Shown here one piece after another: positions 1 through 64,000 of a stretch of DNA of 64,000 nt. The notes below the pieces were generated by a model, which made no database searches, was not told the DNA's origin, and worked only from the letters and a program-made list of their open reading frames with translations. This stretch comes from Paraspadella gotoi. Lineage: Eukaryota; Animalia; Chaetognatha. The position numbers and the translations under genes are program-made. How positions within the stretch are numbered: position 1 is the stretch's first letter; each line of letters begins with the position of its first letter. The stretch spans positions 28,022,665 through 28,086,664 of the forward strand of contig CM119265.1 of NCBI GenBank assembly GCA_051294375.1, given 5' to 3'.

Positions 1-541
1 GGAGAAAGGGAAGATGAAAGAGGGGGTAAATAGAAGGATTAGTGGGAAGGAGGAAGGGGAGGAGAAAAGAGAGGAGGGGAGAGAGGGAGAGAGGAAAAGT
101 GGGAGGGAGGAAGGGGAGGAGAAGAGAGAGGTTAAGGAGGAGAAACAAAAGTCGCGAAGGCGGAAATATGTTTCCTTCTCGTTGTTTTTCTCTTAAGTAT
201 TTGTTTTCTTTTTGTTTGCTTTGTTTTCAAAATAGAATTTGTTTGTAAATTTCATTAATTAAGACGTTTTTAATTATTGTTGTATACAATGTATAATCTA
301 CATCCGTAATTCGTATTTAGAATTGAAAGATTCTTAAGCAAATAATGGAAGGGAAGACAGAATAAACAAATGTACAAAAAAAATAAAGAAAAAAAAAAGA
401 GAAAGAAGAAAAAGAAAGAAATAAGTAAAAGGAAACGATAATCCACGCAAGCAGAATTCTATCGCACACGAATTCATCGCCATTTTTTTTCTTTTCTACA
501 TTCGCGTTTATATTTATTTCTTTGCCAAAGAAAAATAAAAG

Positions 542-579
<38 letters not shown>

Positions 580-1671
580 CCAACGTGCCTACGCCGACGA
601 CGACGACGACGACAAAGACGACGACGAAGACGACGATAGTCCTTTCACAGCGACTTTTTTTTCAAGAAGTTCACCTCTTTTTTTCTCTCACTCCCCAGTA
701 TTCACCATCACATAAAACCCATCACTTTTCACACATTGACGGTTGACATCTCGACTCCATTCACAATATTCTCACCCGACAAATCACTCGTCAGTCAAAC
801 CTCATTCACGATTCTCCCACGCCCAACTATCAAATAACTTACACACTTTCAACCAACAACCACACTTCACAACCACAATTCACAACTCTCCCCACAACAT
901 CCGCCCACGATTGAAGGCGCGAGAAAAAAAAATTCCTTCACTGATTAAATTTTCACGAAAAATTAGTTCGTTTATGAGTTTGAGTCGAAAAAGAAACGAG
1001 AAATTCGGATTTCCTTTACCTTCCTCCACCTCTTCCTCCTCCTCTTACTCCTCTTCTTCCTTTCCTCTTCCTCCTCCTTCTCTTCATCATCCTCTTTTTC
1101 TTCCTCCTCTTCTTCTTCCTCCTCTTCTTCTTCCTCCTCTTCCTCCTACTCCTCCCTTCTACTTCCCTCTCCCCAAGTTTTTTTTTCTTTTTCTTTATTT
1201 TTTTCCTTCTTTTTTGTTTTCTTTTTTTCTTTTTTTCACTTATTCCCTTTTTTGGCCAGTTTTTCATCCTTTTTCCCTTTTATTTCCCTTTTTTGCCCTT
1301 TCCCCCTTTTTTGTCCTTTTCTCCCCTTTAATCTCCTTTTTCCTCCTTTTTTCTCCTTTTTTCTCTATTTTCCTTTTTTGCCCTCAACTTTTTTCGATTC
1401 TCACGGTCGTTTTTGTTTCGTTATTTCCTCTTTCTTCCTTTTTTTTCTTTTTTTTCTTTCACAATTTCTCCTCAGACGCGGATTTCACTTTCGCCGAGAT
1501 TCACTCTCTCCCCTTCACCGATTCTCACGGCGAATTTCAATGACTTCACATCTCTCTCATTCCGACGTGATTCTTTATCTCCTCTTACGTTTATCATCGA
1601 CATAACTCAGTTTTTCTTATTTCATTTATAATATATTATATGTTCTATCTATACACTTGTCCTAGTTAACA

Positions 1672-1862
1672 TTATGAAATTGGTACAACCAATATAAAAA
1701 TTATCCATTCATTTAATAAATAAGCTATCTTGCCCCTGACTTTGGACAGGCTTTGGTGGTTTAAGGCCTCCATCACTCTTACAAGATAATGACATAGCAG
1801 GTCCCTGCAAGCTTTCAATCAAGACTCTCTCACAGTCTCGTTTATTCACTCCCAGAGTACCT
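1672..1862 (+). repeat. Dispersed repeat family (core TTAATAAATAAGCTATCTTGCCCCTGAC)
   Basis: Related copies at ~5060-5230 (-), 5275-5322, 7500-7550 (-), 9295-9357, 27410/46250 and 33790-33950/54440-54605 (-). Confidence 0.75.
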
Positions 1863-1934
1863 GGCTTCCCTATCAATGAAGTGGAAAATATTTCAAAGAA
1901 TGTTTCAATTGTATATTTCTTATCCTATTCGCTA

Positions 1935-2070
1935 TTTTCTTTCTTTTCTTTTCTTTTCTTTTCTTTTCTTTTCTTTTCTTTACTTTACTTTACTTTACTT
2001 TACTTTACTTTACTTTACTTTACTTTACTTTACTTTACTTTATTTACTTTACTTTATTTTACTTTACTTT
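1935..2070 (+). repeat. (TTTTC)n/(TTTAC)n microsatellite
   Basis: Direct inspection. Confidence 0.9.
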
Positions 2071-2154
2071 TCTCCTTTTTCACCACTTTTTCTTCAGATT
2101 TAAATTTCTTTACTTTTTGTTCCTCACTCGATTCTTACCTTTCTTCCTCCAGAG

Positions 2155-2185
<31 letters not shown>

Positions 2186-3972
2186 NNNNNNNNNNNNNNN
2201 NNNNNNNNNNNNNNNNNNNNNNNNNNNNNNNNNNNNNNNNNNNNNNNNNNNNNNNNNNNNNNNNNNNNNNNNNNNNNNNNNNNNNNNNNNNNNNNNNNNN
2301 NNNNNNNNNNNNNNNNNNNNNNNNNNNNNNNNNNNNNCTTCTCCCAAATCTTCTAATCCCAGTCTCCCTTCGCCGGGAAAAACCTTCTTCGACTTTCCGG
2401 TCTTCCGGCGGATCGGGTCATTTCCGGCCGCCCGAGAAAAGACGCGTAACGGTGCCGCCATCGACCCGCCCCCCCNNNNNNNNNNNNNNNNNNNNNNNNN
2501 NNNNNNNNNNNNNNNNNNNNNNNNNNNNNNNNNNNNNNNNNNNNNNNNNNNNNNNNNNNNNNNNNNNNNNNNNNNNNNNNNNNNNNNNNNNNNNNNNNNN
2601 NNNNNNNNNNNNNNNNNNNNNNNNNNNNNNNNNNNNNNNNNNNNNNNNNNNNNNNNNNNNNNNNNNNNNNNNNNNNNNNNNNNNNNNNNNNNNNNNNNNN
2701 NNNNNNNNNNNNNNNNNNNNNNNNNNNNNNNNNNNNNNNNNNNNNNNNNNNNNNNNNNNNNNNNNNNNNNNNNNNNNNNNNNNNNNGAGAGAGAGAGAGA
2801 GAGAGAGAGAGGAGGGATAAGCCCAATTTTTGTGTGCCATATTCGTTGCTCCAAATTGAGATTCAAAATTAATAATTTATGACCAGTCATTGACCACGGA
2901 CAAAAAAATTGAGCGGATACTTAGTTTTTTAATTAAAACTAAAAGTCAAATCAACCAATCAATAAATCATTCAATCAATTAATCTATCAATCAATCATTC
3001 AATCATGCAATCTATCGATCACTCCAATCAATCCGAAATCAATCATTTGGTCTTAAATTCACTCATTCACTTCTCAAATAGTTTTCCCTGGCGGGTTGGC
3101 GTTCACCTGTAATCCTCTAGTTCACAGGAGCCTGGTGATGCTGGCGGAATTGACCAAGGAATCTGGATTGGCCTGTTATTCCATCAGCAGGCCGTCCGCT
3201 TTAACGACTGGCATCCCTTACTGGCAATACCATCAGCCGAATGCTTGCCGTCGTTTCCTCTGACCTGTCTAACGCCGGGGTAAATATGAAGGATATCCCG
3301 ATTGGAGCTGCTTGGTGCATTCTTCTGCGATTCCATCTTGACAGATCAGAGGGTCCTTGGTTCCCACGCATTGCCCACTTTTTTTTTCGCAAATTATGTT
3401 TAAAAAATTCTATGAAATTGGTGCAAACTACATAGATTTTTGTTGTTTTACATTTTGTTTAATGCTGATGATATTCAATCGTTCAGTAATCAATTGTATG
3501 AGATAAATATAAATATAAATATATATGATAAATGCTTAAATTAAATTGTTGCGAATTTGGACATAAATTTGTTGCCATACAGTCAGTAATATTTATCAAA
3601 ATCAATGAGCTTTGTCAAGTTCGAAATCGTTGTTTTTTTTTAATAACAATTGCATTTAAAAATAAATAAAACGATTTAATTTTAAAAAAACTATTTTTGG
3701 ATCGTTCGATCGATTGACCGTGACACGTGATCGGAAATCCAAATGTGAGATCAAATCAACGGCTTCAAATCACTCGCGTCTAAAAAAGTGAGATTTTTTA
3801 CGAAAATTTTGAGTGAATTTTATGATTTTTTTAGAATTTAAATCATTCGAAAAATTTTATAAAATTCACAGAAAAATCAAAGAAAAATGAATTGATTTGA
3901 TGAAAAAAATAAAATTTAATCGAACAAGAGTTTCCCTCGCTGGCGTTACTAACTATTCCCAGAACAAAGAAT

Positions 3973-4018
<46 letters not shown>

Positions 4019-4200
4019 TTGGCTGTGACGCAGTAATGCTCCACGTGCCATTTGGGGAATCGGGTCATCCTGGGGAGGAACTTCGCGCGGAAAATTTTTA
4101 TGGAGACGTGGCGGTTTTGGGGAAACGAGGAACAGATATCGGGGATCGGAGATGGAGGATAAGGGATAAAGGATCGGTTATGGGTAGATTAGAAAGACAT

Positions 4201-4282
<82 letters not shown>

Positions 4283-4471
4283 TATACTTTTTCGTTTGTT
4301 TTTCCTCCCAAAATATTTTTTTTAATCCAAACTGAACAAAGAATAATTTGTCTTTTGACGCAAATTACATTTTCATTTACTTTTTTCTTGGTCTGCTGAG
4401 TGGGGGGGGCAGACATTTTGTTTTTCGCTGATCCGAGTTACAAAGTTGGAGTCTAACAGAGATAATCAATC

Positions 4472-4504
<33 letters not shown>

Positions 4505-4627
4505 TAATCATTAATTAATCAATCACGAAAGCAAAAATGATGTATAAAGTACAATTGAAAAAAAGTGAAGGTGAAGTAGGAAAAGCAAATGATAGAGATC
4601 TGAGAAAAGCATCGGGTATGCGCTGCT

Positions 4628-4765
4628 GACAAAAGGATGATGACAGAGGCTAATGACAAAGGCAGTTAATCAAGTTTGATTAAAAAGGGTAATGACAAAG
4701 GCTAATGACAAAGGCTAATGACAAAGGCTGATGACCAACGCTAATGACAAAGGCTGAAGACAAAG
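4628..4765 (+). repeat. 12-bp minisatellite (TGACAAAGGCTA)n
   Basis: Direct inspection. Confidence 0.8.
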
Positions 4766-5660
4766 AAAAAAGATAAACGAAGAGCAATGGTTTGTATCGA
4801 CTGACCGACCATATCTTCCGGAGCATCACCCCGGTGAGACTTACCCTTGCCGCTGCCTTTGTCTTAGTCTTTACCGAAACGACCTTACCAACGCTGGGTG
4901 AGGCGTCGGTGGTGATAAACCTTCCATTTTACGAGGATTTTATATTTTTACCTTGTGTCATAATTTATTCTCGTTTTACGTTTAAGTGGATTATGGCAAC
5001 GAACAAAATTCATTGCACCAAATATGTACAATTAAAGCTGTTCAATTGTTGAGAATGCATGGTATTTGGGAGTGAATAAACTAGACTGTGAGAGTCTCGA
5101 TTCTAAGGCTTGCAAGGACCTGATAAGTTATTATTTTGTGAGAGTGATGGAATCCGTGTGTCACGGTCCGTGACGCATGAGTTGAGATAACTTATCTATG
5201 GTTAATTTGTATATTGATTGTATCGATTCTATGAACGAAAAGTGGAAATAAACTAGGATTTATAAAATTAAAACGTTACAACCAATAGAAAAATTATCCT
5301 TTCATTTAATAAATAAGCTATATGACACAATGNNNNNNNNNNCATTGTGTCATATCTTGCTATCTAAGATTTATAAGATTTGTTTTGTTTTTTTATCGAC
5401 TTACTACAGATTATGTTTTATGTTTTCTCTTCTTCGATATTAGATTTAAAAAAAAATATTTCGTTTTTTTCTCTTAATTATTATGAAGGGAAAAAAATAC
5501 ACGAATAATCGATAAGAAAAAAAAAGAAAACTGGTGAGATAAAGAAGGATGGAAAAACGATAGCAACTGACTGATAATTAATATAATAATATATAAAATA
5601 TAAAAGGAAATAATGGCAGAAAGACGCGAGACAAGAATGCAGTGACAGCAGATGCTGAAC

Positions 5661-5758
<98 letters not shown>

Positions 5759-6799
5759 CGGCAGGTAACGTGCGCGGACCGATGATGAATCTCACGAGGG
5801 TCATCATCATATTTACATCATAACGACCGATCGGCTCACCATAGAAATCGAGAGGAGAGGGAGAAATATAAAGAGAAGAGAGGGAGAAAATGAGAAGAGA
5901 GGGAGGAAAAGAGAAGAGAGNNNNNNNNNNNNNNNNNNNNNNNNNNNNNNNNNNNNNNNNNNNNNNNNNNNNNNNNNNNNNNNNNNNNNNNNNNNNNNNN
6001 NNNNNNNNNNNNNNNNNNNNNNNNNNNNNNNNNNNNNNNNNNNNNNNNNNNNNNNNNNNNNNNNNNNNNNNNNNNNNNNNNNNNNNNNNNNNNNNNNNNN
6101 NNNNNNNNNNNNNNNNNNNNNNNNNNNNNNNNNNNNNNNNNNNNNNNNGGAGAAATATAAAAAGAAAGGGAGAAAATGAGAAGAGAGGCAAAAGGGGGGA
6201 AATAGAGATGAGAAGGGAAGAGAAAAAAGAGAAGAGAGGCAGAAAAAGAGAAGAGAGGGAAAAGGGGGAAATAGAGAGGGGAAGGGAAAAAAAGAGAAGA
6301 GAGGGAGAAAAATAGAATAAAGGGAAAAATATAAAGAGAAGAGAGGGAAAAAAAGAGAAGAGAGGGAGAAAATGAGAAGAGAGGGAAAAGGGGGGAAATA
6401 GAGAGGGGAAGGGAAAAAAGAGAAGAGAGGGAGAAAAATAGAATAAAGGGAGAAATATAAAGAGATAGGAAAGGGGGAGAACGAGAAGAGATGGAAAAAA
6501 ATCAGCTGAAAAGAATATTCTAGTGAAAAAAAAATTGAATTAATAAAATCAACATTACTATTTAATGTAATAAAATATATTGTATATATTACAAAAATTG
6601 AGAAAAGATACATGTTTATATTCTTTGTCAAAGCGAAGAGAAAAATCTTGTCCATTCGTCAAAAGGAAAAATTCGGAGGAAAAAAATAAACCGAATGAAT
6701 GAAAGCAGAAGGTTGTTGTTCTTGTTGTTGTTGTTGTCGCTAAGTCGGTAGTGAAGGCGTTGAACGACAGATTGACGCCAAAGGAAGAAATGATAGATG

Positions 6800-6847
<48 letters not shown>

Positions 6848-7324
6848 TGGAATTTTTGACAGTTTCCGGTCGGACGACGATAAGGGCGTTAGACTGTCGC
6901 GGCTTAAATGTAACGACCAACGGTTTTTAGTCGATCCGATATCAGAGCCTTTACTTCTACAACCACCAGCGCACAGAGAGACAGACTGAAATATAGACAG
7001 ACAGACATATAGACAGACAGAACATACCCAAAATCCATCCTAGTAAATAATATTAAAAACCGAATACTGCATCAAGTTTTAAATTTTTTCATCACTTTGT
7101 TCACTGATGCTGCATCGAGTTTTTAAATTCTAATCCTGCATCCATTTTACAAATGCTGCATTATTTCGACCACTATTGCTGTATCAAGTGTTCAAATGCT
7201 GCATCATTTCAGCCACTAATGCTGCAACATCCCTTCTCTACCCAACTGGACTCCGCCGCGAAAAATGAAAGCGATGTCGTGTCAAATTCTTTTTCTCCGT
7301 CCAGACGCCAGCTTTCCTCCTTAA

Positions 7325-7412
<88 letters not shown>

Positions 7413-7726
7413 TTTTAAAACGTCGGTTTCAATTTGTAGGGTTAGCTTGTCAGTCTGTCGCTACTCGCTAGTCAATCGGTAGATCCCTCTAAAGTTTTGT
7501 CAAGATAGCTTATTGATTAAATAATTTTTATTTTGGTTGGACCAATTTCACATCACAAGGCGAGTTGAATGTTTCACTTTGTGCCATCTCTTTGGTCCTC
7601 GTCGCTTAAATATGATTTGGTCATCGTCGCCAATGGCCATTGGAAGCAATGAGTAGCCAGAAATCGCAACACGAATTCCTATGGTCGTTGGTCAAACTGC
7701 AACGGAATGTCGAAAAGTGTCACTCT

Positions 7727-7771
<45 letters not shown>

Positions 7772-8942
7772 GGAACGGTCAGCGGTTTGACGCGACCGAG
7801 GGAGAGACAACTTAACCGTGAAGGTCAAAGGTTGAAGCGTGTCAAGCAGCTTGCGTCGTCGTCGTTGTTGTCGTTTGTTGTGTGTGTGTTTCGCCATTGT
7901 GTGTGTACCCTTTTTTTATTATATGAAGACTTAATTTTTATTTTTCATTCCTATCGAAATTGGTTTTCATATTTTTATTTAGTTCCTTACGTATTTCTTG
8001 GCTTCCTATAATTTCAATTTTAATTTTTTTTTTAATTTATATTTTAGCAAAGTTAACAAAGACCGCGGATCAGAGATACGTCGAGCCTCAGCTGAGTCAG
8101 CAACCACTTAACGGTGTAGAAAGAAAAAATATACACTTGCTAAGAAAGTTATTTAGGTCATGTAGTATTGTTATGTCACGTAATGTCATCTGATGTCACG
8201 TCCTGTCATGTCATATCACGTCATGTCACGTCATGTCACCAGAAATACACGTAATAAGGCAGTCACTGCGGCGCAACACATTTTAATTACCGTTCTTGTT
8301 TGAATTTAATTTTATTGGATACACGAAGTCCAAAACAATTCCACGTGAGAAGTTAATCAATGTTCGAACATTATTTCTAATACTTATAGTATTTATCTAC
8401 ATATTTAACACTTTTAAAGGCAACATTTAAATATTGAGTCGTGAAGTCGTTGAGGTCAGATTCATCCGATTTCCCTGTGGAATCTTTTTGACAAATGTTA
8501 AAGTTGAATGATTTGAATAAACAAAATTACTTTATCACCAAAATTGACTTTGTATCTTTTAATCCGTACAAGGTAAATAAAAAGAATTAAAAATTTTATA
8601 TTGCAACATATATTTTTTAATTAATCGATTAAATTTAAAATCGAAGTCGACAGCCAAACGTATAATCTTTTAAACATTTAAAAAAAATCTGAAACTATTT
8701 GAACAAAATATTTAAAAAGAATATTTAATTTTTTTAAAAAGAATAATAAGAATATAAAACATTCCATAATAATACTGAGAAAGTTCTATGGACAGAATAT
8801 TTAATCTGAGGAAGAAAAATTTGGGAAAAAATGGAAAAGTGGAAATCAAAATAAAGTTCTTTAGACCCTCTCTCGCTCTCTCCTCCCTTTCTCCTCCCTC
8901 TCTCCTCCCTCCTCTCTCTCCCCTCCGTCTCCCTCTCTCTCT

Positions 8943-8997
<55 letters not shown>

Positions 8998-9138
8998 CTA
9001 CCTCCCTCTTCCTCTCTCTCTTCTCAGACCCAGAAATCGCATTTTTGACGTTTATTTGATGAATGAGGAGAAAATGAGAAAAATATTTGAGGCGAAACAA
9101 AATTCAAGGGTGAAGCCTGTATACATGTGTATCGGTGG

Positions 9139-9191
<53 letters not shown>

Positions 9192-9583
9192 TTTGATATT
9201 TTATGACATCCAACATTGATTTAAATTAGCAAAAATAAAATAATTTGGTTAAAACGGTTTGGAAAATAACAATCATTTTTGTTTCCAATTTTTGAAATTT
9301 GTACAACCTTTAGTTGATTATTTACCATTTAATAAATAAGCTATCTTGCCCCTGACTGGCTTATGTCACTCTTTTCATTACAGTAATTTATTCAAACTAG
9401 ATTTTTTTATTTCGGGCGTTTTGCCATGGCGTGGGCCTCAAAAACATAGGGTTCAATTATGAGGGATCAGCATCCTCGGAGTTGCTCAGTTTTAATTTTT
9501 TTAACTTTTATGATTAGCTAAAATTTAAACCAATAGGAACTATTTTTAAACATTAGTTAAATTATTCAGTGAATTCAGGAAAA

Positions 9584-9624
<41 letters not shown>

Positions 9625-10016
9625 CTAAGATACGCAGAAGTTGGAAGTTTTTATTTCAGGAATAAATAAAAACTGAAGCCTAAAGATAAGAGAGACATTT
9701 TTTTTCTATTTTTCACTTTTGTAGAAAAATGAAAGAAAAGAAAAAAGAATGAAAAGAAAAGAAAAATATATCTTGGGGTATTTCTTGGAAATCATACATA
9801 AAAATATTATATTTTATAAATAAACAAACGTAAAAAGAAAAGTAAAAGAGAGAGTGAGATAACTGAGTTGAATAGAATTGGATAAAGAAAACGTGTTCTG
9901 TGGCCCTAAAAGCTACATAAATTGACAAAATGGTAATTACAGGTTACAAAGTATTAAAAGATATAAGAGAGAGCGAAAAGGAGTGGGAGAGAGAGAGACA
10001 GAGAGACACAGAGAAA

Positions 10017-10056
<40 letters not shown>

Positions 10057-10104
10057 AAGAGAGAAAGAGAGAGAGTGAGTGAGAGCAGAGAAAAGGAAGG
10101 GTGT

Positions 10105-10295
10105 TTGATTTGTGGTTGATTGGTGGTCGATTGGTAGTTGATTGGTGGTTGATTGGTGGTTGATTTTGGTTGATTGGTGGTTGATTTGTGGTCGATTGGT
10201 GATCGATTGGTGGTCGATTGGTAGTTGATTGGTGGTTGATTTGTGGTTGATTTGTGGTCGATTGGTGATTGATTGGTGGTCGATTGGTGGTTGAT
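10105..10295 (+). repeat. 11-bp minisatellite (GATTGGTGGTT)n
   Basis: Direct inspection. Confidence 0.9.
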
Positions 10296-10430
10296 TAATA
10301 ATTATTTGGGCGTAAATAGAATATAGCTTTCTGCAGATGAAAATGTCGATTGACTGGAATTCTTTGTCGTTGTCGTCATCGTCGTCTTTAGATTTTAGAT
10401 CTGTCTCTCGCGATCTATTTATATCCTTTA

Positions 10431-10478
<48 letters not shown>

Positions 10479-10646
10479 ACTCTCTCTCTCTTGCTCTCTC
10501 TCTCTCTCTATCTCTCTCTCTCTTTCTCTTTCTCCTTCCCCTAGGGAAAAGGGAAGAAGAAAAAAACAAATGAATTTGGTTTTGGTTGGAATTAACGCGC
10601 GGTTAAGCCTCAGCGTCAGATTCCGTAATTGATAGCCCCGAGCCGG

Positions 10647-10687
<41 letters not shown>

Positions 10688-10839
10688 CTCTCACTTATAT
10701 TCAAAATTCAGCTCGTTTTCTTTTAATAATTCTATACTTTTAATTTTCTCATGTTTTTTTCGTTTCCTTAACTTTTTTGTCTCGGATATTTTTAGCTCGA
10801 AGGTCAAACAGTTTAGTCTTGACCCGTGAGTTGGGATAA

Positions 10840-11150
10840 AGTGATAGAAGTGAGATAAGTGAAGGAAGTGAGATAAGTGATGGAAATGAGATAACTGATA
10901 GTATTGAGATAAGTGATAAAAGTAAAATAAGTGATGGAAGTGACATAAGTGATAGAAGTGAGATAAGTGATAGAGGTGAGATAAGTGTTGGAAGTGAGAT
11001 AGGTGATAGAAGTGAGATAAGTGATAAAAGGGAGATAAGTGTTGGAAGTGAGATAGGCGATAGAAGTAAGATAAGTGATAGAAGTGAGATAAGTGATAGA
11101 AGTGAGATAGGTGATAGAATTGAGATAAGTGATAGAAGTGAGATAAGTTA
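10840..11150 (+). repeat. 18-bp minisatellite (GTGATAGAAGTGAGATAA)n
   Basis: Roughly 16-17 imperfect copies; translates as TSITYL repeats on the minus strand. Confidence 0.9.
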
Positions 11151-11539
11151 CAAAAAGGGTTAGATTAATATTAAGATAAAAAAAAAAAACGTATCCCACC
11201 ATAAGTGTAAAAAAACAAATTTATCCAATAATAAAATAATGAAAGACCCTCACATTTAACAAGTCTTATAGGCTTAAAAATAAAAACTTTTAGTTCCTCC
11301 TGCCTCCTTTAAAAAAAAATCATTCGTTGGTAGAGTAATTTTTATAATTAACATTCCTTTACAATAATTTTTATTTAATTAATTAATTAACATACCTTTA
11401 AAAAAATCATGCCATCCTTTTTTTTGGTCTTTATCTACAACATATTTTTTTTAATTTATTTTTAATTCAATCCTCGAGGGAGAACACAATTTATGATCCC
11501 ACGATTAATAAAACTTCTGCGCCATCGTATATTAAAATA

Positions 11540-11856
11540 AAAAAACAAGAACGGTAATTCAAATGTGTTGCGCCAGATCACTGCCTTATCACGAGTATTT
11601 TTAGTGACATGACATGATGCAACATGACGAGAACTGACATGACATGCGCTAGCAGACACTTAGATTTGAGGTTTTTTTCCTGTCTAAATAAATGAGCAAT
11701 GATCAGATATAAGCAAATTACAATGCATTTTTAACGTAAGTGGGACAGACCGACGGACAGACATAACAACCCCACTGACGGACCGACCGACCGACCAGAC
11801 CGACCGAAAAGTGACTTATAGAGTTGCTCAGCGAGTACTCAGGGCGCAACTAAAAA
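11540..11856 (+). mobile_element. Helentron/DINE-1-like non-autonomous element fragment
   Basis: (GACC/GACA)n tract followed by TATAGAGTTGC...GCAACTAAAAA hairpin end. The first 110 bp have an inverted copy at ~8190-8300. Confidence 0.45.
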
Positions 11857-12154
11857 GATATTATCTGCGAACTGCAACGGGCATTAACCGTCAAGGATTG
11901 ACATCGAGAAAAAGAGAATAAATTAAAATCTCTCTCCATTTTATTTTTCTTTTCCCCTTTTCTCTCCGTCCGTCGATGCTCTTTATTTTTACGAGGGAAA
12001 TAACGTAAATAAACCGTTCGTTGTTCTCCGTTTCTCCGTCAGGCGCCGCTAGTGAGGAGATTTCTCTCTTTTTTACATTTTTTTTTTTGTGTGTAAATCT
12101 GACGAGCATTGCCGAGCTTCGATAGAGTTTAGTATGCAAATCAAGAGAGAGAGG

Positions 12155-12196
<42 letters not shown>

Positions 12197-12459
12197 AGAA
12201 AGAGAGAGAGCGATTCGGTGCGACCGATAATTGTGACACTCGCTTCAATTTTCGTCCAATTGTTCACGTGATGTGAAATCAAGACGAGCGTTCGATTTCA
12301 GTTTCAAATTCGTTTTGTGAAAAATTAAGGAAAAATCAGTTGACGAAATTTATTCGTCGGAATAATATTCTCTCTTCTCTTTTTGTCTACTCTATTCTTC
12401 AATCTTTCTTCTCTATTTTCTGCGATTCTCTCTCTCCTGTCTATTCTCCGTTTTCTTTC

Positions 12460-13055
12460 TGTAGAAGAGATTGGCGTGGTTTATTCTCTTCATTTACATC
12501 ATTTTCTTCATTTACGTTTTCTGCATTTACTTGGGAGATTTTTCTCCACTTTCTTTCTCCTTTAGATATATAGGCCTCAGTAGATACTCATAGACTTTCT
12601 ACCCGTCCACAAACGGCTTTTCACGAGAGAGACAGAGCCGTTACGTTACGTCAAGCACCTTTTGTCACCGTTTCAGAACAGTCATTTGATGGGTCCAGGA
12701 CCCACAGGGAGACCACATAGACTCGATGTCGAGATAGACTTGTGGACACACTTGTGGAGGCCGAGGCTCAGACTTTGACCCACTGCTACGGACTTATGGT
12801 CTCACCATCTAGAGACCACAGAGGGTCTTGGTGACCTTGTCGACCACGGCCCACGTCGCCCCATAGGCGTCGACGGGCTCTTCTTCCCAAGACGGCGGCC
12901 GGCCGTAGGAGACGTCCGCGAGCAGATGTCGGCAGGGCCGCGCCCACTTCCGGCGAAGACGACGAGGGACGCGTACGTCAGTCTCTTTACGTTGGAGCAA
13001 GACGGGGAGGAGGACGGAGAGACGACCCCCACGTAGGGCTAAGACAGCCTTTACA
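12460..13055 (+). repeat. 5' LTR of the BEL/Pao element
   Basis: Starts TGTAG, ends TTTACA. Near-identical to 23813-24406, differing mostly by 1-nt indels. TATA-like TATATA at 12567-12572. Confidence 0.95.
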
Positions 13056-13065
13056 GTGAAAAGCC
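13056..13065 (+). promoter_or_regulatory. Non-canonical primer-binding site GTGAAAAGCC (candidate self-priming site)
   Basis: Abuts the 5' LTR end, lacks TGG, and is the exact reverse complement of GGCTTTTCAC at 12615-12624 inside the LTR. Confidence 0.7.
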
Positions 13066-13221
13066 TAAACTGTCTCTCCGTGTTGGGTCTCTACTCAAGT
13101 ACGGTGAGTATGACAGTATCACAGTACCTTATTTGAAGACATGAATTTATAGACATCAGTAGCTTGTAGACTAACACTGTGTATATTAAAACCTTATTTA
13201 TCTTGTTTGCATATACGCGCG

Positions 13222-16200
13222 ATGGCATCCTCTCAGCCCGATGGCCCCCCGCAGGATGGGGTGGGTGGAACTAGTCCCGAGGAATTCGCCGACCAACTTG
13301 AATGCCTGCGACATACATTCCAAGGCCTGTTCAACAGGGCCCTCGAAACCGGGACTCAGGCAGATCGTACCTCCGCAAATAGCATGCGGGAGGCCCTGGG
13401 GGCTAAGAAAGAGGCAGCGATGCATCTCGCGGGCGAGTATAGACTTCGAAATAATCATCCGTTGTCATTAGCTATAGTCAGAGTAAGAGACTTCATGGAA
13501 GATAATCCTCAATTCCCTCTAACTTTCACGGGACTGGGAAACATGACAACCACAAATAACCCTGGATCCCGACCCGGATCCCGGGCCACTTCCCCATTTC
13601 TTCCTCTCCCCAACCCCACAAGTGGAACAGTGGGAAGAGGTGGGGGCCGTGGAAGCAGTGGGCGGGCAACGCCAACAGTGGGGGGGGCAGCGGCAAATCA
13701 AGAGGAAGAAGCTCCCATAGCTTCTCGTCTCAGGTCATCTGTGTCAGCCCCTCCGTTTCAGACTGCTTTCATGACCCCCCTCTTGAGCGAAGCAAATGGG
13801 CAATTGGAGAGAAATAGACCTACGGGCGAACAATTCACTGCTTTCAGGCCGATACGCCCTGATAATCTGTCTCAAAGAATTAACACGGCAACAACTACGG
13901 GATTGTGTGCAACCGTAGCCACTGCAACAGCGACATCAACAGTAGTCACCACAACGATTATTGATACAATACCGACAGCTTCGATAACATCAGCCTATCC
14001 CCCCACAAGCTCGACAGACGAAATTCGACGAGCAGTGGAAGGGGCGATGCAGCAGGTTGTGAATGAACAGGCGGCCAGAGTCAATCAAGCTGAGGAAGAA
14101 TATGAGAGAGAATTGGCAGCTCTTCGACAACGACATCAGCAACAATTAGAGGCTGCCGAACGACAAGCGGCTCGTCAGCGCCTCAGAGTGCGACATGAGT
14201 CTGAGGAGTTGAATCGCACACTCGATGCTCGGACACTCAACGACTACAACCCGACAATCCTGCCGGCGGTTTTTTCGGGGCATGTGCCAGTATCTACGGC
14301 ACCGCCCCCGATTACAGCTGGAGTTGGCGCGGGTGTCAATGCGCCTCGGTCGGGAAATCTCCTCGCAGATTTAGCGGCAGGATTGGCCGCCCGAACTCCA
14401 AGAGTAGTCCTTCCCACCGAAAACAGCCCGCCGGCAGCAGATATTACCTCATTGAGTGGACGATTATCAGCCATGGAGATTCACGCTCAGCGTCAAGCAG
14501 CAGCCCACGAAGCTGAGAGAGAACGGTGGAGGACCGATCGAGAGAATTGGCGGGCAGAAAGGGAGAGTTATGAGAGAAACTTTGAATCAAGGGTGGTGAG
14601 GATGGTGACCATGCTAACAGGTCAAGCAAGTGCAGGAAGCGCTCTTCCAGCACCTGCCCCTCCTCCGCCACCTCTACGTCATCCCCCCCCTCCAGGTCCG
14701 CTCTTGGGAGGTTTCACGTCTCGAACAGATGTGCCAGTTCACGAGAGATGTCCTCCACTAACAAGAGACCCAATATTTCAGATCCAACAAGATCAAATTG
14801 CGCAACTGACAGATCAACTCGGTCAACTTCAAAATCGTTTAGCTAATATTAGCATGGAGAGACACGGTGAGGGAGAAGCTCTGGAGGCGCACACGCCTCC
14901 ACCGACTAATCCCCCAGAATCCAGACAATTTGAGCGTTATTTACACTCTCAGTCTACGGAATCTACTATCCGTATGCTGAAGGACTTACGTCCTGAAGAA
15001 GTGTTCATGAGTGAAGATGCAAAGAACAAAGTAGTTTTTGAGATACACATGCGGCAATGGGAATCGGTAATGTCTCAACCTGGCGTCACCGATCAGATGC
15101 GCCACCAGGAGCTGCGACACTGGTTCGGAGGCTTAGCCAGACTGAAGCTTCAAAAATACTTCCATCGTACCGATTACGCCTCAGCCGTCGCAGAAGCAAT
15201 CTCCATGCTGCAACGTGAATTTGGCCGACCGGATGCCTCTCCCCACGAGATGCTCAAAGACTGCCTATCTGGGGGAAAGGCTACGGAAGCCACAGAGATT
15301 GATGAGACAATAACACGCCTTGAAAACATCATCGGCATTGCAGAGGCCAAAGGCCGGATGCGAGACCTCAACCGTGATACCGTTATCGCCGAGATTCTTG
15401 ACACTAAATTTCCACAATGGAAAGATAAATTTGCAGAGGGAAACTCGGAATCAGTCTTCAAAAACAACAGAAAACTGACGATACATGAATTTGTCGAATT
15501 TCTTAAGATTCGCCTTGTGGCTGTAAAATCTGTCTATTTCAAGAAAAAACGATCCACTTCAACCGCTGTAGCAGCGGTGGCTTCCTCCTTGAACCCACCA
15601 CCCCCGGAAATGAACGGTGGGGGCCCACCAGAAGCCACAGGAGAGAATAGGAATAATGAGTCCTTGGACTCCTTAGAGGGAACTGATCCCACACGTTCCG
15701 AACAAAGACGAAGGAAACGATCCAGAAGAAGAAAAAGCAAAGAAAGAATACCCGAAATACCGGCTACGGCTGCTCCGAGCGAAACAGGCTGCGCCTATGT
15801 GATGGCCCAACAACCCCTGTACCAGGCCCCTCAGCCACCACAGCAGCCGATTCATCAAACAACCACAGCCGTCCCATCCCAAACACCTCAAGCGCCAACG
15901 CTGAATCCCGGAGCACCGATGTACGCATCGACACCAAATCGGCCAGCGACACTGCATTGTCACTTTTGCGGTCAGGCTCATATGATTTGGGATTGTGCAG
16001 GATATCAAGCACTTGGCGTCCAGGCGAGAGCAGACCTGATCGCAGGTAGAAGATTGTGTTTTAAGTGTTTGGGCGGATCACATTTAGCTTCAAGATGTAG
16101 AATGGGTATACAATGTACAGTCTGTAGAGGCAATCACCATATCACTCTGCATGGCATGGCACCTGTGCGCAGACTGAACCCTTTGAATCAATCAGTTCAG

Positions 16201-16455
16201 TATCAGCCAGCCCAGAGTTACCCTCAAACGCTTAGTTATGCCACTCCTGTATTCGTTAATCCCTCTCCCCCCACCCTCGCTCCCTTCCCCACAACCCAAC
16301 CCCCGTACCAGGCACCCGGGATGGTGAGTGGAGTTACAGCATTGGCCAACAATGGAGCCCCAGATGCAAGTCAAATTACTCCGAAGATGACGGCGGCTAT
16401 GCCCTCGACGGTGACGACAACGCCCACCGTCCAAGCTGGAACTGCCTCTAGTTGA
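13222..16455 (+). CDS. gag: BEL/Pao Gag (~1077 aa)
   Basis: Long ORF from ATG 13222 with the triple knuckle CHFCGQAHMIWDC / CFKCLGGSHLASRC / CTVCRGNHHITLH near the C-terminus. The N-terminal half is low-complexity and coiled-coil-like. Confidence 0.92.
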   Translation: MASSQPDGPPQDGVGGTSPEEFADQLECLRHTFQGLFNRALETGTQADRTSANSMREALGAKKEAAMHLAGEYRLRNNHPLSLAIVRVRDFMEDNPQFPLTFTGLGNMTTTNNPGSRPGSRATSPFLPLPNPTSGTVGRGGGRGSSGRATPTVGGAAANQEEEAPIASRLRSSVSAPPFQTAFMTPLLSEANGQLERNRPTGEQFTAFRPIRPDNLSQRINTATTTGLCATVATATATSTVVTTTIIDTIPTASITSAYPPTSSTDEIRRAVEGAMQQVVNEQAARVNQAEEEYERELAALRQRHQQQLEAAERQAARQRLRVRHESEELNRTLDARTLNDYNPTILPAVFSGHVPVSTAPPPITAGVGAGVNAPRSGNLLADLAAGLAARTPRVVLPTENSPPAADITSLSGRLSAMEIHAQRQAAAHEAERERWRTDRENWRAERESYERNFESRVVRMVTMLTGQASAGSALPAPAPPPPPLRHPPPPGPLLGGFTSRTDVPVHERCPPLTRDPIFQIQQDQIAQLTDQLGQLQNRLANISMERHGEGEALEAHTPPPTNPPESRQFERYLHSQSTESTIRMLKDLRPEEVFMSEDAKNKVVFEIHMRQWESVMSQPGVTDQMRHQELRHWFGGLARLKLQKYFHRTDYASAVAEAISMLQREFGRPDASPHEMLKDCLSGGKATEATEIDETITRLENIIGIAEAKGRMRDLNRDTVIAEILDTKFPQWKDKFAEGNSESVFKNNRKLTIHEFVEFLKIRLVAVKSVYFKKKRSTSTAVAAVASSLNPPPPEMNGGGPPEATGENRNNESLDSLEGTDPTRSEQRRRKRSRRRKSKERIPEIPATAAPSETGCAYVMAQQPLYQAPQPPQQPIHQTTTAVPSQTPQAPTLNPGAPMYASTPNRPATLHCHFCGQAHMIWDCAGYQALGVQARADLIAGRRLCFKCLGGSHLASRCRMGIQCTVCRGNHHITLHGMAPVRRLNPLNQSVQYQPAQSYPQTLSYATPVFVNPSPPTLAPFPTTQPPYQAPGMVSGVTALANNGAPDASQITPKMTAAMPSTVTTTPTVQAGTASS

Positions 16456-19400
16456 CTAGCGGTTGCGTCCATCCCAGGCGAAGCGACATTTCGTCCAGTC
16501 GTGCCTGTCGTTGTCGAGATGGGTGGACGCAAAGCCACGACCTACGCCATGATCGACAGCGGTTGCAACCGCTGCGTCATCAAAGAAAAAATTGCAGATC
16601 AACTAGGGTTAGCTAGAATTGAAATTCCTATGAGAATTAGAACATTAGATAGTGATACTATAATCTCAAAAAACGTTGCAGACTTTAATTTCGAACCCCT
16701 CGACGGTAGCTTTTCCATCTCCGTTAAGAAAGCCATTGTGGGAAACCTGCTGACATCAGAAGACGACCTTCCCCCTTGCAACGCAGATGTGGCTGGAATA
16801 CCTCATCTAGAGGGGGTTTCGTTTCCTGATCTCCATGACAAGGAGGTCGGGATGCTCATCCCAGCGGGATACGCCTACACATGGACTGATGGAGAAGTAC
16901 GTCGAGGCCCTAAAGATCAACCTATAGCTATGGAAACAATGTTTGGTTGGACATTGATAGGCCCGCGTCGCGGGAAAGGCGGAGATGATATAAATTGTGC
17001 CCGTCTTACCGTCGAGGAAGACGAAAAAAGGATTCAAGAAGATATTCGCCTCCTTTTCCATCGAGATTTCGTCCCAGCTCCAAGCAGCAAGAAACTGCCA
17101 TCCGTGGAGGACGAGTTCGCGATGGAACAGTTGAAGGCAACAATAAGGTTTGACAATGAAGTTGGGCATTATTTTGTTGGCCTTCCCTGGGTTAGAGGCA
17201 GGGAGAAGGCAGCGAACGTTCTTAATGGTAGGGACTCGGGGACTATGGCATTAAACCGCCTCAGATCTCTCATGAGAAAACTTGAACGCCGTCCGGGGGA
17301 CAAAAAGAAGGTGGTCGACGAAATGAAGAAGTTTGTGGATGAAGGACATGCGCGTAAGGTTGAAGGAGACAACCTTCCCGAAAATACACCGTATTGGACT
17401 CTCCCGCTTCTTGTTGTCGTACGACCAGATAAAGACAAAGTACGCATCTGCCATGACGCCCGTGCGAGCGCCGGAGGCAAATGTTTAAACGACGAACTGT
17501 TGACTGGTCCAGATTATATGACCAATATGCTGGGAGTACTGCTTCGTTCCCGGCGTCATCAAGTCGCTCTCTCTGCGGACATCCGCGGTTTTTTCCATCA
17601 GGTGTTCGTAGATGAGAATGACGTACATGTATTTAGGTACTGGTGGTTTGAAGATGAAGCGTGCACTAAACTAGCACTGTTTGAACTCAGAGTGCACATA
17701 TTTGGGGCAAAGAGTTCCCCAGTGGTAGCAAACTCTGAAGACACATGCCGAGACGCTTCGGGGATTCATCCCGTTGGAGGTGGTGGAAGCCATCATTCAA
17801 CAGTTTTATGTTGATGACTTTTTTGGGTCTGCCCCAGACGAACAATCTGCGCGTGACCTCAAAGAAGGTTTGACGGAAGCTCTCCGACGAGGTGGCTTCG
17901 AGCTTACAAAGTGGAAATGTACGTCACCATCTGTGCTGGAAGACGAACCCAACAAGGCTACAAACTTAAAAAAGTCATTTACTGACGGCAACGATAATGA
18001 TACGAAAGACGAAAAACCTTACGACAAAGTGTTGGGAGTATGCTTCTCGTTCGGCAGTGACGAATTTTCATATAATGTAAATCTCGAAAAGGTCCAGAGA
18101 AGATGTCTCACAAAAAGACAGATCTTGTCGCTCACAGCAAGTCTGTACGATCCCTTGGGTATAGTATCGCCCTTTGTTCTCAAAGGGCGCAATTTATTTC
18201 AGCGCGCGAATGCAGCTTCAGTGGATTGGGACTCCCCTCTGCCAGACGAGATCATTAAGGAGTTCGACCTCTGGAGGGAGCAAATTCCCCAGCTAAAGGA
18301 ATTCCATATGAAGCGATGGATTGCGACGCCGGAGACTACAGATCATAAGGCTGAGTTGCATGTTTTTTCTGATGCTAGCCATGATGGATATGGTGTTGCT
18401 TGTTATCGACGTACGGTACCGCCTGAAGGAGGCGAATCTCATGTTGCTTTTTTGTTTTCAAGGTCGCGAGTTACACCCCTCGACTCATCAAAGGCATCTC
18501 ACCACAACTCCATCCCTCGACTGGAGCTGACGGCGGCGTGCCTGGCGGCGGAGATAAGATACATGATTCAAGAAGAATGCACCAACGATCGGTTTGAAAA
18601 AGTTGTTATGTGGACAGATTCAGAGACAGTCCTTAAACAGATATTTGACAAAAAGTCCAAATTTGCTGCCTTTTTTAAGAATCGCTTGTCTCGTATCAGG
18701 GAGCTAACCGACATCGGAGACTGGCGGTACATATCGACCCATGAAAATCCTGCAGACGATTGTAGTCGCGGCCTTCGTCTTGATGATCCAAAGTGGAAGA
18801 GATTTCACTTCGGCCCAGATTTCCTACGTCGTCCAGAGGAGGAGTGGCCGGAGCAAAAATTATCACCGTCATCTCTTTCATCCGAAGTTTTCGTGACCGA
18901 TGTCGACGACATCGAACCAGAGGAAAACCCAAAAAAGAAAAATACTAAGGATGAACATTGGGCATTACGCATTGCGCGGCAATGTTCCGACTCACGCCAA
19001 AAACTCTATTTGATTGCCGGAATGAAAAAATGTATTCTACACTGGATTGAATGGAGACGCGCGTTGAAGATAGATCCCAACGCACAACCAAAAAAACTAC
19101 AGTACACTACGCTCAAAGACACAAAAGACGCAGAAAAACTTTTGTGCCAAGCATTACAATTACGATATTTTGCGGACGAATACCGTCATCTCGAACAAAA
19201 AAACGTCCGATCCCCAGATGCGCGAGCGGAGCTAACGCTGACAAAATCTAAACTGCGGACGCTCAATCCCTTCCTGGATGAAGCGGGCATCATTCGAATC
19301 GGCGGAAGAATTGGAAAGGCACATTTGCCTTACGATACACGACACCCCATAGTACTACCAAAAAAAGATAGGATTGTGGATGACTACATCCGACATATCC

Positions 19401-20491
19401 ACAAAACTGAGGGTCACTCGGGTGTCGATCACGTTATGGCGCATATTCGACGCCGCTTCCACATACCCTCAGCCCGTCAAACCATAAAATCTGTTTTACG
19501 ACGATGTATAATTTGTCAAAAGAATTTCCGTGGTCCAGCGACGCAGAAGATGGGTGATCTTCCGGCCGAGAGACTCGATCGCGGCGCCCCCTTTGAGGCA
19601 ACCGGGGTCGATGTCTTTGGCCCCTTTAGAGTAGTTCACGGAGGACGAGGAAGCGCAAAAAGATGGGTCGTCATATTCACTTGCATGAAGATACGTGCCG
19701 TGCACCTGGAAGTTTTGCATGACCTCTCTTCCTCATCATTCATCAATGCCCTCATTCGTTTTAACTCGCGACGACCTGGTTCCAAAAAATTTTTCAGCGA
19801 CAATGGATCCAACTTTCGTGGAGCTGACGTCGAGTTGAGGGCGGCGGTGGAGAAATGGAAGAGCGAGCAGACGATCCGTTCAATGATCAATTACGGTATA
19901 GAATGGATTTTCTCCCCCCCTCTCGCCCCACACTGGGGCGGGGTGTGGGAGCGATTAATAAAATCTGCAAAAAAACATTTAACGGTTCTTTTGGGTAAAG
20001 AAAAATTAAGTGTAGAAATACTTGCAACGGCGCTTGCTTCCGTTGAAGGAATCATGAACCGACGCCCATTGACAAGAAGTCCAGATGACCCAAATAGTCT
20101 TGACGCGCTGACACCGATGGATTTACTTTTCCCGGGCGTACACGCACCAGCAAGGAGAATAATTGTTCCGCCAGAGTCGCTCGATGGCGACGCACTTTGT
20201 AGTTCTTGGAAGGAAGCGAGGCGGATCAGCGACGAATTCTGGGATAGGTGGACACAAGAGTACGTGGTTACTCTTCAAGAACGTCAAAAGTGGAACACCA
20301 CCCAAGAAAATCTTAAAGAAGGACAATTAGTACTAATGGTAGACGAACTCAAAGCTAGAGACCAGTGGAGACTGGCACGCGTGGTTGACGCCGGAAATGG
20401 AACGCATGTCAGACGCGTGACAGTGCGGACAGCAAGTGACAAAATCTTCGAGCGAGACCGCAATCGCCTGGTCCCTCTAGAATGTGACTAA
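16456..20491 (+). CDS. pol: BEL/Pao Pol (protease, RT, RNase H, integrase) with one frameshift near 17730
   Basis: Protease AMIDSG; RT LNDELLTGP, ADIRGFFHQV, FGAKSSP, FYVDD; RNase H LHVFSDAS, IPRLEL, WTDS, NPAD; integrase H..GH..CIIC, GVDVFGP, SDNGSNF, GGVWERL. ORFs 16501-17814 and 17774-20491 join via a frameshift at ~17729-17735. Confidence 0.95.
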
Positions 20492-20812
20492 GATTATTAT
20501 TAAGATTATTATTTATAAACATAACAAGTGACTGATGCTTACATCTGGTCACCAAGACGTTATTACGTTATTATGCTTACATAAAGACGTATAAAAATAA
20601 TCAAATTTTCTGTGTTCAGAAAACTTTTACTTTTATTTTGTCTTCCAATTTTTTTTTAGCATCATTTGTAAATTCTGTTCAAAAAAAAAAAATTTTTTTT
20701 TTACTTAGATTGATTTTCTTTCCTCTTTTTTACTTCTTTTATTTATCCAAAGCCAATTTATGTCTGTTTGCAGAGTTATTTCCTTTACGATAAATTAAAA
20801 ATTTCCTTGAAC

Positions 20813-22974
20813 ATGAGTCGACAAGCTCCATCAAACTACCGTCCTCATCAACTGAACCAGCCGGGCGCGACAACCACGATCGTTACGATTCACCCAATGG
20901 CAGTGGGTTCTGCGGCCGCTTGGGTCGCCTTTGGAAGACGGCGTTTCTTGGATCCAGTGTACGCTATCCTCGGCACTTTGTCGCCGCAGGAGTTTGAATC
21001 GCAGTTAGGGCCATGGGCGGACGCGGGAGATCTTACGGCGCATCTCCCACCAGAGGGCGCACTATCTGCGCTGTGGCGCCTAAGGAAAACGAGCGGCCGT
21101 TCCATCACCATAGCAGACAACGTTAGTTGGTACCCGGGATGCACAGTCTCAAGCGCCCCAGATTCCATTGTTGTAAATCTACAACAGTCTACCTTCGATA
21201 ACTTAGACGAAGCACGGCAGGCTTTGGCCTCAGCGATTTCTCAAGGACGCAATCCCTGCCCCGCCCGTCCTTCCTCCCTCCCTTCTCTTCCTCGTGCGCC
21301 AGTTCCTCCTCCCCCCTCCCGAGCAGCAGCCATCCTGCTGCAAGAGGAGGCAAGGGCGGAGGAGCGGGCGCAACCAGAGGTTGAGATAGTGGAACGCGTG
21401 GTCGAGGAGGCATCACCTCCTCGAGCACGAAGAAAGAAAAAAAGGAGCGAACGACGCCGTACGATTAACAACGAGAGAATGGTTATGCACGCGAGAATGA
21501 TGGAGGCAAAGAACGTAACCCCTGAAGCTGCTGCTGCTTCGGTTCCAGCCAAGTCTTCTCCAGCCGGAGTGCCCGCTGTAAGCAGCGGGCAATCGGCTCC
21601 TCTCCCGGTAATGGACGTAGATGAAGATCAGGAAAAGATGGACGAGAATGATCCCTTTGGTCTCGAACAAGTCAAGAACAGCTCGACGCTATCTGCAGAG
21701 CCAAATCCTGTTGGTTTTAGCAGCCTCTGCGAGATCTCATCGCTTGGGTCGTCGAAAACTTGGTTCGATCGAGTAATCGAAGAGGAAGAGGAAGATAGGA
21801 GAAATGAGAGAGCCAAGCGAGCCGCACGTCAAAACGCAGAGATAGAACAAGATTTGGCGGCCGGCATCTTGGGACGGGTGGCGATGCATTCGCCTCAAAA
21901 TACCTCTACACCTGTCCACAATATTACAACTCCTACAGAACCAGGACAAAGGAGGTTTCTAATGAAATCAAAAGAAATTAATTTTTTTATTACATTTATT
22001 ACGTTATGTTTAATCTCTTTTACTTTATCTTTTCCCTTGTTTTCTCTTTTTCTCTCTCTTCTTCTGTCCTCTTTTTCTTTTTTTTTTCTCCTCCCCCCCC
22101 TTGTGTTCCCCATATACCCAGGTGCGACGTTTTCGATCCAAATGACTCCAACCCGATCATCGATCTGGAGTCCCTGCCAGAGAAAATTTCCGAACGCAGA
22201 AAGAGGGATTTCGGTTCAAAATCCAGCATCGAATCTTCGTCCGAAACAATTAGGGCCGGGAAAACGGAGGAGGAAGAGGAGGGAAAGAACGATAATCATC
22301 CGGACCACCAGACGTGGGGCTTACCTCGGGAGGAGGCGAATGAGGCACGCCGCCAATACCGTCAAGCTCAAGATCAACTCATGTCTGACGGCCAGATGTC
22401 GGTGGAGAGGTCTCAAAGATGGCGTGAATATAAAGCATGGGACGATCGTGGTGGCACCTTCGTTCGACCAGCTCGCCCACCAAAGAAGAAACGTACAATA
22501 ACTTTAACATCCGCGACCAGACCGAGGGGATGCCCCTCTCTCAATCCCCGTAACTTCGAAATCGACCCTAATCCTCATGGCTTTCGTTGCCAAGACGTCA
22601 GAAAGGAATATCGCGAAACTGCCATCACGTTCATTGAGAAACCTTCGGGAGAGACGACGGCAATCCCTTCAAGATCACTTTTCACTACGACGATCAAATC
22701 TTCCACTTCAGTGACCCCGACGACATCTGTCTCAATTCTACCTACAGTTACCACACCAATAAACGCAACAAGGACCGACGAAACATGCGACGAAATCAGC
22801 TTTCCGGATCCTTCCTCTATTTCTTCCACGGATGAGTCATTTGCCTCGGCCTACGACATCCCCGAGGCTGAGGCGAATTCCCCTTCCATGCCCGAGCTGA
22901 CTCTCGCAGAGGAACGATCCATCCTTGGTGAAGATGAAATCAAAATCACAATGGACGACAACGACGATCTCTAA
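20813..22974 (+). CDS. ORF3 of the BEL element; predicted spliced 664-aa protein of unknown function (exons 20813-21954 and 22122-22974)
   Basis: Two GC-rich open frames are separated by an AT/pyrimidine-rich GT...AG segment (21955-22121). Removing it joins them in frame (...PGQR-R-CDVFDP...). Basic NLS-like motifs RARRKKKRSERRR and PPKKKR. Confidence 0.7.
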
Positions 22975-23800
22975 GGTGACGATGAATTCCCGCATCTCAG
23001 ACCCGCTGGGCTCAGCGGGCCAAACGCGACGCAAGCCTCGCCAGCGTCGACGTCTTGATCTACTGCTTTCAGCGCGATCGACTCGGCGCGATGATCTCCA
23101 AAACCGGAACTGTTTTAAGGAAACGAACTTGAAATCTGGACTATTATCAAATTTATTCATGTATTTATTCATTAACTTCAAAAGACGGTGAATTTTATTT
23201 AAATTTTAAAATGGCGTTAACCTTTAAAAATCATGTTCGTACATATATTTTTTTTTCTTTTTCTATTGAACCACCAAGTTACTCTTTACGCGTTTTCGAA
23301 TTATGTACGTGAATCATGGAATCAAGATTGATTTTTCTTTCTTTAATCAAGTTGGTAAAGCAACGTTTATATATTCTGTTTATTTACTCACGTAGTGGTC
23401 ACACACATCTATGTCTTATGCTTTCATAATGTTTTATAGTAGAAAGTTGACGCATTTTTTAGGACATTTATTCATTAGCGATGACGTTAACGTTGGGATA
23501 CATTTTCTAATCATATTAATTTTGTCACTATTTCTTGAAAGCAAGATAGATCTACCGTTTGTAGCCGGGTTTTATAAACACTAAGAATAAGAACTAAAAT
23601 ATTTTCGATTCTTCCAATTTTTTTCTTCATTTTATCATTTCCTCATTTTTTTCTTTCTTTTTTTTATTATTTCCCTCCACCCTGACTCTTCTCTTCTTTT
23701 TTCCTTATTTCTGCCTTTTTTCCTTCTTTTTCCCGTCCCGACATCCCCCCCCCAGCTCGGAGCGGTGAGCGTGTTTGCTCCAGCCCTCTGAAGGAGTGCT

Positions 23801-23812
23801 GGAGGGTGGGGG
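23801..23812 (+). promoter_or_regulatory. Polypurine tract
   Basis: GGAGGGTGGGGG immediately 5' of the TG of the 3' LTR. Confidence 0.85.
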
Positions 23813-24406
23813 TGTAGAGAGTATTGGCGTGGTTTATTCTCTTCATTTACATCATTTTCTTCATTTACCGTTTTCTGCATTTACTTGGGAGATTTTTCTC
23901 CACTTTCTTTCTCCTTTAGATATATTAGGCCCAGTAGATACTCATAGACTTTCTACCCGTCCACAAACGGCTTTTCACGAGAGAGACAGAGCCGTTACGT
24001 TACGTCAAGCACCTTTTGTCACCGTTTCAGAACAGTCATTTGATGGTCAGGACCCACAGGGAGACCACATGACTCGATGTCGAGATAGACTTGTGGACAC
24101 ACTTGTGGAGGCCGAGGCTCAGACTCTGACCCACTGCTACGGACTTATGGTCTCACCACCTGGAGACCACAGAGGGTCTTGGTGACCTTGTCGACCACGG
24201 CCCACGTCGCCCCATTAGGCGTCGACGGGCTCTTCTTCCCAAGACGGCGGCCGGCCGTAGGAGACGTCCGCGAGCAGATGTCGGCAGGGCCGCGCCCACT
24301 TCCGGCGAAGACGACGAGGGACGCGTACGTCAGTCTCTTTACGTTGGAGAAGACGGGGAGGAGGACGGAGGAGCCGACCCCACGTAGGGCTAAGACAGCC
24401 TTTACA
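23813..24406 (+). repeat. 3' LTR of the BEL/Pao element
   Basis: TGTAG...TTTACA, direct repeat of 12460-13055. Confidence 0.95.
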
Positions 24407-24914
24407 CCTTTCTTCCTCTATTTTTATTTCTCATTCACTATTCCGAGTCTCTTCTTCTCTTATCTCTATTTTCTCTTTCCTATACCAGAATCTACGGCTA
24501 CCTCTCTATTCCACTTTCTTCAAACTCGAAAACAAAAAGATGCAAATTTTGAAAACTTGAAGAGGAAAACAAACAAAAGAAAATGACTAAAGCGATGACG
24601 ATGACAAAAAGGATGATGAAAATAATGACGATGACAGTGACGACGACGACGACAGCGACGACGGTGATAGCGATGACGATGACAGAGACGACGATGACAG
24701 CGACGACGGTGATAGCGATGACGATGACAGCGACGACGATGACAGAGACGACGATGATAGCGATGACGATGACAGGAATGTGGAGGAAACACGAAATATC
24801 ACTGTTTTAAAAACGATGGGAAACTTAATGACATAAACGACAAAGATGATGACAATGATAATTCGAAAGACGGCGAGAAAAAAATATCGCAATGATGGCA
24901 ATAATGAAGTCTGA

Positions 24915-24948
<34 letters not shown>

Positions 24949-25568
24949 CAGAAACGAAAATGACGAAGATATAATGAAGGAATAATGAGGAATGATGAAA
25001 ATTAAAAGAAAGACCATGAGTAAAATGATAATGATGACGATGACGATGACAACGAAAACAACAACAACGACGAGACACCTCCCCCTAAAAAAAAACGAAT
25101 TTCTAAACGAAATTTAAATTTCCTTTCAAAATTAATTCGTTCAAAGGAGCAGAAAAGAGTTTAAATTTGAAGAGTAGAGCTGATTTAAGGAGCTTAATAA
25201 TGTTGAGGAGTTAAAGAGAGGAGTTTTTTTTTAATTTAAAATGTGTCAAGATTGAATGAAGGAGTCAACCGAAATGGATTCACGTGAATAAGAAATTCAC
25301 TTAATCAAATTCAATAAAAAATTGTTAAGTAAATGAGTTGTTATGAAAAATAAAATATGAAAAGTGGGCGGTGAAATATGAAATACTTACGAATAAGTTT
25401 GGTTTGTCGAAAATATTCAAAGAATCTTTTTCCACCGAAAATGAAAAAAAAAAGAAATAATTTATTTTTTCTTTTTGTGCTGATCAAAAAAAATGGGGGC
25501 ATCGAGTGAAACCATCACCGGCGCCAAAAAGTGTGAAGATTCACAAAGAAGGAAGATGCAAATTGAAA

Positions 25569-25608
<40 letters not shown>

Positions 25609-26190
25609 AAGAACGTGCATGTCATTGTGAATGCCGTCTTTAGGACGAAACAAATTCGGGTCTTTTTGAAAATGTTGTTGTTGTCGTTGTTGTTTTTTGT
25701 TTTTTCTGTTCTGGTTCTGAAGACGATTTAAAAAAGAAAAAGCATAAAAATAAAGAAAGAAAAAACTGTATACAATACGTCGGTATCAAGAATTAACGTC
25801 TTAGAATAGTAATAAATAAAAAAAATTTAAAAAATGAAAGAATTCATTCGGGGTCTCAGAAATTGTCGAATTCCTCAGATCAAACAAAAATTCTTTATCT
25901 ATTTATGTCTTCTAATGTTTTTTTCCTTGTTAATGCAAAGTTTTTACGTCGCGATAAAACGAGGTATTTACTCGATTTAAATTTTGATTAATACCAGCGA
26001 TTAGTTATGATAGTTTTTAAATTAAGTAAGGTTAAACTGATATGACATTGAGCGAAGTTCAATAGCTGAAATTACAAAAAAAAAACATCGTTAGTTTGCT
26101 TGAGGGAACCTGACATTTTATGACGTTGTAAGAAAGTTTGTGTATAATCTAATTTGTATAATTAGTGTCATATCATCAACTTATCTCTAG

Positions 26191-29100
26191 ACACGAAATA
26201 TCTGTGGTGAACGGTCACCCACGCGCGTCTGAAGCTGCACTAGGTTCGTTCAAATGATAAAATTGTTTCCAAGAAAAAATCTTTTATTTGTTCAATTTAA
26301 AATCACGCTTAATAAAATAATCAAAGCATATAGATATTCAGTAGAATTATCTATATGCATAACAAACAAAAGCAGTAACAAATAATACTACACAATAAGA
26401 ATGACCATAAATCAATAAACATTAACAATTAGAATAAGTATTTAAACTTGTGTGATAGATAGTAAATGTGTAGAATATCAGTTTAACAAGAAGAACTAAG
26501 ATCTAGACTGACATACTACTCCAGAATGAGAACCATTGAAACACTACTAGAGTGCTCTAGTAAAATATAAGGTTGTTATGTTCTCTTGTTTTAACATAAC
26601 GAGATAACATCTAGAATAATTAATGTAATTGGAATATCTATATATAATATATCGTTGTGGGGGTGAAGCACTAAGTCTCTGTTAGTGAATGAACAGTTTC
26701 CCGGATCAAATCCGGGGACAACTCTTTTTATTTTGATTTCTAGTAAAATCGTTTATTATCAATTTGATATATTAGTTAAGTTAAGGTTTTTTATATATCA
26801 ATTGGCGATTCGCCCAAACTCCCCTCAGCATTCGAAAGGTCGAAGAATCCTGGGTCGAATCCCAGCATATCTCATCAAACACCCGGGAAATGTTCATTCT
26901 CGGACAAAGACCCTTTCGACTCTTCAATCCTTCATTCGAAAAAGGCGCCAAAAATCCCAGGACCGTGCAATTCGAAGAAGCCGAACCCCTCTTTCTCACG
27001 AACGACAACGGCTACTTTTGGGAAAAAGTCGGCCGGCGCAACAGTATGTGGCCGTCAGAAATGCTTCTACGTCGTATTATGGCCGCAGGTTTAAGATGTC
27101 AATATCTACTCTTTTAATATTAATAATACATGCCTAATGATTGATGACAGTAGTAACTTGTTATGTGTTATAGTGCGACAGAAAGCGCTTCATATATAAG
27201 CAAGTCCCTGAGCTTCGGCATCAGGTTGTAACACTGAGATACAGCCGGATAACGCCCCGTCCCGTCACTGGCGTAGGCGGCCACCGGCGGCCAGAGAACC
27301 CAGACCTATTGGGTTGGGAGGCGACGATGACTTGCACCTCACGCACCTCAATGGCAGCTGATGAACGGTGTTGATTTTAGTCCAACACCATACTAACGAC
27401 CCAAATAAAGTATATCATTCAATTCAAAAATAAGTCTATCTTGCCCTGACTTGGACAGGCTAGCTTTCGGTCATGTATCATTTATTAATAGTTTCACTCA
27501 TATCAACGTTCTTCCTCCCCTATGAACCTATATGCGTCCAGGCGTTCTTGGCCTTGGTGCTCAAACATTCCTTTCCTAAGATCACGGTGACTGGTTTTAA
27601 ACCACCGGTCAGCTAGCCACAAGCCAGTCCATAGTTGCTCAAATCGATCGCAACTAACCAGAGAAAACTTTCAGACCATGGGCATACACAAGTGTTAAGG
27701 CTGAACCACCCACCGTCCGCCCGATGGGCCTGCTGATGACCCTTTTTCCTTTTGGTCAACTTCAACACGACGGAGTAACGCAGTGACCCGTTTCATACCC
27801 GAGTCGCGTTACGCGTGCTGATGTTCAATTCTTCCGTAGTACGCCCCCGTTCATTGCCGTTGAGCAGTAACGGCCATGGAGAAAAAATCGCCCGATTCGT
27901 CTACGTGACTTTCATGTTGTGGATTGAAATATCGAAGATCCCGAATTGGATGTTGAGAAAGAAGCGAAAGGGCCAAGGTGAGGTTCTTGCGGGCGGAAGG
28001 AAAAGCTCAGGGTAAGTATTTTATTAAAGATAAACTTTAATCATTTAATTATTAGTTTTTAGATTAAACATTAGAAATTAATTTGCCATGGATGCAAGGA
28101 AAACATTATTAAGCCGAAAAACTTATACTTTTTATCTTCTTCTTGAAAATAAAACAAAATTCGTTGTCTGTCCAACGATAACAAATATTTTCATTAATTT
28201 TAATTCAAAAGTCTGAAACGAATACGATTAAGCACGGAAGTGAGCAATGTCTACCAAATTAAACACACTTGTCTAGAATTCATGTAAACTTAATTATGTA
28301 TATATATCCTATAATTTAAACTAATTTCTTTTTTTTAAATCAAGAGGCTGCGCCGCGATTGAACGCAACGATCGATTCGCTGGTCTCCCTGCCTTTCAAT
28401 CATCCACTTCATTTTCGTTCCGACGGAGTTTCTCGGGACTTCAATTCTCATTCGTCTCTCCATCTCTCTAAAAAACACGCTTGCATGCGCTCACTGCTAA
28501 AGGTAATTCGGAGCCATAAGAGTTCCTCCGGGCCTACACCTAAAGTGGCCCCGGTCACACTAAGCTAACGTAGCTTCCACTTTTACGGGGCAGTCCCTCA
28601 TAAGGGAGGCGGATCAGTTTCGACGTGGAAGAAAGTCTGGCGAGTAGGGGAAAATTTTGAGTATGAAAAAAAGAATCCGTTTATAATATTTAGTATGTTA
28701 TAGATTCTGCCAAATTATGATAGAATCTAGTCGAATTTGCAAAGTTTTCAACAGATTCTTACAACATTTGCATACGTATTAGACACAATCGAATTCTATA
28801 TTTAGTCATATTTAGGCATTGACACTATTTTATGAGATGATATGAATTTTCTTAAATGAGTTGATAATTCTTAAACTTAGTTTCTTAATTTTATATTTAA
28901 TTAAAAGATTTTATGCGAAATAATTGAATATAATGTTAGAATATAATTTAGGACTCTATGTTAAGATATTTCTACTCTCTCACACCTTTCTCCCCTGCCT
29001 CTCGTCTCTCTCTCTCTCTCTCTCTCTTCCTTTTCAGAGAAGCTCCTCTGGGAGTAGACTTTCGACGCTGCCACCCCACGGTTTCTGCGCGTCACTCGGC

Positions 29101-31300
29101 AGCGACTGATTGGCGCCCTCATCGGGTTCCAACGACCAATTTCGACTTTCACACCAACGACTACGCTTGGCGCCACTTCCTGCCGTCAACAAATACTCCC
29201 ACCCTCAGCTCGGTGCGACGAAGGCAAAGCTTTTCGGCGCCTTCGAACTGTGGGAAATGGTTTCGAGAACGGTCTCTCGCCATGCACAGACGGGCGCGAC
29301 GATAGGTATTTCTCTTTCGGTCTCTCGCCTTGCCTTGGCGCGCCACATCGGCGACGCCAACAGCTGGTACTTAGGGTGGAGTGGAGGATGAATAGATCAA
29401 CATAGAGCAGGAATTGATAAATCATTATTACTAAAATACTTTTTTTAATTAAAATTATAATTTTTTTATCTTATAAATTAGAGAAAACACAAGTCTGTTT
29501 GTCTTGATAACAACCGATTTATTTACATTGGACATGTTTCGCGCATCTTGCTTTAAGTCTTCATCACACGCTGATACCTTACATTCTCGCACAACCAATC
29601 TTTAAAATATAATGCTTACAAAATTTTTTACAATATTATCGCAGTGAAGTCAACGTCACAAAAGATGAAATCAAATATAACCAAAACCAGAATCATAATA
29701 GGGATCAGAGGACTCGAATAAAACGACCAGATTTTGGAATCCATTGAATGATCGCGAGCCGATGAGAATTGCTATTCAACCTCTCAGTGTCCTATATTAC
29801 GATCTCTCGTCGCCGCCTCACATCTTTCTATAATCAAATAGACCTAGCTTTTTTAGTTCAGTAAAATTGATCTGGACTCCGGCGTTGTCTCATCCCGTCA
29901 CCTGTTACTTTCTCTTGTCTTTCTTGTTCAATGTCGGTGTACAGTATTTTTGGGCAAGTGACTAACCATTTAAGTCTATTTTTTTTTTATATTTTAAGTT
30001 TTTCTTAAAAATCCATATTTCTTCTTAATTACATCCAAATCAAAAAGATATTCTAATTATTTTTTTAAAAATAATTAATAGTATAATGTCTCATTCCTTC
30101 ACTCCGCCCTACTTCTCCAGAGTCACGCGACGAGCACGACTTACCTATCGACCTTCTCAGTGGGCGAATGAATTCTCGCCGGCGACTTGGACGATTCCGT
30201 CTCCTCTTAGTCATGTCCCGATCACGGACCTCGATTCGGCGTACAGTTCTGCACCACGCCCCTCGGACGGCTACGAGCAGCGGCCACCCTTTCTTGTGTG
30301 TGTGCTTTCTCTCTTATTTCTCACTACACGCTGGCGATGCTGTTTGGCCACTGCCACCGATCCTCCACCTAGCCCTTTCTCCTTCCTCCATCGGTCTCCA
30401 GAGACGATTTTCCCAACTGGTCGCCAAACGCTGTGGATCGCATGCTCAACGCTGACCTAACGCAACGGCCTTGACGACCCAGTCACGAAACGTTTGCTCC
30501 ACTTCGCTGCACATCCAGAACCTACACTCGTACCTTGGACCCGAGGGCCTCAGTTCCCGCCTCCGCCTCGATCTCTCATGACGAGATTCCGGCAAACCGG
30601 ACGCTGCGAAGACGCAGCAGGGTGCCGGTTATCCAGTTCTCGGGTGCCGTGACGCCGACTCCGTTGAAGCCGAATTCGAGCAGAAGCGATTAGGAGTGGC
30701 CAATGCTGTTGGTAAGTCCATCATATGTGAATGAGTATGGGCTCGAGACATAAAGATGAGGGGACTATGACGGGGCAATGTTTGTCTCTCTCTCTCTCGC
30801 TCTCTCTCTCCTCTCTCTTTATTAGTGATGCGCGAGCCCTTCGGTATGGTTAATACTTATTTGTACTGTTATCGTTTAATATCAATTTCTCATGCCTCCA
30901 ACACGGCCTCAGGCTGTCCAACTGCTTTCGCGCGACATTAAAATTTAGAAAGAGTGAGCGGCATGAACGCGGCCAGTCGATACGACTCGATGGCGAAGCG
31001 GATAAAAAGTTCGGTGGGCGGCGCCTCACTTCACGATTGTCCCTCGTCTTGAGCCAGAGCTCAGCCGTGGTTCACGGGGGTCTGGCCCGCCCGGGCCTCA
31101 AAGAGAAGGTTGAGTATACTCCTTCCACGCACCGCCAGGACCTGAACAATCTTTACACTATTCTCCAGCCTCGAGAACTATACGCTAATCAAGATGCTGT
31201 GGCAACGATCCTGTACAACTCGCATCAAGGCATTTGTAATCTTAAGCCAAAAGCGTTTATAGGAGATGATCAGTCATCTGTGCGTTTGCACACATGATAA
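26191..31300 (+). pseudogene. DUF229-family gene, copy 1 (indel-riddled, first recognisable exon interrupted by the solo LTR)
   Basis: Colinear with 45726-53220 but with abundant single-base insertions. May be an error-prone read rather than a real pseudogene. Confidence 0.6.
26203..26867. mobile_element. Solo-LTR-like insertion (665 bp) with 4-bp TSD TATC
   Basis: TG...CA ends, TATC on both sides (26199-26202 and 26868-26871). Absent from the duplicate locus at ~45735. Confidence 0.75.
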
Positions 31301-34300
31301 GCAGCCACGGCTGCGTGCGGACCGGTACTCCCCATCATCCCGCTCACGTCACATACTAGTTCTTCTCCTCGACCGCGACACTGAGCTTGGGCACCAGCAT
31401 GCCCACGCTGATATACCGTGCTCTCAGCGTCAAATCTCACTCACTTCATCCACTTTACTCAGACCTTCAGACGAGTGCGACTATCTGCGATCAGAATTGC
31501 AATGGTCTGAAGCATAGTATCTCGATAACATGACTATCGAAAACGATGAAGTTGATCATTGCAGTTGAATTATTTACCAATTCGTGGACTGTTGAATGTT
31601 TAAGTTTTCTCAAACATAACCCACATCACATACCTAGCAACCGACATCAAGACAACTGTCACTGTATCAACGCGGATCAATACATAACACAATATCTCGA
31701 GCTGAGCGCTCGCACTCCACCCTCCTCTATATATACATCTACCTACACAGTATACACGCGCTATCTACTCACAACCTACCACACTATACACACTAACTAA
31801 TGCGATGCTATGCTGCATAAACAGAAGCTGTGATAGATATCACATCCAGTCATATACATCCTACAGAGTCATCGACAGAACTAGCGCACACAACATCCGC
31901 AGCATCACAATATCATATACAACCGCTACCTTATCATTTTAACTTTCATCCGTGATTCTGCACCAATGTAATCTTTACGTCCACTGCACAGATACTCTAT
32001 GTCTCGTGGTATCACTTTCGTACTACACAATATCGCACACTCTTATATCATCCCATCTCCGTGTCATAATCTTCCGCCTACTGAAACTAATTCATGCTAT
32101 CTGACACACCTAAGCTTAGAGCTACGCGACTAACGCAGCATCACTCCTACGAACACCTCTTATTTACTCTCCTTCACACTCATGTAGTTCAACCCCTGCC
32201 CACAGCATTATACGTAAAAACCTCTTAATCTCTTAGTAGAGCTCTGCAGATAATACGTCTAAGGCACACCGACTTGCAACACGAAACTAGTACCATATAA
32301 TACGCAAAGAAATAAAAAACTTACACGGCAATAAAGTGACAATTAGCTACTGGGCAAAATATGTAGTCTGCCAAATCTAATCCGTCTCCAACAACAACCA
32401 CGCACAACCACTAGACGCTGAGAAGGCGAGCACCACTGCTCTGACTCACATATTCATCTACTGCTCCTCCCTCATCTGCTTGATCGCAGCGTCTGCTACG
32501 CCTCCGTAGCTGCCTCTGATCTGCGTCTCTATACCCTCTCGTACCTCCTCGGTCCTACTCTCGTCTCAGCTCTCTCACTCTCGTCAACTCCAACTTCCTC
32601 TCCCATCTCCAACTCCACTCCTATCGATCTCCCTCCTTGCCGTGCGTGTACTCGTTATGATCCGTGTCCTACACGCACGACATCGTTAAATCTGTCCACG
32701 GATCTATCCGCGTCCTTCGCCGCCAGTCATATGTCTTGTTATCGCAAAGCTCATCATGCACTCTCTCGTCCTATATATGTCTGATATCACTGAAAACATG
32801 CTGAACAACAATTTTATTCGCAAGAAGAAGGCCAAAACAGACATCTCGACATTACATACATCACAATGCAGACTCCTAGACTCAACATACAACCTCTGAG
32901 TATCCAACCTACACATCTACGTAAATACCAATAATGGGGGAGAAAGGACAACCTCGCAGAAAGAAGAAGAGAGATAGAGAGACCAGAGAAGATTAGAGAG
33001 AGATGACCTCCAGCACGACCATACTCATCATAGCCCCAGCGTACAGTAGATACGCAACTCGACGCATGCATCACTCGATCCGGATCTCGCTCTCGAACAA
33101 GGCGAGATCGCATCGTCCACTGGTGATCCCCTAGCCTCATATAAGCTATATAACTCGCAATAACGCTCGACCTGCTACAGAACGTATCTTACATCTCTCC
33201 TGCTTAAATATAGCGATTCTTCCATTAGGGGGAATGAGGGCGAAGTACTGTAGCTGCAACAAAACACTCGTCCCGACTGGCTCGGACCAACCCTCAGACA
33301 ACACCACGTAATTCACGACCCTACCAGTGACGTATGGTATCTCTATTCTATACTCCACCGAGATCACAGAGAGAGAGTACACACACTAGCACCTTTATCT
33401 CTTCCCAAGTCCTCCCTACCATAGTATAGACACGACTCTCGCGAGACTCATCACACACAGTATCTTCTCATACTGACACCATCCACATCAGCAACGAACT
33501 CAGGTGTATAAACCTGCTATACATATAACCGACAGCATAAAGTATCGTACAGATATCCTCTCCATTCTTCCAGAGCGTTCCGAGCACTCTAGATCGGCGG
33601 TCACCTCCCGCAGCATGCATACAGCATTATTCACCACGTCTGTTTCAGCTGCCAGCGACTTCTCACACACACAATGTATACCTATAGCGCGAGAGCCCTC
33701 ACACTCACCACAAAGTGACGGCAACTCAAAGGCGATTTACTTATACAATAATTTTTTTTTTTCATTAACAGCTTTTATAATTCTGTATTGAAAGCTCGCA
33801 GAGTCTTGATATGTTATAATCTTGTTATAATTTGTTATAATCTTGTTATAGTCTTGTTATAATTCTGTTATGATCTTGTTAGAGGGGATAAGGACTAAAA
33901 CTCAAAATTGGGCAAGATAGCTTATAGTTAAGTGAAATGGATAATTTTTAAATTGAAAAAAATTGAAAATTGAAAATTATAAATTAACATTAATTGGGCT
34001 AAATTAGGAAATTAGCACTACAAAGCTTATTTGGTAAAATTTAGTTAGATTTTAAGATTTTAGATTTCTCGAAAAGTAAGTTTAGAATAAGGTCAGGGCT
34101 GGAAGGGTGTTATGTTTCGGGTGAGTTGAGAGTGAGAAAAATGAGTCTCGTGAAATTTTGGTGAAGGTCAGCGGAGTGGTGAGAGTGAATAGCGAGTAAA
34201 AGTTGGTCTGAGATTGACTTTTTTTTTTATCATTTTGGTGTCACAGACGACGATTTCAAGAAATAACTGATAACTTAAAAGTTGTGAACCACAATTTTCA

Positions 34301-36679
34301 ATTTTTATATAAATCTATTGTATAGTTTTGTATTGTATGTTGCATTTGCATTTGGCATTGACAAAAATATAAATGAAAATAGCTTGTCTAACTCAGAAAG
34401 AGATATGGAAAAAGAATACGAACACAAATGATATAAATGTAAGAAAACAAATCGCTAGAGAGAGAGAGAGAGAGAGAGACGAGAGAGAAGAGAGAGAGAA
34501 GAGAAAATGGAAAACATTTGGCTGTCGAATGGAATTCGGCCCAGCGCAAATTAAACGATGGGGAAGTTAAAGAGGAGAGAGAGAGGAGAGAGAGAGAGAG
34601 GAGTCTATCAATCTCCTTGAACCGACTTCAATTTTTTCTTTTTTCCAACTCTCACCTTTCTTTTCTTTATTCGGGATTTCCTCCCATTTTTTCTTTTTTT
34701 TTCTTTTTCTTTCTTCTTTTTAGCTTTCTTCCGTTATTAGTTATTTTTTCCTCATCTGGTTTTTTTCTTTTATTTGTTTTGCGCTCACTTTTTTTTTGGT
34801 TTCCAGAATTGTTTATTTTCCTTTTTTTTTTTGTCTTTCTTTTTTTATTTTTCAGTTTTTACTTTCCCTATTTTCTGAGGTGCGTTTTTTTTTTGGTGTG
34901 ATTTAGAATTGGGAATCGGAGGAAGGAATGGAGAAAAGAAAAGAAGAAGAAAAGAAAGGAAATGGAAAGAGAAGGAAGGGAGGTAGTAGGAAGAAGGGAA
35001 AAGAAAAGGAAGGAAGGAGAAAGGAAAGAGGAGAAAAAGGACGGAAGCAGGAAAAAAAGAAAAGAAAAAAGGGAAGAAAGGCAGGAAGTAAGAAGAGAGG
35101 AAAAGAAAAAGGAAGGAAGGAGGAAGGAGGAAAAATAAAAGAGATAGGAGAAAGGAAAGAGAGAAAAGGACGGGGAAGGAAAAAAAGAAACAAAAGAATA
35201 ATGAGGAAAAGGAGAAAAGTAAGAAGAAAGGAAAAGAAAAGGAAGTGAGAAAATAAAAAAGAAGATAGGAGAAAGGAAAGAGGGAGAAAAGTAGTTTGTT
35301 GGTAAAAAAATATAAAGATTGAAATGAAATGAGAGAGAGAAATAAAAGAAAGAAAAAATGTGGAAGGAAAAAGGAAAAGTGAAGGGAAGTGAGGTAGGAG
35401 GAAAGACCGAGAGGGAGAGAGAGTAAAAAAGTGACAAAAGGAGAGATTGATGGAGGAAAGAGTCCAAATAAAGAAGGAAGGAAGAAAGAAGAGAGGAAGG
35501 AAGGAAGGAAGGAGTAAAAAATGAAGTTAGTATATAAATAAGCGAAGAAAGTAGAAAGGAAGGAAGGAAGGAAAAAAGGAAGGAAGAAAAACAGGAAGGA
35601 CGGATGAATCAAGAAATACCAACTAGGTTGGCTTGTGCTTTTAGTCTTTAGGCTTAGGCTTTAGGCTTTAGTGGAGAAAGGCAGAACCAGAGAAAATAAA
35701 ATGGAAACAAGAGGAAGGACAAAAAAAAAAGGTAAAAAAGAAAAAGAAGGGAGGATCCAGTAGGGAGAGGGAGTCACTTGTCCTCCCATTCCTTTTTTTT
35801 TTGTGCACGGAAAAGGGCGACGTTAAAATCCAGCGTCTTTACTTCCGGTTTCGTCTCTTTAGGGGCGTAAAAGTGCAATCTAGGGGAAAAGGGCGAAAAA
35901 GGGAAAAAGGAGAGAAGGGAAGGGGAGGAAAGAGGAGAGGAGGAGAGGGAGGAAGAGGGAGCAGAGGAGAGAGGGGGAGGAAAGAAGGGGAGGGAGAGGG
36001 GGAATAGGAACAGAGGGAGAAGGGGGAGAAGAGGAGGAAAGGAGGAGGGAGGAGAGGGGAGGAAGAGGGGAACAGGAGGAGAAGGGGAGAAAGGAGAGGG
36101 AGGAGAGGGAGGAAAGAGAGGAACGGAGGGAGAAGGGGGAGAAGAGGGAGGAGGGAGGAGAGGGGAGGAAGAGGGGAACAGGAGGGAGAAGGGGAGGAAG
36201 GAGAGAGGAGAAGAGGGGAGGAAGAGGGGAACAGGAGGGAGAAGGGGAGGAAGGAGGAGGGAGAGAGGGGAGGAATAGGGGAACAGGAGGGAGAAGGGGA
36301 GAAGGTGGGAGGACAAGAGAGAGAGGCGGGAGGAGAGGGGAAAGAAGAAGGGTAGGAAAGAGAAGGGAAGAAAAAAACGTTATAAAATGTAGGCAAAGAA
36401 AAGCGGGACTTCACGAAAAAACATTTTATGTTATTAACACTTATAAACATTTTTGTTCTGTATTGTCTTTTTCATTTCTTGTTGTTTCTTTTTGTTTTCT
36501 TTTATCTAATTTTGTTTTTGTTTTTTTTACTGTTTTACCTTTTGTACTTTTTCCTCTTTTTATATTTCGTTCTGAGCTTCATTCTTTTTTCTCTTGTTTT
36601 CTTCTTTCTTTTCTTTTTTATTTCTTTTCTTTTCTCCATCTTTCTCTAAGCCCCCTCGTCCACCGCTTGCCTGCTCTCT

Positions 36680-36715
<36 letters not shown>

Positions 36716-37246
36716 GCTCAGTATTAGAGGAAGGAGTAAAAAATTTAGGTTAAAGAACTTTTGGGTTTTCGGACTTTGGGGTCTGAGATTTGGGTTTGCG
36801 AATTGGGTGGAGATTCTGAGACTCAGACTGAGACGAGGAAAGGTGATTTCGTGGTTGAGACTCAGAAACAGGGTTTTATTTTTCAGTTTTAAACTCTTTA
36901 GCTTCCGGTCACTAAAATATATTGACTTTTTCAATGAATTTAAAAATTTCAAGTTTTAAGAGATGAAAATGATTAAGTGAATGATAAACGAACGACGGAA
37001 TGTGAATGTGAATGAATGAAAAAAGATGAAAATGAATGTAATATGAACGACGGAATTGAAATGAATGAAAAAAGATGAAAATGAATGAATAAACGAACGA
37101 CGGAATGTGAATGTGAATTTGAATGAAATGAAATGAATACAAAATTAAAAAGAGAAAATGATTAAGAGGCTGAGTGAAACAAAAAGATTAAAAGAAAAAA
37201 AAAGACTTAAAAAAGGAGAACTGATTCTATCCATTCAATGTCCAGA

Positions 37247-37285
<39 letters not shown>

Positions 37286-38972
37286 ACAAAAACTACAGAG
37301 GGATATGAAAAAGTGAAATCCGCCAAATTCTCTCTTTTTTTTTGTCGCGGCAAAAAAAATGAAAAACGAGTTCGTGCGCAATTTTTCTGTTGTTGTGTGT
37401 TGGTGTGTAGTTTTGTGTGTGTTTTGTTTTTCATCATTTTTTCACACCTTTTTTTTTGGGTTCATTTTCACATTTTTACTCCGAAGTTTTTTTCCTTTCT
37501 TTCTTTTTTTTAGGAAAAAGGAAAAAAAAATTAAAAAAAACCAGAAAGAAAAAAAGACTCGATGCTTTTTTGTTTTGTTTACTTTTTTTATTTATTTAAT
37601 TTTTTTTCTCACTCGTTGCTAAGCACCATTCCATAAATCAAGTCGCCGGTGAAGGCTGAAAAATGTGACGCGGTCGTCGTCGTCCTCGCGTCGTTGTTGT
37701 CGTCGATGATGACGACGATGACGACGACGATGACCGACGACGAAAAGACTTACGACGATCAGTGGGCGATAGCGATGGCGACGAAAATCAGAGGAAGAAA
37801 AAAAGTATAAACGACTTTCGCCGCGTCTTTTACTACGACACTCTCTCTCTCTCCTCTCTCTCTCTCTCTTCTCTCTCTCTCCCAGCAGCCATCTCCCCGC
37901 CACCAAATCGTTCATCTCACCTGACGTCATCAACTCGCATCATCTCACATCCTCACTCCCTGGTTTTGTTGGGTGATTTATTCACAGAGGTCATTCCTAT
38001 CACTGATTCACGGAGTGTGATCTTGGCCAATGAAGGGTCATCAGGACATCATCACGATGACACCAAATGACCTTTTCGTTTTACTGGTGAGACAGCTTGA
38101 GTGCTCGACCGTTTCAATTTGTTTTAACCAAAACGATATTGAAATATCATCTACATACAGAAAACAGTAGCAGCAATCAATAACAGCGTAAAAAGACTGG
38201 AACACGGTAAACAAATAAAACTACCTGATAAAAATGTTACCATAAACCATGTCATTAAAATCTTATATCATCACTGAATTGTTAGAAACTACTTCAACTA
38301 CTTTTTTTTCAATTTCTGACCCGTTCGTAAAGTTTTCCTTTAAAATACTAAAAATACAAAAACAACAGCCTTTTCACAATTGTGACATGAAATTCAATCA
38401 GTAGCGAATTATTCTAACCACTCTCGAATAATTGAATCGGTTCATTCTGAACTTTTTAAAAATTATTAACAAGAACTAATTGGCAATAGAAAAAAATTAA
38501 GACAATCCGAACACGACAATATGCAAATAAGATTGATGACCTAATCTACCACTTTCCATTTCNNNNNNNNNNNNNNNNNNNNNNNNNNNNNNNNNNNNNN
38601 NNNNNNNNNNNNNNNNNNNNNNNNNNNNNNNNNNNNNNNNNNNNNNNNNNNNNNNNNNNNNNAGTTTGTTGAGAGAGATCCTTTGCCTGACGAGGGGGGA
38701 ATAGACGACCCCCCCCCCCCCCCCGCGGAACAGCCAACCTGTTGGGGTCCATCCCGTTCTTTTGGTGCGCCCAAACTGTCAAGAGAGAGCAAAGGCTCTT
38801 GACTCCGCGGTCAGCTCAGCCGAGGGGATCAACTACGCGAACAATGCCATCTCTTGTAACTAACGAGACAAGGACCGAAGATATCGCTCCCGCAAAGTCT
38901 TCACGGAGTAAGTAAACTTGTGTGTGTGTGTGTGAATGAGAGAGAGAGAGAGAGAGAGAGACGGAGAGAGAG

Positions 38973-39014
<42 letters not shown>

Positions 39015-39277
39015 TGAGATAAGGAGAAAGATTAAATCTTTCACGATAATTCTAATGATTTAATAAATCATACGTTCACGTTTATCATTCATTCAATCGT
39101 TCTTTCATTAATTAACTTCTTCAGTTACTTTTGGAGTTGCGGCTGTCTTTGAGAGCCCACCAAGAATTGATGTAGGGGTCGCCATCCCATGTCCTGATTT
39201 GAAGGAGAAAGAAATCAAAAATTAAATAGGAGAGCAAGGAGAAGTAAGAGACAACAATTATTGCAAACAGAATCGAG

Positions 39278-39357
39278 GCCGTGAGGATAGATAGTGTGTT
39301 AGTTTACTTCGCGTTGTGGCCGCGACGACCCAGGTTCGATTCGTCAGGGTCACGGCA
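39278..39357 (+). tRNA. tRNA-His(GTG)-like gene with several apparent extra bases
   Basis: Acceptor GCCGTGA/TCACGGCA, anticodon arm TCGCG-TTGTGGC-CGCGA, T-loop GGTTCGA, followed by a long T run. Confidence 0.8.
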
Positions 39358-39415
39358 TTTTTTTATTTTTTTTTTTATTTTTTTTTTAAATTTTTTTTTT
39401 TTTTTTTTTTTTTTA

Positions 39416-39510
<95 letters not shown>

Positions 39511-39589
39511 TTTATTTTTTTTTTTTTAGCAATCTTTTTTTAAAAAGTCGTAACTTTTTGACACAACACCATCGGTCAAACATAACCCA

Positions 39590-40770
39590 ATCCGGACACG
39601 AAAAACACCCACCGTCTCCAAATTTCCAAATCCAAAAACCTGATAATCCAAGCTAAACCACTCCGGTCCTCGAAACTGTTGGCCGGCGAAGCCTCGTCGA
39701 CAGATCTTTGCAGTCTCAAAAAAGATGGATCACGTTTCCGGCATGTTGATCCTTTCACCGTTGCAAAGGGGTCAAGATTGATTTGTCGTCCATCACAGAG
39801 TTTCATCGATTCGATCCAAACCTGAAAAGACGGTACGACCGAAGCGAGATGAGTATAGGTACAGATAGAAAAACAGTGGAAACAGTGACGCAACTGAACT
39901 GGCAATTGGCGAAAATGATCGCGCGTTCTCGGATAAATTGCGTCACTTTCAAAATTTAAAAAAAATATTAAAAAAAATTAAAATTTTACGTGATTACTGT
40001 ATAGACTTAAATAAGACTAAATCTTAACATACGTACTACTATTATTCACTTCATATTAATAATGTTAATGGGGAGTGTATGATAGTGCTTGTCCTAGTTT
40101 TCAAATTTATACTATATTATATATATTATATTACTTACAGACTAAAGTAAATAGCATAAAATCTTTTCACCATATTCTTTTCCCCCCTTATCCCCAAATC
40201 CGTTCTCCCCCCCCCCTTTTTAACCGTATCCACGGTCCTCGAGTTGATCCATTTGCCATATGCCCTGTAGCCTGGACTCTCGAACATGGTGAACCTCATG
40301 ACGGAAAAGAAAGAACCCCGTCCGTCCTCTCGTTCGTCGCCAGATCGAAAGTCCCCGTAGAGTTCCTCCAGCGTGATCGCCTTCGGTTGATGGGGGTAGA
40401 CGCGGTCTCCTTGTATTTCTCGTCTCCGCCGTCGTGTGAGGATCTTCTTGGCCTCCTTGAGGAGATAAGATGGGGGCAGGGTTTGTTGGATGGAGATGGA
40501 TGAGAAGGTTTTTATAAAAATGAGGAAAAAAGGATTGATGGAAAAATTATTAAATGGCCTTGATGGAGAAGGATGGAAGGAAAATGATGTAGGTAAGGTT
40601 TGATGGAGAAGGACTCTCTGACCTGCAAATTTTTCCTTTATGCGACCGTTTTGCCCGACTTGCGTCTGCTCCCCCACCAGCATGATGGAAATGTCTCGAG
40701 CACATCGGTCTTCGTAAAGTTGGATTGATTTTGATGTAAGTGATGCGGATCGATTGAATGGTTGTTTCGC
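39590..40770 (-). CDS. Three exons of an axonemal dynein heavy chain (AAA2 region, DNAH2-like), with indel errors
   Basis: Exons ~40770-40623, ~40455-40225 and ~39821-39590; AG acceptors seen for all three and GT donors for the first two. Across frames they read IQLYE..SRH.IMLVG..SGKT, PKAITLEELYGDF..KWI..VDT, VWIESM..DEASPA, matching dynein heavy chain motifs (NPKA..ELYG, GPVD.WIE.MN, ASPATVSR). Confidence 0.85.
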
Positions 40771-41723
40771 CTGAAGGAAGGAAATTAATTAATTAATTAT
40801 TTATATTAATTATTTAATAAATAATAAATTTAAAAAAAAATAAATATTAAATAAATAAATTAATAAATTTAAAAAATAAAAGAATTAAAAATAAATAAAT
40901 ACAAAAATAAATGAATTGTTAGGCTTGGAACCCCGAAATCGGCCCCATCGGGATCCGGCCATCAGGGCGAGTAGCCAACTATTGGATGAAGAACTTTATC
41001 TCTAACTTGTAAATATCAAACCCTTAATTAAATCAAATATAACAAAAGACATATACCCGAGATTCGATCTCGGGACCTTGGGAAGCGGCAATGACATGTT
41101 GAGTGGCATTGCGCACACAGGCAGATACAATATAGATATTCCAATAACCTAATTATCCTTAAGTAGCATTTACTTATATGTTAAACAAATGAACAAACAC
41201 AATTAACACAGATAGATCTGCACTAGCTATCTCAACATATGTTTCACTATTGTTAACTAATTTCTCTTATTTCTCTTTTCTCTCTTCAATGAGAAAAGAA
41301 TTGTCAAATGAACTACAAATAAGTTTATGATGTTTATTACTGTTTATGCTTTATTTTGCTATTGTTGTTGCATATAGATGTTATAGCTGCTTGCTGACAA
41401 AAGCAACTGATATTCTATATGCTTTGATTATTTATTAAGGTCTGCTTTTATAATTAACCAAGCAAGTTGGTAAGAGACAATTTATTAATAAACAATAAAC
41501 TAACGGCGCCACGAGAACTACGCCAACGTCAACGTCTCCCATTTCCGGTCAACGTCTTTCCTCTTACTGATGCCCGTGGCGACGTTCCGCTCAATACCGG
41601 TTTGATCCGCACATTGGTGAAGTCCCGACTTCGACGTCGCGCCTTTCCATCTCTGAAAGGCGCTCCAACCTTCCGACACAACCACGCCTTCAAAAGACGC
41701 CGTCAATCTTCGGCGTCACCTTC

Positions 41724-42845
41724 TTGATGTCGCTTAACGTTCCAGGAGTCACGACGCGCGGCCAATCCCGGGCGACCCATCCTCCACAACCCCGCCTGCC
41801 GTCTCCACGCCTGGGGGAGGAAGAGGTCCCGGTGTCTCAAGTTGGCCGTCAATCAACGCCGACCTCAGCTGAACCGACCCAACTCTTTCAGTTTCCAGCT
41901 CCGGCCCGTTTTTTCAACAATCATCCGGCGATGGCCGAAGCCCCGCCGACCCAAACGGAGATGGATTCCCTCCGCTCCGCCCTCGACGCTGCTCTCGCCG
42001 CCGCCGAGGCCGCTCGTAACGCCTTAGCACGCAGCGAAAAACCCAAAAAACCCGAACTGCCGTCCTTCGATAAGAACAATATCGAAATTTGGATCAGAAG
42101 AGTCGAGTCAGCATATACAAGATCCAGAATCACGACTCCCAAAGACAAGTTCGCTTTTCTCGAGTCCAAGATAGCCGTCGACGTAAATCCAAAGATCAAC
42201 GCCTTTTTATTCGGTGAACCAACTGAAGAAAACTGGGCGGATTTCATTGATTACTTGAAGACCGAGTATGGTTTGACCAAACGTCGACAGGCCGAGATAC
42301 TACTGGATGCTAAAATAGGACGAGACGGCCTCAAGCCATCCCAACAGCTCGCCAGGATGGTCGAGCGTTCTCCAACAGTGACCGTGGATGACATTCGAAA
42401 GGAGCTGATTATCCGCAGCCTCCCCTTGGACATTCGTGCCAACTTAATCGATCGCGCCGATGAATTAACGGCGTCTCAATTTTCCGAGCTGGCCGACAAA
42501 CATTTTGACGCCGAGGGAAGGCCACTCTGCAAGTCCACGGCGCCCATAGTCAATGTCGTTGATGCGGAACTCGACGATTCTTTAACTGACGAAGAAAATC
42601 AAACGGCGATCAACGCCGTCAATCGACGCCGCGACCAAAACCGCTCGGCGCCGCCGAGGCATTCCAACTTCTCAAAGCAGGGCCAACCAAAGGCGCCGAC
42701 ACCGCCAGCCTCCGGATTAAAGCAAGTTTGCTTTTTTCATTTAAAGTATGGCGATGCTGCTCGACGTTGCCAACGCGGATGCGCCCGCTACGGAGAAAAA
42801 CGCGCCGATAATGCGGGAAACGCCTCGGCGAGCCGGCGCCGGTGA
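41724..42845 (+). CDS. gag: Gypsy Gag with CHCC zinc motif
   Basis: KPELPSFDKNNIEIWIRRVE N-terminal signature and CFFHLKYGDAARRCQRGC (C-X2-H-X9-C-X3-C), as in CsRn1-clade Gag. Confidence 0.85.
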   Translation: MMSLNVPGVTTRGQSRATHPPQPRLPSPRLGEEEVPVSQVGRQSTPTSAEPTQLFQFPAPARFFNNHPAMAEAPPTQTEMDSLRSALDAALAAAEAARNALARSEKPKKPELPSFDKNNIEIWIRRVESAYTRSRITTPKDKFAFLESKIAVDVNPKINAFLFGEPTEENWADFIDYLKTEYGLTKRRQAEILLDAKIGRDGLKPSQQLARMVERSPTVTVDDIRKELIIRSLPLDIRANLIDRADELTASQFSELADKHFDAEGRPLCKSTAPIVNVVDAELDDSLTDEENQTAINAVNRRRDQNRSAPPRHSNFSKQGQPKAPTPPASGLKQVCFFHLKYGDAARRCQRGCARYGEKRADNAGNASASRRR

Positions 42846-43014
42846 ACGCCGTGCCTCGCCAAAACGGAAATTCGCCGATGAAATCGAATTTGCTTCACGT
42901 CGTCGACGCCAGCGACGGCCGCGCATGGCTGGTCGACGGCGGCGCCCTGCTTTCTCTTGTTCCTCCGACGCCGCAACAGCGCGCCGCTGGACCAGCAGGC
43001 CCCCAATTACAGGC
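42815..43014 (+). CDS. pol: Start of Gypsy pol (protease) in the -1 frame
   Basis: G GGA AAC slippery site at 42815-42821. The -1 frame reads LLHVVDASDGRAWLVDGGALLSLVP. Truncated by the gap. Confidence 0.75.
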
Positions 43015-43189
43015 NNNNNNNNNNNNNNNNNNNNNNNNNNNNNNNNNNNNNNNNNNNNNNNNNNNNNNNNNNNNNNNNNNNNNNNNNNNNNNNNNNNNNN
43101 NNNNNNNNNNNNNNTTTGTCTACTCTATTCTTCAATCTTTCTTCTCTATTTTCTCGATTCTCTCTCCTGTCTATTCTCCGTTTTCTTTC

Positions 43190-43912
43190 TGTAGAGAGAT
43201 TGGCGTGGTTTATTCTCTTCATTTACATCNNNNNNNNNNNNNNNNNNNNNNNNNNNNNNNNNNNNNNNNNNNNNNNNNNNNNNNNNNNNNNNNNNNNNNN
43301 NNNNNNNNNNNNNNNNNNNNNNNNNNNNNNNNNNNNNNNNNNNNNNNNNNNNNNNNNNNNNNNNNNNNNNNNNNNNNNNNNNNNNNNNNNNNNNNNNNNN
43401 NNNNNNNNNNNNNNNNNNNNNNNNNNNNNNNNNNNNNNNNNNNNNNNNNNNNNNNNNNNNNNNNNNNNNNNNNNNNNNNNNNNNNNNNNNNNNNNNNNNN
43501 NNNNNNNNNNNNNNNNNNNNNNNNNNNNNNNNNNNNNNNNNNNNNNNNNNNNNNNNNNNNNNNNNNNNNNNNNNNNNNNNNNNNNNNNNNNNNNNNNNNN
43601 NNNNNNNNNNNNNNNNNNNNNNNNNNNNNNNNNNNNNNNNNNNNNNNNNNNNNNNNNNNNNNNNNNNNNNNNNNNNNNNNNNGTCTTGGTGACCTTGTCG
43701 ACCACGGCCCACGTCGCCCCATTAGGCGTCGACGGGCTCTTCTTCCCAAGACGGCGGCCGGCCGTAGGAGACGTCCGCGAGCAGATGTCCGGCAGGGCCG
43801 CGCCACTTCCGGCGAAGACGACGAGGGACGCGTACGTCAGTCTCTTTACGTTGGAGCAAGACGGGGAGGAGGACGGAGAGACGACCCCCACGTAGGGCTA
43901 ACAGCCTTTACA
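43190..43912 (+). mobile_element. Third copy of the BEL LTR (solo LTR or gap-collapsed element)
   Basis: Same TGTAG start and TTTACA end with an internal N gap. Left flank matches 12383-12459 and right flank matches 24407 onward. Confidence 0.85.
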
Positions 43913-44419
43913 CCTTTCTTCTCTTATTTTTATTTCTCATTCACTATTCCGAGTCTTCTTTCTTCTCTATTCTCTATTTTCTCTTTCCTATTCCAGAATC
44001 TACGGCTACCTCTCTATTCCACTTTCTTCAAACTCGAAAACAAAAAGATGCAAATTTTGAAAACTTGAAGAGGAAAACAAACAAAAGAAAATGACTAAAG
44101 CGATGACGATGACAAAAAGGATGATGAAAATAATGACATGACAGTGACGACGACCGACAGCGACGACGGTGATAGCGATGACGATGACAGAGACGACGAT
44201 GACAGCGACGACGGTGATAGCGATGACGATGACAGCGACGACGATACAGAGACGACGATGATAGCGATGACGATGACAGGAATGTGGAGGAAACACGAAA
44301 TATCACTGTTTTAAAAACGATGGGAAACTTAATGACATAAACGACAAAGATGATGACAATGATAATTCGAAAGACGGCGAGAAAAAAATATCGCAATGAT
44401 GGCAATAATGAAGTTCTGA

Positions 44420-44453
<34 letters not shown>

Positions 44454-45073
44454 CAGAAACGAAAATGACGAAGATATAATGAAGGAATAATGAGGAATGA
44501 TGAAAATTAAAAGAAAGACCATGAGTAAAATGATAATGATGACGATGACGATGACAACGAAAACAACAACAACGACGAGACACCTCCCCTAAAAAAAACG
44601 AATTTCTAACGAAATTTAAATTTTCCTTTCAAAATTATTTCGTTCAAAGGAGCAGAAAAGAGTTTAAATTTGAAGAGTAGAGCTGATTTAAGGAGCTTAA
44701 TAATGTTGAGGAGTTAAAGAGAGGAGTTTTTTTTAATTTAAAATGTGTCAAGATTGAATGAAGGAGTCAACCGAAATGGATTCACGTGAATAAGAAATTC
44801 ACTTAATCAAATTCAATAAAAAATTGTTAAGTAAATGAGTTGTATGAAAAAATAAATATATGAAAAGGTGGCCGGTGAAATATGAAATACTTACGAATAA
44901 GTTTGGTTTGTCGAAAATATTCAAAGAATCTTTTTCCACCGAAAATGAAAAAAAAAGAAAATAATTTATTTTTTCTTTTTGTGCTGATCAAAAAAAAAAT
45001 GGGGGCATCGAGTGAAACCATCACCGGCGCCAAAAAGTGTGAAGATTCACAAAGAAGGAAGATGCAAATTGAA

Positions 45074-45143
<70 letters not shown>

Positions 45144-45725
45144 AAGAACGTGCATGTCATTGTGAATGCCGTCTTTAGGACGAAACAAATTCGGGTCTTT
45201 TTGAAAATGTTGTTGTTGTCGTTGTTGTTTTTTGTTTTTTCTGTTCTGGTTCTGAAGACGATTTAAAAAAGAAAAAGCATAAAAATAAAGAAAGAAAAAA
45301 CTGTATACAATACGTCGGTATCAAGAATTAACGTCTTAGAATAGTAATAAATAAAAAAAATTTAAAAAATGAAAGAATTCATTCGGGGTCTCAGAAATTG
45401 TCGAATTCCTCAGATCAAACAAAAATTCTTTATCTATTTATGTCTTCTAATGTTTTTTTCCTTGTTAATGCAAAGTTTTTACGTCGCGATAAAACGAGGT
45501 ATTTACTCGATTTAAATTTTGATTAATACCAGCGATTAGTTATGATAGTTTTTAAATTAAGTAAGGTTAAACTGATATGACATTGAGCGAAGTTCAATAG
45601 CTGAAATTACAAAAAAAAAACATCGTTAGTTTGCTTGAGGGAACCTGACATTTTATGACGTTGTAAGAAAGTTTGTGTATAATCTAATTTGTATAATTAG
45701 TGTCATATCATCAACTTATCTCTAG

Positions 45726-48700
45726 ACACGAAAATAATCTCACAAACCCCGGGATGTCTCATTCTCGACAAAGACCCTTTCGACTCTTCAATCCTTCAAT
45801 TCGAAAAAGGCGCCCAAAATCCCAGGACGTGCAATCCGAAGAAGGAACCCCCCCTCTTTCTCACGAACGACAATATCTTTTGGGCAAAGAAGTCGGCGGC
45901 GCAAAGAGTGGGCCTCAGAAATTGCTTCTACGTCGTTTTGGCGCAGGTTTAATGATGTAATATTACTTCTTATAATATTAATAATAATGCTAATGATGAG
46001 ACAGTGATAATTGTTATGTGTTAGTGACAGAAGCGTTCAATATAAGCAGTCCCTGAGCTTCGGATCAGGTTGTAACACTGAGTTACAGGCGGGATAAGCG
46101 CCCCGTCCCTCTTAACTGCTAGGCGGCCACCGGGCAAGAACCCCAGACCTTTGGGTTGGGAGGCGAATGACTTGCCTCCGGCACCAATGGCAGCTGATGA
46201 ACGGTTGTTGGATTTTAGTCCACCATACTAACGACCAAAATAAAGATTATCCATTCAATTCAATAAATAAGCTATCTTGCCCCTGACCTTGGACAGGCTA
46301 GCTTCGGGTCATTATCATTATAATAGTTCACTATATCAACGTCTCCTCTCCATGAACCTAATGGTCCAGGGTTCTAGGCCTGGTCGAAACATTCCTTTCC
46401 TAAGATCGACGGGCTGGTTAAACCACCGGTAGCTAGCCTACAGCCAGGTCCATAGTTGCTCAAATCGAGGCAACTAACCAGAAAAACTTTCAGACAGTGG
46501 GTACACTAAGTGTTAAGGCTAACCCACACCGTCCGCGAGGCCTGGTGACCCTTTTTTTCCTTTTGGGTCACTTCACAGGGACGGAACGCGAGTGACCCGG
46601 TTTCATTCCCGATCGGCTTACGCGTCGAGGTCAATTCTTCGATGGTCGCCGTTCATTGCGTGAGGAACGGCATGGAGAATATCTCCCGATCGGTTAACGT
46701 GACTTTCATGTTGTGGTTGAAATATCGAGATCCCGAATTGGCTGAGAAGAAGGAAAGGGCAAAGGTGAGGTTCTTGGGGCGAAGGGAAAAGGGTCAGGGT
46801 AAGTATTTTATAAAAGACAAACTTTAATCATTTAATTATTAGTTTTTAGATTAAACGATTAGAATTAATTTGCACTGATGAAGGAAAACATATTAACCGA
46901 AAAATGTACGTTTTATCTTCTCTGAAAATAAAACAAATTCGTTGTCTGTCAACGAAACAAATATTTTCATTTAATTTTAATTCAAAACTGAACGAAACGA
47001 TAAGCACGGAAGAGCAATGTCTACCAAATTAAACACACTTGTTAGAATTATGTAAACTTATATATTTATATATATCCTATAATTTAAACTAGTTTTCTTT
47101 TTTTTTTTCTTTTCAAATCAAGAGGGCGCGCGCGATTGAACGCAACGGATCGATTCCGCGGTCTCCTCCTTTCAACATCCACTTCATTTTCTTCGACGGA
47201 GTTTCTCGACTCAATTCCATTCGTTATCTCAAAGACACGCGTCGTCTGCTAAAGGAATTCGGAGCCATAGAGTTCCTCGGCTACACTAAAGTGGCCCCGG
47301 CTACACTAGCTAACGTAGCTCCACTTTTGACGGGCAGTCCTCATAAGGGAGGCGGACATTTCGACGTGAGAGAAATGTCGGGAGTAGGGGGAAAATTTTG
47401 ATGTGAAAAAAAGACCGTTTAAATATTTAGGATGTTATAGATTCTGGCCAAATTATGATAGATCTAGTCGAATTTGCAAAGTTTTAGACAGATTCTTACA
47501 AATTTTGATACGTTTAGACAAATTCGAATATATTTAGTCATATTTAGGCATTGACGCATTTACGATGGATATGGGCAGTGATTTTGATTTGGGTATTTTC
47601 AACAATGAAATTGAAACCTAAATAACTATTATTTCTTTTTCCCACTGATAAATATGAAACACTCTTTCTTTAAAAAAAACGGTTGGCTTTAGTTTTCTTC
47701 TCCTTATAATATAGAACTCACTGGGTGAATTTCTATGCTTTCAAAATACGGTAAGACATGATTTCTTTTTCCGACAATCATTCTAATTACGGTATCTGAC
47801 ATAACTAAGATGAAACTAAAACGATTTTTTATGGTAAGGGGAACTTTTAAAGATTAAATTGCTCGTCAGATCTATCGCGTTTTTTAGATATACTACTGCT
47901 AAGGCAAAACAATGGCACAGTATATTTTAAAACTGTTTTCCTTTTTTTATCCACTATTTTTTTCTCTCTTGAACCTTCTCTCTGTCTCTTTCTTTTCTCT
48001 CTTTCTCTCTGTCTTTCTCTCCCTTTCTCATACTTTTCTGTCCTCATATTTCTCTGTGTCATCCCTTCTTTTCTTCCTTAACCTTTATTTCCCTTCCTCT
48101 CAATCTCTGTTTTTCTCTCCCTCTCTGATTCTCTTTCCTCCCTGTTTCTTATCTTTTCTTTCTCTCATTTGTTCTCGTTTCCCCCCTCTCCCCATATATT
48201 AATTTCTTTCCACTCTTTCTCCCTCTCCCTTCAATTTTTTTCACCCATTCTCTCTCTTCTCTCATCTTTTTCTCATTCTCACAATGTAAGGAAAAAAAAT
48301 CTAGGGTAGTGTATGATTTTAGCGGAAGTTTGGTTGCAGATTTAAAAAATCGACAGATTTTTGCGGAATTTTTTTCCGCAAAAACCTGTCGATTGAGAGA
48401 AATTAATCTGGCTGACGCTTCCCCTTTCAATAAAAGAAGGCGGTTTTTTTTTAATTGGTCAACTTTAGTATGTTTCTCAGCTATTAAAACTATAAAATAA
48501 GTCAAAAACCGAGTTTTAGTTCAAATAAAACGCACCTCACAAATCCTCACAAATTAAAAGTAGGCTTAAAAATTTTTTTCAGCTAAAGTATTAAATATTT
48601 TGCCCTAATTTTTTAGATACCAGAAGCAACGGACAATGGGGAATATTTGATTAGAATTGTGGACATTTTGAAGTATTTTCGTTTAACAAATTGTAATAAA

Positions 48701-49207
48701 ATGTAAAAATGTAAGTTTTTGACTAGTCAATTTAAAAAATAATTCATAGGCAAACAATAGATGATTAACATCAAATGAACCAACTCAGAGGTCAAGAAGA
48801 TAAGAAGGACCCGAAAGCCAGAGTAAAAAAATTTTCTTCAATGATCTTGGCATTCAAAATCTCAAGACAAAAGTCAAAATGGACAAAAATGGACATAATT
48901 TTTTTTATTAAAAGTAGCAAAAATGTCATTGATTCTTAATTAGAAATGCAGCAGAGGATTTCAATTAATCCGTAGTCTAGCCAACTTTGTCTTAGAGTTA
49001 AAATTTTAATCATTTTTGTTGGTAATATTCTAACAATATTGAAAAAGGTGGTTTTTTTTGCTAAATTCCTAGATAGAAATCACTGCTTATGATTTTCTTA
49101 AATGTTGATAATTCTTAACTTAGTTTTCTTTATAAAATAAGTGAATATATATTTTTAAATATAATTAGGATCTATGTTAAATATTTTCAATCTCTCACAC
49201 CTTTTTC

Positions 49208-49248
<41 letters not shown>

Positions 49249-51210
49249 TTTTCAGGAAGCGGTCTGGTTCGACGCGGCCACCCACGGTTCTGGTCACTCG
49301 CCAGCGACGATTGGGCCCTCGGTCCCAACGCAATTTCGACTTTCACACCAACGACTACGATTGGGCGCCACTCCTGCGTCAAAAATACTCCTACCTCAGC
49401 TGTTGCGACGAAGGCAAGCTTTTCGGCGCTCGACTGTGGGAATGGTTCGAGAACGTCCTCGCCATTCACAGAGGGCGCGACGATAGGTTGTTCTCTTTCG
49501 TCTTCGCTTGCCTTTGGGCGCACGATCGGCACGAACAGCTGGTGACTCGGGNNNNNNNNNNNNNNNNNNNNNNNNNGAGGCATCAAAACCTCTATTAAAA
49601 ATAAAAATCGTTAATAAAACTATTATTTCTTTTTTTCCCACTGATAAATATGAAACACTCTTCTTTTAAAAAAAACGGTTGGCTTTAGTTTTCTTCTCCT
49701 TATAATATAGAACTCACTGGGTGAATTTCTATGCTTTCAAAATACGGTAAGACATGATTTCTTTTCCGACAATCATTCTAATTACGGTATCTGACATAAC
49801 TAAGATGAAACTAAAACGATTTTTTATTGTGAAGGGAACTTTTAAAGATTAAATTGCTCGTCAGATCTATCGCGTTTTTTAGATATACTACTGCAAGGCA
49901 AAACAATGGCACAGTATATTTTAAAACTGTTTTCCTTTTTTTATCCACTATTTTTTTTCTCTTGAACCTTCTCTCTGTCTCTTTCTTTTTCTCTCTTTCT
50001 CTCTGTCTTTCTCTCCCTTTCTCATACTTTTCTGTCCTCATATTTCTCTGTGTCATCCCTTCTTTTCTTCCTTAACCTTTATTTCCCTTCCTCTCAATCT
50101 CTGTTTTTCTCTCCCTCTCTGATTCTCTTTCCTCCCTGTTTCTTATCTTTTCTTTTCTCTCAATTGTTCTCGTTTCCCCCCTCTCCCCATATATTAATTT
50201 CTTTCCACTCTTTCTCCCTCTCCCTTCATTTTTTTCACCATTCTCTCTCTTCTCTCATCTTTTTCTCATTCTCACAATGTAAGAAAAAAAATCTAGGGTA
50301 GTGTATGATTTTAGCGGAAGTTTGGTTGCAGATTTAAAAAATCGACAGATTTTTGCGGAAATTTTTTCCGCAAAAACCTGTCGATTGAGAGAAATTAATC
50401 TGCTGACGCTTCCCCTTTCAATAAAAGAAGGCGGTTTTTTTTAATTGGTCAACTTTAGTATGTTTCTCAGCTATTAAAACTATAAAATAAGTCAAAAACC
50501 GAGTTTTAGTTCAAATAAAACGCACCTCACAAATCCTCACAAATTAAAATAGAGCTTTAAAATTTTTTTTCAGCTAAAGTATTAAATATTTTGCCCTAAT
50601 TTTTTAGATACCAGAAGCACGGACAATGGGGAATATTTGATTAGAATTGTGGACATTTTGAAGTATTTCGTTTAACAAATTGTAATAAAATGTAAAAATG
50701 TAAGTTTTTGACTAGTCAATTTAAAAATAATTCATAGGCAAACAATAGATGATTAACATCAAATGAACCAACTCAGAGGTCAAGAAGATAAGAAGGACCC
50801 GAAAGCCAGAGTAAAAAAATTTTCTTCAATGATCTTGGCATTCAAATCTCAAGACAAAAGTCAAAATGGACAAAAATGGACATAATTTTTTTTATTAAAG
50901 TAGCAAAAATGTCATTGATTCTTAATTAGAAAATGCAGCAGAGGATTTCAATTAATCCTAGTCTAGCCAACTTTGTCTTAGAGTTAAAATTTAATCATTT
51001 TTGTTGGTAATATTCTAACAATATTGAAAAAGGTGGTTTTTTTTGCTAAATTCCTAGATAGAAATCACTGCTTATGATTTTCTTAAATGTTGATAATTCT
51101 TAACTTAGTTTTCTTTATTAAAATTAAGTGAATATATATTTTTAAATATAATTAGGATCTATGTTAAATATTTTCAATCTCTCACACCTTTTTCACTCTC
51201 TCTCTCTCTC

Positions 51211-51252
<42 letters not shown>

Positions 51253-52810
51253 TTTCAGGAAGCGGTCTGGTTCGACGTCGGCCACCCACGGGTTCTGGTC
51301 ACTCGCCAGCGACGATTGGGCCCTCGGTCCCAACGCAATTTCGACTTTCACACCAACGACTACGATTGGGCGCCACTCCTGCGTCAAAAATACTCCTACC
51401 TCAGCTGGTGCGACGAAGGCAAGCTTTTCGGCGCTCGACTGTGGGAATGGTTCGAGAACGTCCTCGCCATTCACAGAGGGCGCGACGATAGGTTTGTCTC
51501 TTTTCGTCTTCGCTTGCCTTTGGGCGCACGATCGGCACGAACAGCTGGTGACTCTGGGTGGAGTGGAGAGTGATAGATCAAAGAGCGGATTGAAAAATAT
51601 TATTAATAAAATATTTTTTTTAATTAAAATTATAATTTTTTATCTTTAAATAGTTAGAGAAAACAAAGTTTGTTTGTTTGATAACAACGATTTTTATTTA
51701 CATTGGACATGTTTCGGCTCTTGCTTTAAGCCTTCATCAACGCTGATATAATGTCTGCACAAACAATCTTTAAATAATATTTAAAATTTTTTAATATTTA
51801 TCGCAGGAGATTCAACGTCACCAAAGAGAAATCAAATATAAACCAAAACCAGAATCATAATAGGATCAGAGGATCGAATAAAATCGACAGATTTTGGATC
51901 ATTGGATCATGATTGGTCGAGGAGAGAATTGCATCACCAATCACTCTTGCCTCTGATCCTCTTTTCTAGATATAAATAGACCTAGCTTTCTTTAGTTTTA
52001 GTAAAATTGATCTGGACTCCTGCGTGTGTCTCACCGTCACTGTTATTATTTTCAGAATAAATCACGTTTGATTTCGTCTTAAAAATCCATTAGTTTTTTG
52101 TTCAATGTGGTGACAGTATTTCTGGGCAAGACTAACCATTTAAGTATTTTTTTTTATATTTTAATTTTTTTTAAAAAATCTATTTCTTTAATTACTCAAA
52201 TCAAAAAAGATTTATATTATTTTTTTAAAAATAATTTAAACTATAATGTCTCATTCCTCACTCCGCCCTCCTATCCAGGTCACCGCCGACGAGCCGACCT
52301 CATCACTTCTCAGGCGAATGAATTCTCGCGGCGACTTGGACGATTCCGTCCTCTTCGTCATGTCCGATCACGGACCTCGATTCGGTGACATCTGCACCAC
52401 GCCCCTCGGACGCTACGAGCAGCGCCACCCTTTCTTCTTTCTCCTTTTTCCCCCATGGTTCCAGAAACGATTTCCCGAACTGGTCGCCAACGCGTGGATC
52501 GATTCTCAACGACTAACGACGCCTTACGACGTCCACGAAACGTTGCTCCACTTGCTGCACATCCAGACCAACTCGACGCCTTGGACGGCCCGTTCCAGCT
52601 TCGCTCGATCTCTGATGACCGAGATTTCCGGCAACCGGACCTGCGAAGACGCGAGGGTGCCGGATCAGTTCTGCGGTTGCCGGACGCCGACTCCGTTGAA
52701 GCCGAATTCGAGAGAAGCGATTAGAGTGGCCAATGCTGTTGTGAAGTCCATCAATGATGAATTGAGGTATGGGTCGGAGAATAAAGATGAGGGGGACTAT
52801 GACGGGGCAA

Positions 52811-52851
<41 letters not shown>

Positions 52852-53220
52852 ATTAGTGAGCAGGCCTCGTATTGTTAATATTATTTATTTATTTTAATAA
52901 TTCTCACCTCCAACAGGCCTCAGTTCAACTTTTGCGCGGAATTAAATTTAGAAAGAGTGATGAACGCGGATCTATACGAGATGGCGAAGGGAAAAAAGTT
53001 GTGGGCGGTGTCCCTCGTCTTGAGCCCAGAGTCAGCCGTGGTCACGGGTCTGGCGCGGCTCAAAGAGAAGGTGAGTCTTCGACGACGACGACGAATTCTA
53101 TGTTAGTTTTCTGGGATTCAGAACGAATCGATTCTTGTGGAAAATGCCGGAAGTTGCATCAAGGCATTATGAATTTAAGCAAAGCGTTTATGGAGCATGT
53201 GGCGTTTTGCGCATAATGAG
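45726..53220 (+). CDS. DUF229-family (alkaline phosphatase/sulfatase-like) gene, best copy; exons ~45726-45946, ~46493-46798, ~47123-47385, ~51259-51547, 52279-~52770, ~52917-53070
   Basis: Motifs PGC.ILDKDPFD, EFLGYTKVAPATLANVAPLLTG, AHDRHEQL|VTADEP, VLFVMSDHGPRFG, YEQRHPFFFL, QRLTTPYDVHETL, RTCEDARVPDQFCGC, with GT-AG borders. Some indels present. Confidence 0.85.
47576..49085. mobile_element. Non-autonomous TIR DNA transposon (~1.5 kb) in a DUF229 intron
   Basis: Ends CAGTGATTT...AAATCACTG. Absent from the equivalent sites at ~28842 and ~57830. A second copy lacking its left end ends at 51070. Confidence 0.7.
47625..51557 (+). repeat. ~2-kb tandem duplication (47625-49551 / 49620-51557) across a small N gap
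   Basis: Two near-identical units, each with the TIR element body and one DUF229 exon. Confidence 0.85.
51701..51745 (-). ncRNA. Degenerate Penelope-type minimal hammerhead ribozyme motif
   Basis: Minus strand reads TTGATGAA-GGCT-taaagcaag-AGCC-GAAAC-ATGTC, with a palindromic ACATGT stem III and AATAAA just downstream. C3 is replaced by T and stem I is poor. Confidence 0.45.
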
Positions 53221-54076
53221 GGGGCGGTCGGCGGCGGGGGGAAGAATTGCAGATGGTGAAGAAAGAAAGAAAACGTGAAGTTGATTTGGGGTTGAAATTA
53301 TTTACAATTCGTGACTTTGAATGTTTAAGTTTGTTACAAGCGATATCTCAAAATAAAAAGTACAACAAATTTATAAATGGCAAAAATTTATGTTAATGTT
53401 ACTGCAACTAATAAATGTACCTGAAAAGTGGTTAAGATAACAATAAAAAAATTACAAATCGACAAGAAGATTAATTCAAATAACAACAATTTATGTACTT
53501 CTAAGTGACAATATGAATTTACTATCGTAAAGATAATATCGTTTGATTTCAAAGAATTTTAATATCATTAAAACTTTATTATGTGATGAAACAAATTAGT
53601 AAATACAGTTTTCAACCACTGTATTTTTTTCGCAGTTATTCAATTGTATCAGATTCATATCTAAAAACTATCTAGTATGCTGAGAAATATTACATACAGG
53701 GACGTAAAGAAACAGGAAATTAAGTAAAAAAAAAGAAATGAAAAATTACACGGCAGATAAGTGAAATAGCAGGAAAATATTCTGTCTATCGCAAAAACGA
53801 AAAACGGGCGACACTCTCATTTGCTCTTCTCCTCTCTACTTCTCTCTCTTCTCTCTCTCGTCTCTCTCTTCTCACTCTTCATCTACTCTTCTCGTTCCCT
53901 CAATTGGTCGTCGTCTGTTGGTCGTCGTCGTCGTCTTGGCAGTTGTTGTTGTACATGTTCATGTCGCTTGTAAAAGTGAACAAAATTTATGCGAAGAGAA
54001 GGCAAAAAACATCGAAAAAAAAGAAAGGACTTGAAACGAATAACCATGGGGGAGAAAGACATATCAGAAAGAGAGA

Positions 54077-54127
<51 letters not shown>

Positions 54128-54209
54128 TTGGAAAAGGCCGAGATTTCACTCTCACCAAGAAAATGAGCGCAAAGATTCATTCCTGAAAAATGAGCGATTC
54201 CTTTCTCAT

Positions 54210-54249
<40 letters not shown>

Positions 54250-55109
54250 AAATTTTCCTTTCCATCTCCAAAAAGAGTAAAAGTCTCATTACTCAGGAAG
54301 AAAGAAAAAGAAAATAGATTTTTTCTCCAGCCAGTGGCGCCGCTGTATTACGTTTCACGTAAAGTGAATTACGGGGCAACTCAAAGGCGATTTACTTTAC
54401 AATATTTTTTTTTTCATTAACAGCTTTTTATAATTCTGTATTGAAAGCTTGCAGAGTCTTGATATGTTATAATCTTGTTATAATCTTGGTATAATCTTGT
54501 TATAATCTTGTTATAATCTTGTTATAATCTTGTTAGAGGGATGAAGGACTAAACTCATAATTCGGGGGCAAGATAGCTTATTAGTTAAGTGAATGGATAA
54601 TTTTTAAATTGTTAAAAATTAAAAATTAACATTAATTGGGCTAAATTAGGAAATTAGACTACAAAGCTCTTTTGGGTAAAAATTTAGTTTGATTTTTCGA
54701 AAAAGTAAGTTTAGGAATAAGGTTCAGGGGGCAGGAAGGTAATTATGTTTCGGGTGAGTTGAGAGTGAGAAAATGAGTCTCGTGAAATTTTGGTGAAGGT
54801 CACGAGAGTGTGAGAGTGAAATAGCGAGTAAAAGTTGGTCTGAGATTTGACTTTTTTATCATTGGTGTCACAGACGACGATTTCAAGAAATAACTTAATA
54901 ATTAAAAAGTGTGAACCACAATTTTCAATTTTATAAAAATTATTGTTTAGTTTTGTATTGTATTTGCATTTGCATTTGGCATTTGACNNNNNNNNNNNNN
55001 NNNNNNNNNNNNAAAATATAAAATGAAAATAGACTTGTTTTTCACTCAGAAGTGAGATATGGAATCTGAATAACGTAAACAAATGATTATAAATGTAAAA
55101 AACAATATC

Positions 55110-55173
<64 letters not shown>

Positions 55174-55287
55174 GAGAGAGAGAGAGGAGAGACGAGAGAG
55201 AAATGGATAACACGGTGTAATTTGGCTTACGAATGAATTCGGGGCCCAGCGACAATTAAAACGATGGGGAACGTTTAAAAGAGAGAG

Positions 55288-55373
<86 letters not shown>

Positions 55374-55399
55374 GAGTGGTCGCCCGTTTTTTCGTTTTT

Positions 55400-57612
55400 G
55401 GATAGACAGAATATTTTCCTCTAGGTTTCACTTTATCTCCGGTAATTTTTATTTCTTCTTTTAACTTTTCGCTGTCTTTACGTGTATGTTAAATATTTCT
55501 CAGCTACTAGATAGTTTTTACGATATACTGATACATTGAATACTGCGAAAAAATAACAGTGTGAAAACTGTATTTTACTAACTTTTGTTTTCCACAAAGT
55601 AATTTGTTTTATATGATATCTAAAATTCTTTTTGAAATCAAACGATTATCTTACGTAGTAAAATTCCATTGTCACCTGAAGTACATAAAGGTATTTGAAT
55701 TTATCTTCTGTCGATTTGTAATTTTTTTGTTATCTTAACCTTTTCAGCTACATTTATTAGTTGCCAGTAACTTAGATAATTTGCATTTATAATTGTTGTC
55801 CTTTTTATTTTGAGATATTCGCTTTGTAACAAACTTAAACATTCAAAGTCACCAATTTTAAAAAGGTACCCCAAAAACTTCACGTTTTCTTTCTTTCTTC
55901 ACCATCTTGCAATTCTCTTCCCCCCCGCACCGCCCCTTCATTTGCAAACTTCACATCTCCATAACGCTTTTGCCTTAAATTCAAAATGCTTTGATGCAAC
56001 GTTCGCATTTTCCACAAGAATCGATTTCGTTCGAATCCCAGAAATTAACATATCAATTCGTCGTCTCGTCGTTCGTCGTCGTCGTCGTCGTCGTCGTCCG
56101 TCGTCGTCATACTCGTCGTCGTCGTCGTCTCGTCTGTGCGTCGTCGTTACGTCGAAGACCACGTTCTTTTTTTGAGCCGCGCCAGACCCCGTGACCACGG
56201 CTGACTTGGTCTCAAGACGAGGGACAACCGCCCACAACCTTTTTCCCTTCGCCATCTCGTATTCGATCGCGTTTCATCACTGCTTCTAAATTTAATTCCG
56301 CAAAGTGAACTGAGGCCTGTTGGATGTGCAGAAATTATTTAAAATAAATAAATATATTAACAATACGAGCTCTGCTCACTAATAAAGAGAGAGAGAGAGA
56401 GAGAGAGAGACGAGAGAGAAGAGAGATGAGAGAGAGAGAAAGAGAGACGAGAGAGAGAGAGAGAAACATTGCCCCCGTCATAGTCCCCCTCATCTTATTC
56501 TCCGACCCCATACCGTTCAATTCATTCATTGATGGACTTCACAACAGCATTGGCCACTCTAATTCGCTTCTCTCGAATGGGCTTCAACGGAGTCGGCGTC
56601 CGGCAACGCGAAACTTGATCCGGCACCCTCGCGTGCCTTCGCAGGTCCGGTGGCCGGGAAATTCTCGGTCATCAGAGATTCGAGCGAAGCGGGGAACGAG
56701 CCGTCCAGGCGGTCTCGAGTTTGGTCTGATGTGCATGCAGCAAGTGAAGCCAACGGTCGTGACGTCGTAAAGGGAGTCGTTTTAGTCGTTGAGAATCGAT
56801 CCATGCGTGGCGACCAGTCGGGAATCGTCTCTGGAACCATTGGCAGGAAAAAGGAGAAAGAAGAAAGGGTGGCGGCTGCTCGTAGCGTCCGCAGGGGGGC
56901 TGTGGTGCAGATGTTCCCGAATCGAGGTCCGTGATCGGACATTACGAGAGGACGGAATCGTCCAAGTCGCCGCGAGAATTCATTCGCCTGAAAGTGATGA
57001 GGGTCGGCTCGTCGGCTGTGACCTGGATAGTAGGACGGAGTGAGGAATGAGAGATTATAGTTTAAATTATTTAAAAAAAATAAATATAAAATATTTTTTT
57101 TATTTTAGTAATTAAAGAAATAGATTTAAAAAAAAAATTAATATCAAAAATATTTTAAGTATTTAAATTAATAAAAAAATTAAATAATATTTTAAGACAT
57201 TTTTAAATCTTATTTAAAGATTATGATTTTAATTAAAAAAATATTTATTAATAATATTGGTTTTAAGTCCGCTCTTTGATCTATCACTCTCCACTCCACG
57301 CCTAGGTCACAGCTGTTCGGCCGTATCGGTGCGCCAAAGGCAAGCGAACGAAAGAGACAACTATCGGTCGCGCCCCGGGATGTGCTTGAGACGTCGCGAA
57401 CCAGTCCACAGTCGAGGCCCCGAAAAGCTTGCCTTCGTTCGCACCAGACCTCGAGGTGGCGAGTATTTTTGACCAGGAGTGGCGCTCCAATCGTAGTCTG
57501 TGGTGTGAATAGTCGAAATTGGCGTTTGGGACCGAGAGCCCAACGCGCTGGCGTAGTGGACCAGAAACCGTGGGGTGGCCGGCGTCGAACCAGACCGCTT
57601 TCATGGATAATG

Positions 57613-57649
<37 letters not shown>

Positions 57650-58470
57650 GATGACTGAGGAGAGAGAGAGAGCAGAGAGAGAGATGAGAGTAGAGAGAGA
57701 GAGAGAGAGTGGGGAGAAAGGTGTGAGAGATTAAATATTTTAACATAGATCATATTATATTTAAAATATTTTCATCTTATTTATAAAGAAAACTAACGTT
57801 AAGAATTGATCAACATTTTAAGAAAATCTATCCATCGTTAAATGGTGTAGTGTCAATTGCCTAAATATGACTAAATATTATTCGAATTTGTCTAATACGT
57901 AATCCAAAAAATTTGTTTAAGGAATCTGTCTAAAACATTTGAAAATTCGACTAGATCTATCATTAATTTGGCCAGAATCTATAACATCCTAAAAATATTT
58001 AAACGGTCTTTGTTTTCATATCCAAAATTTTTCCCTCCTCCGACATTTACTCTCACGTCCGAAACATGCCCGCCTCCTGTTGAGGCGCTGCCCGTCAAAA
58101 GTGGAGTACGTTAGCTGAGTGTAGCCTGGCCCACTTTAGTGTAGCCGAGGAACTCTATGGCTCCGATTCCGTAGCAGACGATGGCGCGTGGTCTATTGAG
58201 ATAACGATAGAATTGAGTCGAGAAACTCCTGTCGAGAAATTGAAGTGGATGTTGAAGGAGGAGAGAGCGGAATCGATCCGTTGCGTTCAATCGCGCGCCG
58301 CCCTCTTTGATTTTAAAAAAAAAAAATTAGTTTTAAATTATAGGATAATATATTAAATATATAAGATTACATAATTCTAACAAGTGTAGGGTTTTAATTT
58401 AGGCTAGACATTGCTCTTTCCGTGTGCTTACGTTTCGTTCAGTTTGAATTAAAATTAAATGAAAATATTT
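55400..58470 (-). pseudogene. Inverted, error-rich copy of the 3' part of the DUF229 locus
   Basis: Reverse complement of ~46950-47570, ~51075-51640 and ~52200-53790. Minus-strand ORF MSDHGPRFGNICTT. Confidence 0.75.
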
Positions 58471-59099
58471 GATTATTTATTTCAGTTCCAGAAAGAACGA
58501 TAGGTTTTCGCCAATATCACCTGTTTCCTATCATTTCTCCTTCATCCTCCTCCCCTCCTCCCGAGATCCAGGCTCGAGTCCAGGGTTTAGGTTTTCTATT
58601 CACGCCTTTTTCCTCTCTTTCTCTCCTCACCGTCCCTCTCCCAGTTCAGTCTCTTGTTACATTTTTTTTACCGCTGATCCGCTTACAATTATTATTTCCT
58701 TTTCCCACCAGATTCCCCCACGTCTTTACTTTACCAGATATTTACAGATCAGACCTTACCCGACCTTAGTTAGTGAGTGGCTGCCCTGCTCGGTTCAGCT
58801 CGAACCCCTTAACCACGAAACACCCCGCTTTGAGTCCTGTGCTCGTTACCCATTTTAAAACAAAAACAAGGAAAGATAATCCTGCCTATGCAGACCCAAA
58901 AAGAAAAACAATACTCAAACAATCCCTGACCGATCTTTTTCTCTACACTACTTATTCTCGCATAACTGGCCGAATTTTTTTCGCACCGCATCCTTGCCGA
59001 CCTAAATTTTTTTTCTCGGCTCTCTGGATACTTTCTCCGCCCCTGGAAATTTTAATTGATCACGAAATGTTTTTTCGTCTGTCATCATCTCTCTCTTTT

Positions 59100-60367
59100 G
59101 GAAAATAAAAAGAAGATAGGAGAAAGGAAAGAGGAGAAATGTAGTAAAAAATATAAAGATTGAAATGAAATGAGAGAGAAAATNNNNNNNNNNNNNNNNN
59201 NNNNNNNNNNNNNNNNNNNNNNNNNNNNNNNNNNNNNNNNNNNNNNNNNNNNNNNNNNNNNNNNNNNNNNNNNNNNNNNNNNNNNNNNNNNNNNNNNNNN
59301 NNNNNNNNNNNNNNNNNNNNNNNNNNNNNNNNNNNNNNNNNNNNNNNNNNNNNNNNNNNNNNNNNNNNNNNNNNNNNNNNNNNNNNNNNNNNNNNNNNNN
59401 NNGAGAGTAAAAAGTGACAAAAGGAGAGATTGATGGAGGAAAAAGTCCAAATAAAGAAGGAAGGAAGAAAGGAAGGAAGGAAGGAAGGAAGGAAGGAAGG
59501 AGTGAAAAAATGAAGTTAGTATATAAATAAGGAAGAAAGGTAGAAAGGAAGGAAGCAAGGAAAAAAGGAAGGAAGAAAAAAAGGAAGGACGGATGAATCA
59601 AGAAATACAAACTAGGTTGGCTTGTGGCTTTAGTCTTTAGGCTTAAGGCTTTAGGCTTTAGTGAGAAAAGGCAGAACCAGAGAAAATAAAATGGAAAGGA
59701 CAAAAAAAAAAGGTAAAAAAGAAAAGAAGGGAGGGATCAGTAGGGAGAGGGAGTCACTCTGTCCTCCCATTCCTTTTTTTTTGTGCGACGGAAAAAAGGG
59801 CGACGTTAAAATCCAGCGTCTTTACTTCCGGTTTCGTCTCTTTAGGGGCGTAAAAAGTGCAATCTAGGGAAAGGGGAGGAAAAGGAGAAAAGNNNNNNNN
59901 NNNNNNNNNNNNNNNNNNNNNNNNNNNNNNNNNNNNNNNNNNNNNNNNNNNNNNNNNNNNNNNNNNNNNNNNNNNNNNNNNNNNNNNNNNNNNNNNNNNN
60001 NNNNNNNNNNNNNNNNNNNNNNNNNNNNNNNNNNNNNNNNNNNNNNNNNNNNNNNNNNNNNNNNNNNNNNNNNNNNNNNNNNNNNNNNNNNNNNNNNNNN
60101 NNNNNNNNNNNNNNNNNNNNNNNNNNNNNNNNNNNNNNNNNNNNNNNNNNNNNNNNNNNNNNNNNNNNNNNNNNNNNNNNNNNNNNNNNNNNNNNNNNNN
60201 NNNNNNNNNNNNNNNNNNNNNNNNNNNNNNNNNNNNNNNNNNNNNNNNNNNNNNNNNNNNNNNNNNNNNNNNNNNNNNNNNAAAAAGAGAGAGAACTTTT
60301 TATTCTTTTCTTTCCCTCCATTTTTCGTTTCTTCAGCACCCTCATCCTAGCCGCTTGCGTGCTCTCT

Positions 60368-60404
<37 letters not shown>

Positions 60405-60889
60405 CTCTCTCCTCGCTCAGTAATTAGAGAAGGAGTAAAATTTTAGGTTCCAAAGACTTTTGGGTTTCGGCACTTTTGGGGTTGAGATTTTGGGTTTGAG
60501 ATTTGGGTGGAGATCTGAGACTCAGACCTCGAGACGAGGAAAGAGGTGATCGTGGTTGAGACTCAGAAACAGGGTTTTATTTTTCAGGTTTTAAAACTTT
60601 TAGCTTCGGTCACTAAAAATATATCTGACTTTTTCAAGTGCAATTTAAAAATTTCAAGTTAAGAAATGAAAATGATTAAGTGAATGAATAAACGAACGAC
60701 GGAATGTGAATGTGAATGAATGAAAAAAATGAAAATGAATGAATAAACGAACGACGGAATGTGAATTTGAATGAAATGAAAATGAATACAAAATTAAAAA
60801 GAGAAAATGATTAAGAGGCTGAGTGAAACAAAAAGATTAAAAGAAAAAAAAGACTAAAAAAGGAGAACTGATTCTATCCATTCAATGTC

Positions 60890-60952
<63 letters not shown>

Positions 60953-61379
60953 AAAACTCACAGGGGAATGAAAAAGTGAAATCCGCCAAATTCTCTCTCT
61001 TTTTTTTTGCGCAAAAAAAATGAAAAACGAGTTTCGTGCGCAATTTTTCTGTTGTTGTTGTTGTTGTTGTTGTTGTTAGTTTTTGTGTGTGTTTTGTTTT
61101 TCATCATTTTTTCACACCTTTTTTTGGGGTTCATTTTCACATTTTTACTCCGACGTTTTTTCTTTCTTTCTTTTTTTTAGGAACAAAAGGAAAAAAAATT
61201 TAAAAAACCAGAAAGAAAAAAGACTCGATGCTTTTTTGTTTTGTTTACTTTTTTTTTATTTATTTAATTTTTTTTCTCACTCGTTGCTAAGCACCATTCG
61301 CATAAATCAAGTCGCCGGTGAAGCTGAAAATAGTGACGCGGTCGTCGTCGTCGTCGTCGTCGTTGTTGTCGTCGATGAT

Positions 61380-61411
<32 letters not shown>

Positions 61412-61502
61412 AAGACTTACGACGATCAGGGGCGATAACGATGCGACGAAATCGAGAGGAAGAAAAAAAGTATAAACGACTTTCGCCTCTTTTACTACGA
61501 CA

Positions 61503-61551
<49 letters not shown>

Positions 61552-62230
61552 CAGAAGCCAATCTCCCCGCCACCAAATCGTCATCTCACCTGACCGTCAT
61601 CAACTCGCATCATCTCACATCCTCACTCCTGGTTTGTTGGGTGATTTATTCACAGAGGTCATTCCTATCACTGATTCACGGAGTGTGATCTTGGGCCAAT
61701 GAAGGGGTCATCAGCGACATCATCACGATGACACCAATGACCTTTTCGTTTTCACTGGTGAGACAGCTTGAGCTGCTCGACCCATTTCAATTTGTTTTAA
61801 CCAAAACGATATTAACATTATCTAATACAGAAAACAGTAGCAGCATCAATAACAGCGTAAAAAGACTGGAACACGGTAAACAAATAAAAACTACCCTGAT
61901 AAAAATGTACCATAAACCACTGTCATTAAAACTTATATCATTACTGAATTGTTAGAAACTACTTCAACTACTTTTTTTCAATTTCTGACCCGTTCGTAAA
62001 GTTTACTAAAATACAAAAACAACAAGCCTTTCACAATTTGTGACATGAAATTCAATCAAGTAGCGAATTATTCTAACCACCTCTCGAATAATTGAATCGG
62101 TTCATTCTGAAAACTTTTTAAAAATTATTAACAAAAGAACTAATTGGCAATAGAAAAAAAATTAAGAACAATCCCGAACACGACAATATGCAAATAAGAT
62201 TAATGAACTAAATCTTACCACTTTCAATTT
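59100..62230 (+). repeat. Direct duplicate of ~35250-38560
   Basis: Colinear near-identity, including the GAC/GAT-rich block at 37670 versus 61340. Confidence 0.9.
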
Positions 62231-62511
62231 TATCTGCCATCTCAATACATTTTTCGTTGCCATCTCACCTGTTTACAGACGCCATCTCACGAGAGAAAAA
62301 AAAATATCGCGACTTTCCAGAGATAGTTTTATCCGCAGGTGTCGTTGAGAGAGAGAAGAAAGAGAAGAGAGAGAGAGAGAGAGACGAAGAAACAGTGAAT
62401 CGGATTTAAACCGCGCACGCGGCCACCATACAACGCACTGTGGAGGAGAGGAAGAGAGGAGAAGAGGAGAAGACAAAACAGAAGAAATAGGAAAGAAAGG
62501 GAGAGAAGAGA

Positions 62512-62543
<32 letters not shown>

Positions 62544-64000
62544 AATAGGTCAGAAGGAAATACAGGGAAGAGAAAATAAAGGAGAAAGGAAAGGAAAAAA
62601 ACAGACGAAACACGGACAAAAAAAATACGAAAACAAAGGAGGAAAAAGAAAATAAGAGAGAAGAATGAAGAAAAAAAAAGGAGGAAGGAGGAAGAGAAAA
62701 AGGAGTAAAGAAGGAGGAGAAATAGTAGGGAGGAGGAGGAGAGAAGAGGAGGGGGAAGGAGCAGGAGAATGAGGAGGAAGAGGAAGAGGATCGTTGACGA
62801 AACCAAAATATTTTTTTTCAGAGAAAAATAATTTGAAATTGAAACATGAAAAGCTACACAAGTGGAGAGGTCGAAAACTCTGTGTACATTGAGTTAAAAT
62901 GAGCTTAAAATGCCCGTAAAATGAGCACATTAGGTTTGTGTGCCCATAAGCTTTGATACTTCTAAAAAAAATTTTGGCAGAAAGGCATCTTTTTAGAAAA
63001 CGAACTATTTTTTAAATGTGTTCTCATGCTTAAATACAGCATGGAGTGACTTTATTTTATACATATAGTACCCCCTTATGGGCTCTAATATGCTGATAAA
63101 ACATATCAAAAAAATATCTTGAATATAAAGTTTAATTTGCAAAAGTATCATTTACAATTATCACCTAATTGGTTTTTATTCATTGATATTTTTAAAAACA
63201 TTATACTACTAAATAGTAAACTCCCAGGAATACCGAGCAACCCCATTTAAAAAAAATCATGTTTAGAGTTTTAAATATAACTTCGATGTAGAAATATGAA
63301 TTTTTAAATATATCTGTGTAAATAACCTTTCTTTTTTCTTGTGTATGTATTTGGCAAAAGATTTTTTGTTTCAACAACATTTTACTTAATCATTAAAAAC
63401 GTACATGTTCTCGGCTTGGATTCAAGCGCTTCTTCAGCGTCAATCATTTGGAAATTGTACAGTTTTTGTGTGAAAGAGGGAAAGAGAGTGAAGAATGATG
63501 AGAGAAAGAGAGAGAATAGGCAAAGTTTTCCAACACAGAGTTGAGAAAAAATAATAGTTCAAGTTAGGACAGGTAAGAATAGGACAGATCAGAGTATTTA
63601 GTTGGAATAAGAATGAAATGTCAGAGTGAGAGATTAGAGAGAGAGAGAGAGAGAAATGAAGGAGAGAGAGAGCAGAGACAGGAGAGAAAAATTAATATCA
63701 CCATTTCAAGTACAACAAATAAGTTTTTATAACATAGTTATTAACAATTAATATTTAATAAATAAAAATAAGAGTTTGATAAATGAAATGTGAAAGTGTA
63801 TGAAGATACATTTTTATTTCCTCTAAATGAATTGTAATAAATTTAGAAATTGAAGAATTATAGTAAATGAGCTCTAAAGTGAGCTTAGCTCGGAAGGGAG
63901 CTGTGTCTGCTGAAGAGCCGACCGCTCCCACCACAGCGGCACGACCGAATGAATAGCAGAAACAACATAAGAACGTGGGTCACTTGTCCCTCCTACACCA

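What the first reader, a model, noticed from the sequence alone, without database searches (positions are those of the whole stretch)
12615..13081. Candidate self-priming BEL/Pao retrotransposon: the PBS pairs with the element's own LTR
Seen: the 10 nt directly after the 5' LTR (GTGAAAAGCC, 13056-13065) lack the TGG needed to pair with a tRNA CCA end. They are the exact reverse complement of GGCTTTTCAC at 12615-12624, about 45 nt downstream of the TATA-like box and conserved in the 3' LTR (23969-23978). A uniform-composition estimate for a chance 10-mer match in a 596-nt LTR is about 6e-4. Known: fission-yeast Tf1 (Ty3/Gypsy) primes reverse transcription with its own 5' end annealed to the PBS and cleaved by RNase H, whereas BEL/Pao elements are generally described as tRNA-primed. 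Inference: this element self-primes, which I am not aware of being described in BEL/Pao and which would imply convergent evolution.
Basis: partly seen in the sequence, partly recalled or inferred. Interest (0 to 1): 0.92.

Follow-up and report, generated by a model that had tools for sequence, protein, structure and literature searches.

The report
Self-priming BEL/Pao retrotransposon
This animal jumping gene of the BEL/Pao family lacks the usual tRNA landing site and has instead ten letters that match its own terminal repeat, as many distant relatives do with different letters, so it likely starts copying itself with a piece of its own RNA, in a family officially described as tRNA-primed.

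Summary
Confirmed. An 11.9-kb BEL/Pao element (LTRs 12460-13055 and 23813-24406) has no TGG after the 5' LTR; the first 10 nt are the exact complement of LTR 12615-12624. Alone this is modest (70 of 20,000 shuffles, not 6e-4). Relatives carry the case. Eight of 8 scored families with LTR ends fixed by repeat pairs lack TGG; each has a different PBS and a perfect 10-15-nt complement in its own LTR (other families' LTRs: 1 of 72). Five TGG families score 5-6. Three sister pairs show compensatory changes. In 10 of 17 relatives the full complement exists only across an intron inside the LTR. Best reading: Tf1-like self-priming by a 5' R fragment; start site, cut and priming are inferred. Limits: no tested relative lies in the element's own branch; no start-site data; folding favours the helix only if the RNA starts near 12605-12615, not at TATA+30; host tRNAs untested. 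Ten paper searches found no BEL/Pao self-priming; ICTV says tRNA-primed. This scan noted the same thing, including the splice form, in other genomes (AI notes, unchecked).

The parts
12460..13055 (+). 5' LTR, 596 bp, TGT...ACA
   Evidence: alignment with the 3' LTR; a contig of run X1 follows the LTR to 13056 and then leaves it
12567..12572 (+). TATA-like box (function not tested)
   Evidence: motif scan
12615..12624 (+). predicted self-primer GGCTTTTCAC; predicted 3' end at 12624
   Evidence: exact complement of 13056-13065
13014..13024 (+). U5 arm of a possible 11-bp U5-leader stem
   Evidence: P 0.99 with the PBS held open; energy not above shuffles, 22 of 200
13033..13054 (+). possible U5 hairpin next to the PBS
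   Evidence: constrained fold; not significant
13056..13065 (+). primer-binding site GTGAAAAGCC, no TGG, no gap after the LTR
13071..13081 (+). leader arm of the possible U5-leader stem
13222..16455 (+). gag ORF with Cys-His boxes, ending in TGA followed by CTAG
16456..17814 (+). pol, first piece (protease, start of RT), in frame with gag
   Evidence: Pfam Asp_protease_2, RVT_1, both under the curated cut-off; tblastn
17729..20491 (+). pol, second piece (YVDD, RNase H, integrase), after one frame break near 17730
   Evidence: Peptidase_A17 E 7.8e-41, DUF5641 E 2.5e-22, Integrase_H2C2; motifs
20714..22974 (+). two extra low-complexity ORFs (20714-22501, 21982-22974) after pol
   Evidence: no Pfam family; no homologue for residues 30-200 of the first
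23801..23812 (+). polypurine tract, directly abutting the 3' LTR
23813..24406 (+). 3' LTR, with the second copy of the 10-mer at 23969-23978
43190..43912 (+). third LTR copy with the same flanks (solo-LTR allele or assembly duplicate); N gap 43230-43682 covers the 10-mer

Best explanation
This is a BEL/Pao LTR retrotransposon whose primer-binding site is the exact complement of ten bases in its own LTR, and it likely primes reverse transcription with that piece of its own RNA instead of a tRNA. Shown: the element, the missing TGG, the 10-bp complement, and matching complements with different letters in distant relatives. Inferred from Tf1: transcription starts at or a little upstream of 12615; 12615-12624 folds onto 13056-13065; the element's RNase H cuts after C12624; RT extends that 3' end into U5 from A13055; the short DNA jumps to the 3' R copy downstream of 23978. 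Also inferred: the plus strand later copies the primer to rebuild the PBS, which would explain why the matches are pure Watson-Crick, end abruptly and track even one-base indels. In many relatives the primer would be made by splicing an intron in the LTR, so the PBS would record the exon joint as TGG records the added CCA of a tRNA. The cut would fall 5-11 nt into exon 2, so the joint is never copied into the LTR and the intron survives through the unspliced 3' copy. This element has the intron-free form.
For: BEL/Pao domains. No TGG; 10-bp complement at offset 0, which meets the published rule for predicting a self-primer, at least 10 bp starting 0-5 nt after the LTR (PMC6317226). 8 of 8 scored relative families with pair-defined LTR ends give 10-15 nt against their own LTR; 1 of 72 cross pairings reaches 10; random internal positions reach the observed length in 0 of 1000 for each relative and 4 of 1000 for the window; 5 of 5 TGG families give 5-6. 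Blind scan with no LTR end assumed: 13 of 32 loci reach 11 nt on their own sequence against 33 of 992 cross pairs; 19 of 32 against 109 of 992 at 10 nt. Compensatory changes in three sister pairs: L031/L026, one T-A pair swapped; L018/L051, C-G to T-A; L050/L021, one base shorter on both sides. The PBS begins GT or AT in 17 of 18 cases, the window included. A poly(A) hexamer lies downstream of the primer in 15 of 17 relatives (no control), which fits a primer in R. Helix probability 0.72-0.99 for RNAs starting at 12613-12615 at 3 of 4 3' ends tried. No tRNA gene in the window.
Against: No relative from the window's own branch (10 rows, SH-aLRT 100) has a readable PBS; all tested self-matching relatives lie in another branch, at about 30-36% identity. 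For the window alone the match is p about 0.004-0.008. If the RNA starts about 30 nt after the TATA-like box (near 12597), the nested folding model gives the helix a probability of 0.02 or less for starts up to 12601. The flanking 'pretzel' stems are not better than shuffled leaders, in the window (22 of 200) or in 6 relatives (65-199 of 200). L066 scored 7 under my first acceptor filter and 11 after I relaxed it. L041 was left out because its LTR end is unclear; by eye it has one mismatch in 10. 13 of 32 loci in the blind scan stay under 10 nt, several with truncated LTRs. The introns are predicted from motifs only. The LTR has no AATAAA or ATTAAA, so the end of R is unknown.
Confidence: 0.8

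Rival explanations
1. A host tRNA fragment (a 5' half cut in the anticodon arm) or another small host RNA primes, and the LTR match in this element is chance or secondary.
For: Half-tRNA priming without TGG is known in Copia lineages (PMC6317226; PMC5445492). From recall only, the anticodon arm of animal tRNA-Glu(UUC) resembles this PBS complement with a one-base bulge. The window's match alone is p about 0.004-0.008. Host tRNAs were not available.
Against: Seventeen relatives have many different PBSs, each matched by its own LTR, which one host RNA cannot explain; the window shares their GT start. Among 32 distinct ARAGORN calls in the fetched loci, mostly bacterial, the best match in a normal-length tRNA was 7 nt at offset 3 (not a host test).
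Confidence: 0.08
2. The element self-primes, but with the 3' copy of the segment (23969-23978), for example an RNA end cut at or near the poly(A) site.
For: The 10-mer is in both LTRs; it ends in a CA-like context; the window's poly(A) site is unknown. An earlier AI note (e1-7468529) proposed this for another BEL group.
Against: In 15 of 17 relatives the poly(A) hexamer lies 3-128 nt downstream of the primer's 3' end, so that end is not the normal poly(A) site. A cut there would leave no R for the strand jump. If the 3' LTR copy were spliced and copied, the intron would be lost from the LTRs, yet where both LTR copies are in hand (L064) both hold it.
Confidence: 0.07
3. The pairing is a structural switch for packaging, dimer formation or translation, and priming uses something else.
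For: Competing helices exist around the site (12627-12635 with 13070-13078; 12605-12612 with 12740-12747), and the fold depends on where the RNA starts.
Against: The paired segment starts 0-5 nt after the terminal CA in all 18 cases, has no G-U pairs inside and replaces the TGG site; structural stems usually tolerate wobble pairs and drift in position.
Confidence: 0.05

Closest known systems
Tf1/Tf2 of Schizosaccharomyces pombe and the Tf1/sushi group (Ty3/Gypsy chromoviruses, with plant Tcn1)
   Same: No tRNA PBS; a PBS of 10-11 nt next to the LTR that is complementary to the element's own R region; in Tf1 the first 11 bases pair and RNase H cuts between bases 11 and 12 (PMC7175516).
   Different: This element is BEL/Pao by protein domains. 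The primer is not shown to be the very 5' end. The three-duplex 'pretzel' (PMC10085805) can be drawn but is not above chance. Many relatives need a splice joint, which I did not see described for Tf1/sushi in the passages read.
TAR lineage of plant Ty1/Copia (Houba, Osr-1)
   Same: Self-priming predicted from a complement of at least 10 nt at 0-5 nt after the LTR (PMC6317226).
   Different: Copia superfamily, plants; prediction only.
Belpaoviridae / Semotivirus (BEL, Pao, Tas, Sinbad, Suzu)
   Same: gag with Cys-His boxes, PR-RT-RH-IN order, YVDD, DAS, Peptidase_A17, DUF5641, TG...CA LTRs.
   Different: ICTV describes an 18-nt PBS for tRNA-Arg or tRNA-Gly and host-tRNA priming (PMC8742986, whole text); that is absent here. 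The element is 11.9 kb, above the stated 4.2-10 kb. Its named clade could not be assigned for lack of reference sequences.
Fungal GalEa Copia and bivalve TRIMs without a PBS
   Same: LTR elements that lack a tRNA PBS (PMC5445492; PMC6934838).
   Different: Their inverted repeats lie inside the internal region; those authors found no LTR complement or proposed no clear mechanism.

Membership tests
BEL/Pao (Belpaoviridae) | Pao-type pol domains in the order PR-RT-RH-IN | tested here: met
BEL/Pao (Belpaoviridae) | LTRs TG...CA, PPT, target-site duplication | tested here: met
   the flanks give a 6-nt duplication with one mismatch
BEL/Pao (Belpaoviridae) | gag with multiple Cys-His boxes | tested here: met
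   two boxes by pattern, a third similar one by eye
BEL/Pao as profiled by ICTV | 18-nt PBS complementary to a host tRNA 3' end | tested here: not met
   no TGG within 27 nt of the LTR end; ICTV text. This is the finding; it does not change the superfamily, which rests on pol.
Tf1-type self-priming (mechanism) | complement of at least 10 nt in the LTR starting 0-5 nt after the LTR end | tested here: met
   criterion
Tf1-type self-priming (mechanism) | complement kept by covariation in relatives | tested here: met
   distant branch only
Tf1-type self-priming (mechanism) | primer is the 5' end of the RNA | not testable with these tools
   only contigs of one run, no read starts
Tf1-type self-priming (mechanism) | three-duplex pretzel around the PBS | tested here: inconclusive
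   drawable, not above shuffled leaders
Tf1-type self-priming (mechanism) | RNase H cut releases the primer | not testable with these tools
   needs biochemistry
Tf1/sushi group (membership) | Ty3/Gypsy chromovirus pol | tested here: not met
   Pao-specific Pfam families and no chromodomain hit; it works like Tf1 but is not a member
Half-tRNA priming (Copia Osser/Bianca type) | PBS complementary to a host tRNA anticodon arm | tested here: inconclusive
   no host genome; only mostly bacterial tRNAs compared

The most novel reading that the evidence does not exclude
A large share of BEL/Pao diversity in aquatic animals, spanning at least two deep branches, does not use tRNA at all: it is a third LTR superfamily with self-priming, and in many families the host spliceosome builds the primer by joining two exons inside the LTR, so the PBS is a DNA record of a splice joint. 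The window's element is the intron-free form from a second branch, which would make self-priming old, and possibly ancestral, outside the tRNA-primed branches.
Probability: 0.6. Interest if true: 0.88.

Novelty: new variant of a known kind. Interest (0 to 1): 0.76.

Why it matters
The ICTV profile defines Belpaoviridae as primed by host tRNA and calls their replication poorly understood. Self-priming has been worked out only in fission-yeast Tf1 and predicted in two other groups. If many animal BEL/Pao elements self-prime, the family description and PBS-based annotation tools miss them; such elements would lie outside control by tRNA fragments that target a tRNA PBS; and the question whether self- or tRNA-priming came first becomes testable on a third superfamily. 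A primer assembled by splicing would tie retrotransposition to host splicing and explain how an intron can persist inside an LTR.

Tried and rejected
Whole genome: none held, so no host tRNA set and no other copies. Sequencing runs: no RNA holder listed; one small-share run of contigs, laid twice, gave no starts, ends or splice joints at the LTR. Viral contigs: two protein scans found no relative; a 15-nt junction pattern gave 26 hits, none with the self-complement or similarity to the LTR. The scan meant to reach the window's own branch returned only a TGG family; L001 and L029 belong to the branch but lack the PBS region. Loci of a neighbouring small branch (L039, L054, L075 viewed) had no definable LTR end. 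Rfam over 12300-24500: one match below gathering, judged chance. ARAGORN found no tRNA in the window, so an element-encoded tRNA primer (recalled for C. elegans Cer7; one search did not confirm it) is rejected here. The pretzel test was not significant; 12 of 14 elements were folded, L050 and L066 skipped because their 5' LTR is cut short. No shared promoter motif was visible at a fixed distance upstream of the primers (by eye). Paper searches used the phrase 'BEL Pao', which does not match a slash, and are uninformative. Four primary or review Tf1 papers were not held. Tree rows dropped: L076 and L131 for short matches; 59 rows were chosen for the second tree, about one per family.

Full report
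THE ELEMENT. The window is repeat-rich animal DNA; no whole genome is held. Two LTRs, 12460-13055 and 23813-24406, are 97.3% identical, mostly differing by single-base indels, and run TGT...ACA. Between them lie a gag ORF with Cys-His boxes, pol in two pieces with one frame break near 17730, 3.3 kb with two unexplained ORFs, and a polypurine tract that touches the 3' LTR. Peptidase_A17 (E 7.8e-41) and DUF5641 (E 2.5e-22) place it in BEL/Pao.

THE OBSERVATION. The ten bases after the terminal CA, GTGAAAAGCC, are the exact reverse complement of 12615-12624; that 10-mer occurs only in the two LTRs. There is no TGG near the LTR end. One element alone is suggestive, not decisive.

RELATIVES. A profile of 43 pol proteins fetched 80 metagenome loci (the best 80 of 504). 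[quoted passage not shown] None has TGG and each PBS is different. Reading the LTRs showed that several complements are split by a GTRAG...YAG segment, so I scored the longest perfect complement to the PBS (offsets 0-6) in the LTR, with or without such an intron removed. Own LTR: window 10, L018 11, L026 12, L031 10, L050 15, L064 15, L066 11, L073 13, L080 12. Other families' LTRs: 1 of 72 reached 10, mean 6.0. Random internal positions reached the observed length in 0 of 1000 for each relative and 4 of 1000 for the window. L066 gave 7 under a first, stricter acceptor rule and 11 after I relaxed it; the controls use the relaxed rule. Five BEL/Pao families with a TGG site, from animal DNA inside two MAG records, scored 5-6. 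A blind scan that assumes no LTR end gave 11 nt or more in 13 of 32 loci against 33 of 992 cross pairs, and 10 or more in 19 of 32 against 109 of 992; some of the 13 misses are contigs broken inside the LTR.

COVARIATION AND SPLICING. Sister families change both sides together: L031/L026 swap one T-A pair; L018/L051 change C-G to T-A at the last pair; L050/L021 are one base shorter on both sides (exon 1 of L021 is not in the contig). Of 17 relatives tabulated, 10 have the full match only across a predicted intron, with 4-9 nt from the upstream exon and 5-11 nt from the downstream one; 7 are contiguous like the window. Nine of the 17 came from the blind scan and were picked because they matched, so that table describes and does not test. 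All 18 helices start 0-5 nt after the LTR end; 17 begin GT or AT on the PBS side; 17 end in a true mismatch. The introns are inferred from motifs; no RNA was seen.

TREE. In an unrooted IQ-TREE of 59 rows (quick mode) the window lies in a branch of 10 rows (SH-aLRT 100) in which no other member has a readable PBS; the 18 self-matching relatives lie in a branch of 32 rows (99); the 6 TGG rows lie in a third branch (99). The base is open. So the window is a second deep branch with the same signature, resting on one family. One origin is not ruled out and not shown; convergence cannot be claimed. I could not name the clades.

FOLDING. With the 5' end at 12613-12615 the primer helix has probability 0.72-0.99 for three of four 3' ends tried (0 for the shortest); with starts at or before 12601 it is 0.02 or less. 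A start 30 nt after the TATA-like box would fall near 12597, so either the start is later, or proteins or crossing helices that the nested model cannot hold are needed. With the PBS held open, an 11-bp U5-leader stem and a hairpin next to the PBS appear, the layout of the Tf1 'pretzel' (PMC10085805, passages), but shuffled leaders do as well in 22 of 200 runs, and relatives show no excess. Run X1 (contigs only) covers 12540-12718 without differences, follows the LTR to its end at 13056, and has one 308-nt contig that matches only 12589-12621; none of this gives a start site.

MECHANISM. Shown: no tRNA site; perfect self-complement; covariation in distant relatives. Inferred from Tf1 (PMC7175516, passages): fold-back of the 5' R segment, RNase H cut after 12624, extension into U5, jump to the 3' R. 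Inferred further: the plus strand copies the primer back into the PBS (a reference title seen says the Tf1 primer is not removed), which would keep the match exact and write a splice joint into the PBS; a cut inside exon 2 keeps the joint out of the LTR. Rivals: a tRNA half (0.08; host tRNAs untested, one search compared mostly bacterial ones), a primer from the 3' copy (0.07; poly(A) hexamers lie downstream of the primer in 15 of 17 relatives, uncontrolled), a non-priming RNA switch (0.05).

WHAT IS KNOWN. ICTV (PMC8742986, whole text): 18-nt PBS for tRNA-Arg or -Gly, host-tRNA priming. PMC6317226 (passages): self-priming in Tf1/sushi, Tcn1 and Copia TAR. The BEL/Pao surveys PMC554778, PMC3118150 and PMC6238403, and PMC2774666, returned no hit for 'PBS' in their main texts; three supplements of PMC554778 were listed but not read and might show Sinbad's PBS. 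Passages of PMC3601003, PMC12451622, PMC8220671, PMC3286476, PMC5445492 and PMC6934838 describe no BEL/Pao self-priming. Searches listed no paper on it (most seen as listings only; 40 of 302 listed); searches were uninformative. Subscription journals and Repbase reports are not covered, so 'not in print' is limited to this library. Recalled and from no call: Cer7's own tRNA, the tRNA-Glu likeness, and UGA-CUAG as a read-through signal.

EARLIER SCAN NOTES. After my own tests the look-up showed eight AI notes from other genomes with the same reading, two with the splice form and one with a poly(A)-end variant, which I took as a rival. They are unchecked and not counted as support. Nothing was noted for this genome or sequence.

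VERDICT. Observation confirmed; interpretation supported at about 0.8; a new variant of a known mechanism in a superfamily where it is not described in the papers I could search; interest 0.76.

Noticed in passing
window 16453-16459; L029 1988-1994: gag and pol are separated by one in-frame TGA followed by CTAG in both this element and its branch relative L029, and 12 of 12 branch Pol proteins checked begin at the protease with no Gag zinc knuckle: likely conserved stop-codon read-through (UGA-CUAG as a leaky stop is recalled).
   Followed up: partly
window 20492-23812; L001 2510-4807: A 3.3-kb region after pol holds two low-complexity ORFs with no Pfam family or homologue; branch relative L001 also has an extra ORF after pol, with no similarity to these.
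   Followed up: partly
window 43190-43912 and 24176-25604 / 43683-45109: A third LTR copy has the same flanks as the full element, inside a longer duplicated segment: a solo-LTR allele or an assembly duplicate.
   Followed up: partly
window 13104-13237: The leader has a GTGAGT donor-like site, a branch-point-like ACTAAC and a pyrimidine run before gag: a possible leader intron (sequence).
   Followed up: no
G001 and G002 (L081-L131): Two records filed as bacterial MAGs hold much animal DNA with many BEL/Pao and Gypsy-like elements; five families share one TGG-type PBS.
   Followed up: partly
window 41571-42845: ORF with a weak DUF7041 match (E 0.003), probably the gag of another retroelement.
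   Followed up: no
window 10787-11220, 10078-10329, 24572-24800: Tandem arrays of 9/18, 11 and 15 nt units.
   Followed up: no
L056 2388-2401: A relative in the other branch has a PBS that starts with the same GTGAAAA as the window's, but its complement is formed across a predicted intron.
   Followed up: partly

What the first reader, a model, noticed from the sequence alone, without database searches (positions are those of the whole stretch)
13014..13081. U5-leader and U5-IR stems frame the PBS, as in the Tf1/retroviral priming structure
Seen: ACGGAGAGAC (13014-13023) pairs perfectly with GTCTCTCCGT (13072-13081), looping out the PBS. GTAGGGCT-aagac-AGCCTTTAC (13033-13054) forms a hairpin at the LTR end. 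GAGAGACAG (12627-12635), right after the putative primer, is also complementary to CTGTCTCTC (13070-13078), giving a competing pairing. Inference: a pseudoknot-like initiation complex, possibly switchable, that positions cleavage after 12624. This is independent support for self-priming.
Basis: partly seen in the sequence, partly recalled or inferred. Interest (0 to 1): 0.72.

Follow-up and report, generated by a model that had tools for sequence, protein, structure and literature searches.

The report
Self-priming BEL/Pao element; stems not conserved
A jumping gene in an animal genome has no tRNA landing site and instead carries ten letters that pair with its own terminal repeat, so it likely starts copying itself with its own RNA; the two flanking stems are predicted to form in this copy, but most relatives lack them.

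Summary
All three pairings exist as written. They surround the primer-binding site (PBS, 13056-13065) of a BEL/Pao LTR retrotransposon. The U5-leader stem (10-11 bp) and U5 hairpin dominate predicted folds and sit where two Tf1 'pretzel' duplexes sit. They are not independent proof of self-priming. A significant U5-leader helix occurs in 1 of 13 self-complementary relatives and also in 1 of 5 tRNA-type elements. A pretzel test with shown power finds no enrichment (2 of 16, Fisher p 0.2). The 'switch' pairing looks like chance (p 0.10, 0 of 13 relatives). Self-priming is supported by other evidence: the PBS pairs with its own LTR over 10-13 nt, in different letters, in 13 of 14 non-tRNA families, 0 of 5 tRNA-type elements and 2 of 342 non-self pairs. 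In 7 families the match exists only across a GT-AG intron inside the LTR. No RNA or biochemical test was possible. The scan noted BEL/Pao self-priming and splice-junction primers before, on other genomes; my literature searches found neither.

The parts
12460..13055 (+). 5' LTR (TG...CA), 596 bp
   Evidence: 97% identical to 23813-24406
12567..12572 (+). TATA-like box, 47-48 nt before the primer; use unproven
   Evidence: sequence; a sister family in Logan contigs shares 12589-12621 but diverges just upstream
12615..12624 (+). putative self-primer, complementary to the PBS (11 bp from 12614 with the G allele at 13066)
13014..13024 (+). 5' arm of the predicted U5-leader stem
13033..13054 (+). 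predicted U5 hairpin at the LTR end (U5-IR-like)
13056..13065 (+). non-tRNA PBS, abutting the LTR end; 13066 is T or G among copies
13071..13081 (+). 3' arm of the predicted U5-leader stem
13104..13109 (+). splice-donor-like GTGAGT just past the leader stem (inferred)
   Evidence: sequence
13153..16455 (+). gag-like ORF (first ATG 13222; three Cys/His knuckles), ends in TGA followed by CTAG
   Evidence: no Pfam hit
16456..20491 (+). pol (protease, RT, RNase H, integrase), in frame behind the gag stop; broken by one frame change near 17730-17810
   Evidence: Asp_protease_2, Peptidase_A17, Integrase_H2C2, DUF5641; 120 listed homologues
20714..22974 (+). extra ORFs of unknown function after the integrase
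   Evidence: no Pfam hit
23801..23812 (+). polypurine tract
   Evidence: sequence
23813..24406 (+). 3' LTR; its copy of the U5-leader arm is disrupted

Best explanation
This is a BEL/Pao retrotransposon whose primer site pairs with its own LTR, so it likely primes reverse transcription with a piece cut from the front of its own RNA, and the two stems are likely a fold peculiar to this element that helps expose the site rather than a conserved requirement. Shown: element anatomy, non-TGG PBS, 10-11-nt primer:PBS match, and the same match in different letters in distant families. Predicted: the U5-leader stem and U5 hairpin loop out the PBS. Inferred from Tf1: the transcript starts at or shortly before 12614, 12615-12624 anneals to 13056-13065, RNase H cuts after 12624, and the freed 3'-OH is extended into U5. 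Inferred: plus-strand synthesis copies the primer into the new PBS, which would keep the two matched while their letters drift.
For: Own-LTR match of 10-13 nt in 13 of 14 non-tRNA families (L036 has 12 of 13 with one mismatch), 0 of 5 tRNA-type, 2 of 342 non-self pairs, and 0 of 300 downstream pseudo-PBS positions in each of the 13. Among non-TGG elements whose LTR end is fixed by two LTR copies, 9 of 10 match, including young L080 (identical LTRs, 5-bp TSD), found afterwards. Sister families change both sides together (L036/L075; L022/L023/L049). Every matched PBS starts with GT. AATAAA/ATTAAA lies 37-129 nt downstream of the primer in 8 of 14 families, placing it at the 5' side of R. tRNA-type elements form a separate clade. 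Stems not shared: U5-leader 1 of 13 relatives, Fisher p 0.21; pretzel Fisher p 0.2, whereas planted 6+6 bp gives 2e-4; leaders of L036/L073/L075 diverge while U5 is kept.
Against: No transcript start, cleavage or cDNA end was observed. The TATA-like box suggests a start near 12597, about 17 nt before the primer, unlike Tf1. This LTR has no poly(A) hexamer, so R cannot be placed. The relatives with LTRs are distant (30-35% protein identity to the query) and outside the window's own clade, so the stems could be conserved within that clade unseen. For the stems: last-45-nt U5 hairpins are mildly enriched (3 of 14, Fisher p 0.008), L016 has an 11-bp U5-leader stem, and Logan contigs list variants at 12958-13006 but none at 13007-13055. 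L028 has defined LTRs and no match; 4 of the 14 LTR ends were fixed only by CA plus the match.
Confidence: 0.6

Rival explanations
1. One reading: self-priming that needs a Tf1-like three-duplex pretzel; the U5-leader and U5 hairpin stems are essential in this lineage and position the cut after 12624.
For: Both stems dominate predicted folds and flank the PBS as the Tf1 duplexes do (PMC10085805 passage). No variant is listed in 13007-13055 among family contigs. The window's clade has no other LTR sampled.
Against: No enrichment in 15 other self-complementary loci although the test detects planted stems. Such stems also occur in tRNA-type L021. The window's own two-stem score is p 0.41 (low power).
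Confidence: 0.22
2. The primer is the same LTR segment but comes from another RNA end or molecule: the 3' LTR copy at the poly(A) site, or a short or solo-LTR transcript acting in trans.
For: Sequence alone cannot tell which LTR copy supplies the primer. This LTR has no poly(A) hexamer. An earlier scan note proposes the poly(A) version for other elements. A trans primer would explain how intron-containing LTRs keep their intron.
Against: The poly(A) signal lies well downstream of the primer in 8 of 14 families. In L023 a TATA box lies 35 nt before the splice donor, putting the start at the paired segment.
Confidence: 0.09
3. A host RNA (half-tRNA or other small RNA) primes, and the LTR match is a by-product or serves packaging or dimerisation.
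For: Half-tRNA priming is known in copia lineages (PMC6317226 passage). No host tRNA set was available to exclude it.
Against: The PBS letters differ among 15 families and track each element's own LTR, even across splice junctions. A shared host RNA would not do that.
Confidence: 0.05
4. RNA switch: 12627-12635 competes with 13014-13023 for the leader and toggles priming.
For: The 9-bp complement exists; duplex energy -13.7 against -16.9 kcal/mol.
Against: Pair probability at most 0.03; p 0.10 and 0 of 13 relatives; common word in this genome. Pseudoknot energies could not be computed.
Confidence: 0.04

Closest known systems
Tf1/Tf2/Tj1/Tosmo and the Tf1/sushi group (Ty3/gypsy chromoviruses): self-priming with the three-duplex 'pretzel'
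   Same: 10-11-nt PBS right after the 5' LTR, complementary to the own LTR; two predicted duplexes beside the PBS in this copy; TGA-CT stop between gag and pol as in Tj1/Tosmo (PMC10085805, PMC7175516, PMC4600332, passages).
   Different: BEL/Pao proteins, no chromodomain hit; flanking duplexes not conserved in relatives; the primer may not be at nucleotide 1; in 7 related families the primer spans an intron.
Belpaoviridae / Semotivirus as described by ICTV (PMC8742986, whole text)
   Same: LTRs, PPT, gag and PR-RT-RH-IN order, Peptidase_A17 and DUF5641.
   Different: ICTV describes an 18-nt PBS for a host tRNA; here the PBS is 10-11 nt, lacks TGG and matches the own LTR. Length 11.9 kb, above the stated 4.2-10 kb, with extra 3' ORFs.
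Retroviral (Rous sarcoma virus) U5-IR and U5-leader stems
   Same: Same position around the PBS (from recall; only the paper's title was seen).
   Different: They accompany tRNA priming, so their presence says nothing about the primer's source.
Plant Tcn1 (gypsy) and TAR/Houba/Osr-1 (copia) predicted self-primers
   Same: Self-priming predicted from PBS-LTR complementarity outside fission yeast (PMC6317226, passages).
   Different: Other superfamilies; no BEL/Pao case in the passages seen.

Membership tests
BEL/Pao LTR retrotransposons | Pao-type pol (Peptidase_A17, DUF5641), order PR-RT-RH-IN | tested here: met
   homologues carry PF05380, PF18701 and often PF00078
BEL/Pao LTR retrotransposons | TG...CA LTRs and PPT | tested here: met
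BEL/Pao LTR retrotransposons | named clade (Suzu, Sinbad/Sailor, Tas, Dan, Flow) | not testable with these tools
   no reference sequences; the window sits in its own clade, FastTree support 1.0
Belpaoviridae as described by ICTV | 18-nt PBS complementary to a host tRNA 3' end | tested here: not met
   the PBS starts with GT, not TGG, and matches the own LTR; filed as a variant, not as a textbook member
Tf1/sushi self-primed elements | PBS complementary to the own LTR downstream of the promoter | tested here: met
Tf1/sushi self-primed elements | primer is the first 11 nt of the RNA | not testable with these tools
   only contigs, no raw RNA reads
Tf1/sushi self-primed elements | two further PBS-adjacent duplexes (pretzel) in this element | tested here: inconclusive
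   predicted to form, p 0.03-0.41 by search space
Tf1/sushi self-primed elements | pretzel shared across the group | tested here: not met
   2 of 16, Fisher p 0.2; power shown
Tf1/sushi self-primed elements | RNase H cut at the primer's 3' end | not testable with these tools
   biochemical
Tf1/sushi self-primed elements | Ty3/gypsy chromovirus with chromodomain | tested here: not met
   BEL/Pao domains, no chromodomain hit

The most novel reading that the evidence does not exclude
A large marine branch of BEL/Pao elements has dropped tRNA priming for a self-primer that needs no Tf1-type pretzel. In about half of the sampled families the primer exists only after the host spliceosome removes an intron from the 5' LTR, making splicing a licence for reverse transcription, while the 3' LTR copy of the intron must stay unspliced to be inherited.
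Probability: 0.6. Interest if true: 0.8.

Novelty: new variant of a known kind. Interest (0 to 1): 0.58.

Why it matters
BEL/Pao elements are described as tRNA-primed, and self-priming is known from Ty3/gypsy (shown) and copia (predicted) lineages. A self-primed BEL/Pao branch would be a further origin, or an old retained state, which bears on whether hairpin or tRNA priming came first (raised in PMC3601003). Lack of a shared pretzel suggests that this RT/RNase H reads only the primer:PBS duplex with its fixed GT start, which is testable in vitro. The stems themselves, the subject of this finding, add little: they are an ordinary PBS-framing fold.

Tried and rejected
No whole genome is held, so no copy survey and no host tRNA set. 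No tRNA gene in the window; no Rfam match in 12400-13300. Viral contigs gave nothing in 4 scans; genome contigs gave one locus, L080. No RNA holder was listed; all runs laid were contigs, so no start or cleavage site. Whole-duplex energy of U5 with leader: 0 of 14 significant, the window included. Pairing of LTR nt -9..-2: 1 of 14. Post-primer against downstream R/U5: 1 of 14. The row for that register was mis-set by one base and is ignored. Chance hits of the de novo scan (L033, L038, L053, L066, palindromes in L011/L016, one upstream site in L013) were dropped because they are not at LTR ends. 19 of 79 loci were not scanned (too little flank); most others lack the 5' end. L057 and L069 were left out of the tree (L057 through my trimming error, and its tRNA-type PBS may belong to a neighbouring element). 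The extra 3' ORFs show no similarity to that of L002. Stacking energies are recalled Turner-type values with rough G-U terms. No pseudoknot folder and no Tf1 positive control were available.

Full report
Observation. The three complementarities are in the sequence at the stated coordinates. The U5-leader stem gains one G-U pair (11 bp). The hairpin is 4+4 bp with one bulge; alone it folds as a 6-bp core at -6.1 kcal/mol.

Context. The region is the end of the 5' LTR (12460-13055) of an 11.9-kb element whose 3' LTR (23813-24406) is 97% identical and is preceded by a polypurine tract. Pfam gives Asp_protease_2, Peptidase_A17, Integrase_H2C2 and DUF5641: BEL/Pao. The gag-like ORF ends in TGA followed by CTAG with pol in frame; pol has one frame change; extra ORFs follow the integrase. 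The ten bases after the LTR (13056-13065) do not start with TGG and are the reverse complement of 12615-12624. In Logan contigs of the same organism 13066 is T (X2, X6) or G (X1); G makes the match 11 bp.

Do the stems form? In nested folds of four regions with primer and PBS masked, mean pair probability is 0.81-0.96 for the U5-leader stem, 0.94-0.98 for the inner and 0.46-0.48 for the outer hairpin half, and at most 0.03 for the competing pairing. Unmasked, primer:PBS and U5-leader exclude each other (0.92 against 0.07 from 12609; 0.00 against 0.99 from 12595) because they cross; a pseudoknot could not be scored. The region is not unusually stable (z -1.05), and one shorter context gave another register. 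The U5-leader helix has p 0.027 in a narrow search; the two-stem score has p 0.41 in the full post-primer LTR, where power is low.

Relatives. I located LTR ends by self-comparison of all 79 and scanned 60 of 79 for PBS-LTR matches. This gave 13 families besides the window with a non-TGG PBS and 5 tRNA-type elements (labels from recalled PBS motifs). The loci closest to the window (L001-L003) lack their 5' ends.

Primer:PBS is the conserved feature. Own-LTR matches of 10-13 nt occur in 13 of 14 families (shuffled-PBS p 0.002-0.006), in 0 of 5 tRNA-type elements and in 2 of 342 non-self pairs, one of them between sister families. L036 scores 6 by the strict rule and has 12 of 13 with one mismatch. 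Four LTR ends (L020, L043, L049, L074) were fixed only by CA plus the match, so they are not independent. Restricting to non-TGG elements with two LTR copies gives 9 of 10; L028 is the miss, and L080, with a 4-nt spacer outside my first scan range, matches over 11 nt. Sister families change both sides together. In 7 families (L004, L018, L020, L022/L032, L023/L026, L048/L050/L052, L049) the uninterrupted match is only 5-7 nt, but 11-13 nt (15 in L032) across a GT-AG intron of 72-404 nt inside the LTR; splicing is inferred from signals, not seen in RNA. In a midpoint-rooted FastTree of pol (97 rows) the tRNA-type elements fall in one clade (support 0.88-0.99) and the window in a separate clade (1.0); without an outgroup the order of events is open.

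The stems are not conserved. Best uninterrupted U5-leader helix: significant in the window and L016 only (1 of 13 relatives, Fisher p 0.21) and in tRNA-type L021 (14 bp, p 0.002). Whole-duplex energy: 0 of 14. [quoted passage not shown] Planted perfect stems are found in 13 of 14 (10+8 bp), 8 of 14 (8+6) and 3 of 14 with Fisher p 2e-4 (6+6). In L036/L073/L075 a U5 hairpin is kept with a variable loop while the leader diverges. The switch has p 0.10 in the window, 0 of 13 in relatives, and its 9-mer recurs at 4 unrelated places.

Mechanism. Most likely Tf1-like self-priming: the RNA front anneals to the PBS, RNase H cuts after 12624, and RT extends into U5 (Tf1 steps from PMC7175516 and PMC5341516, passages; their use here is inferred). 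The poly(A) hexamer lies 37-129 nt downstream of the primer in 8 of 14 families, so the primer is on the start side of R; the window's LTR has no hexamer. The stems probably present the PBS in this element but appear not to be what the enzyme family needs. Self-priming in some form I put at about 0.9.

Comparison and novelty. It works like Tf1/sushi but is not a member (BEL/Pao proteins, no chromodomain hit, no shared pretzel). It is BEL/Pao by protein but does not fit the ICTV description of an 18-nt tRNA PBS (PMC8742986, whole text). Nine searches listed no paper on self-priming in BEL/Pao. Term look-ups in four BEL/Pao papers (PMC554778, PMC3118150, PMC6238403, PMC8556966) found no mention of PBS or priming. 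I read passages of PMC3601003, PMC4600332, PMC6934838, PMC6317226, PMC7175516, PMC5341516 and PMC10085805. Lin and Levin 1998, Miller 1997 and Esnault and Levin 2015 were not held (titles only). Subscription journals, Repbase entries and supplements were not seen and may hold earlier notice. Earlier scan notes report BEL/Pao self-priming and splice-junction primers in other genomes; I had both results before that call, and the notes are not counted as support. No note covers the stems.

Verdict. Observation confirmed; interpretation partly supported. The stems are real but ordinary and give no independent evidence; the switch is unsupported; the self-priming they were meant to back is well supported by covariation of primer and PBS.

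Noticed in passing
L004, L018, L020, L022/L032, L023/L026, L048/L050/L052, L049 (LTRs): The PBS matches the own LTR only across a predicted GT-AG intron (72-404 nt): splice-junction primer. The intron must survive in the 3' LTR copy to be inherited.
   Followed up: partly
window 16453-16459; L003 ~1989; L001 ~1044: gag and pol are separated by an in-frame TGA followed by CTA or CTG and GC in all three; the homologues' pol ORFs (about 1330 aa) start at the protease. Likely stop-codon read-through in a BEL/Pao clade.
   Followed up: partly
window 13104-13109, 20714-22974; L002 2900-4810: Splice-donor-like site just after the leader stem and an acceptor-like site near 20773 before extra low-complexity ORFs; L002 also has a long extra 3' ORF without detectable similarity. 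Possibly a spliced accessory gene.
   Followed up: partly
   Followed up: no
window 12589-12621 and 12937-12971: Logan contigs of a diverged sister family share only these two LTR blocks, the first ending in the primer; its U5 end and PBS would be the best covariation test but could not be read.
   Followed up: no
window 43115-45535: Second copy of both flanks with LTR ends around an N gap: haplotype duplicate or solo-LTR allele of the same insertion.
   Followed up: partly
window 12454-12459 and 24407-24412: The target-site duplication is imperfect (6 bp with one mismatch) in both copies of the locus.
   Followed up: no
window 23740-23812: A C-rich stretch about 60 nt upstream is complementary to the polypurine tract, a possible PPT hairpin.
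   Followed up: no
L080 6091-13085: A young intact-looking BEL/Pao element with animal-like repeats lies in a contig titled as a bacterial MAG: probable host contamination.
   Followed up: no
L011, L013, L022, L036, L062, L074, L075 LTRs: A CACGTG E-box recurs in U3 of many relatives.
   Followed up: no
window 41571-42845: ORF with a weak DUF7041 hit (E 0.003), possibly another retroelement gag.
   Followed up: no

What the first reader, a model, noticed from the sequence alone, without database searches (positions are those of the whole stretch)
16441..16510. gag-pol junction is an in-frame TGA-CTAG readthrough signal
Seen: gag ends AGT TGA CTA GCG, and the same frame stays open (LAVASIPGEATFRPVVPV...) straight into the protease with no ATG before the first protease strand. 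Known: UGA-CUA(G) is the leaky stop context of alphaviruses and of mammalian readthrough genes such as AQP4; most BEL/Pao elements have a single fused or frameshifted ORF. Inference: Pol is made by programmed stop-codon readthrough, and the TGA is not a disabling mutation.
Basis: partly seen in the sequence, partly recalled or inferred. Interest (0 to 1): 0.72.

Follow-up and report, generated by a model that had tools for sequence, protein, structure and literature searches.

The report
Leaky gag stop in BEL/Pao clade
A retrovirus-like jumping gene has its coat gene and enzyme gene in one reading frame, split by a single UGA stop followed by CUAG, and a distant relative keeps the same seven letters at the same spot, so ribosomes likely read through the stop now and then to make the enzymes, a trick known from other retroelements.

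Summary
In an 11.9-kb BEL/Pao LTR element, gag (1077 codons) ends at TGA 16453-55, CTAG follows, and pol continues in frame with no ATG until codon 22. A metagenomic relative (L001, about 40% identical in Pol, synonymous sites saturated) has the same TGA-CTAG as the only in-frame stop between gag and protease. All 29 closest Pol clusters begin at or inside the protease; the 27 placed in a tree form one branch with the window and L001 (SH-aLRT 100), while 132 of 138 scorable outside proteins carry over 250 residues before the protease Asp. The window has a strong stem-loop 7 nt behind the stop (rank 1 of 90 windows); L001 lacks it but has UGA-CUAGGC, the OPRL1 context. Splicing, a shared start codon and a changed code found no support. 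Programmed readthrough is the likely mechanism (0.8), untested, with junction DNA from only two lineages. This copy is Pol-defective through a separate RT frameshift. Readthrough at gag-pol is known (Tj1, MuLV); I found no paper describing it for such a BEL/Pao clade.

The parts
12460..13055 (+). 5' LTR (TGT...ACA)
   Evidence: 97% to 3' LTR, 4 substitutions in 589 aligned bases plus 12 one-base gaps; ends
13056..13065 (+). primer-site position; no TGG tRNA site, exact complement of LTR 12615-12624 (possible self-priming)
13222..16455 (+). gag, 1077 codons, three Cys/His knuckles, last one ends 100 codons before the stop
   Evidence: capsid-like region has only borderline Atlas look-alikes
16453..16459 (+). 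UGA-CUAG, in-frame stop with leaky-type context
   Evidence: same 7 letters at L001:2068-2074
16463..16532 (+). predicted stem-loop starting 7 nt after the stop (9-bp basal helix 16463-71 / 16524-32)
   Evidence: z -4.0 to -4.5, rank 1 of 90 windows in gag-pol; 1 of 182 control duplexes as good; not found in L001
16456..20491 (+). pol (PR-RT-RNase H-IN), in frame with gag; catalytic Asp 16555-16557; broken by a frameshift in RT near 17735
20813..22974 (+). extra 3' gene of unknown family with a GT..AG intron 21955-22121 (664 codons when spliced)
   Evidence: joined form in contigs of X6 and X1; no Pfam hit, no Atlas hit for residues 1-170
23791..23812 (+). polypurine tract
23813..24406 (+). 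3' LTR

Best explanation
This BEL/Pao retrotransposon has gag and pol in one frame separated by UGA-CUAG, a junction it shares with a distant relative, and ribosomes likely stop there most of the time (Gag) and would now and then insert an amino acid and go on (Gag-Pol), setting an excess of coat over enzymes. Shown: the anatomy, the shared seven letters in two deep branches, and pol called apart from gag throughout the clade. Predicted: a stem-loop 7 nt behind the stop that would raise readthrough in this family; L001 would rely on the stronger CUAGGC context alone. Inferred from known systems: decoding by a near-cognate tRNA (Trp, Cys or Arg; recalled), an efficiency of a few to tens of percent, and release of the protease from Gag-Pol. 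In this particular copy the readthrough product would end early because of the RT frameshift.
For: (1) L001 (Pol 39-42% identical) has gag open for 689 codons with three knuckles, then TGA-CTAGGC, then 989 open pol codons; Asp at codon 38 against 34 here. (2) That match is not leftover similarity: only 55 of 169 identical non-Met/Trp residues and 2 of 18 identical leucines share a codon; the 7-mer is the only long identical run in 70 nt around the stop; CTA is 18 of 199 Leu codons here and 7 of 167 in L001; my arithmetic gives about 0.003, or about 0.009 if Leu is fixed by the protein. (3) 29 of 29 nearest Pol clusters lack Gag: 25 start 3-32 residues before the Asp, 4 behind it; of 231 other proteins 138 could be scored, 132 have more than 250 residues before the Asp, 2 have 60 or fewer. 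84 of 125 cluster members that cover the protease reach at most 34 residues before the Asp. (4) 27 of these clusters, the window and L001 are one side of a branch, SH-aLRT 100, against 36 others (quick tree). (5) Control: of 41 scorable loci of 76, only L001 has TGA-CTAG before the protease. (6) Stem-loop at the spacing of known signals (7-9 nt spacers in PMC3159437). (7) UGA-CUAG gives efficient readthrough in reporters; CUAGGC is the OPRL1 and Ross River virus context (PMC4132726).
Against: Junction DNA is in hand for only two lineages; for the other 28 clusters the proteins show a break before the protease but cannot tell an in-frame stop from a frameshift, and their starts come from automatic gene calls. 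The stem-loop is not conserved in L001 (z -0.1 to -1.2, rank 36 of 62; 142 of 182 control duplexes as good) and rests on one sequence without covariation. In Candida Tca2 a similar gag-UGA-pol context did not direct readthrough in baker's yeast reporters (PMC2194720). The four runs are nearly identical in sequence and two may be the window's source, so they do not test selection. The clade was first delimited by search rank, so its border is partly my choice. No expression, ribosome or protein data.
Confidence: 0.8

Rival explanations
1. Pol is made separately from Gag: by re-initiation, internal initiation or a promoter near the junction (a Tca2-like non-standard bypass).
For: Tca2 has gag-UGA-pol and a promoter activity at the junction, and its local context was not leaky in S. 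cerevisiae. L001 has Met at codons 15 and 19 after the stop.
Against: No shared start: the window's first Met is codon 22, behind the first protease strand; called starts in the clade scatter from 32 residues before the Asp to behind it. It does not explain why pol stays in gag's frame or why CUAG is kept.
Confidence: 0.08
2. CTAG is a splice acceptor (YAG) and a spliced RNA skips the stop.
For: The element does use host-type introns (21955-22121); a GTGAGT donor-like site lies at 16324; a conserved AG fits an acceptor.
Against: Pyrimidine share before the AG is 0.50 (96 of 203 YAG sites as high) and 0.46 in L001 (52 of 94), against 0.79 at the real intron; the 16324 donor is phase 0 and would put pol out of frame (frame arithmetic); no joint at the junction among those listed for 4 runs, though the other intron's joined form shows in 2 (contigs drop rare forms). 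It does not explain TGA-C or the kept frame.
Confidence: 0.05
3. UGA is recoded by another route: A-to-I editing of the stop, selenocysteine, or a host code that reads UGA as sense.
For: One predicted fold pairs the UGA itself in a long helix.
Against: All 33 Trp codons here and all 30 in L001 are TGG, with no other in-frame TGA; no SECIS family match in the element; L001 has no such helix; a 5' G neighbour is disfavoured by ADAR (recalled).
Confidence: 0.04
4. The TGA is a chance nonsense mutation in a once-fused gag-pol of a dead copy.
For: The copy is defective elsewhere (RT frameshift); chance stops before the protease occur in other families (L020, L021: TAA-TCTT 26 codons before the Asp where sister copies read on).
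Against: Same stop, place and context in L001; no fused form above 37% identity among the best 120 of 825 proteins of 1611-4600 aa; 29 of 29 clade clusters split.
Confidence: 0.02

Closest known systems
Fission-yeast Ty3/gypsy elements Tj1, Tosmo1-3, Tcry1 (bioRxiv 10.1101/2022.12.06.519325; passages read)
   Same: gag and pol in one frame split by TGA followed by CT(A/G); the stop is reported essential in Tj1; they also self-prime, as this element may
   Different: Other superfamily (chromoviruses) and host; they conserve GAA before the stop, whereas the window has AGT and L001 GCA; here CUAG in full and, in one family, a 3' stem-loop
Alphavirus nsP3/nsP4 UGA-CUA(G) readthrough with 3' stem-loop (PMC3159437, passages) and mammalian UGA-CUAG genes AQP4, OPRL1, OPRK1, MAPK10 (PMC4132726, passages)
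   Same: UGA-CUAG; stem starting 7 nt behind the stop (window); CUAGGC hexamer without structure (L001)
   Different: Unrelated genes; those signals were tested in reporters, this one is not
Murine leukaemia virus gag-UAG-pol; Candida Tca2 gag-UGA-pol (PMC2194720, passages)
   Same: A stop between gag and pol sets the Gag:Pol ratio; structure 7-8 nt behind the stop
   Different: MuLV uses UAG, a purine-rich spacer and a pseudoknot; Tca2 is a copia element whose bypass is unresolved
BEL/Pao (Belpaoviridae) elements in general (PMC3118150, passages)
   Same: LTRs, Pao Peptidase_A17 region, three knuckles, PR-RT-RH-IN order, YVDD
   Different: Most relatives have fused gag-pol (132 of 138 scorable); this clade is split, this copy is 11.9 kb (4.2-10 kb is given as usual) with an extra spliced gene. 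I recall that Gao et al. 2003 (RNA 9:1422) list the BEL/Pao element Kamikaze with a stop between gag and pol; the paper is not held, so this is unverified

Membership tests
BEL/Pao LTR retrotransposon | Two direct LTRs (TG...CA) and a polypurine tract | tested here: met
BEL/Pao LTR retrotransposon | Pao-specific Pol domains, order PR-RT-RH-IN | tested here: met
   PF05380 E 8e-41, PF18701, PF17921; all near homologues carry PF05380 or PF00078
BEL/Pao LTR retrotransposon | Gag with three Cys/His knuckles (recalled feature); DUF1759 domain | tested here: inconclusive
   three knuckles found; no Pfam hit in Gag; a DUF1759 cluster scores 0.90 in the Atlas, a lead only
BEL/Pao LTR retrotransposon | tRNA primer-binding site behind the 5' LTR | tested here: not met
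   no TGG start; the 10 nt pair with the LTR instead; internal tRNA priming was not tested
Programmed gag-pol stop-codon readthrough | Single in-frame stop between open gag and open pol | tested here: met
   window, L001
Programmed gag-pol stop-codon readthrough | Stop and leaky context conserved beyond neutral expectation | tested here: met
   2 of 2 lineages with DNA; synonymous sites saturated
Programmed gag-pol stop-codon readthrough | Conserved 3' RNA structure (alphavirus type) | tested here: inconclusive
   strong in the window, absent in L001; no covariation data
Programmed gag-pol stop-codon readthrough | Fusion protein made at a set fraction | not testable with these tools
   needs reporter, ribosome profiling or mass spectrometry
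Selenocysteine or UGA-reassigned code | SECIS element, or TGA used at conserved Trp/Cys sites | tested here: not met

The most novel reading that the evidence does not exclude
A whole undescribed BEL/Pao branch, known so far only from unnamed environmental assemblies (at least 28 lineages at 90% identity), has replaced the fused gag-pol with UGA-CUAG readthrough, tunes it per family with either a stem-loop or the CUAGGC context, and pairs it with self-priming and an extra spliced gene, converging on the fission-yeast Tj1 design.
Probability: 0.35. Interest if true: 0.68.

Novelty: new variant of a known kind. Interest (0 to 1): 0.5.

Why it matters
It would add BEL/Pao elements to the retroelements that meter their enzymes by a leaky stop, with the very UGA-CUAG signal of alphaviruses and AQP4/OPRL1, reached independently. 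In practice, annotation tools would mark intact members of this clade as broken or miss their gag; and the two families give a natural pair (stem-loop versus CUAGGC) for testing what drives readthrough in an invertebrate. The mechanism as such is known, so it is a solid extension rather than a surprise.

Tried and rejected
No whole genome is held, so other copies at other loci could not be read. Scans for more junction DNA: viral contigs 0 relatives in 3 scans; genome contigs 0 then 6 loci, none with the junction signal; metagenome contigs 70 loci, 1 in the clade. L001's record is not searchable. The search of 50%-identity representatives never ran (queue full, 8 tries), so the clade's size and border rest on three word-index searches. 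A second laying of reads for sister families did not complete, so diverged families in the same organism stay unexamined. No RNA holder listed. The careful tree did not finish; the quick tree is cited, P0227 and P0229 were left out as too short, and 36 of 231 outside proteins were picked by hand. 93 of 231 outside proteins had no Asp located and were dropped from the count; 35 of 76 loci had no scorable protease. A conserved stem in L001, local or long-range, was looked for and not found. Rfam: one chance-level microRNA match, no SECIS. No tRNA gene in the window. Earlier notes by place or sequence: none. Literature: 0 papers for five searches joining BEL/Pao, Belpaoviridae, Kamikaze or 'UGA CUAG' with readthrough terms; one search listed 4, of which 2 were checked and use 'readthrough' for transcription and 2 were seen as listings only. 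Gao et al. 2003, the key survey, is not held.

Full report
Observation. The window reads AGT TGA CTA GCG at 16450-16461, with the stop at 16453-16455. The frame before it is open for 1100 codons (first ATG 13222, 1077 codons) and the same frame stays open behind it. The first Met behind the stop is codon 22, after the predicted first protease strand; the Asp of IDSG is codon 34. TGACTAG occurs once in the element. Contigs of 4 of 4 runs laid cross the stop without a listed difference; two of these runs may be the window's source and all are nearly identical, so this excludes an assembly error but does not show selection.

What the element is. It is an 11.9-kb BEL/Pao LTR retrotransposon: LTRs at 12460-13055 and 23813-24406 (4 substitutions in 589 aligned bases, 12 one-base gaps), a polypurine tract, Gag with three Cys/His knuckles, and Pol with the Pao Peptidase_A17, DUF5641 and integrase zinc-finger families. 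Pol of this copy is broken by a frameshift in RT near 17735, where relatives run on in one frame; the break also stands in the spanning contigs of X1, X2 and X6. An extra gene with one intron follows pol.

The test that matters: relatives. A scan of metagenome contigs gave 70 loci, one of them close (L001, 39-42% identical in Pol). L001 has a gag frame open for 689 codons to the contig end, with three knuckles that align to the window's (E 1e-15), then TGA CTA GGC as the only stop, then 989 open pol codons; its Asp is codon 38. The two elements are far apart: only 55 of 169 identical non-Met/Trp residues and 2 of 18 identical leucines use the same codon, and the seven letters are the only long identical run in the 70 nt around the stop. 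CTA is a rare Leu codon in both (18 of 199; 7 of 167). From these counts I put the chance of TGA-CTAG in L001, given a stop there, at about 0.003, or about 0.009 if the protein fixes Leu. As a control, none of the other 40 scorable loci (41 of 76 had a scorable protease) has TGA-CTAG as the nearest upstream stop; chance stops do occur there (L020, L021), in other contexts.

The clade. The 29 closest Pol clusters all lack Gag: 25 begin 3-32 residues before the Asp and 4 behind it. Of 231 other proteins, 138 could be scored; 132 have more than 250 residues before the Asp and 2 have 60 or fewer. Of 125 cluster members from 10 clusters, 84 cover the protease and none with a located Asp reaches more than 34 residues before it. 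The best of the fused proteins of 1611-4600 aa are 34-37% identical over the RT-IN part, against 40-46% for the split ones. In a quick ML tree of 65 rows, 27 of the 29 clusters, the window and L001 are one side of a long branch with SH-aLRT 100; the window and L001/P0007 lie on different deep branches of it. These proteins come from automatic gene calls without DNA, so they show a break before the protease but not its kind.

The signal. A stem-loop is predicted at 16463-16532, 7 nt behind the stop: z -4.0 to -4.5 for 70-80 nt windows, rank 1 of 90 windows along gag-pol, and 1 of 182 control positions forms as good a duplex. Known stimulatory stems start 7-9 nt behind the stop (PMC3159437, passages). 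Against it: L001 has no such structure (z -0.1 to -1.2, rank 36 of 62). L001 instead has UGA-CUAGGC, the sequence of OPRL1 and Ross River virus, for which 12 nt behind the stop sufficed in reporters (PMC4132726, passages). So the shared signal is the 7-mer; the stem is at most family-specific.

Rivals. Splicing at the AG of CTAG: the pyrimidine tract is ordinary (0.50 and 0.46 against 0.79 at the element's real intron), the nearby donor-like site is in the wrong phase, and no joint at the junction is listed in the contigs. Separate initiation: no shared start codon, but the Tca2 case shows that a gag-UGA-pol context need not be leaky (PMC2194720, passages). A changed code or selenocysteine: all 63 Trp codons in the two elements are TGG and no other in-frame TGA occurs; no SECIS match. 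A chance nonsense change is excluded by L001 and the clade.

Mechanism. Shown: frame, stop, context, conservation in two lineages, clade-wide split. Predicted: the stem. Inferred: most ribosomes end Gag at UGA, a minority insert a residue in the loose linker about ten residues before the protease and make Gag-Pol. I give this 0.8.

What is known. In-frame stops at gag-pol are described for MuLV, Tca2 and the fission-yeast elements Tj1, Tosmo and Tcry1, the last with TGA-CT (bioRxiv 10.1101/2022.12.06.519325, passages). Five searches joining BEL/Pao names with readthrough terms returned no paper; a sixth listed four, two checked and irrelevant. Passages of three BEL/Pao papers found by term held nothing on a junction stop. 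Gao et al. 2003 could not be read; I recall it names the BEL/Pao element Kamikaze with a gag-pol stop, which would make readthrough in BEL/Pao a prior suggestion. No supplements were opened. Unchecked notes of this scan report a gag-UAG-pol BEL/Pao element and UGA-CUAG junctions in copia and DIRS elements elsewhere; they are leads only and lower the surprise.

Verdict. Real, conserved and probably programmed readthrough in an apparently undescribed BEL/Pao branch: a new variant of a known kind, interest 0.5. A side finding, a Tf1-like self-priming arrangement at the primer site (Tf1 structure as described), is listed separately and is untested.

Noticed in passing
window 12615-12624, 13056-13065, 13014-13023, 13072-13081: No tRNA-type primer site; the first 10 nt behind the 5' LTR are the exact complement of an LTR segment, and a second 10-bp helix joins the LTR's end to the leader, like the Tf1 'pretzel'. 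Only 9 of 10,748 internal 10-mers have such a match in the LTR and two are these. A TATA-like box lies 48 nt before the segment; the transcript start is unknown. Earlier AI notes report the same for other BEL/Pao elements.
   Followed up: partly
window 20813-22974: Extra gene behind pol, 664 codons after removal of a 167-nt GT..AG intron; an intron-less form stands in contigs of X6 and X1, which, if these are DNA runs, points to a copy made from spliced RNA. No family found.
   Followed up: partly
window about 17735: Frameshift break in RT, shared by the spanning contigs of three runs, although the LTRs differ by only 4 substitutions: perhaps a defective lineage moved in trans, or one fixed insertion.
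   Followed up: partly
window 43115-45109: Second version of the same insertion site: both flanks and both LTR ends around a 453-N gap, so a solo LTR or an uncollapsed allele.
   Followed up: no
window 41571-43014: Fragment of another retroelement: gag-like ORF (weak DUF7041) overlapping a -1 frame ORF, with G_GGA_AAC in slippery-site phase at 42815-42821 (seen); cut by an N gap.
   Followed up: no
window 12454-12459 and 24407-24412: Target-site duplication is imperfect: TCTTTC before and CCTTTC after the element.
   Followed up: no
P0179, P0231: Two proteins outside the clade also start close to the protease Asp (34 and 52 residues); possibly separate split families or cut contigs.
   Followed up: no

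What the first reader, a model, noticed from the sequence alone, without database searches (positions are those of the whole stretch)
20813..22974. Third ORF in the env position is a non-env, probably nuclear protein and contains its own intron
Seen: a 167-nt GT-AG segment (21955-22121, long pyrimidine tract, weak GTTTCT donor) whose removal gives an uninterrupted 664-aa ORF. The spliced product shows no evident signal peptide or transmembrane anchor, since the hydrophobic stretch lies in the intron. It has a plausible folded N-terminal ~150 aa, two NLS-like basic clusters, charged helices and a Ser/Thr/acidic tail. Inference: an uncharacterised accessory protein (anti-silencing, RNA export or targeting). 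An intron retained in a retroelement implies regulated splicing in which the packaged genomic RNA stays unspliced.
Basis: partly seen in the sequence, partly recalled or inferred. Interest (0 to 1): 0.78.

Follow-up and report, generated by a model that had tools for sequence, protein, structure and literature searches.

The report
Spliced orphan gene in Bel/Pao retrotransposon
A 12-kb Bel/Pao retrotransposon carries, where retroviruses keep their envelope gene, a reading frame split in two by a 167-base stretch that is likely an intron; the predicted protein has no detected relatives and no envelope features, and would most likely act in the nucleus to help export the element's unspliced RNA, as the worm protein CERV does.

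Summary
A Bel/Pao element (LTRs 12460-13055 and 23813-24406) has a third gene after pol. Its two parts (20813-21954, 22122-22974) lie in different frames, both carry the element's coding signal, and they sum to 664 codons. The 167-nt stretch between them scores as non-coding, starts at AG|GT, ends at CAG|G and holds a 145-nt AG-free pyrimidine tract. An intron is the best reading (about 0.7), but the donor is weak, no junction read was available and the assembly has many indels. The element also has signals for two further introns (13104-20773; 22976 or 23188-23755) and a strong donor at the end of gag that is in frame with ORF3. Neither exon has a signal peptide, transmembrane segment or env-family match. 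No relative was found; folding failed, so the 'folded N-terminus' is unproven. Function is inferred: most likely a Rev/CERV-like nuclear regulator of unspliced RNA (about 0.35). Non-env ORFs in the env position, and retained introns, are known (Cer1 CERV, plant extra ORFs, Copia gag introns); I found no such spliced gene described for Bel/Pao. New variant of a known kind.

The parts
12460..13055 (+). 5' LTR (TG...CA)
   Evidence: 97.2% match to the 3' LTR; 4 substitutions and 12 single-base indels in 601 columns
13104..13109 (+). predicted major splice donor ACG|GTGAGT, upstream of the gag ATG
   Evidence: one of 2 of 534 GT sites on the element's + strand with 6 of 7 consensus matches; use not shown
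13222..16455 (+). gag, 1077 aa, three Cys-His boxes, ends in TGA followed by CTAG
16324..16329 (+). second strong donor ATG|GTGAGT, 43 codons before the gag stop, phase 0, in frame with the exon starting at 20774
   Evidence: use not shown
16456..20491 (+). pol (protease, RT, RNase H region, integrase) in two frames, broken once between about 17730 and 17814
   Evidence: PF13650 E 5e-4, PF05380 E 8e-41, PF17921 E 1e-11, PF18701 E 3e-22; ORFs
20755..20773 (+). predicted acceptor TTTGCAG| of the ORF3 message; ATG 20813 is the first ATG after it
20813..21954 (+). ORF3 exon 1 (380 codons plus 2 nt): putative small domain about 45-143, Pro-rich linker, charged helices, Arg-rich cluster 204-216
   Evidence: codon score and hydropathy, motifs, low-confidence model
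21955..22121 (+). 167-nt likely intron: AG|GTTTCT donor (weak), 145-nt AG-free pyrimidine tract, CCCAG|G acceptor
22122..22974 (+). ORF3 exon 2 (283 codons): acidic/basic blocks, PPKKKR, Ser/Thr-rich and acidic tail
22976..23755 (+). possible 3' UTR intron: donor AAG|GTGACG one base after the ORF3 stop (or ACG|GTGAAT at 23188), 162-nt AG-free tract ending CCCCAG|
   Evidence: longest AG-free run on the element's + strand; use not shown
23801..23812 (+). polypurine tract before the 3' LTR
   Evidence: sequence
23813..24406 (+). 3' LTR

Best explanation
[quoted passage not shown] Proposed working: the LTR transcript is either kept whole (template for Gag, Pol and packaging) or spliced from the donor at 13104 to the acceptor at 20773, then across 21955-22121, and possibly across a 3' UTR intron ending at 23755. 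The fully spliced message would be exported by the normal route and make ORF3 first; ORF3, through its Arg-rich helix and basic clusters, would bind the element's RNA in the nucleus and license export of the intron-containing form, as Rev and CERV do. A weak donor at the inner intron would make ORF3 output sensitive to splicing conditions. Shown: element anatomy, two coding frames, non-coding character and GT-AG ends of the segment, absence of env features. Inferred: every splice, nuclear location, RNA binding, export role.
For: Frame switch with coding signal on both sides; segment scores as the element's own non-coding DNA, below 56 of 56 exon windows; G+C drop begins at the GT; first AG after a 145-nt AG-free tract is CAG|G and in frame, where only 5% of AGs in ORF3 coding DNA are YAG|G and 4% of GTs follow AG (post hoc); no structure after the slippery T-runs; upstream strong donor and acceptor typical of subgenomic messages; no signal peptide or transmembrane segment, 3 and 4 Cys, no Pfam env family; Arg-rich 17-mer with 10 basic residues inside a predicted helix of pLDDT about 87; precedent of Cer1 CERV, an env-position, non-env, spliced, nuclear export factor (PMC10309623).
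Against: No junction read or contig was available. Donor matches 3 of 7 consensus positions, as do or better 184 of 534 GT sites in the element. One of the four change-point models puts the start 21-29 nt inside the GT. AG-free pyrimidine runs of 90 nt or more are common in this genome: 52 in the window, both strands. The assembly has 7-10 indels per kb in duplicated non-coding DNA. No leucine-rich export signal by the strict pattern in either exon. Gag has an equally basic 17-mer (11 residues), so the cluster is not distinctive. No conserved RNA structure found (z -1.1 to -1.4). No homologue, so no conservation test.
Confidence: 0.35

Rival explanations
1. The intron is real but the protein has another job: an anti-silencing or chromatin factor, or an integration/targeting helper.
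For: Same splice evidence; basic clusters and acidic blocks fit any nuclear adaptor; the model's N-terminal helices plus hairpin drew MarR/winged-helix chains as top but non-significant rows (E 0.4 and worse, TM under 0.25).
Against: No domain, homologue or fold supports it; fold rows come from a model of mean pLDDT 51.
Confidence: 0.22
2. ORF3 is mainly made as a Gag-ORF3 fusion, spliced from the donor at 16324 near the end of gag to the acceptor at 20773, giving a second capsid-associated or regulatory Gag isoform (the CERV layout, where gag exons join an env-position exon).
For: The donor is one of the 2 best of 534; it is phase 0 and the exon from 20774 is phase 0 and open into ORF3; CERV is built this way (PMC10309623).
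Against: Frame match has a 1-in-3 chance; ORF3 has its own first ATG 39 nt after the acceptor; the donor could instead pair with the 3' UTR acceptor to give a short gag message, as in Copia elements (PMC5580714, abstract).
Confidence: 0.13
3. There is no intron: the frame break is a sequencing indel (or a mutation in this copy) in the T-runs, and the true gene is one frame with a central hydrophobic, possibly membrane-spanning stretch.
For: Indels outnumber substitutions 12 to 4 between the LTRs and 20 to 7 between duplicated flanks; at those rates an indel in 140 nt has probability 0.6-0.75; both frames are open over 21982-22121; pol also has one break.
Against: At the gag/pol rate (1 break in 7.3 kb) the probability is 0.02; the segment scores -32 even on the best single-shift path; its hydropathy (2.1-2.4) is matched by the element's non-coding T-rich tracts read in any frame (1.7-2.2); GT-AG ends would be coincidence.
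Confidence: 0.1
4. The segment is a low-complexity insertion that broke the gene in this copy and is not spliced.
For: Such tracts are common in the host DNA (52 in the window); a 4-nt repeat AGGT flanks it.
Against: LTRs differ by only 4 substitutions (young copy); a sister tract of like length and layout sits in the 3' UTR; AGGT at both ends is also the ordinary splice consensus.
Confidence: 0.08
5. The functional product is the unspliced 562-aa form with a hydrophobic segment and basic tail (env-like or FAST-like membrane protein), or a -1 ribosomal frameshift joins the frames.
For: Exon-1 frame is open to 22499 with a KD19 peak of 2.27; T TTT TTT heptamers in frame at 21982, 22078, 22081.
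Against: The open frame is unremarkable (P 0.12 across the segment, 0.18 after it) and its tail scores as non-coding, -0.07 per codon; no signal peptide; no fold downstream of 21982 (0 kcal/mol) and only a distant hairpin after 22081 (z -1.4).
Confidence: 0.07

Closest known systems
CERV of Cer1 (C. elegans Ty3/gypsy element; PMC10309623: abstract, Introduction, sections 6 and 15, passages)
   Same: Env-position ORF with no env likeness and no outside homologues; product of a spliced multi-exon mRNA; basic NLS; similar size (517 aa versus 664 aa); genomic RNA retains usable splice sites.
   Different: Cer1 is Ty3/gypsy, this is Bel/Pao; CERV's N-terminal half comes from gag exons and its env-position part is one exon, here the env-position gene has its own ATG and an intron inside; CERV has three predicted folded domains and an essential Cys loop, ORF3 is mostly low-complexity with 7 Cys; sequence homology was not tested.
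Cer19-ORF2 (C38D9.2, F15D4.5; PMC7084138, section 7 read)
   Same: Extra expressed gene of unknown function between the LTRs of an animal LTR element (Cer19 as Bel/Pao is recalled, not read).
   Different: Carries zf-CCHC knuckles; ORF3 has no Pfam match; intron content not stated in what I read.
Plant extra ORFs downstream of pol (SIRE, Athila, Ogre, Retand; PMC6317226, passages)
   Same: Heterogeneous, mostly orphan 3' forward ORFs in the env position with unknown function.
   Different: Plant Copia/Gypsy lineages; here a metazoan Bel/Pao element and an internal intron.
Bel/Pao env-like genes (roo F-type, mosquito Chuviridae-like gB; PMC13524379 passages, PMC8742986 whole text)
   Same: Third gene in the same position of the same family.
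   Different: Those are Cys-bridged membrane glycoproteins; ORF3 lacks signal peptide, transmembrane segment and family match.
HIV-1 Rev and other two-exon retroviral regulators (Rev mechanism as summarised in PMC10309623 section 15; two-exon structure recalled)
   Same: Made from a multiply spliced message; Arg-rich helix.
   Different: Rev is small and has a leucine-rich export signal and a structured response element; neither was found here.
Ty1/Copia gag intron (EVD; PMC5580714, abstract)
   Same: Intron kept in the genomic RNA of an LTR element and spliced in a subgenomic message.
   Different: There it tunes Gag to Pol ratio; here it lies in a third gene.

Membership tests
Belpaoviridae (Bel/Pao) | LTRs of 0.2-1.2 kb flanking gag-pol | tested here: met
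   596/594-nt LTRs, TG...CA, 97% alike
Belpaoviridae (Bel/Pao) | Pol order protease-RT-RNase H-integrase with Pao-specific domains | tested here: met
   PF13650, PF00078 (weak, E 0.07), PF05380, PF17921, PF18701 in that order; 672 of 4940 candidates at E<=1e-100, the 120 listed all with PF05380, 29-42% identity
Belpaoviridae (Bel/Pao) | Gag with triple Cys-His box (feature recalled) | tested here: met
   three boxes at gag residues 913, 946, 965
Belpaoviridae (Bel/Pao) | primer-binding site for tRNA-Arg or tRNA-Gly; genome 4.2-10 kb (PMC8742986) | tested here: inconclusive
   sequence after the 5' LTR does not begin with TGG; no host tRNA set to compare; element is 11.9 kb, above the stated range
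env / fusogen | N-terminal signal peptide | tested here: not met
   best 12-residue hydropathy in the first 46 residues is 1.67, starting at residue 29; crude test, no SignalP
env / fusogen | transmembrane anchor | tested here: not met
   KD19 maximum 1.44 and 0.70 in the two exons; 2.27 only in the unspliced frame, matched by non-coding tracts
env / fusogen | match to a known fusogen family or Cys-rich ectodomain | tested here: not met
   0 Pfam families for exon 1 and the 562-aa frame, one non-env row at E 0.7 for exon 2; 3 and 4 Cys; no fold match at E<=0.001 in PDB or BFVD, on a poor model
spliceosomal (U2) intron | GT donor, branch point, pyrimidine tract, YAG acceptor, frame-restoring | tested here: met
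   all present; donor weak (3 of 7); 7 YTNAY-like sites 94-159 nt from the AG
spliceosomal (U2) intron | removed from RNA | tested here: inconclusive
   the only listed run has no contig that crosses either junction
Rev/CERV-like RNA export factor | made from spliced message, nuclear localisation signal | tested here: inconclusive
   splice signals and basic clusters present; expression and location not testable
Rev/CERV-like RNA export factor | leucine-rich nuclear export signal | tested here: not met
   0 matches to the strict four-hydrophobe pattern in either exon
Rev/CERV-like RNA export factor | required for export of unspliced RNA | not testable with these tools
   needs knockdown and RNA FISH
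CERV family | sequence or fold homology (H, G, M domains, Cys loop) | not tested
   CERV sequence was not fetched; no CERV-like hit; no Cys-rich loop in ORF3
SLIP1-binding motif (PMC3763545, passages) | Trp, small residue at +1, Val at +4, acid at +5, Glu at +8 | tested here: inconclusive
   exon 1 residue 317 has Trp, Val+4 and Glu+8 but Phe+1 and Ile+5: 3 of 5

The most novel reading that the evidence does not exclude
This Bel/Pao lineage is a 'complex' retrotransposon: it runs a three-intron splicing programme to make an orphan nuclear regulator (and possibly a Gag-ORF3 fusion) that switches its own RNA from spliced to exported-unspliced, an independent invention of the Rev principle in a third family of Ortervirales, possibly by docking on the host SLIP1/CTIF export-translation adaptors through a Trp-x3-Val acidic motif.
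Probability: 0.2. Interest if true: 0.8.

Novelty: new variant of a known kind. Interest (0 to 1): 0.5.

Why it matters
How LTR retrotransposons export intron-containing genomic RNA, and what their many non-env ORFs in the env position do, is largely open; CERV is the one worked-out animal case I found. A Bel/Pao element with a spliced orphan third gene would extend accessory-gene regulation to a family described as gag-pol with occasional env, gives exact junctions to test with any host RNA-seq, and warns that ORF-based annotation would call this gene broken or env-like.

Tried and rejected
No RNA holder listed; the one run X1 (kind guessed, share 0.12) gave two exact 163-168-nt pieces in exon 1 and exon 2 at depth 2 and no contig bridging the segment: no verdict on splicing or expression. 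Short partial matches of other X1 contigs (36-44 nt at 20450, 21750, 21851, 23226) looked like a related family, but estimated E-values are 0.008-13 depending on scoring: hint only. Homologue searches were blank: residues 1-190 among 209-665-aa proteins (0 of 2685 candidates), residues 185-380 among 666-2000-aa proteins (0 of 1833), ESM Atlas for residues 1-170 and exon 2, viral contigs (0 of 59 pattern hits), metagenome contigs (0 of 513 for exon 1, 0 of 83 for integrase), PDB sequences (best E 1.0), NCBIfam. Exon 2 was not searched in the protein database, and the full HMMER search and the wide structural search could not be run (queues full), so 'orphan' is provisional. Single-sequence folds were unusable (pLDDT 51 and 39); winged-helix rows are noise-level. 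The three T-rich tracts are not detectably homologous (158, 23 and 98 of 500 block shuffles reach the score). No Rfam family (2 rows far under threshold); no unusual RNA fold after the ORF3 stop. No genome is held, so copy comparison and dN/dS were impossible. Earlier scan notes: nothing in 3 look-ups. Two older Cer-element papers were not held; they may describe spliced extra exons in Bel-type Cer elements (recalled), which would lower novelty. No supplements were read; those of PMC3118150 and PMC7084138 may bear on extra ORFs in Bel/Pao elements.

Full report
Setting. The finding lies in an 11.9-kb LTR retrotransposon. Its LTRs are at 12460-13055 and 23813-24406 and differ by 4 substitutions and 12 single-base indels in 601 columns. 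Gag (13222-16455) has three Cys-His boxes. Pol follows in the order protease, RT, Pao domain PF05380, integrase, PF18701 and is broken once near 17730-17814. The nearest listed polyproteins are 29-42% identical over the best stretch, and those with names come from marine invertebrates, fishes and one arachnid, so no close relative is on hand. The host is an animal with microsatellite-rich DNA; a DUF229 gene piece lies at 52240-52875 (E 4e-45). No genome is held.

The observation. GT at 21955 and AG at 22120-22121 bound 167 nt; the parts on either side are 1142 and 853 nt, 665 codons with the stop. Both parts are coding: each is far longer than composition allows by chance (2e-7, 4e-6), and a codon model trained on this element's gag/pol prefers the exon-1 frame before the segment and the exon-2 frame after it (bin by bin). 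Exon 2 has no ATG of its own near its start apart from one inside the segment, so something must join the frames.

What joins them. Four readings were weighed. (a) Intron. The segment scores -32 to -39 on a coding-versus-noncoding model (noncoding trained on the element's own intergenic and 3' UTR DNA), below 56 of 56 exon windows. The G+C drop starts at 21956 and G depletion ends at 22120; the three-state model brackets both sites, though the exact pair is 3.6 log units under the optimum, and the four-base model starts later, at 21976-21984. The acceptor is the first AG after a 145-nt AG-free run, the second longest on the element's + strand, and reads CAG|G; only 5% of AGs in ORF3 coding DNA look like that (post hoc). 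The donor is weak: 3 of 7 consensus positions, equalled or beaten by 184 of 534 GT sites. (b) Sequencing indel. Duplicated non-coding DNA in this assembly differs by 7-10 indels per kb per copy, gag/pol by one break in 7.3 kb; the chance of an indel in 140 nt is 0.6-0.75 or 0.02 accordingly. This can explain a frame break but not a non-coding composition with splice-like ends. (c) Unspliced membrane form. The exon-1 frame is open to 22499 (562 aa) with a hydrophobic peak of 2.27, but such openness is common in shuffles (0.12 and 0.18), the tail scores as non-coding, and non-coding T-rich tracts of the element give 1.7-2.2 in any frame. (d) Ribosomal frameshift. T-heptamers are in frame but nothing folds close behind them. 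I put the intron at about 0.7. RNA evidence is missing: the only listed run has exact pieces in both exons at depth 2 and none across a junction.

A wider splice layout. Only 2 of 534 GT sites on the element's + strand match 6 of 7 consensus positions: 13104, upstream of the gag ATG, and 16324, 43 codons before the gag stop. An acceptor TTTGCAG ends at 20773, and ATG 20813 is the first ATG after it (one search used a start one base early, corrected). This is the layout of a subgenomic message. The gag donor is in phase with that exon, so a Gag-ORF3 fusion is possible (1-in-3 chance by itself). In the 3' UTR a 162-nt AG-free tract ends in CCCCAG at 23755, with candidate donors one base after the ORF3 stop (22976) and at 23188; the first would place the junction too close to the stop to trigger nonsense-mediated decay (50-nt rule, recalled). 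Against over-reading: 52 such pyrimidine runs occur in the window on both strands, and none of these splices is shown.

The protein. Neither exon has a signal peptide or transmembrane segment, Cys are few (3 and 4), and 71-77% of residues are small, polar, charged or Pro. No family, homologue or fold was found; the most sensitive search could not be run and exon 2 was searched less fully. Single-sequence models give confident helices only at about 190-230 and 317-350; residues 30-155 alone reach pLDDT 39, so the folded N-terminus is neither shown nor excluded. Basic clusters RRKKKR and KKKR are present; no strict leucine-rich export signal is. A Trp-x3-Val acidic stretch at residue 317 meets 3 of 5 positions of the SLIP1-binding motif (PMC3763545, passages); 0 like matches in 2388 residues of gag/pol, but this is a lead only.

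Mechanism. An element with strong splice sites must still export unspliced RNA. The worked-out animal case is Cer1, whose env-position, non-env ORF is part of a spliced message encoding the nuclear protein CERV, needed for export of genomic RNA (PMC10309623: abstract, sections 4, 6, 15 and passages). ORF3 matches it in position, spliced origin, basic signals and orphan status, and has an Arg-rich helix. I therefore favour a Rev/CERV-like role, at 0.35 overall; anti-silencing or targeting 0.22; Gag fusion as main product 0.13; non-intron readings 0.25 together. All functional steps are inferred.

Comparison with print. [quoted passage not shown] A survey of Bel/Pao in 62 genomes has 0 occurrences of 'intron' or 'splic' in its main text (PMC3118150, passages). 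Known Bel/Pao third genes are fusogen-like (PMC13524379, passages). An extra non-env gene is described in Cer19 (PMC7084138, section 7), orphan 3' ORFs are common in plant elements (PMC6317226, passages), and retained introns are known in Copia elements (PMC5580714, abstract). Searches (listings of 10-20 papers each) showed no Bel/Pao third gene with an internal intron; two older Cer papers were not held, and subscription journals are not covered.

Verdict. The feature is real at the sequence level and likely an intron in a non-env accessory gene. Each ingredient has a precedent in other LTR families; the combination in Bel/Pao, with an orphan protein and up to three introns, appears undescribed. 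New variant of a known kind; interest 0.5, held down by one error-prone copy, no RNA and no homologue.

Noticed in passing
window 16453-16459: Gag ends in an in-frame TGA followed by CTAG, the known readthrough-prone stop context (PMC9841425, passages), and the protease frame continues in phase; a long hairpin can form 8 nt downstream (z -1.3). Gag-Pol is likely made by stop-codon readthrough.
   Followed up: partly
window 16324 and 23755: The strong donor near the gag end could also pair with the 3' UTR acceptor, giving a gag-only message with an 11-codon tail, like Copia subgenomic RNA.
   Followed up: partly
window 13056-13075: The sequence after the 5' LTR does not start with the TGG expected of a tRNA 3'-end primer site; the primer is unexplained.
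   Followed up: no
window 12926-13036: An ATG in the 5' LTR opens a 36-codon upstream frame that stops before the donor at 13104; the LTR copies differ by indels here.
   Followed up: partly
window 43115-45405: A second copy of the same insertion site (same flanks, LTR ends around an N gap) about 19.5 kb downstream: a solo LTR allele, a haplotype or an assembly duplicate.
   Followed up: partly
window 41571-43014: Gag-like ORF (424 aa, weak DUF7041, E 0.003) followed by a protease-like start in another frame, cut by an N gap; likely a Ty3/gypsy element fragment.
   Followed up: no
window 28950-29400, 49100-49600, 51100-53000, 55700-57750: Several frameshifted pieces of what looks like one host gene in direct and inverted copies; the piece at 52240-52875 matches DUF229.
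   Followed up: partly
window 12455-12459 and 24407-24412: Target-site duplication is imperfect by one base (CTTTC before, CCTTTC after), in line with indel noise.
   Followed up: partly
window 22980-23100: A G+C-rich 120-nt block right after the ORF3 stop, partly matched by another contig of run X1 with a loose end at 23056; folds no better than shuffles (z -1.1). Possible cis element.
   Followed up: partly
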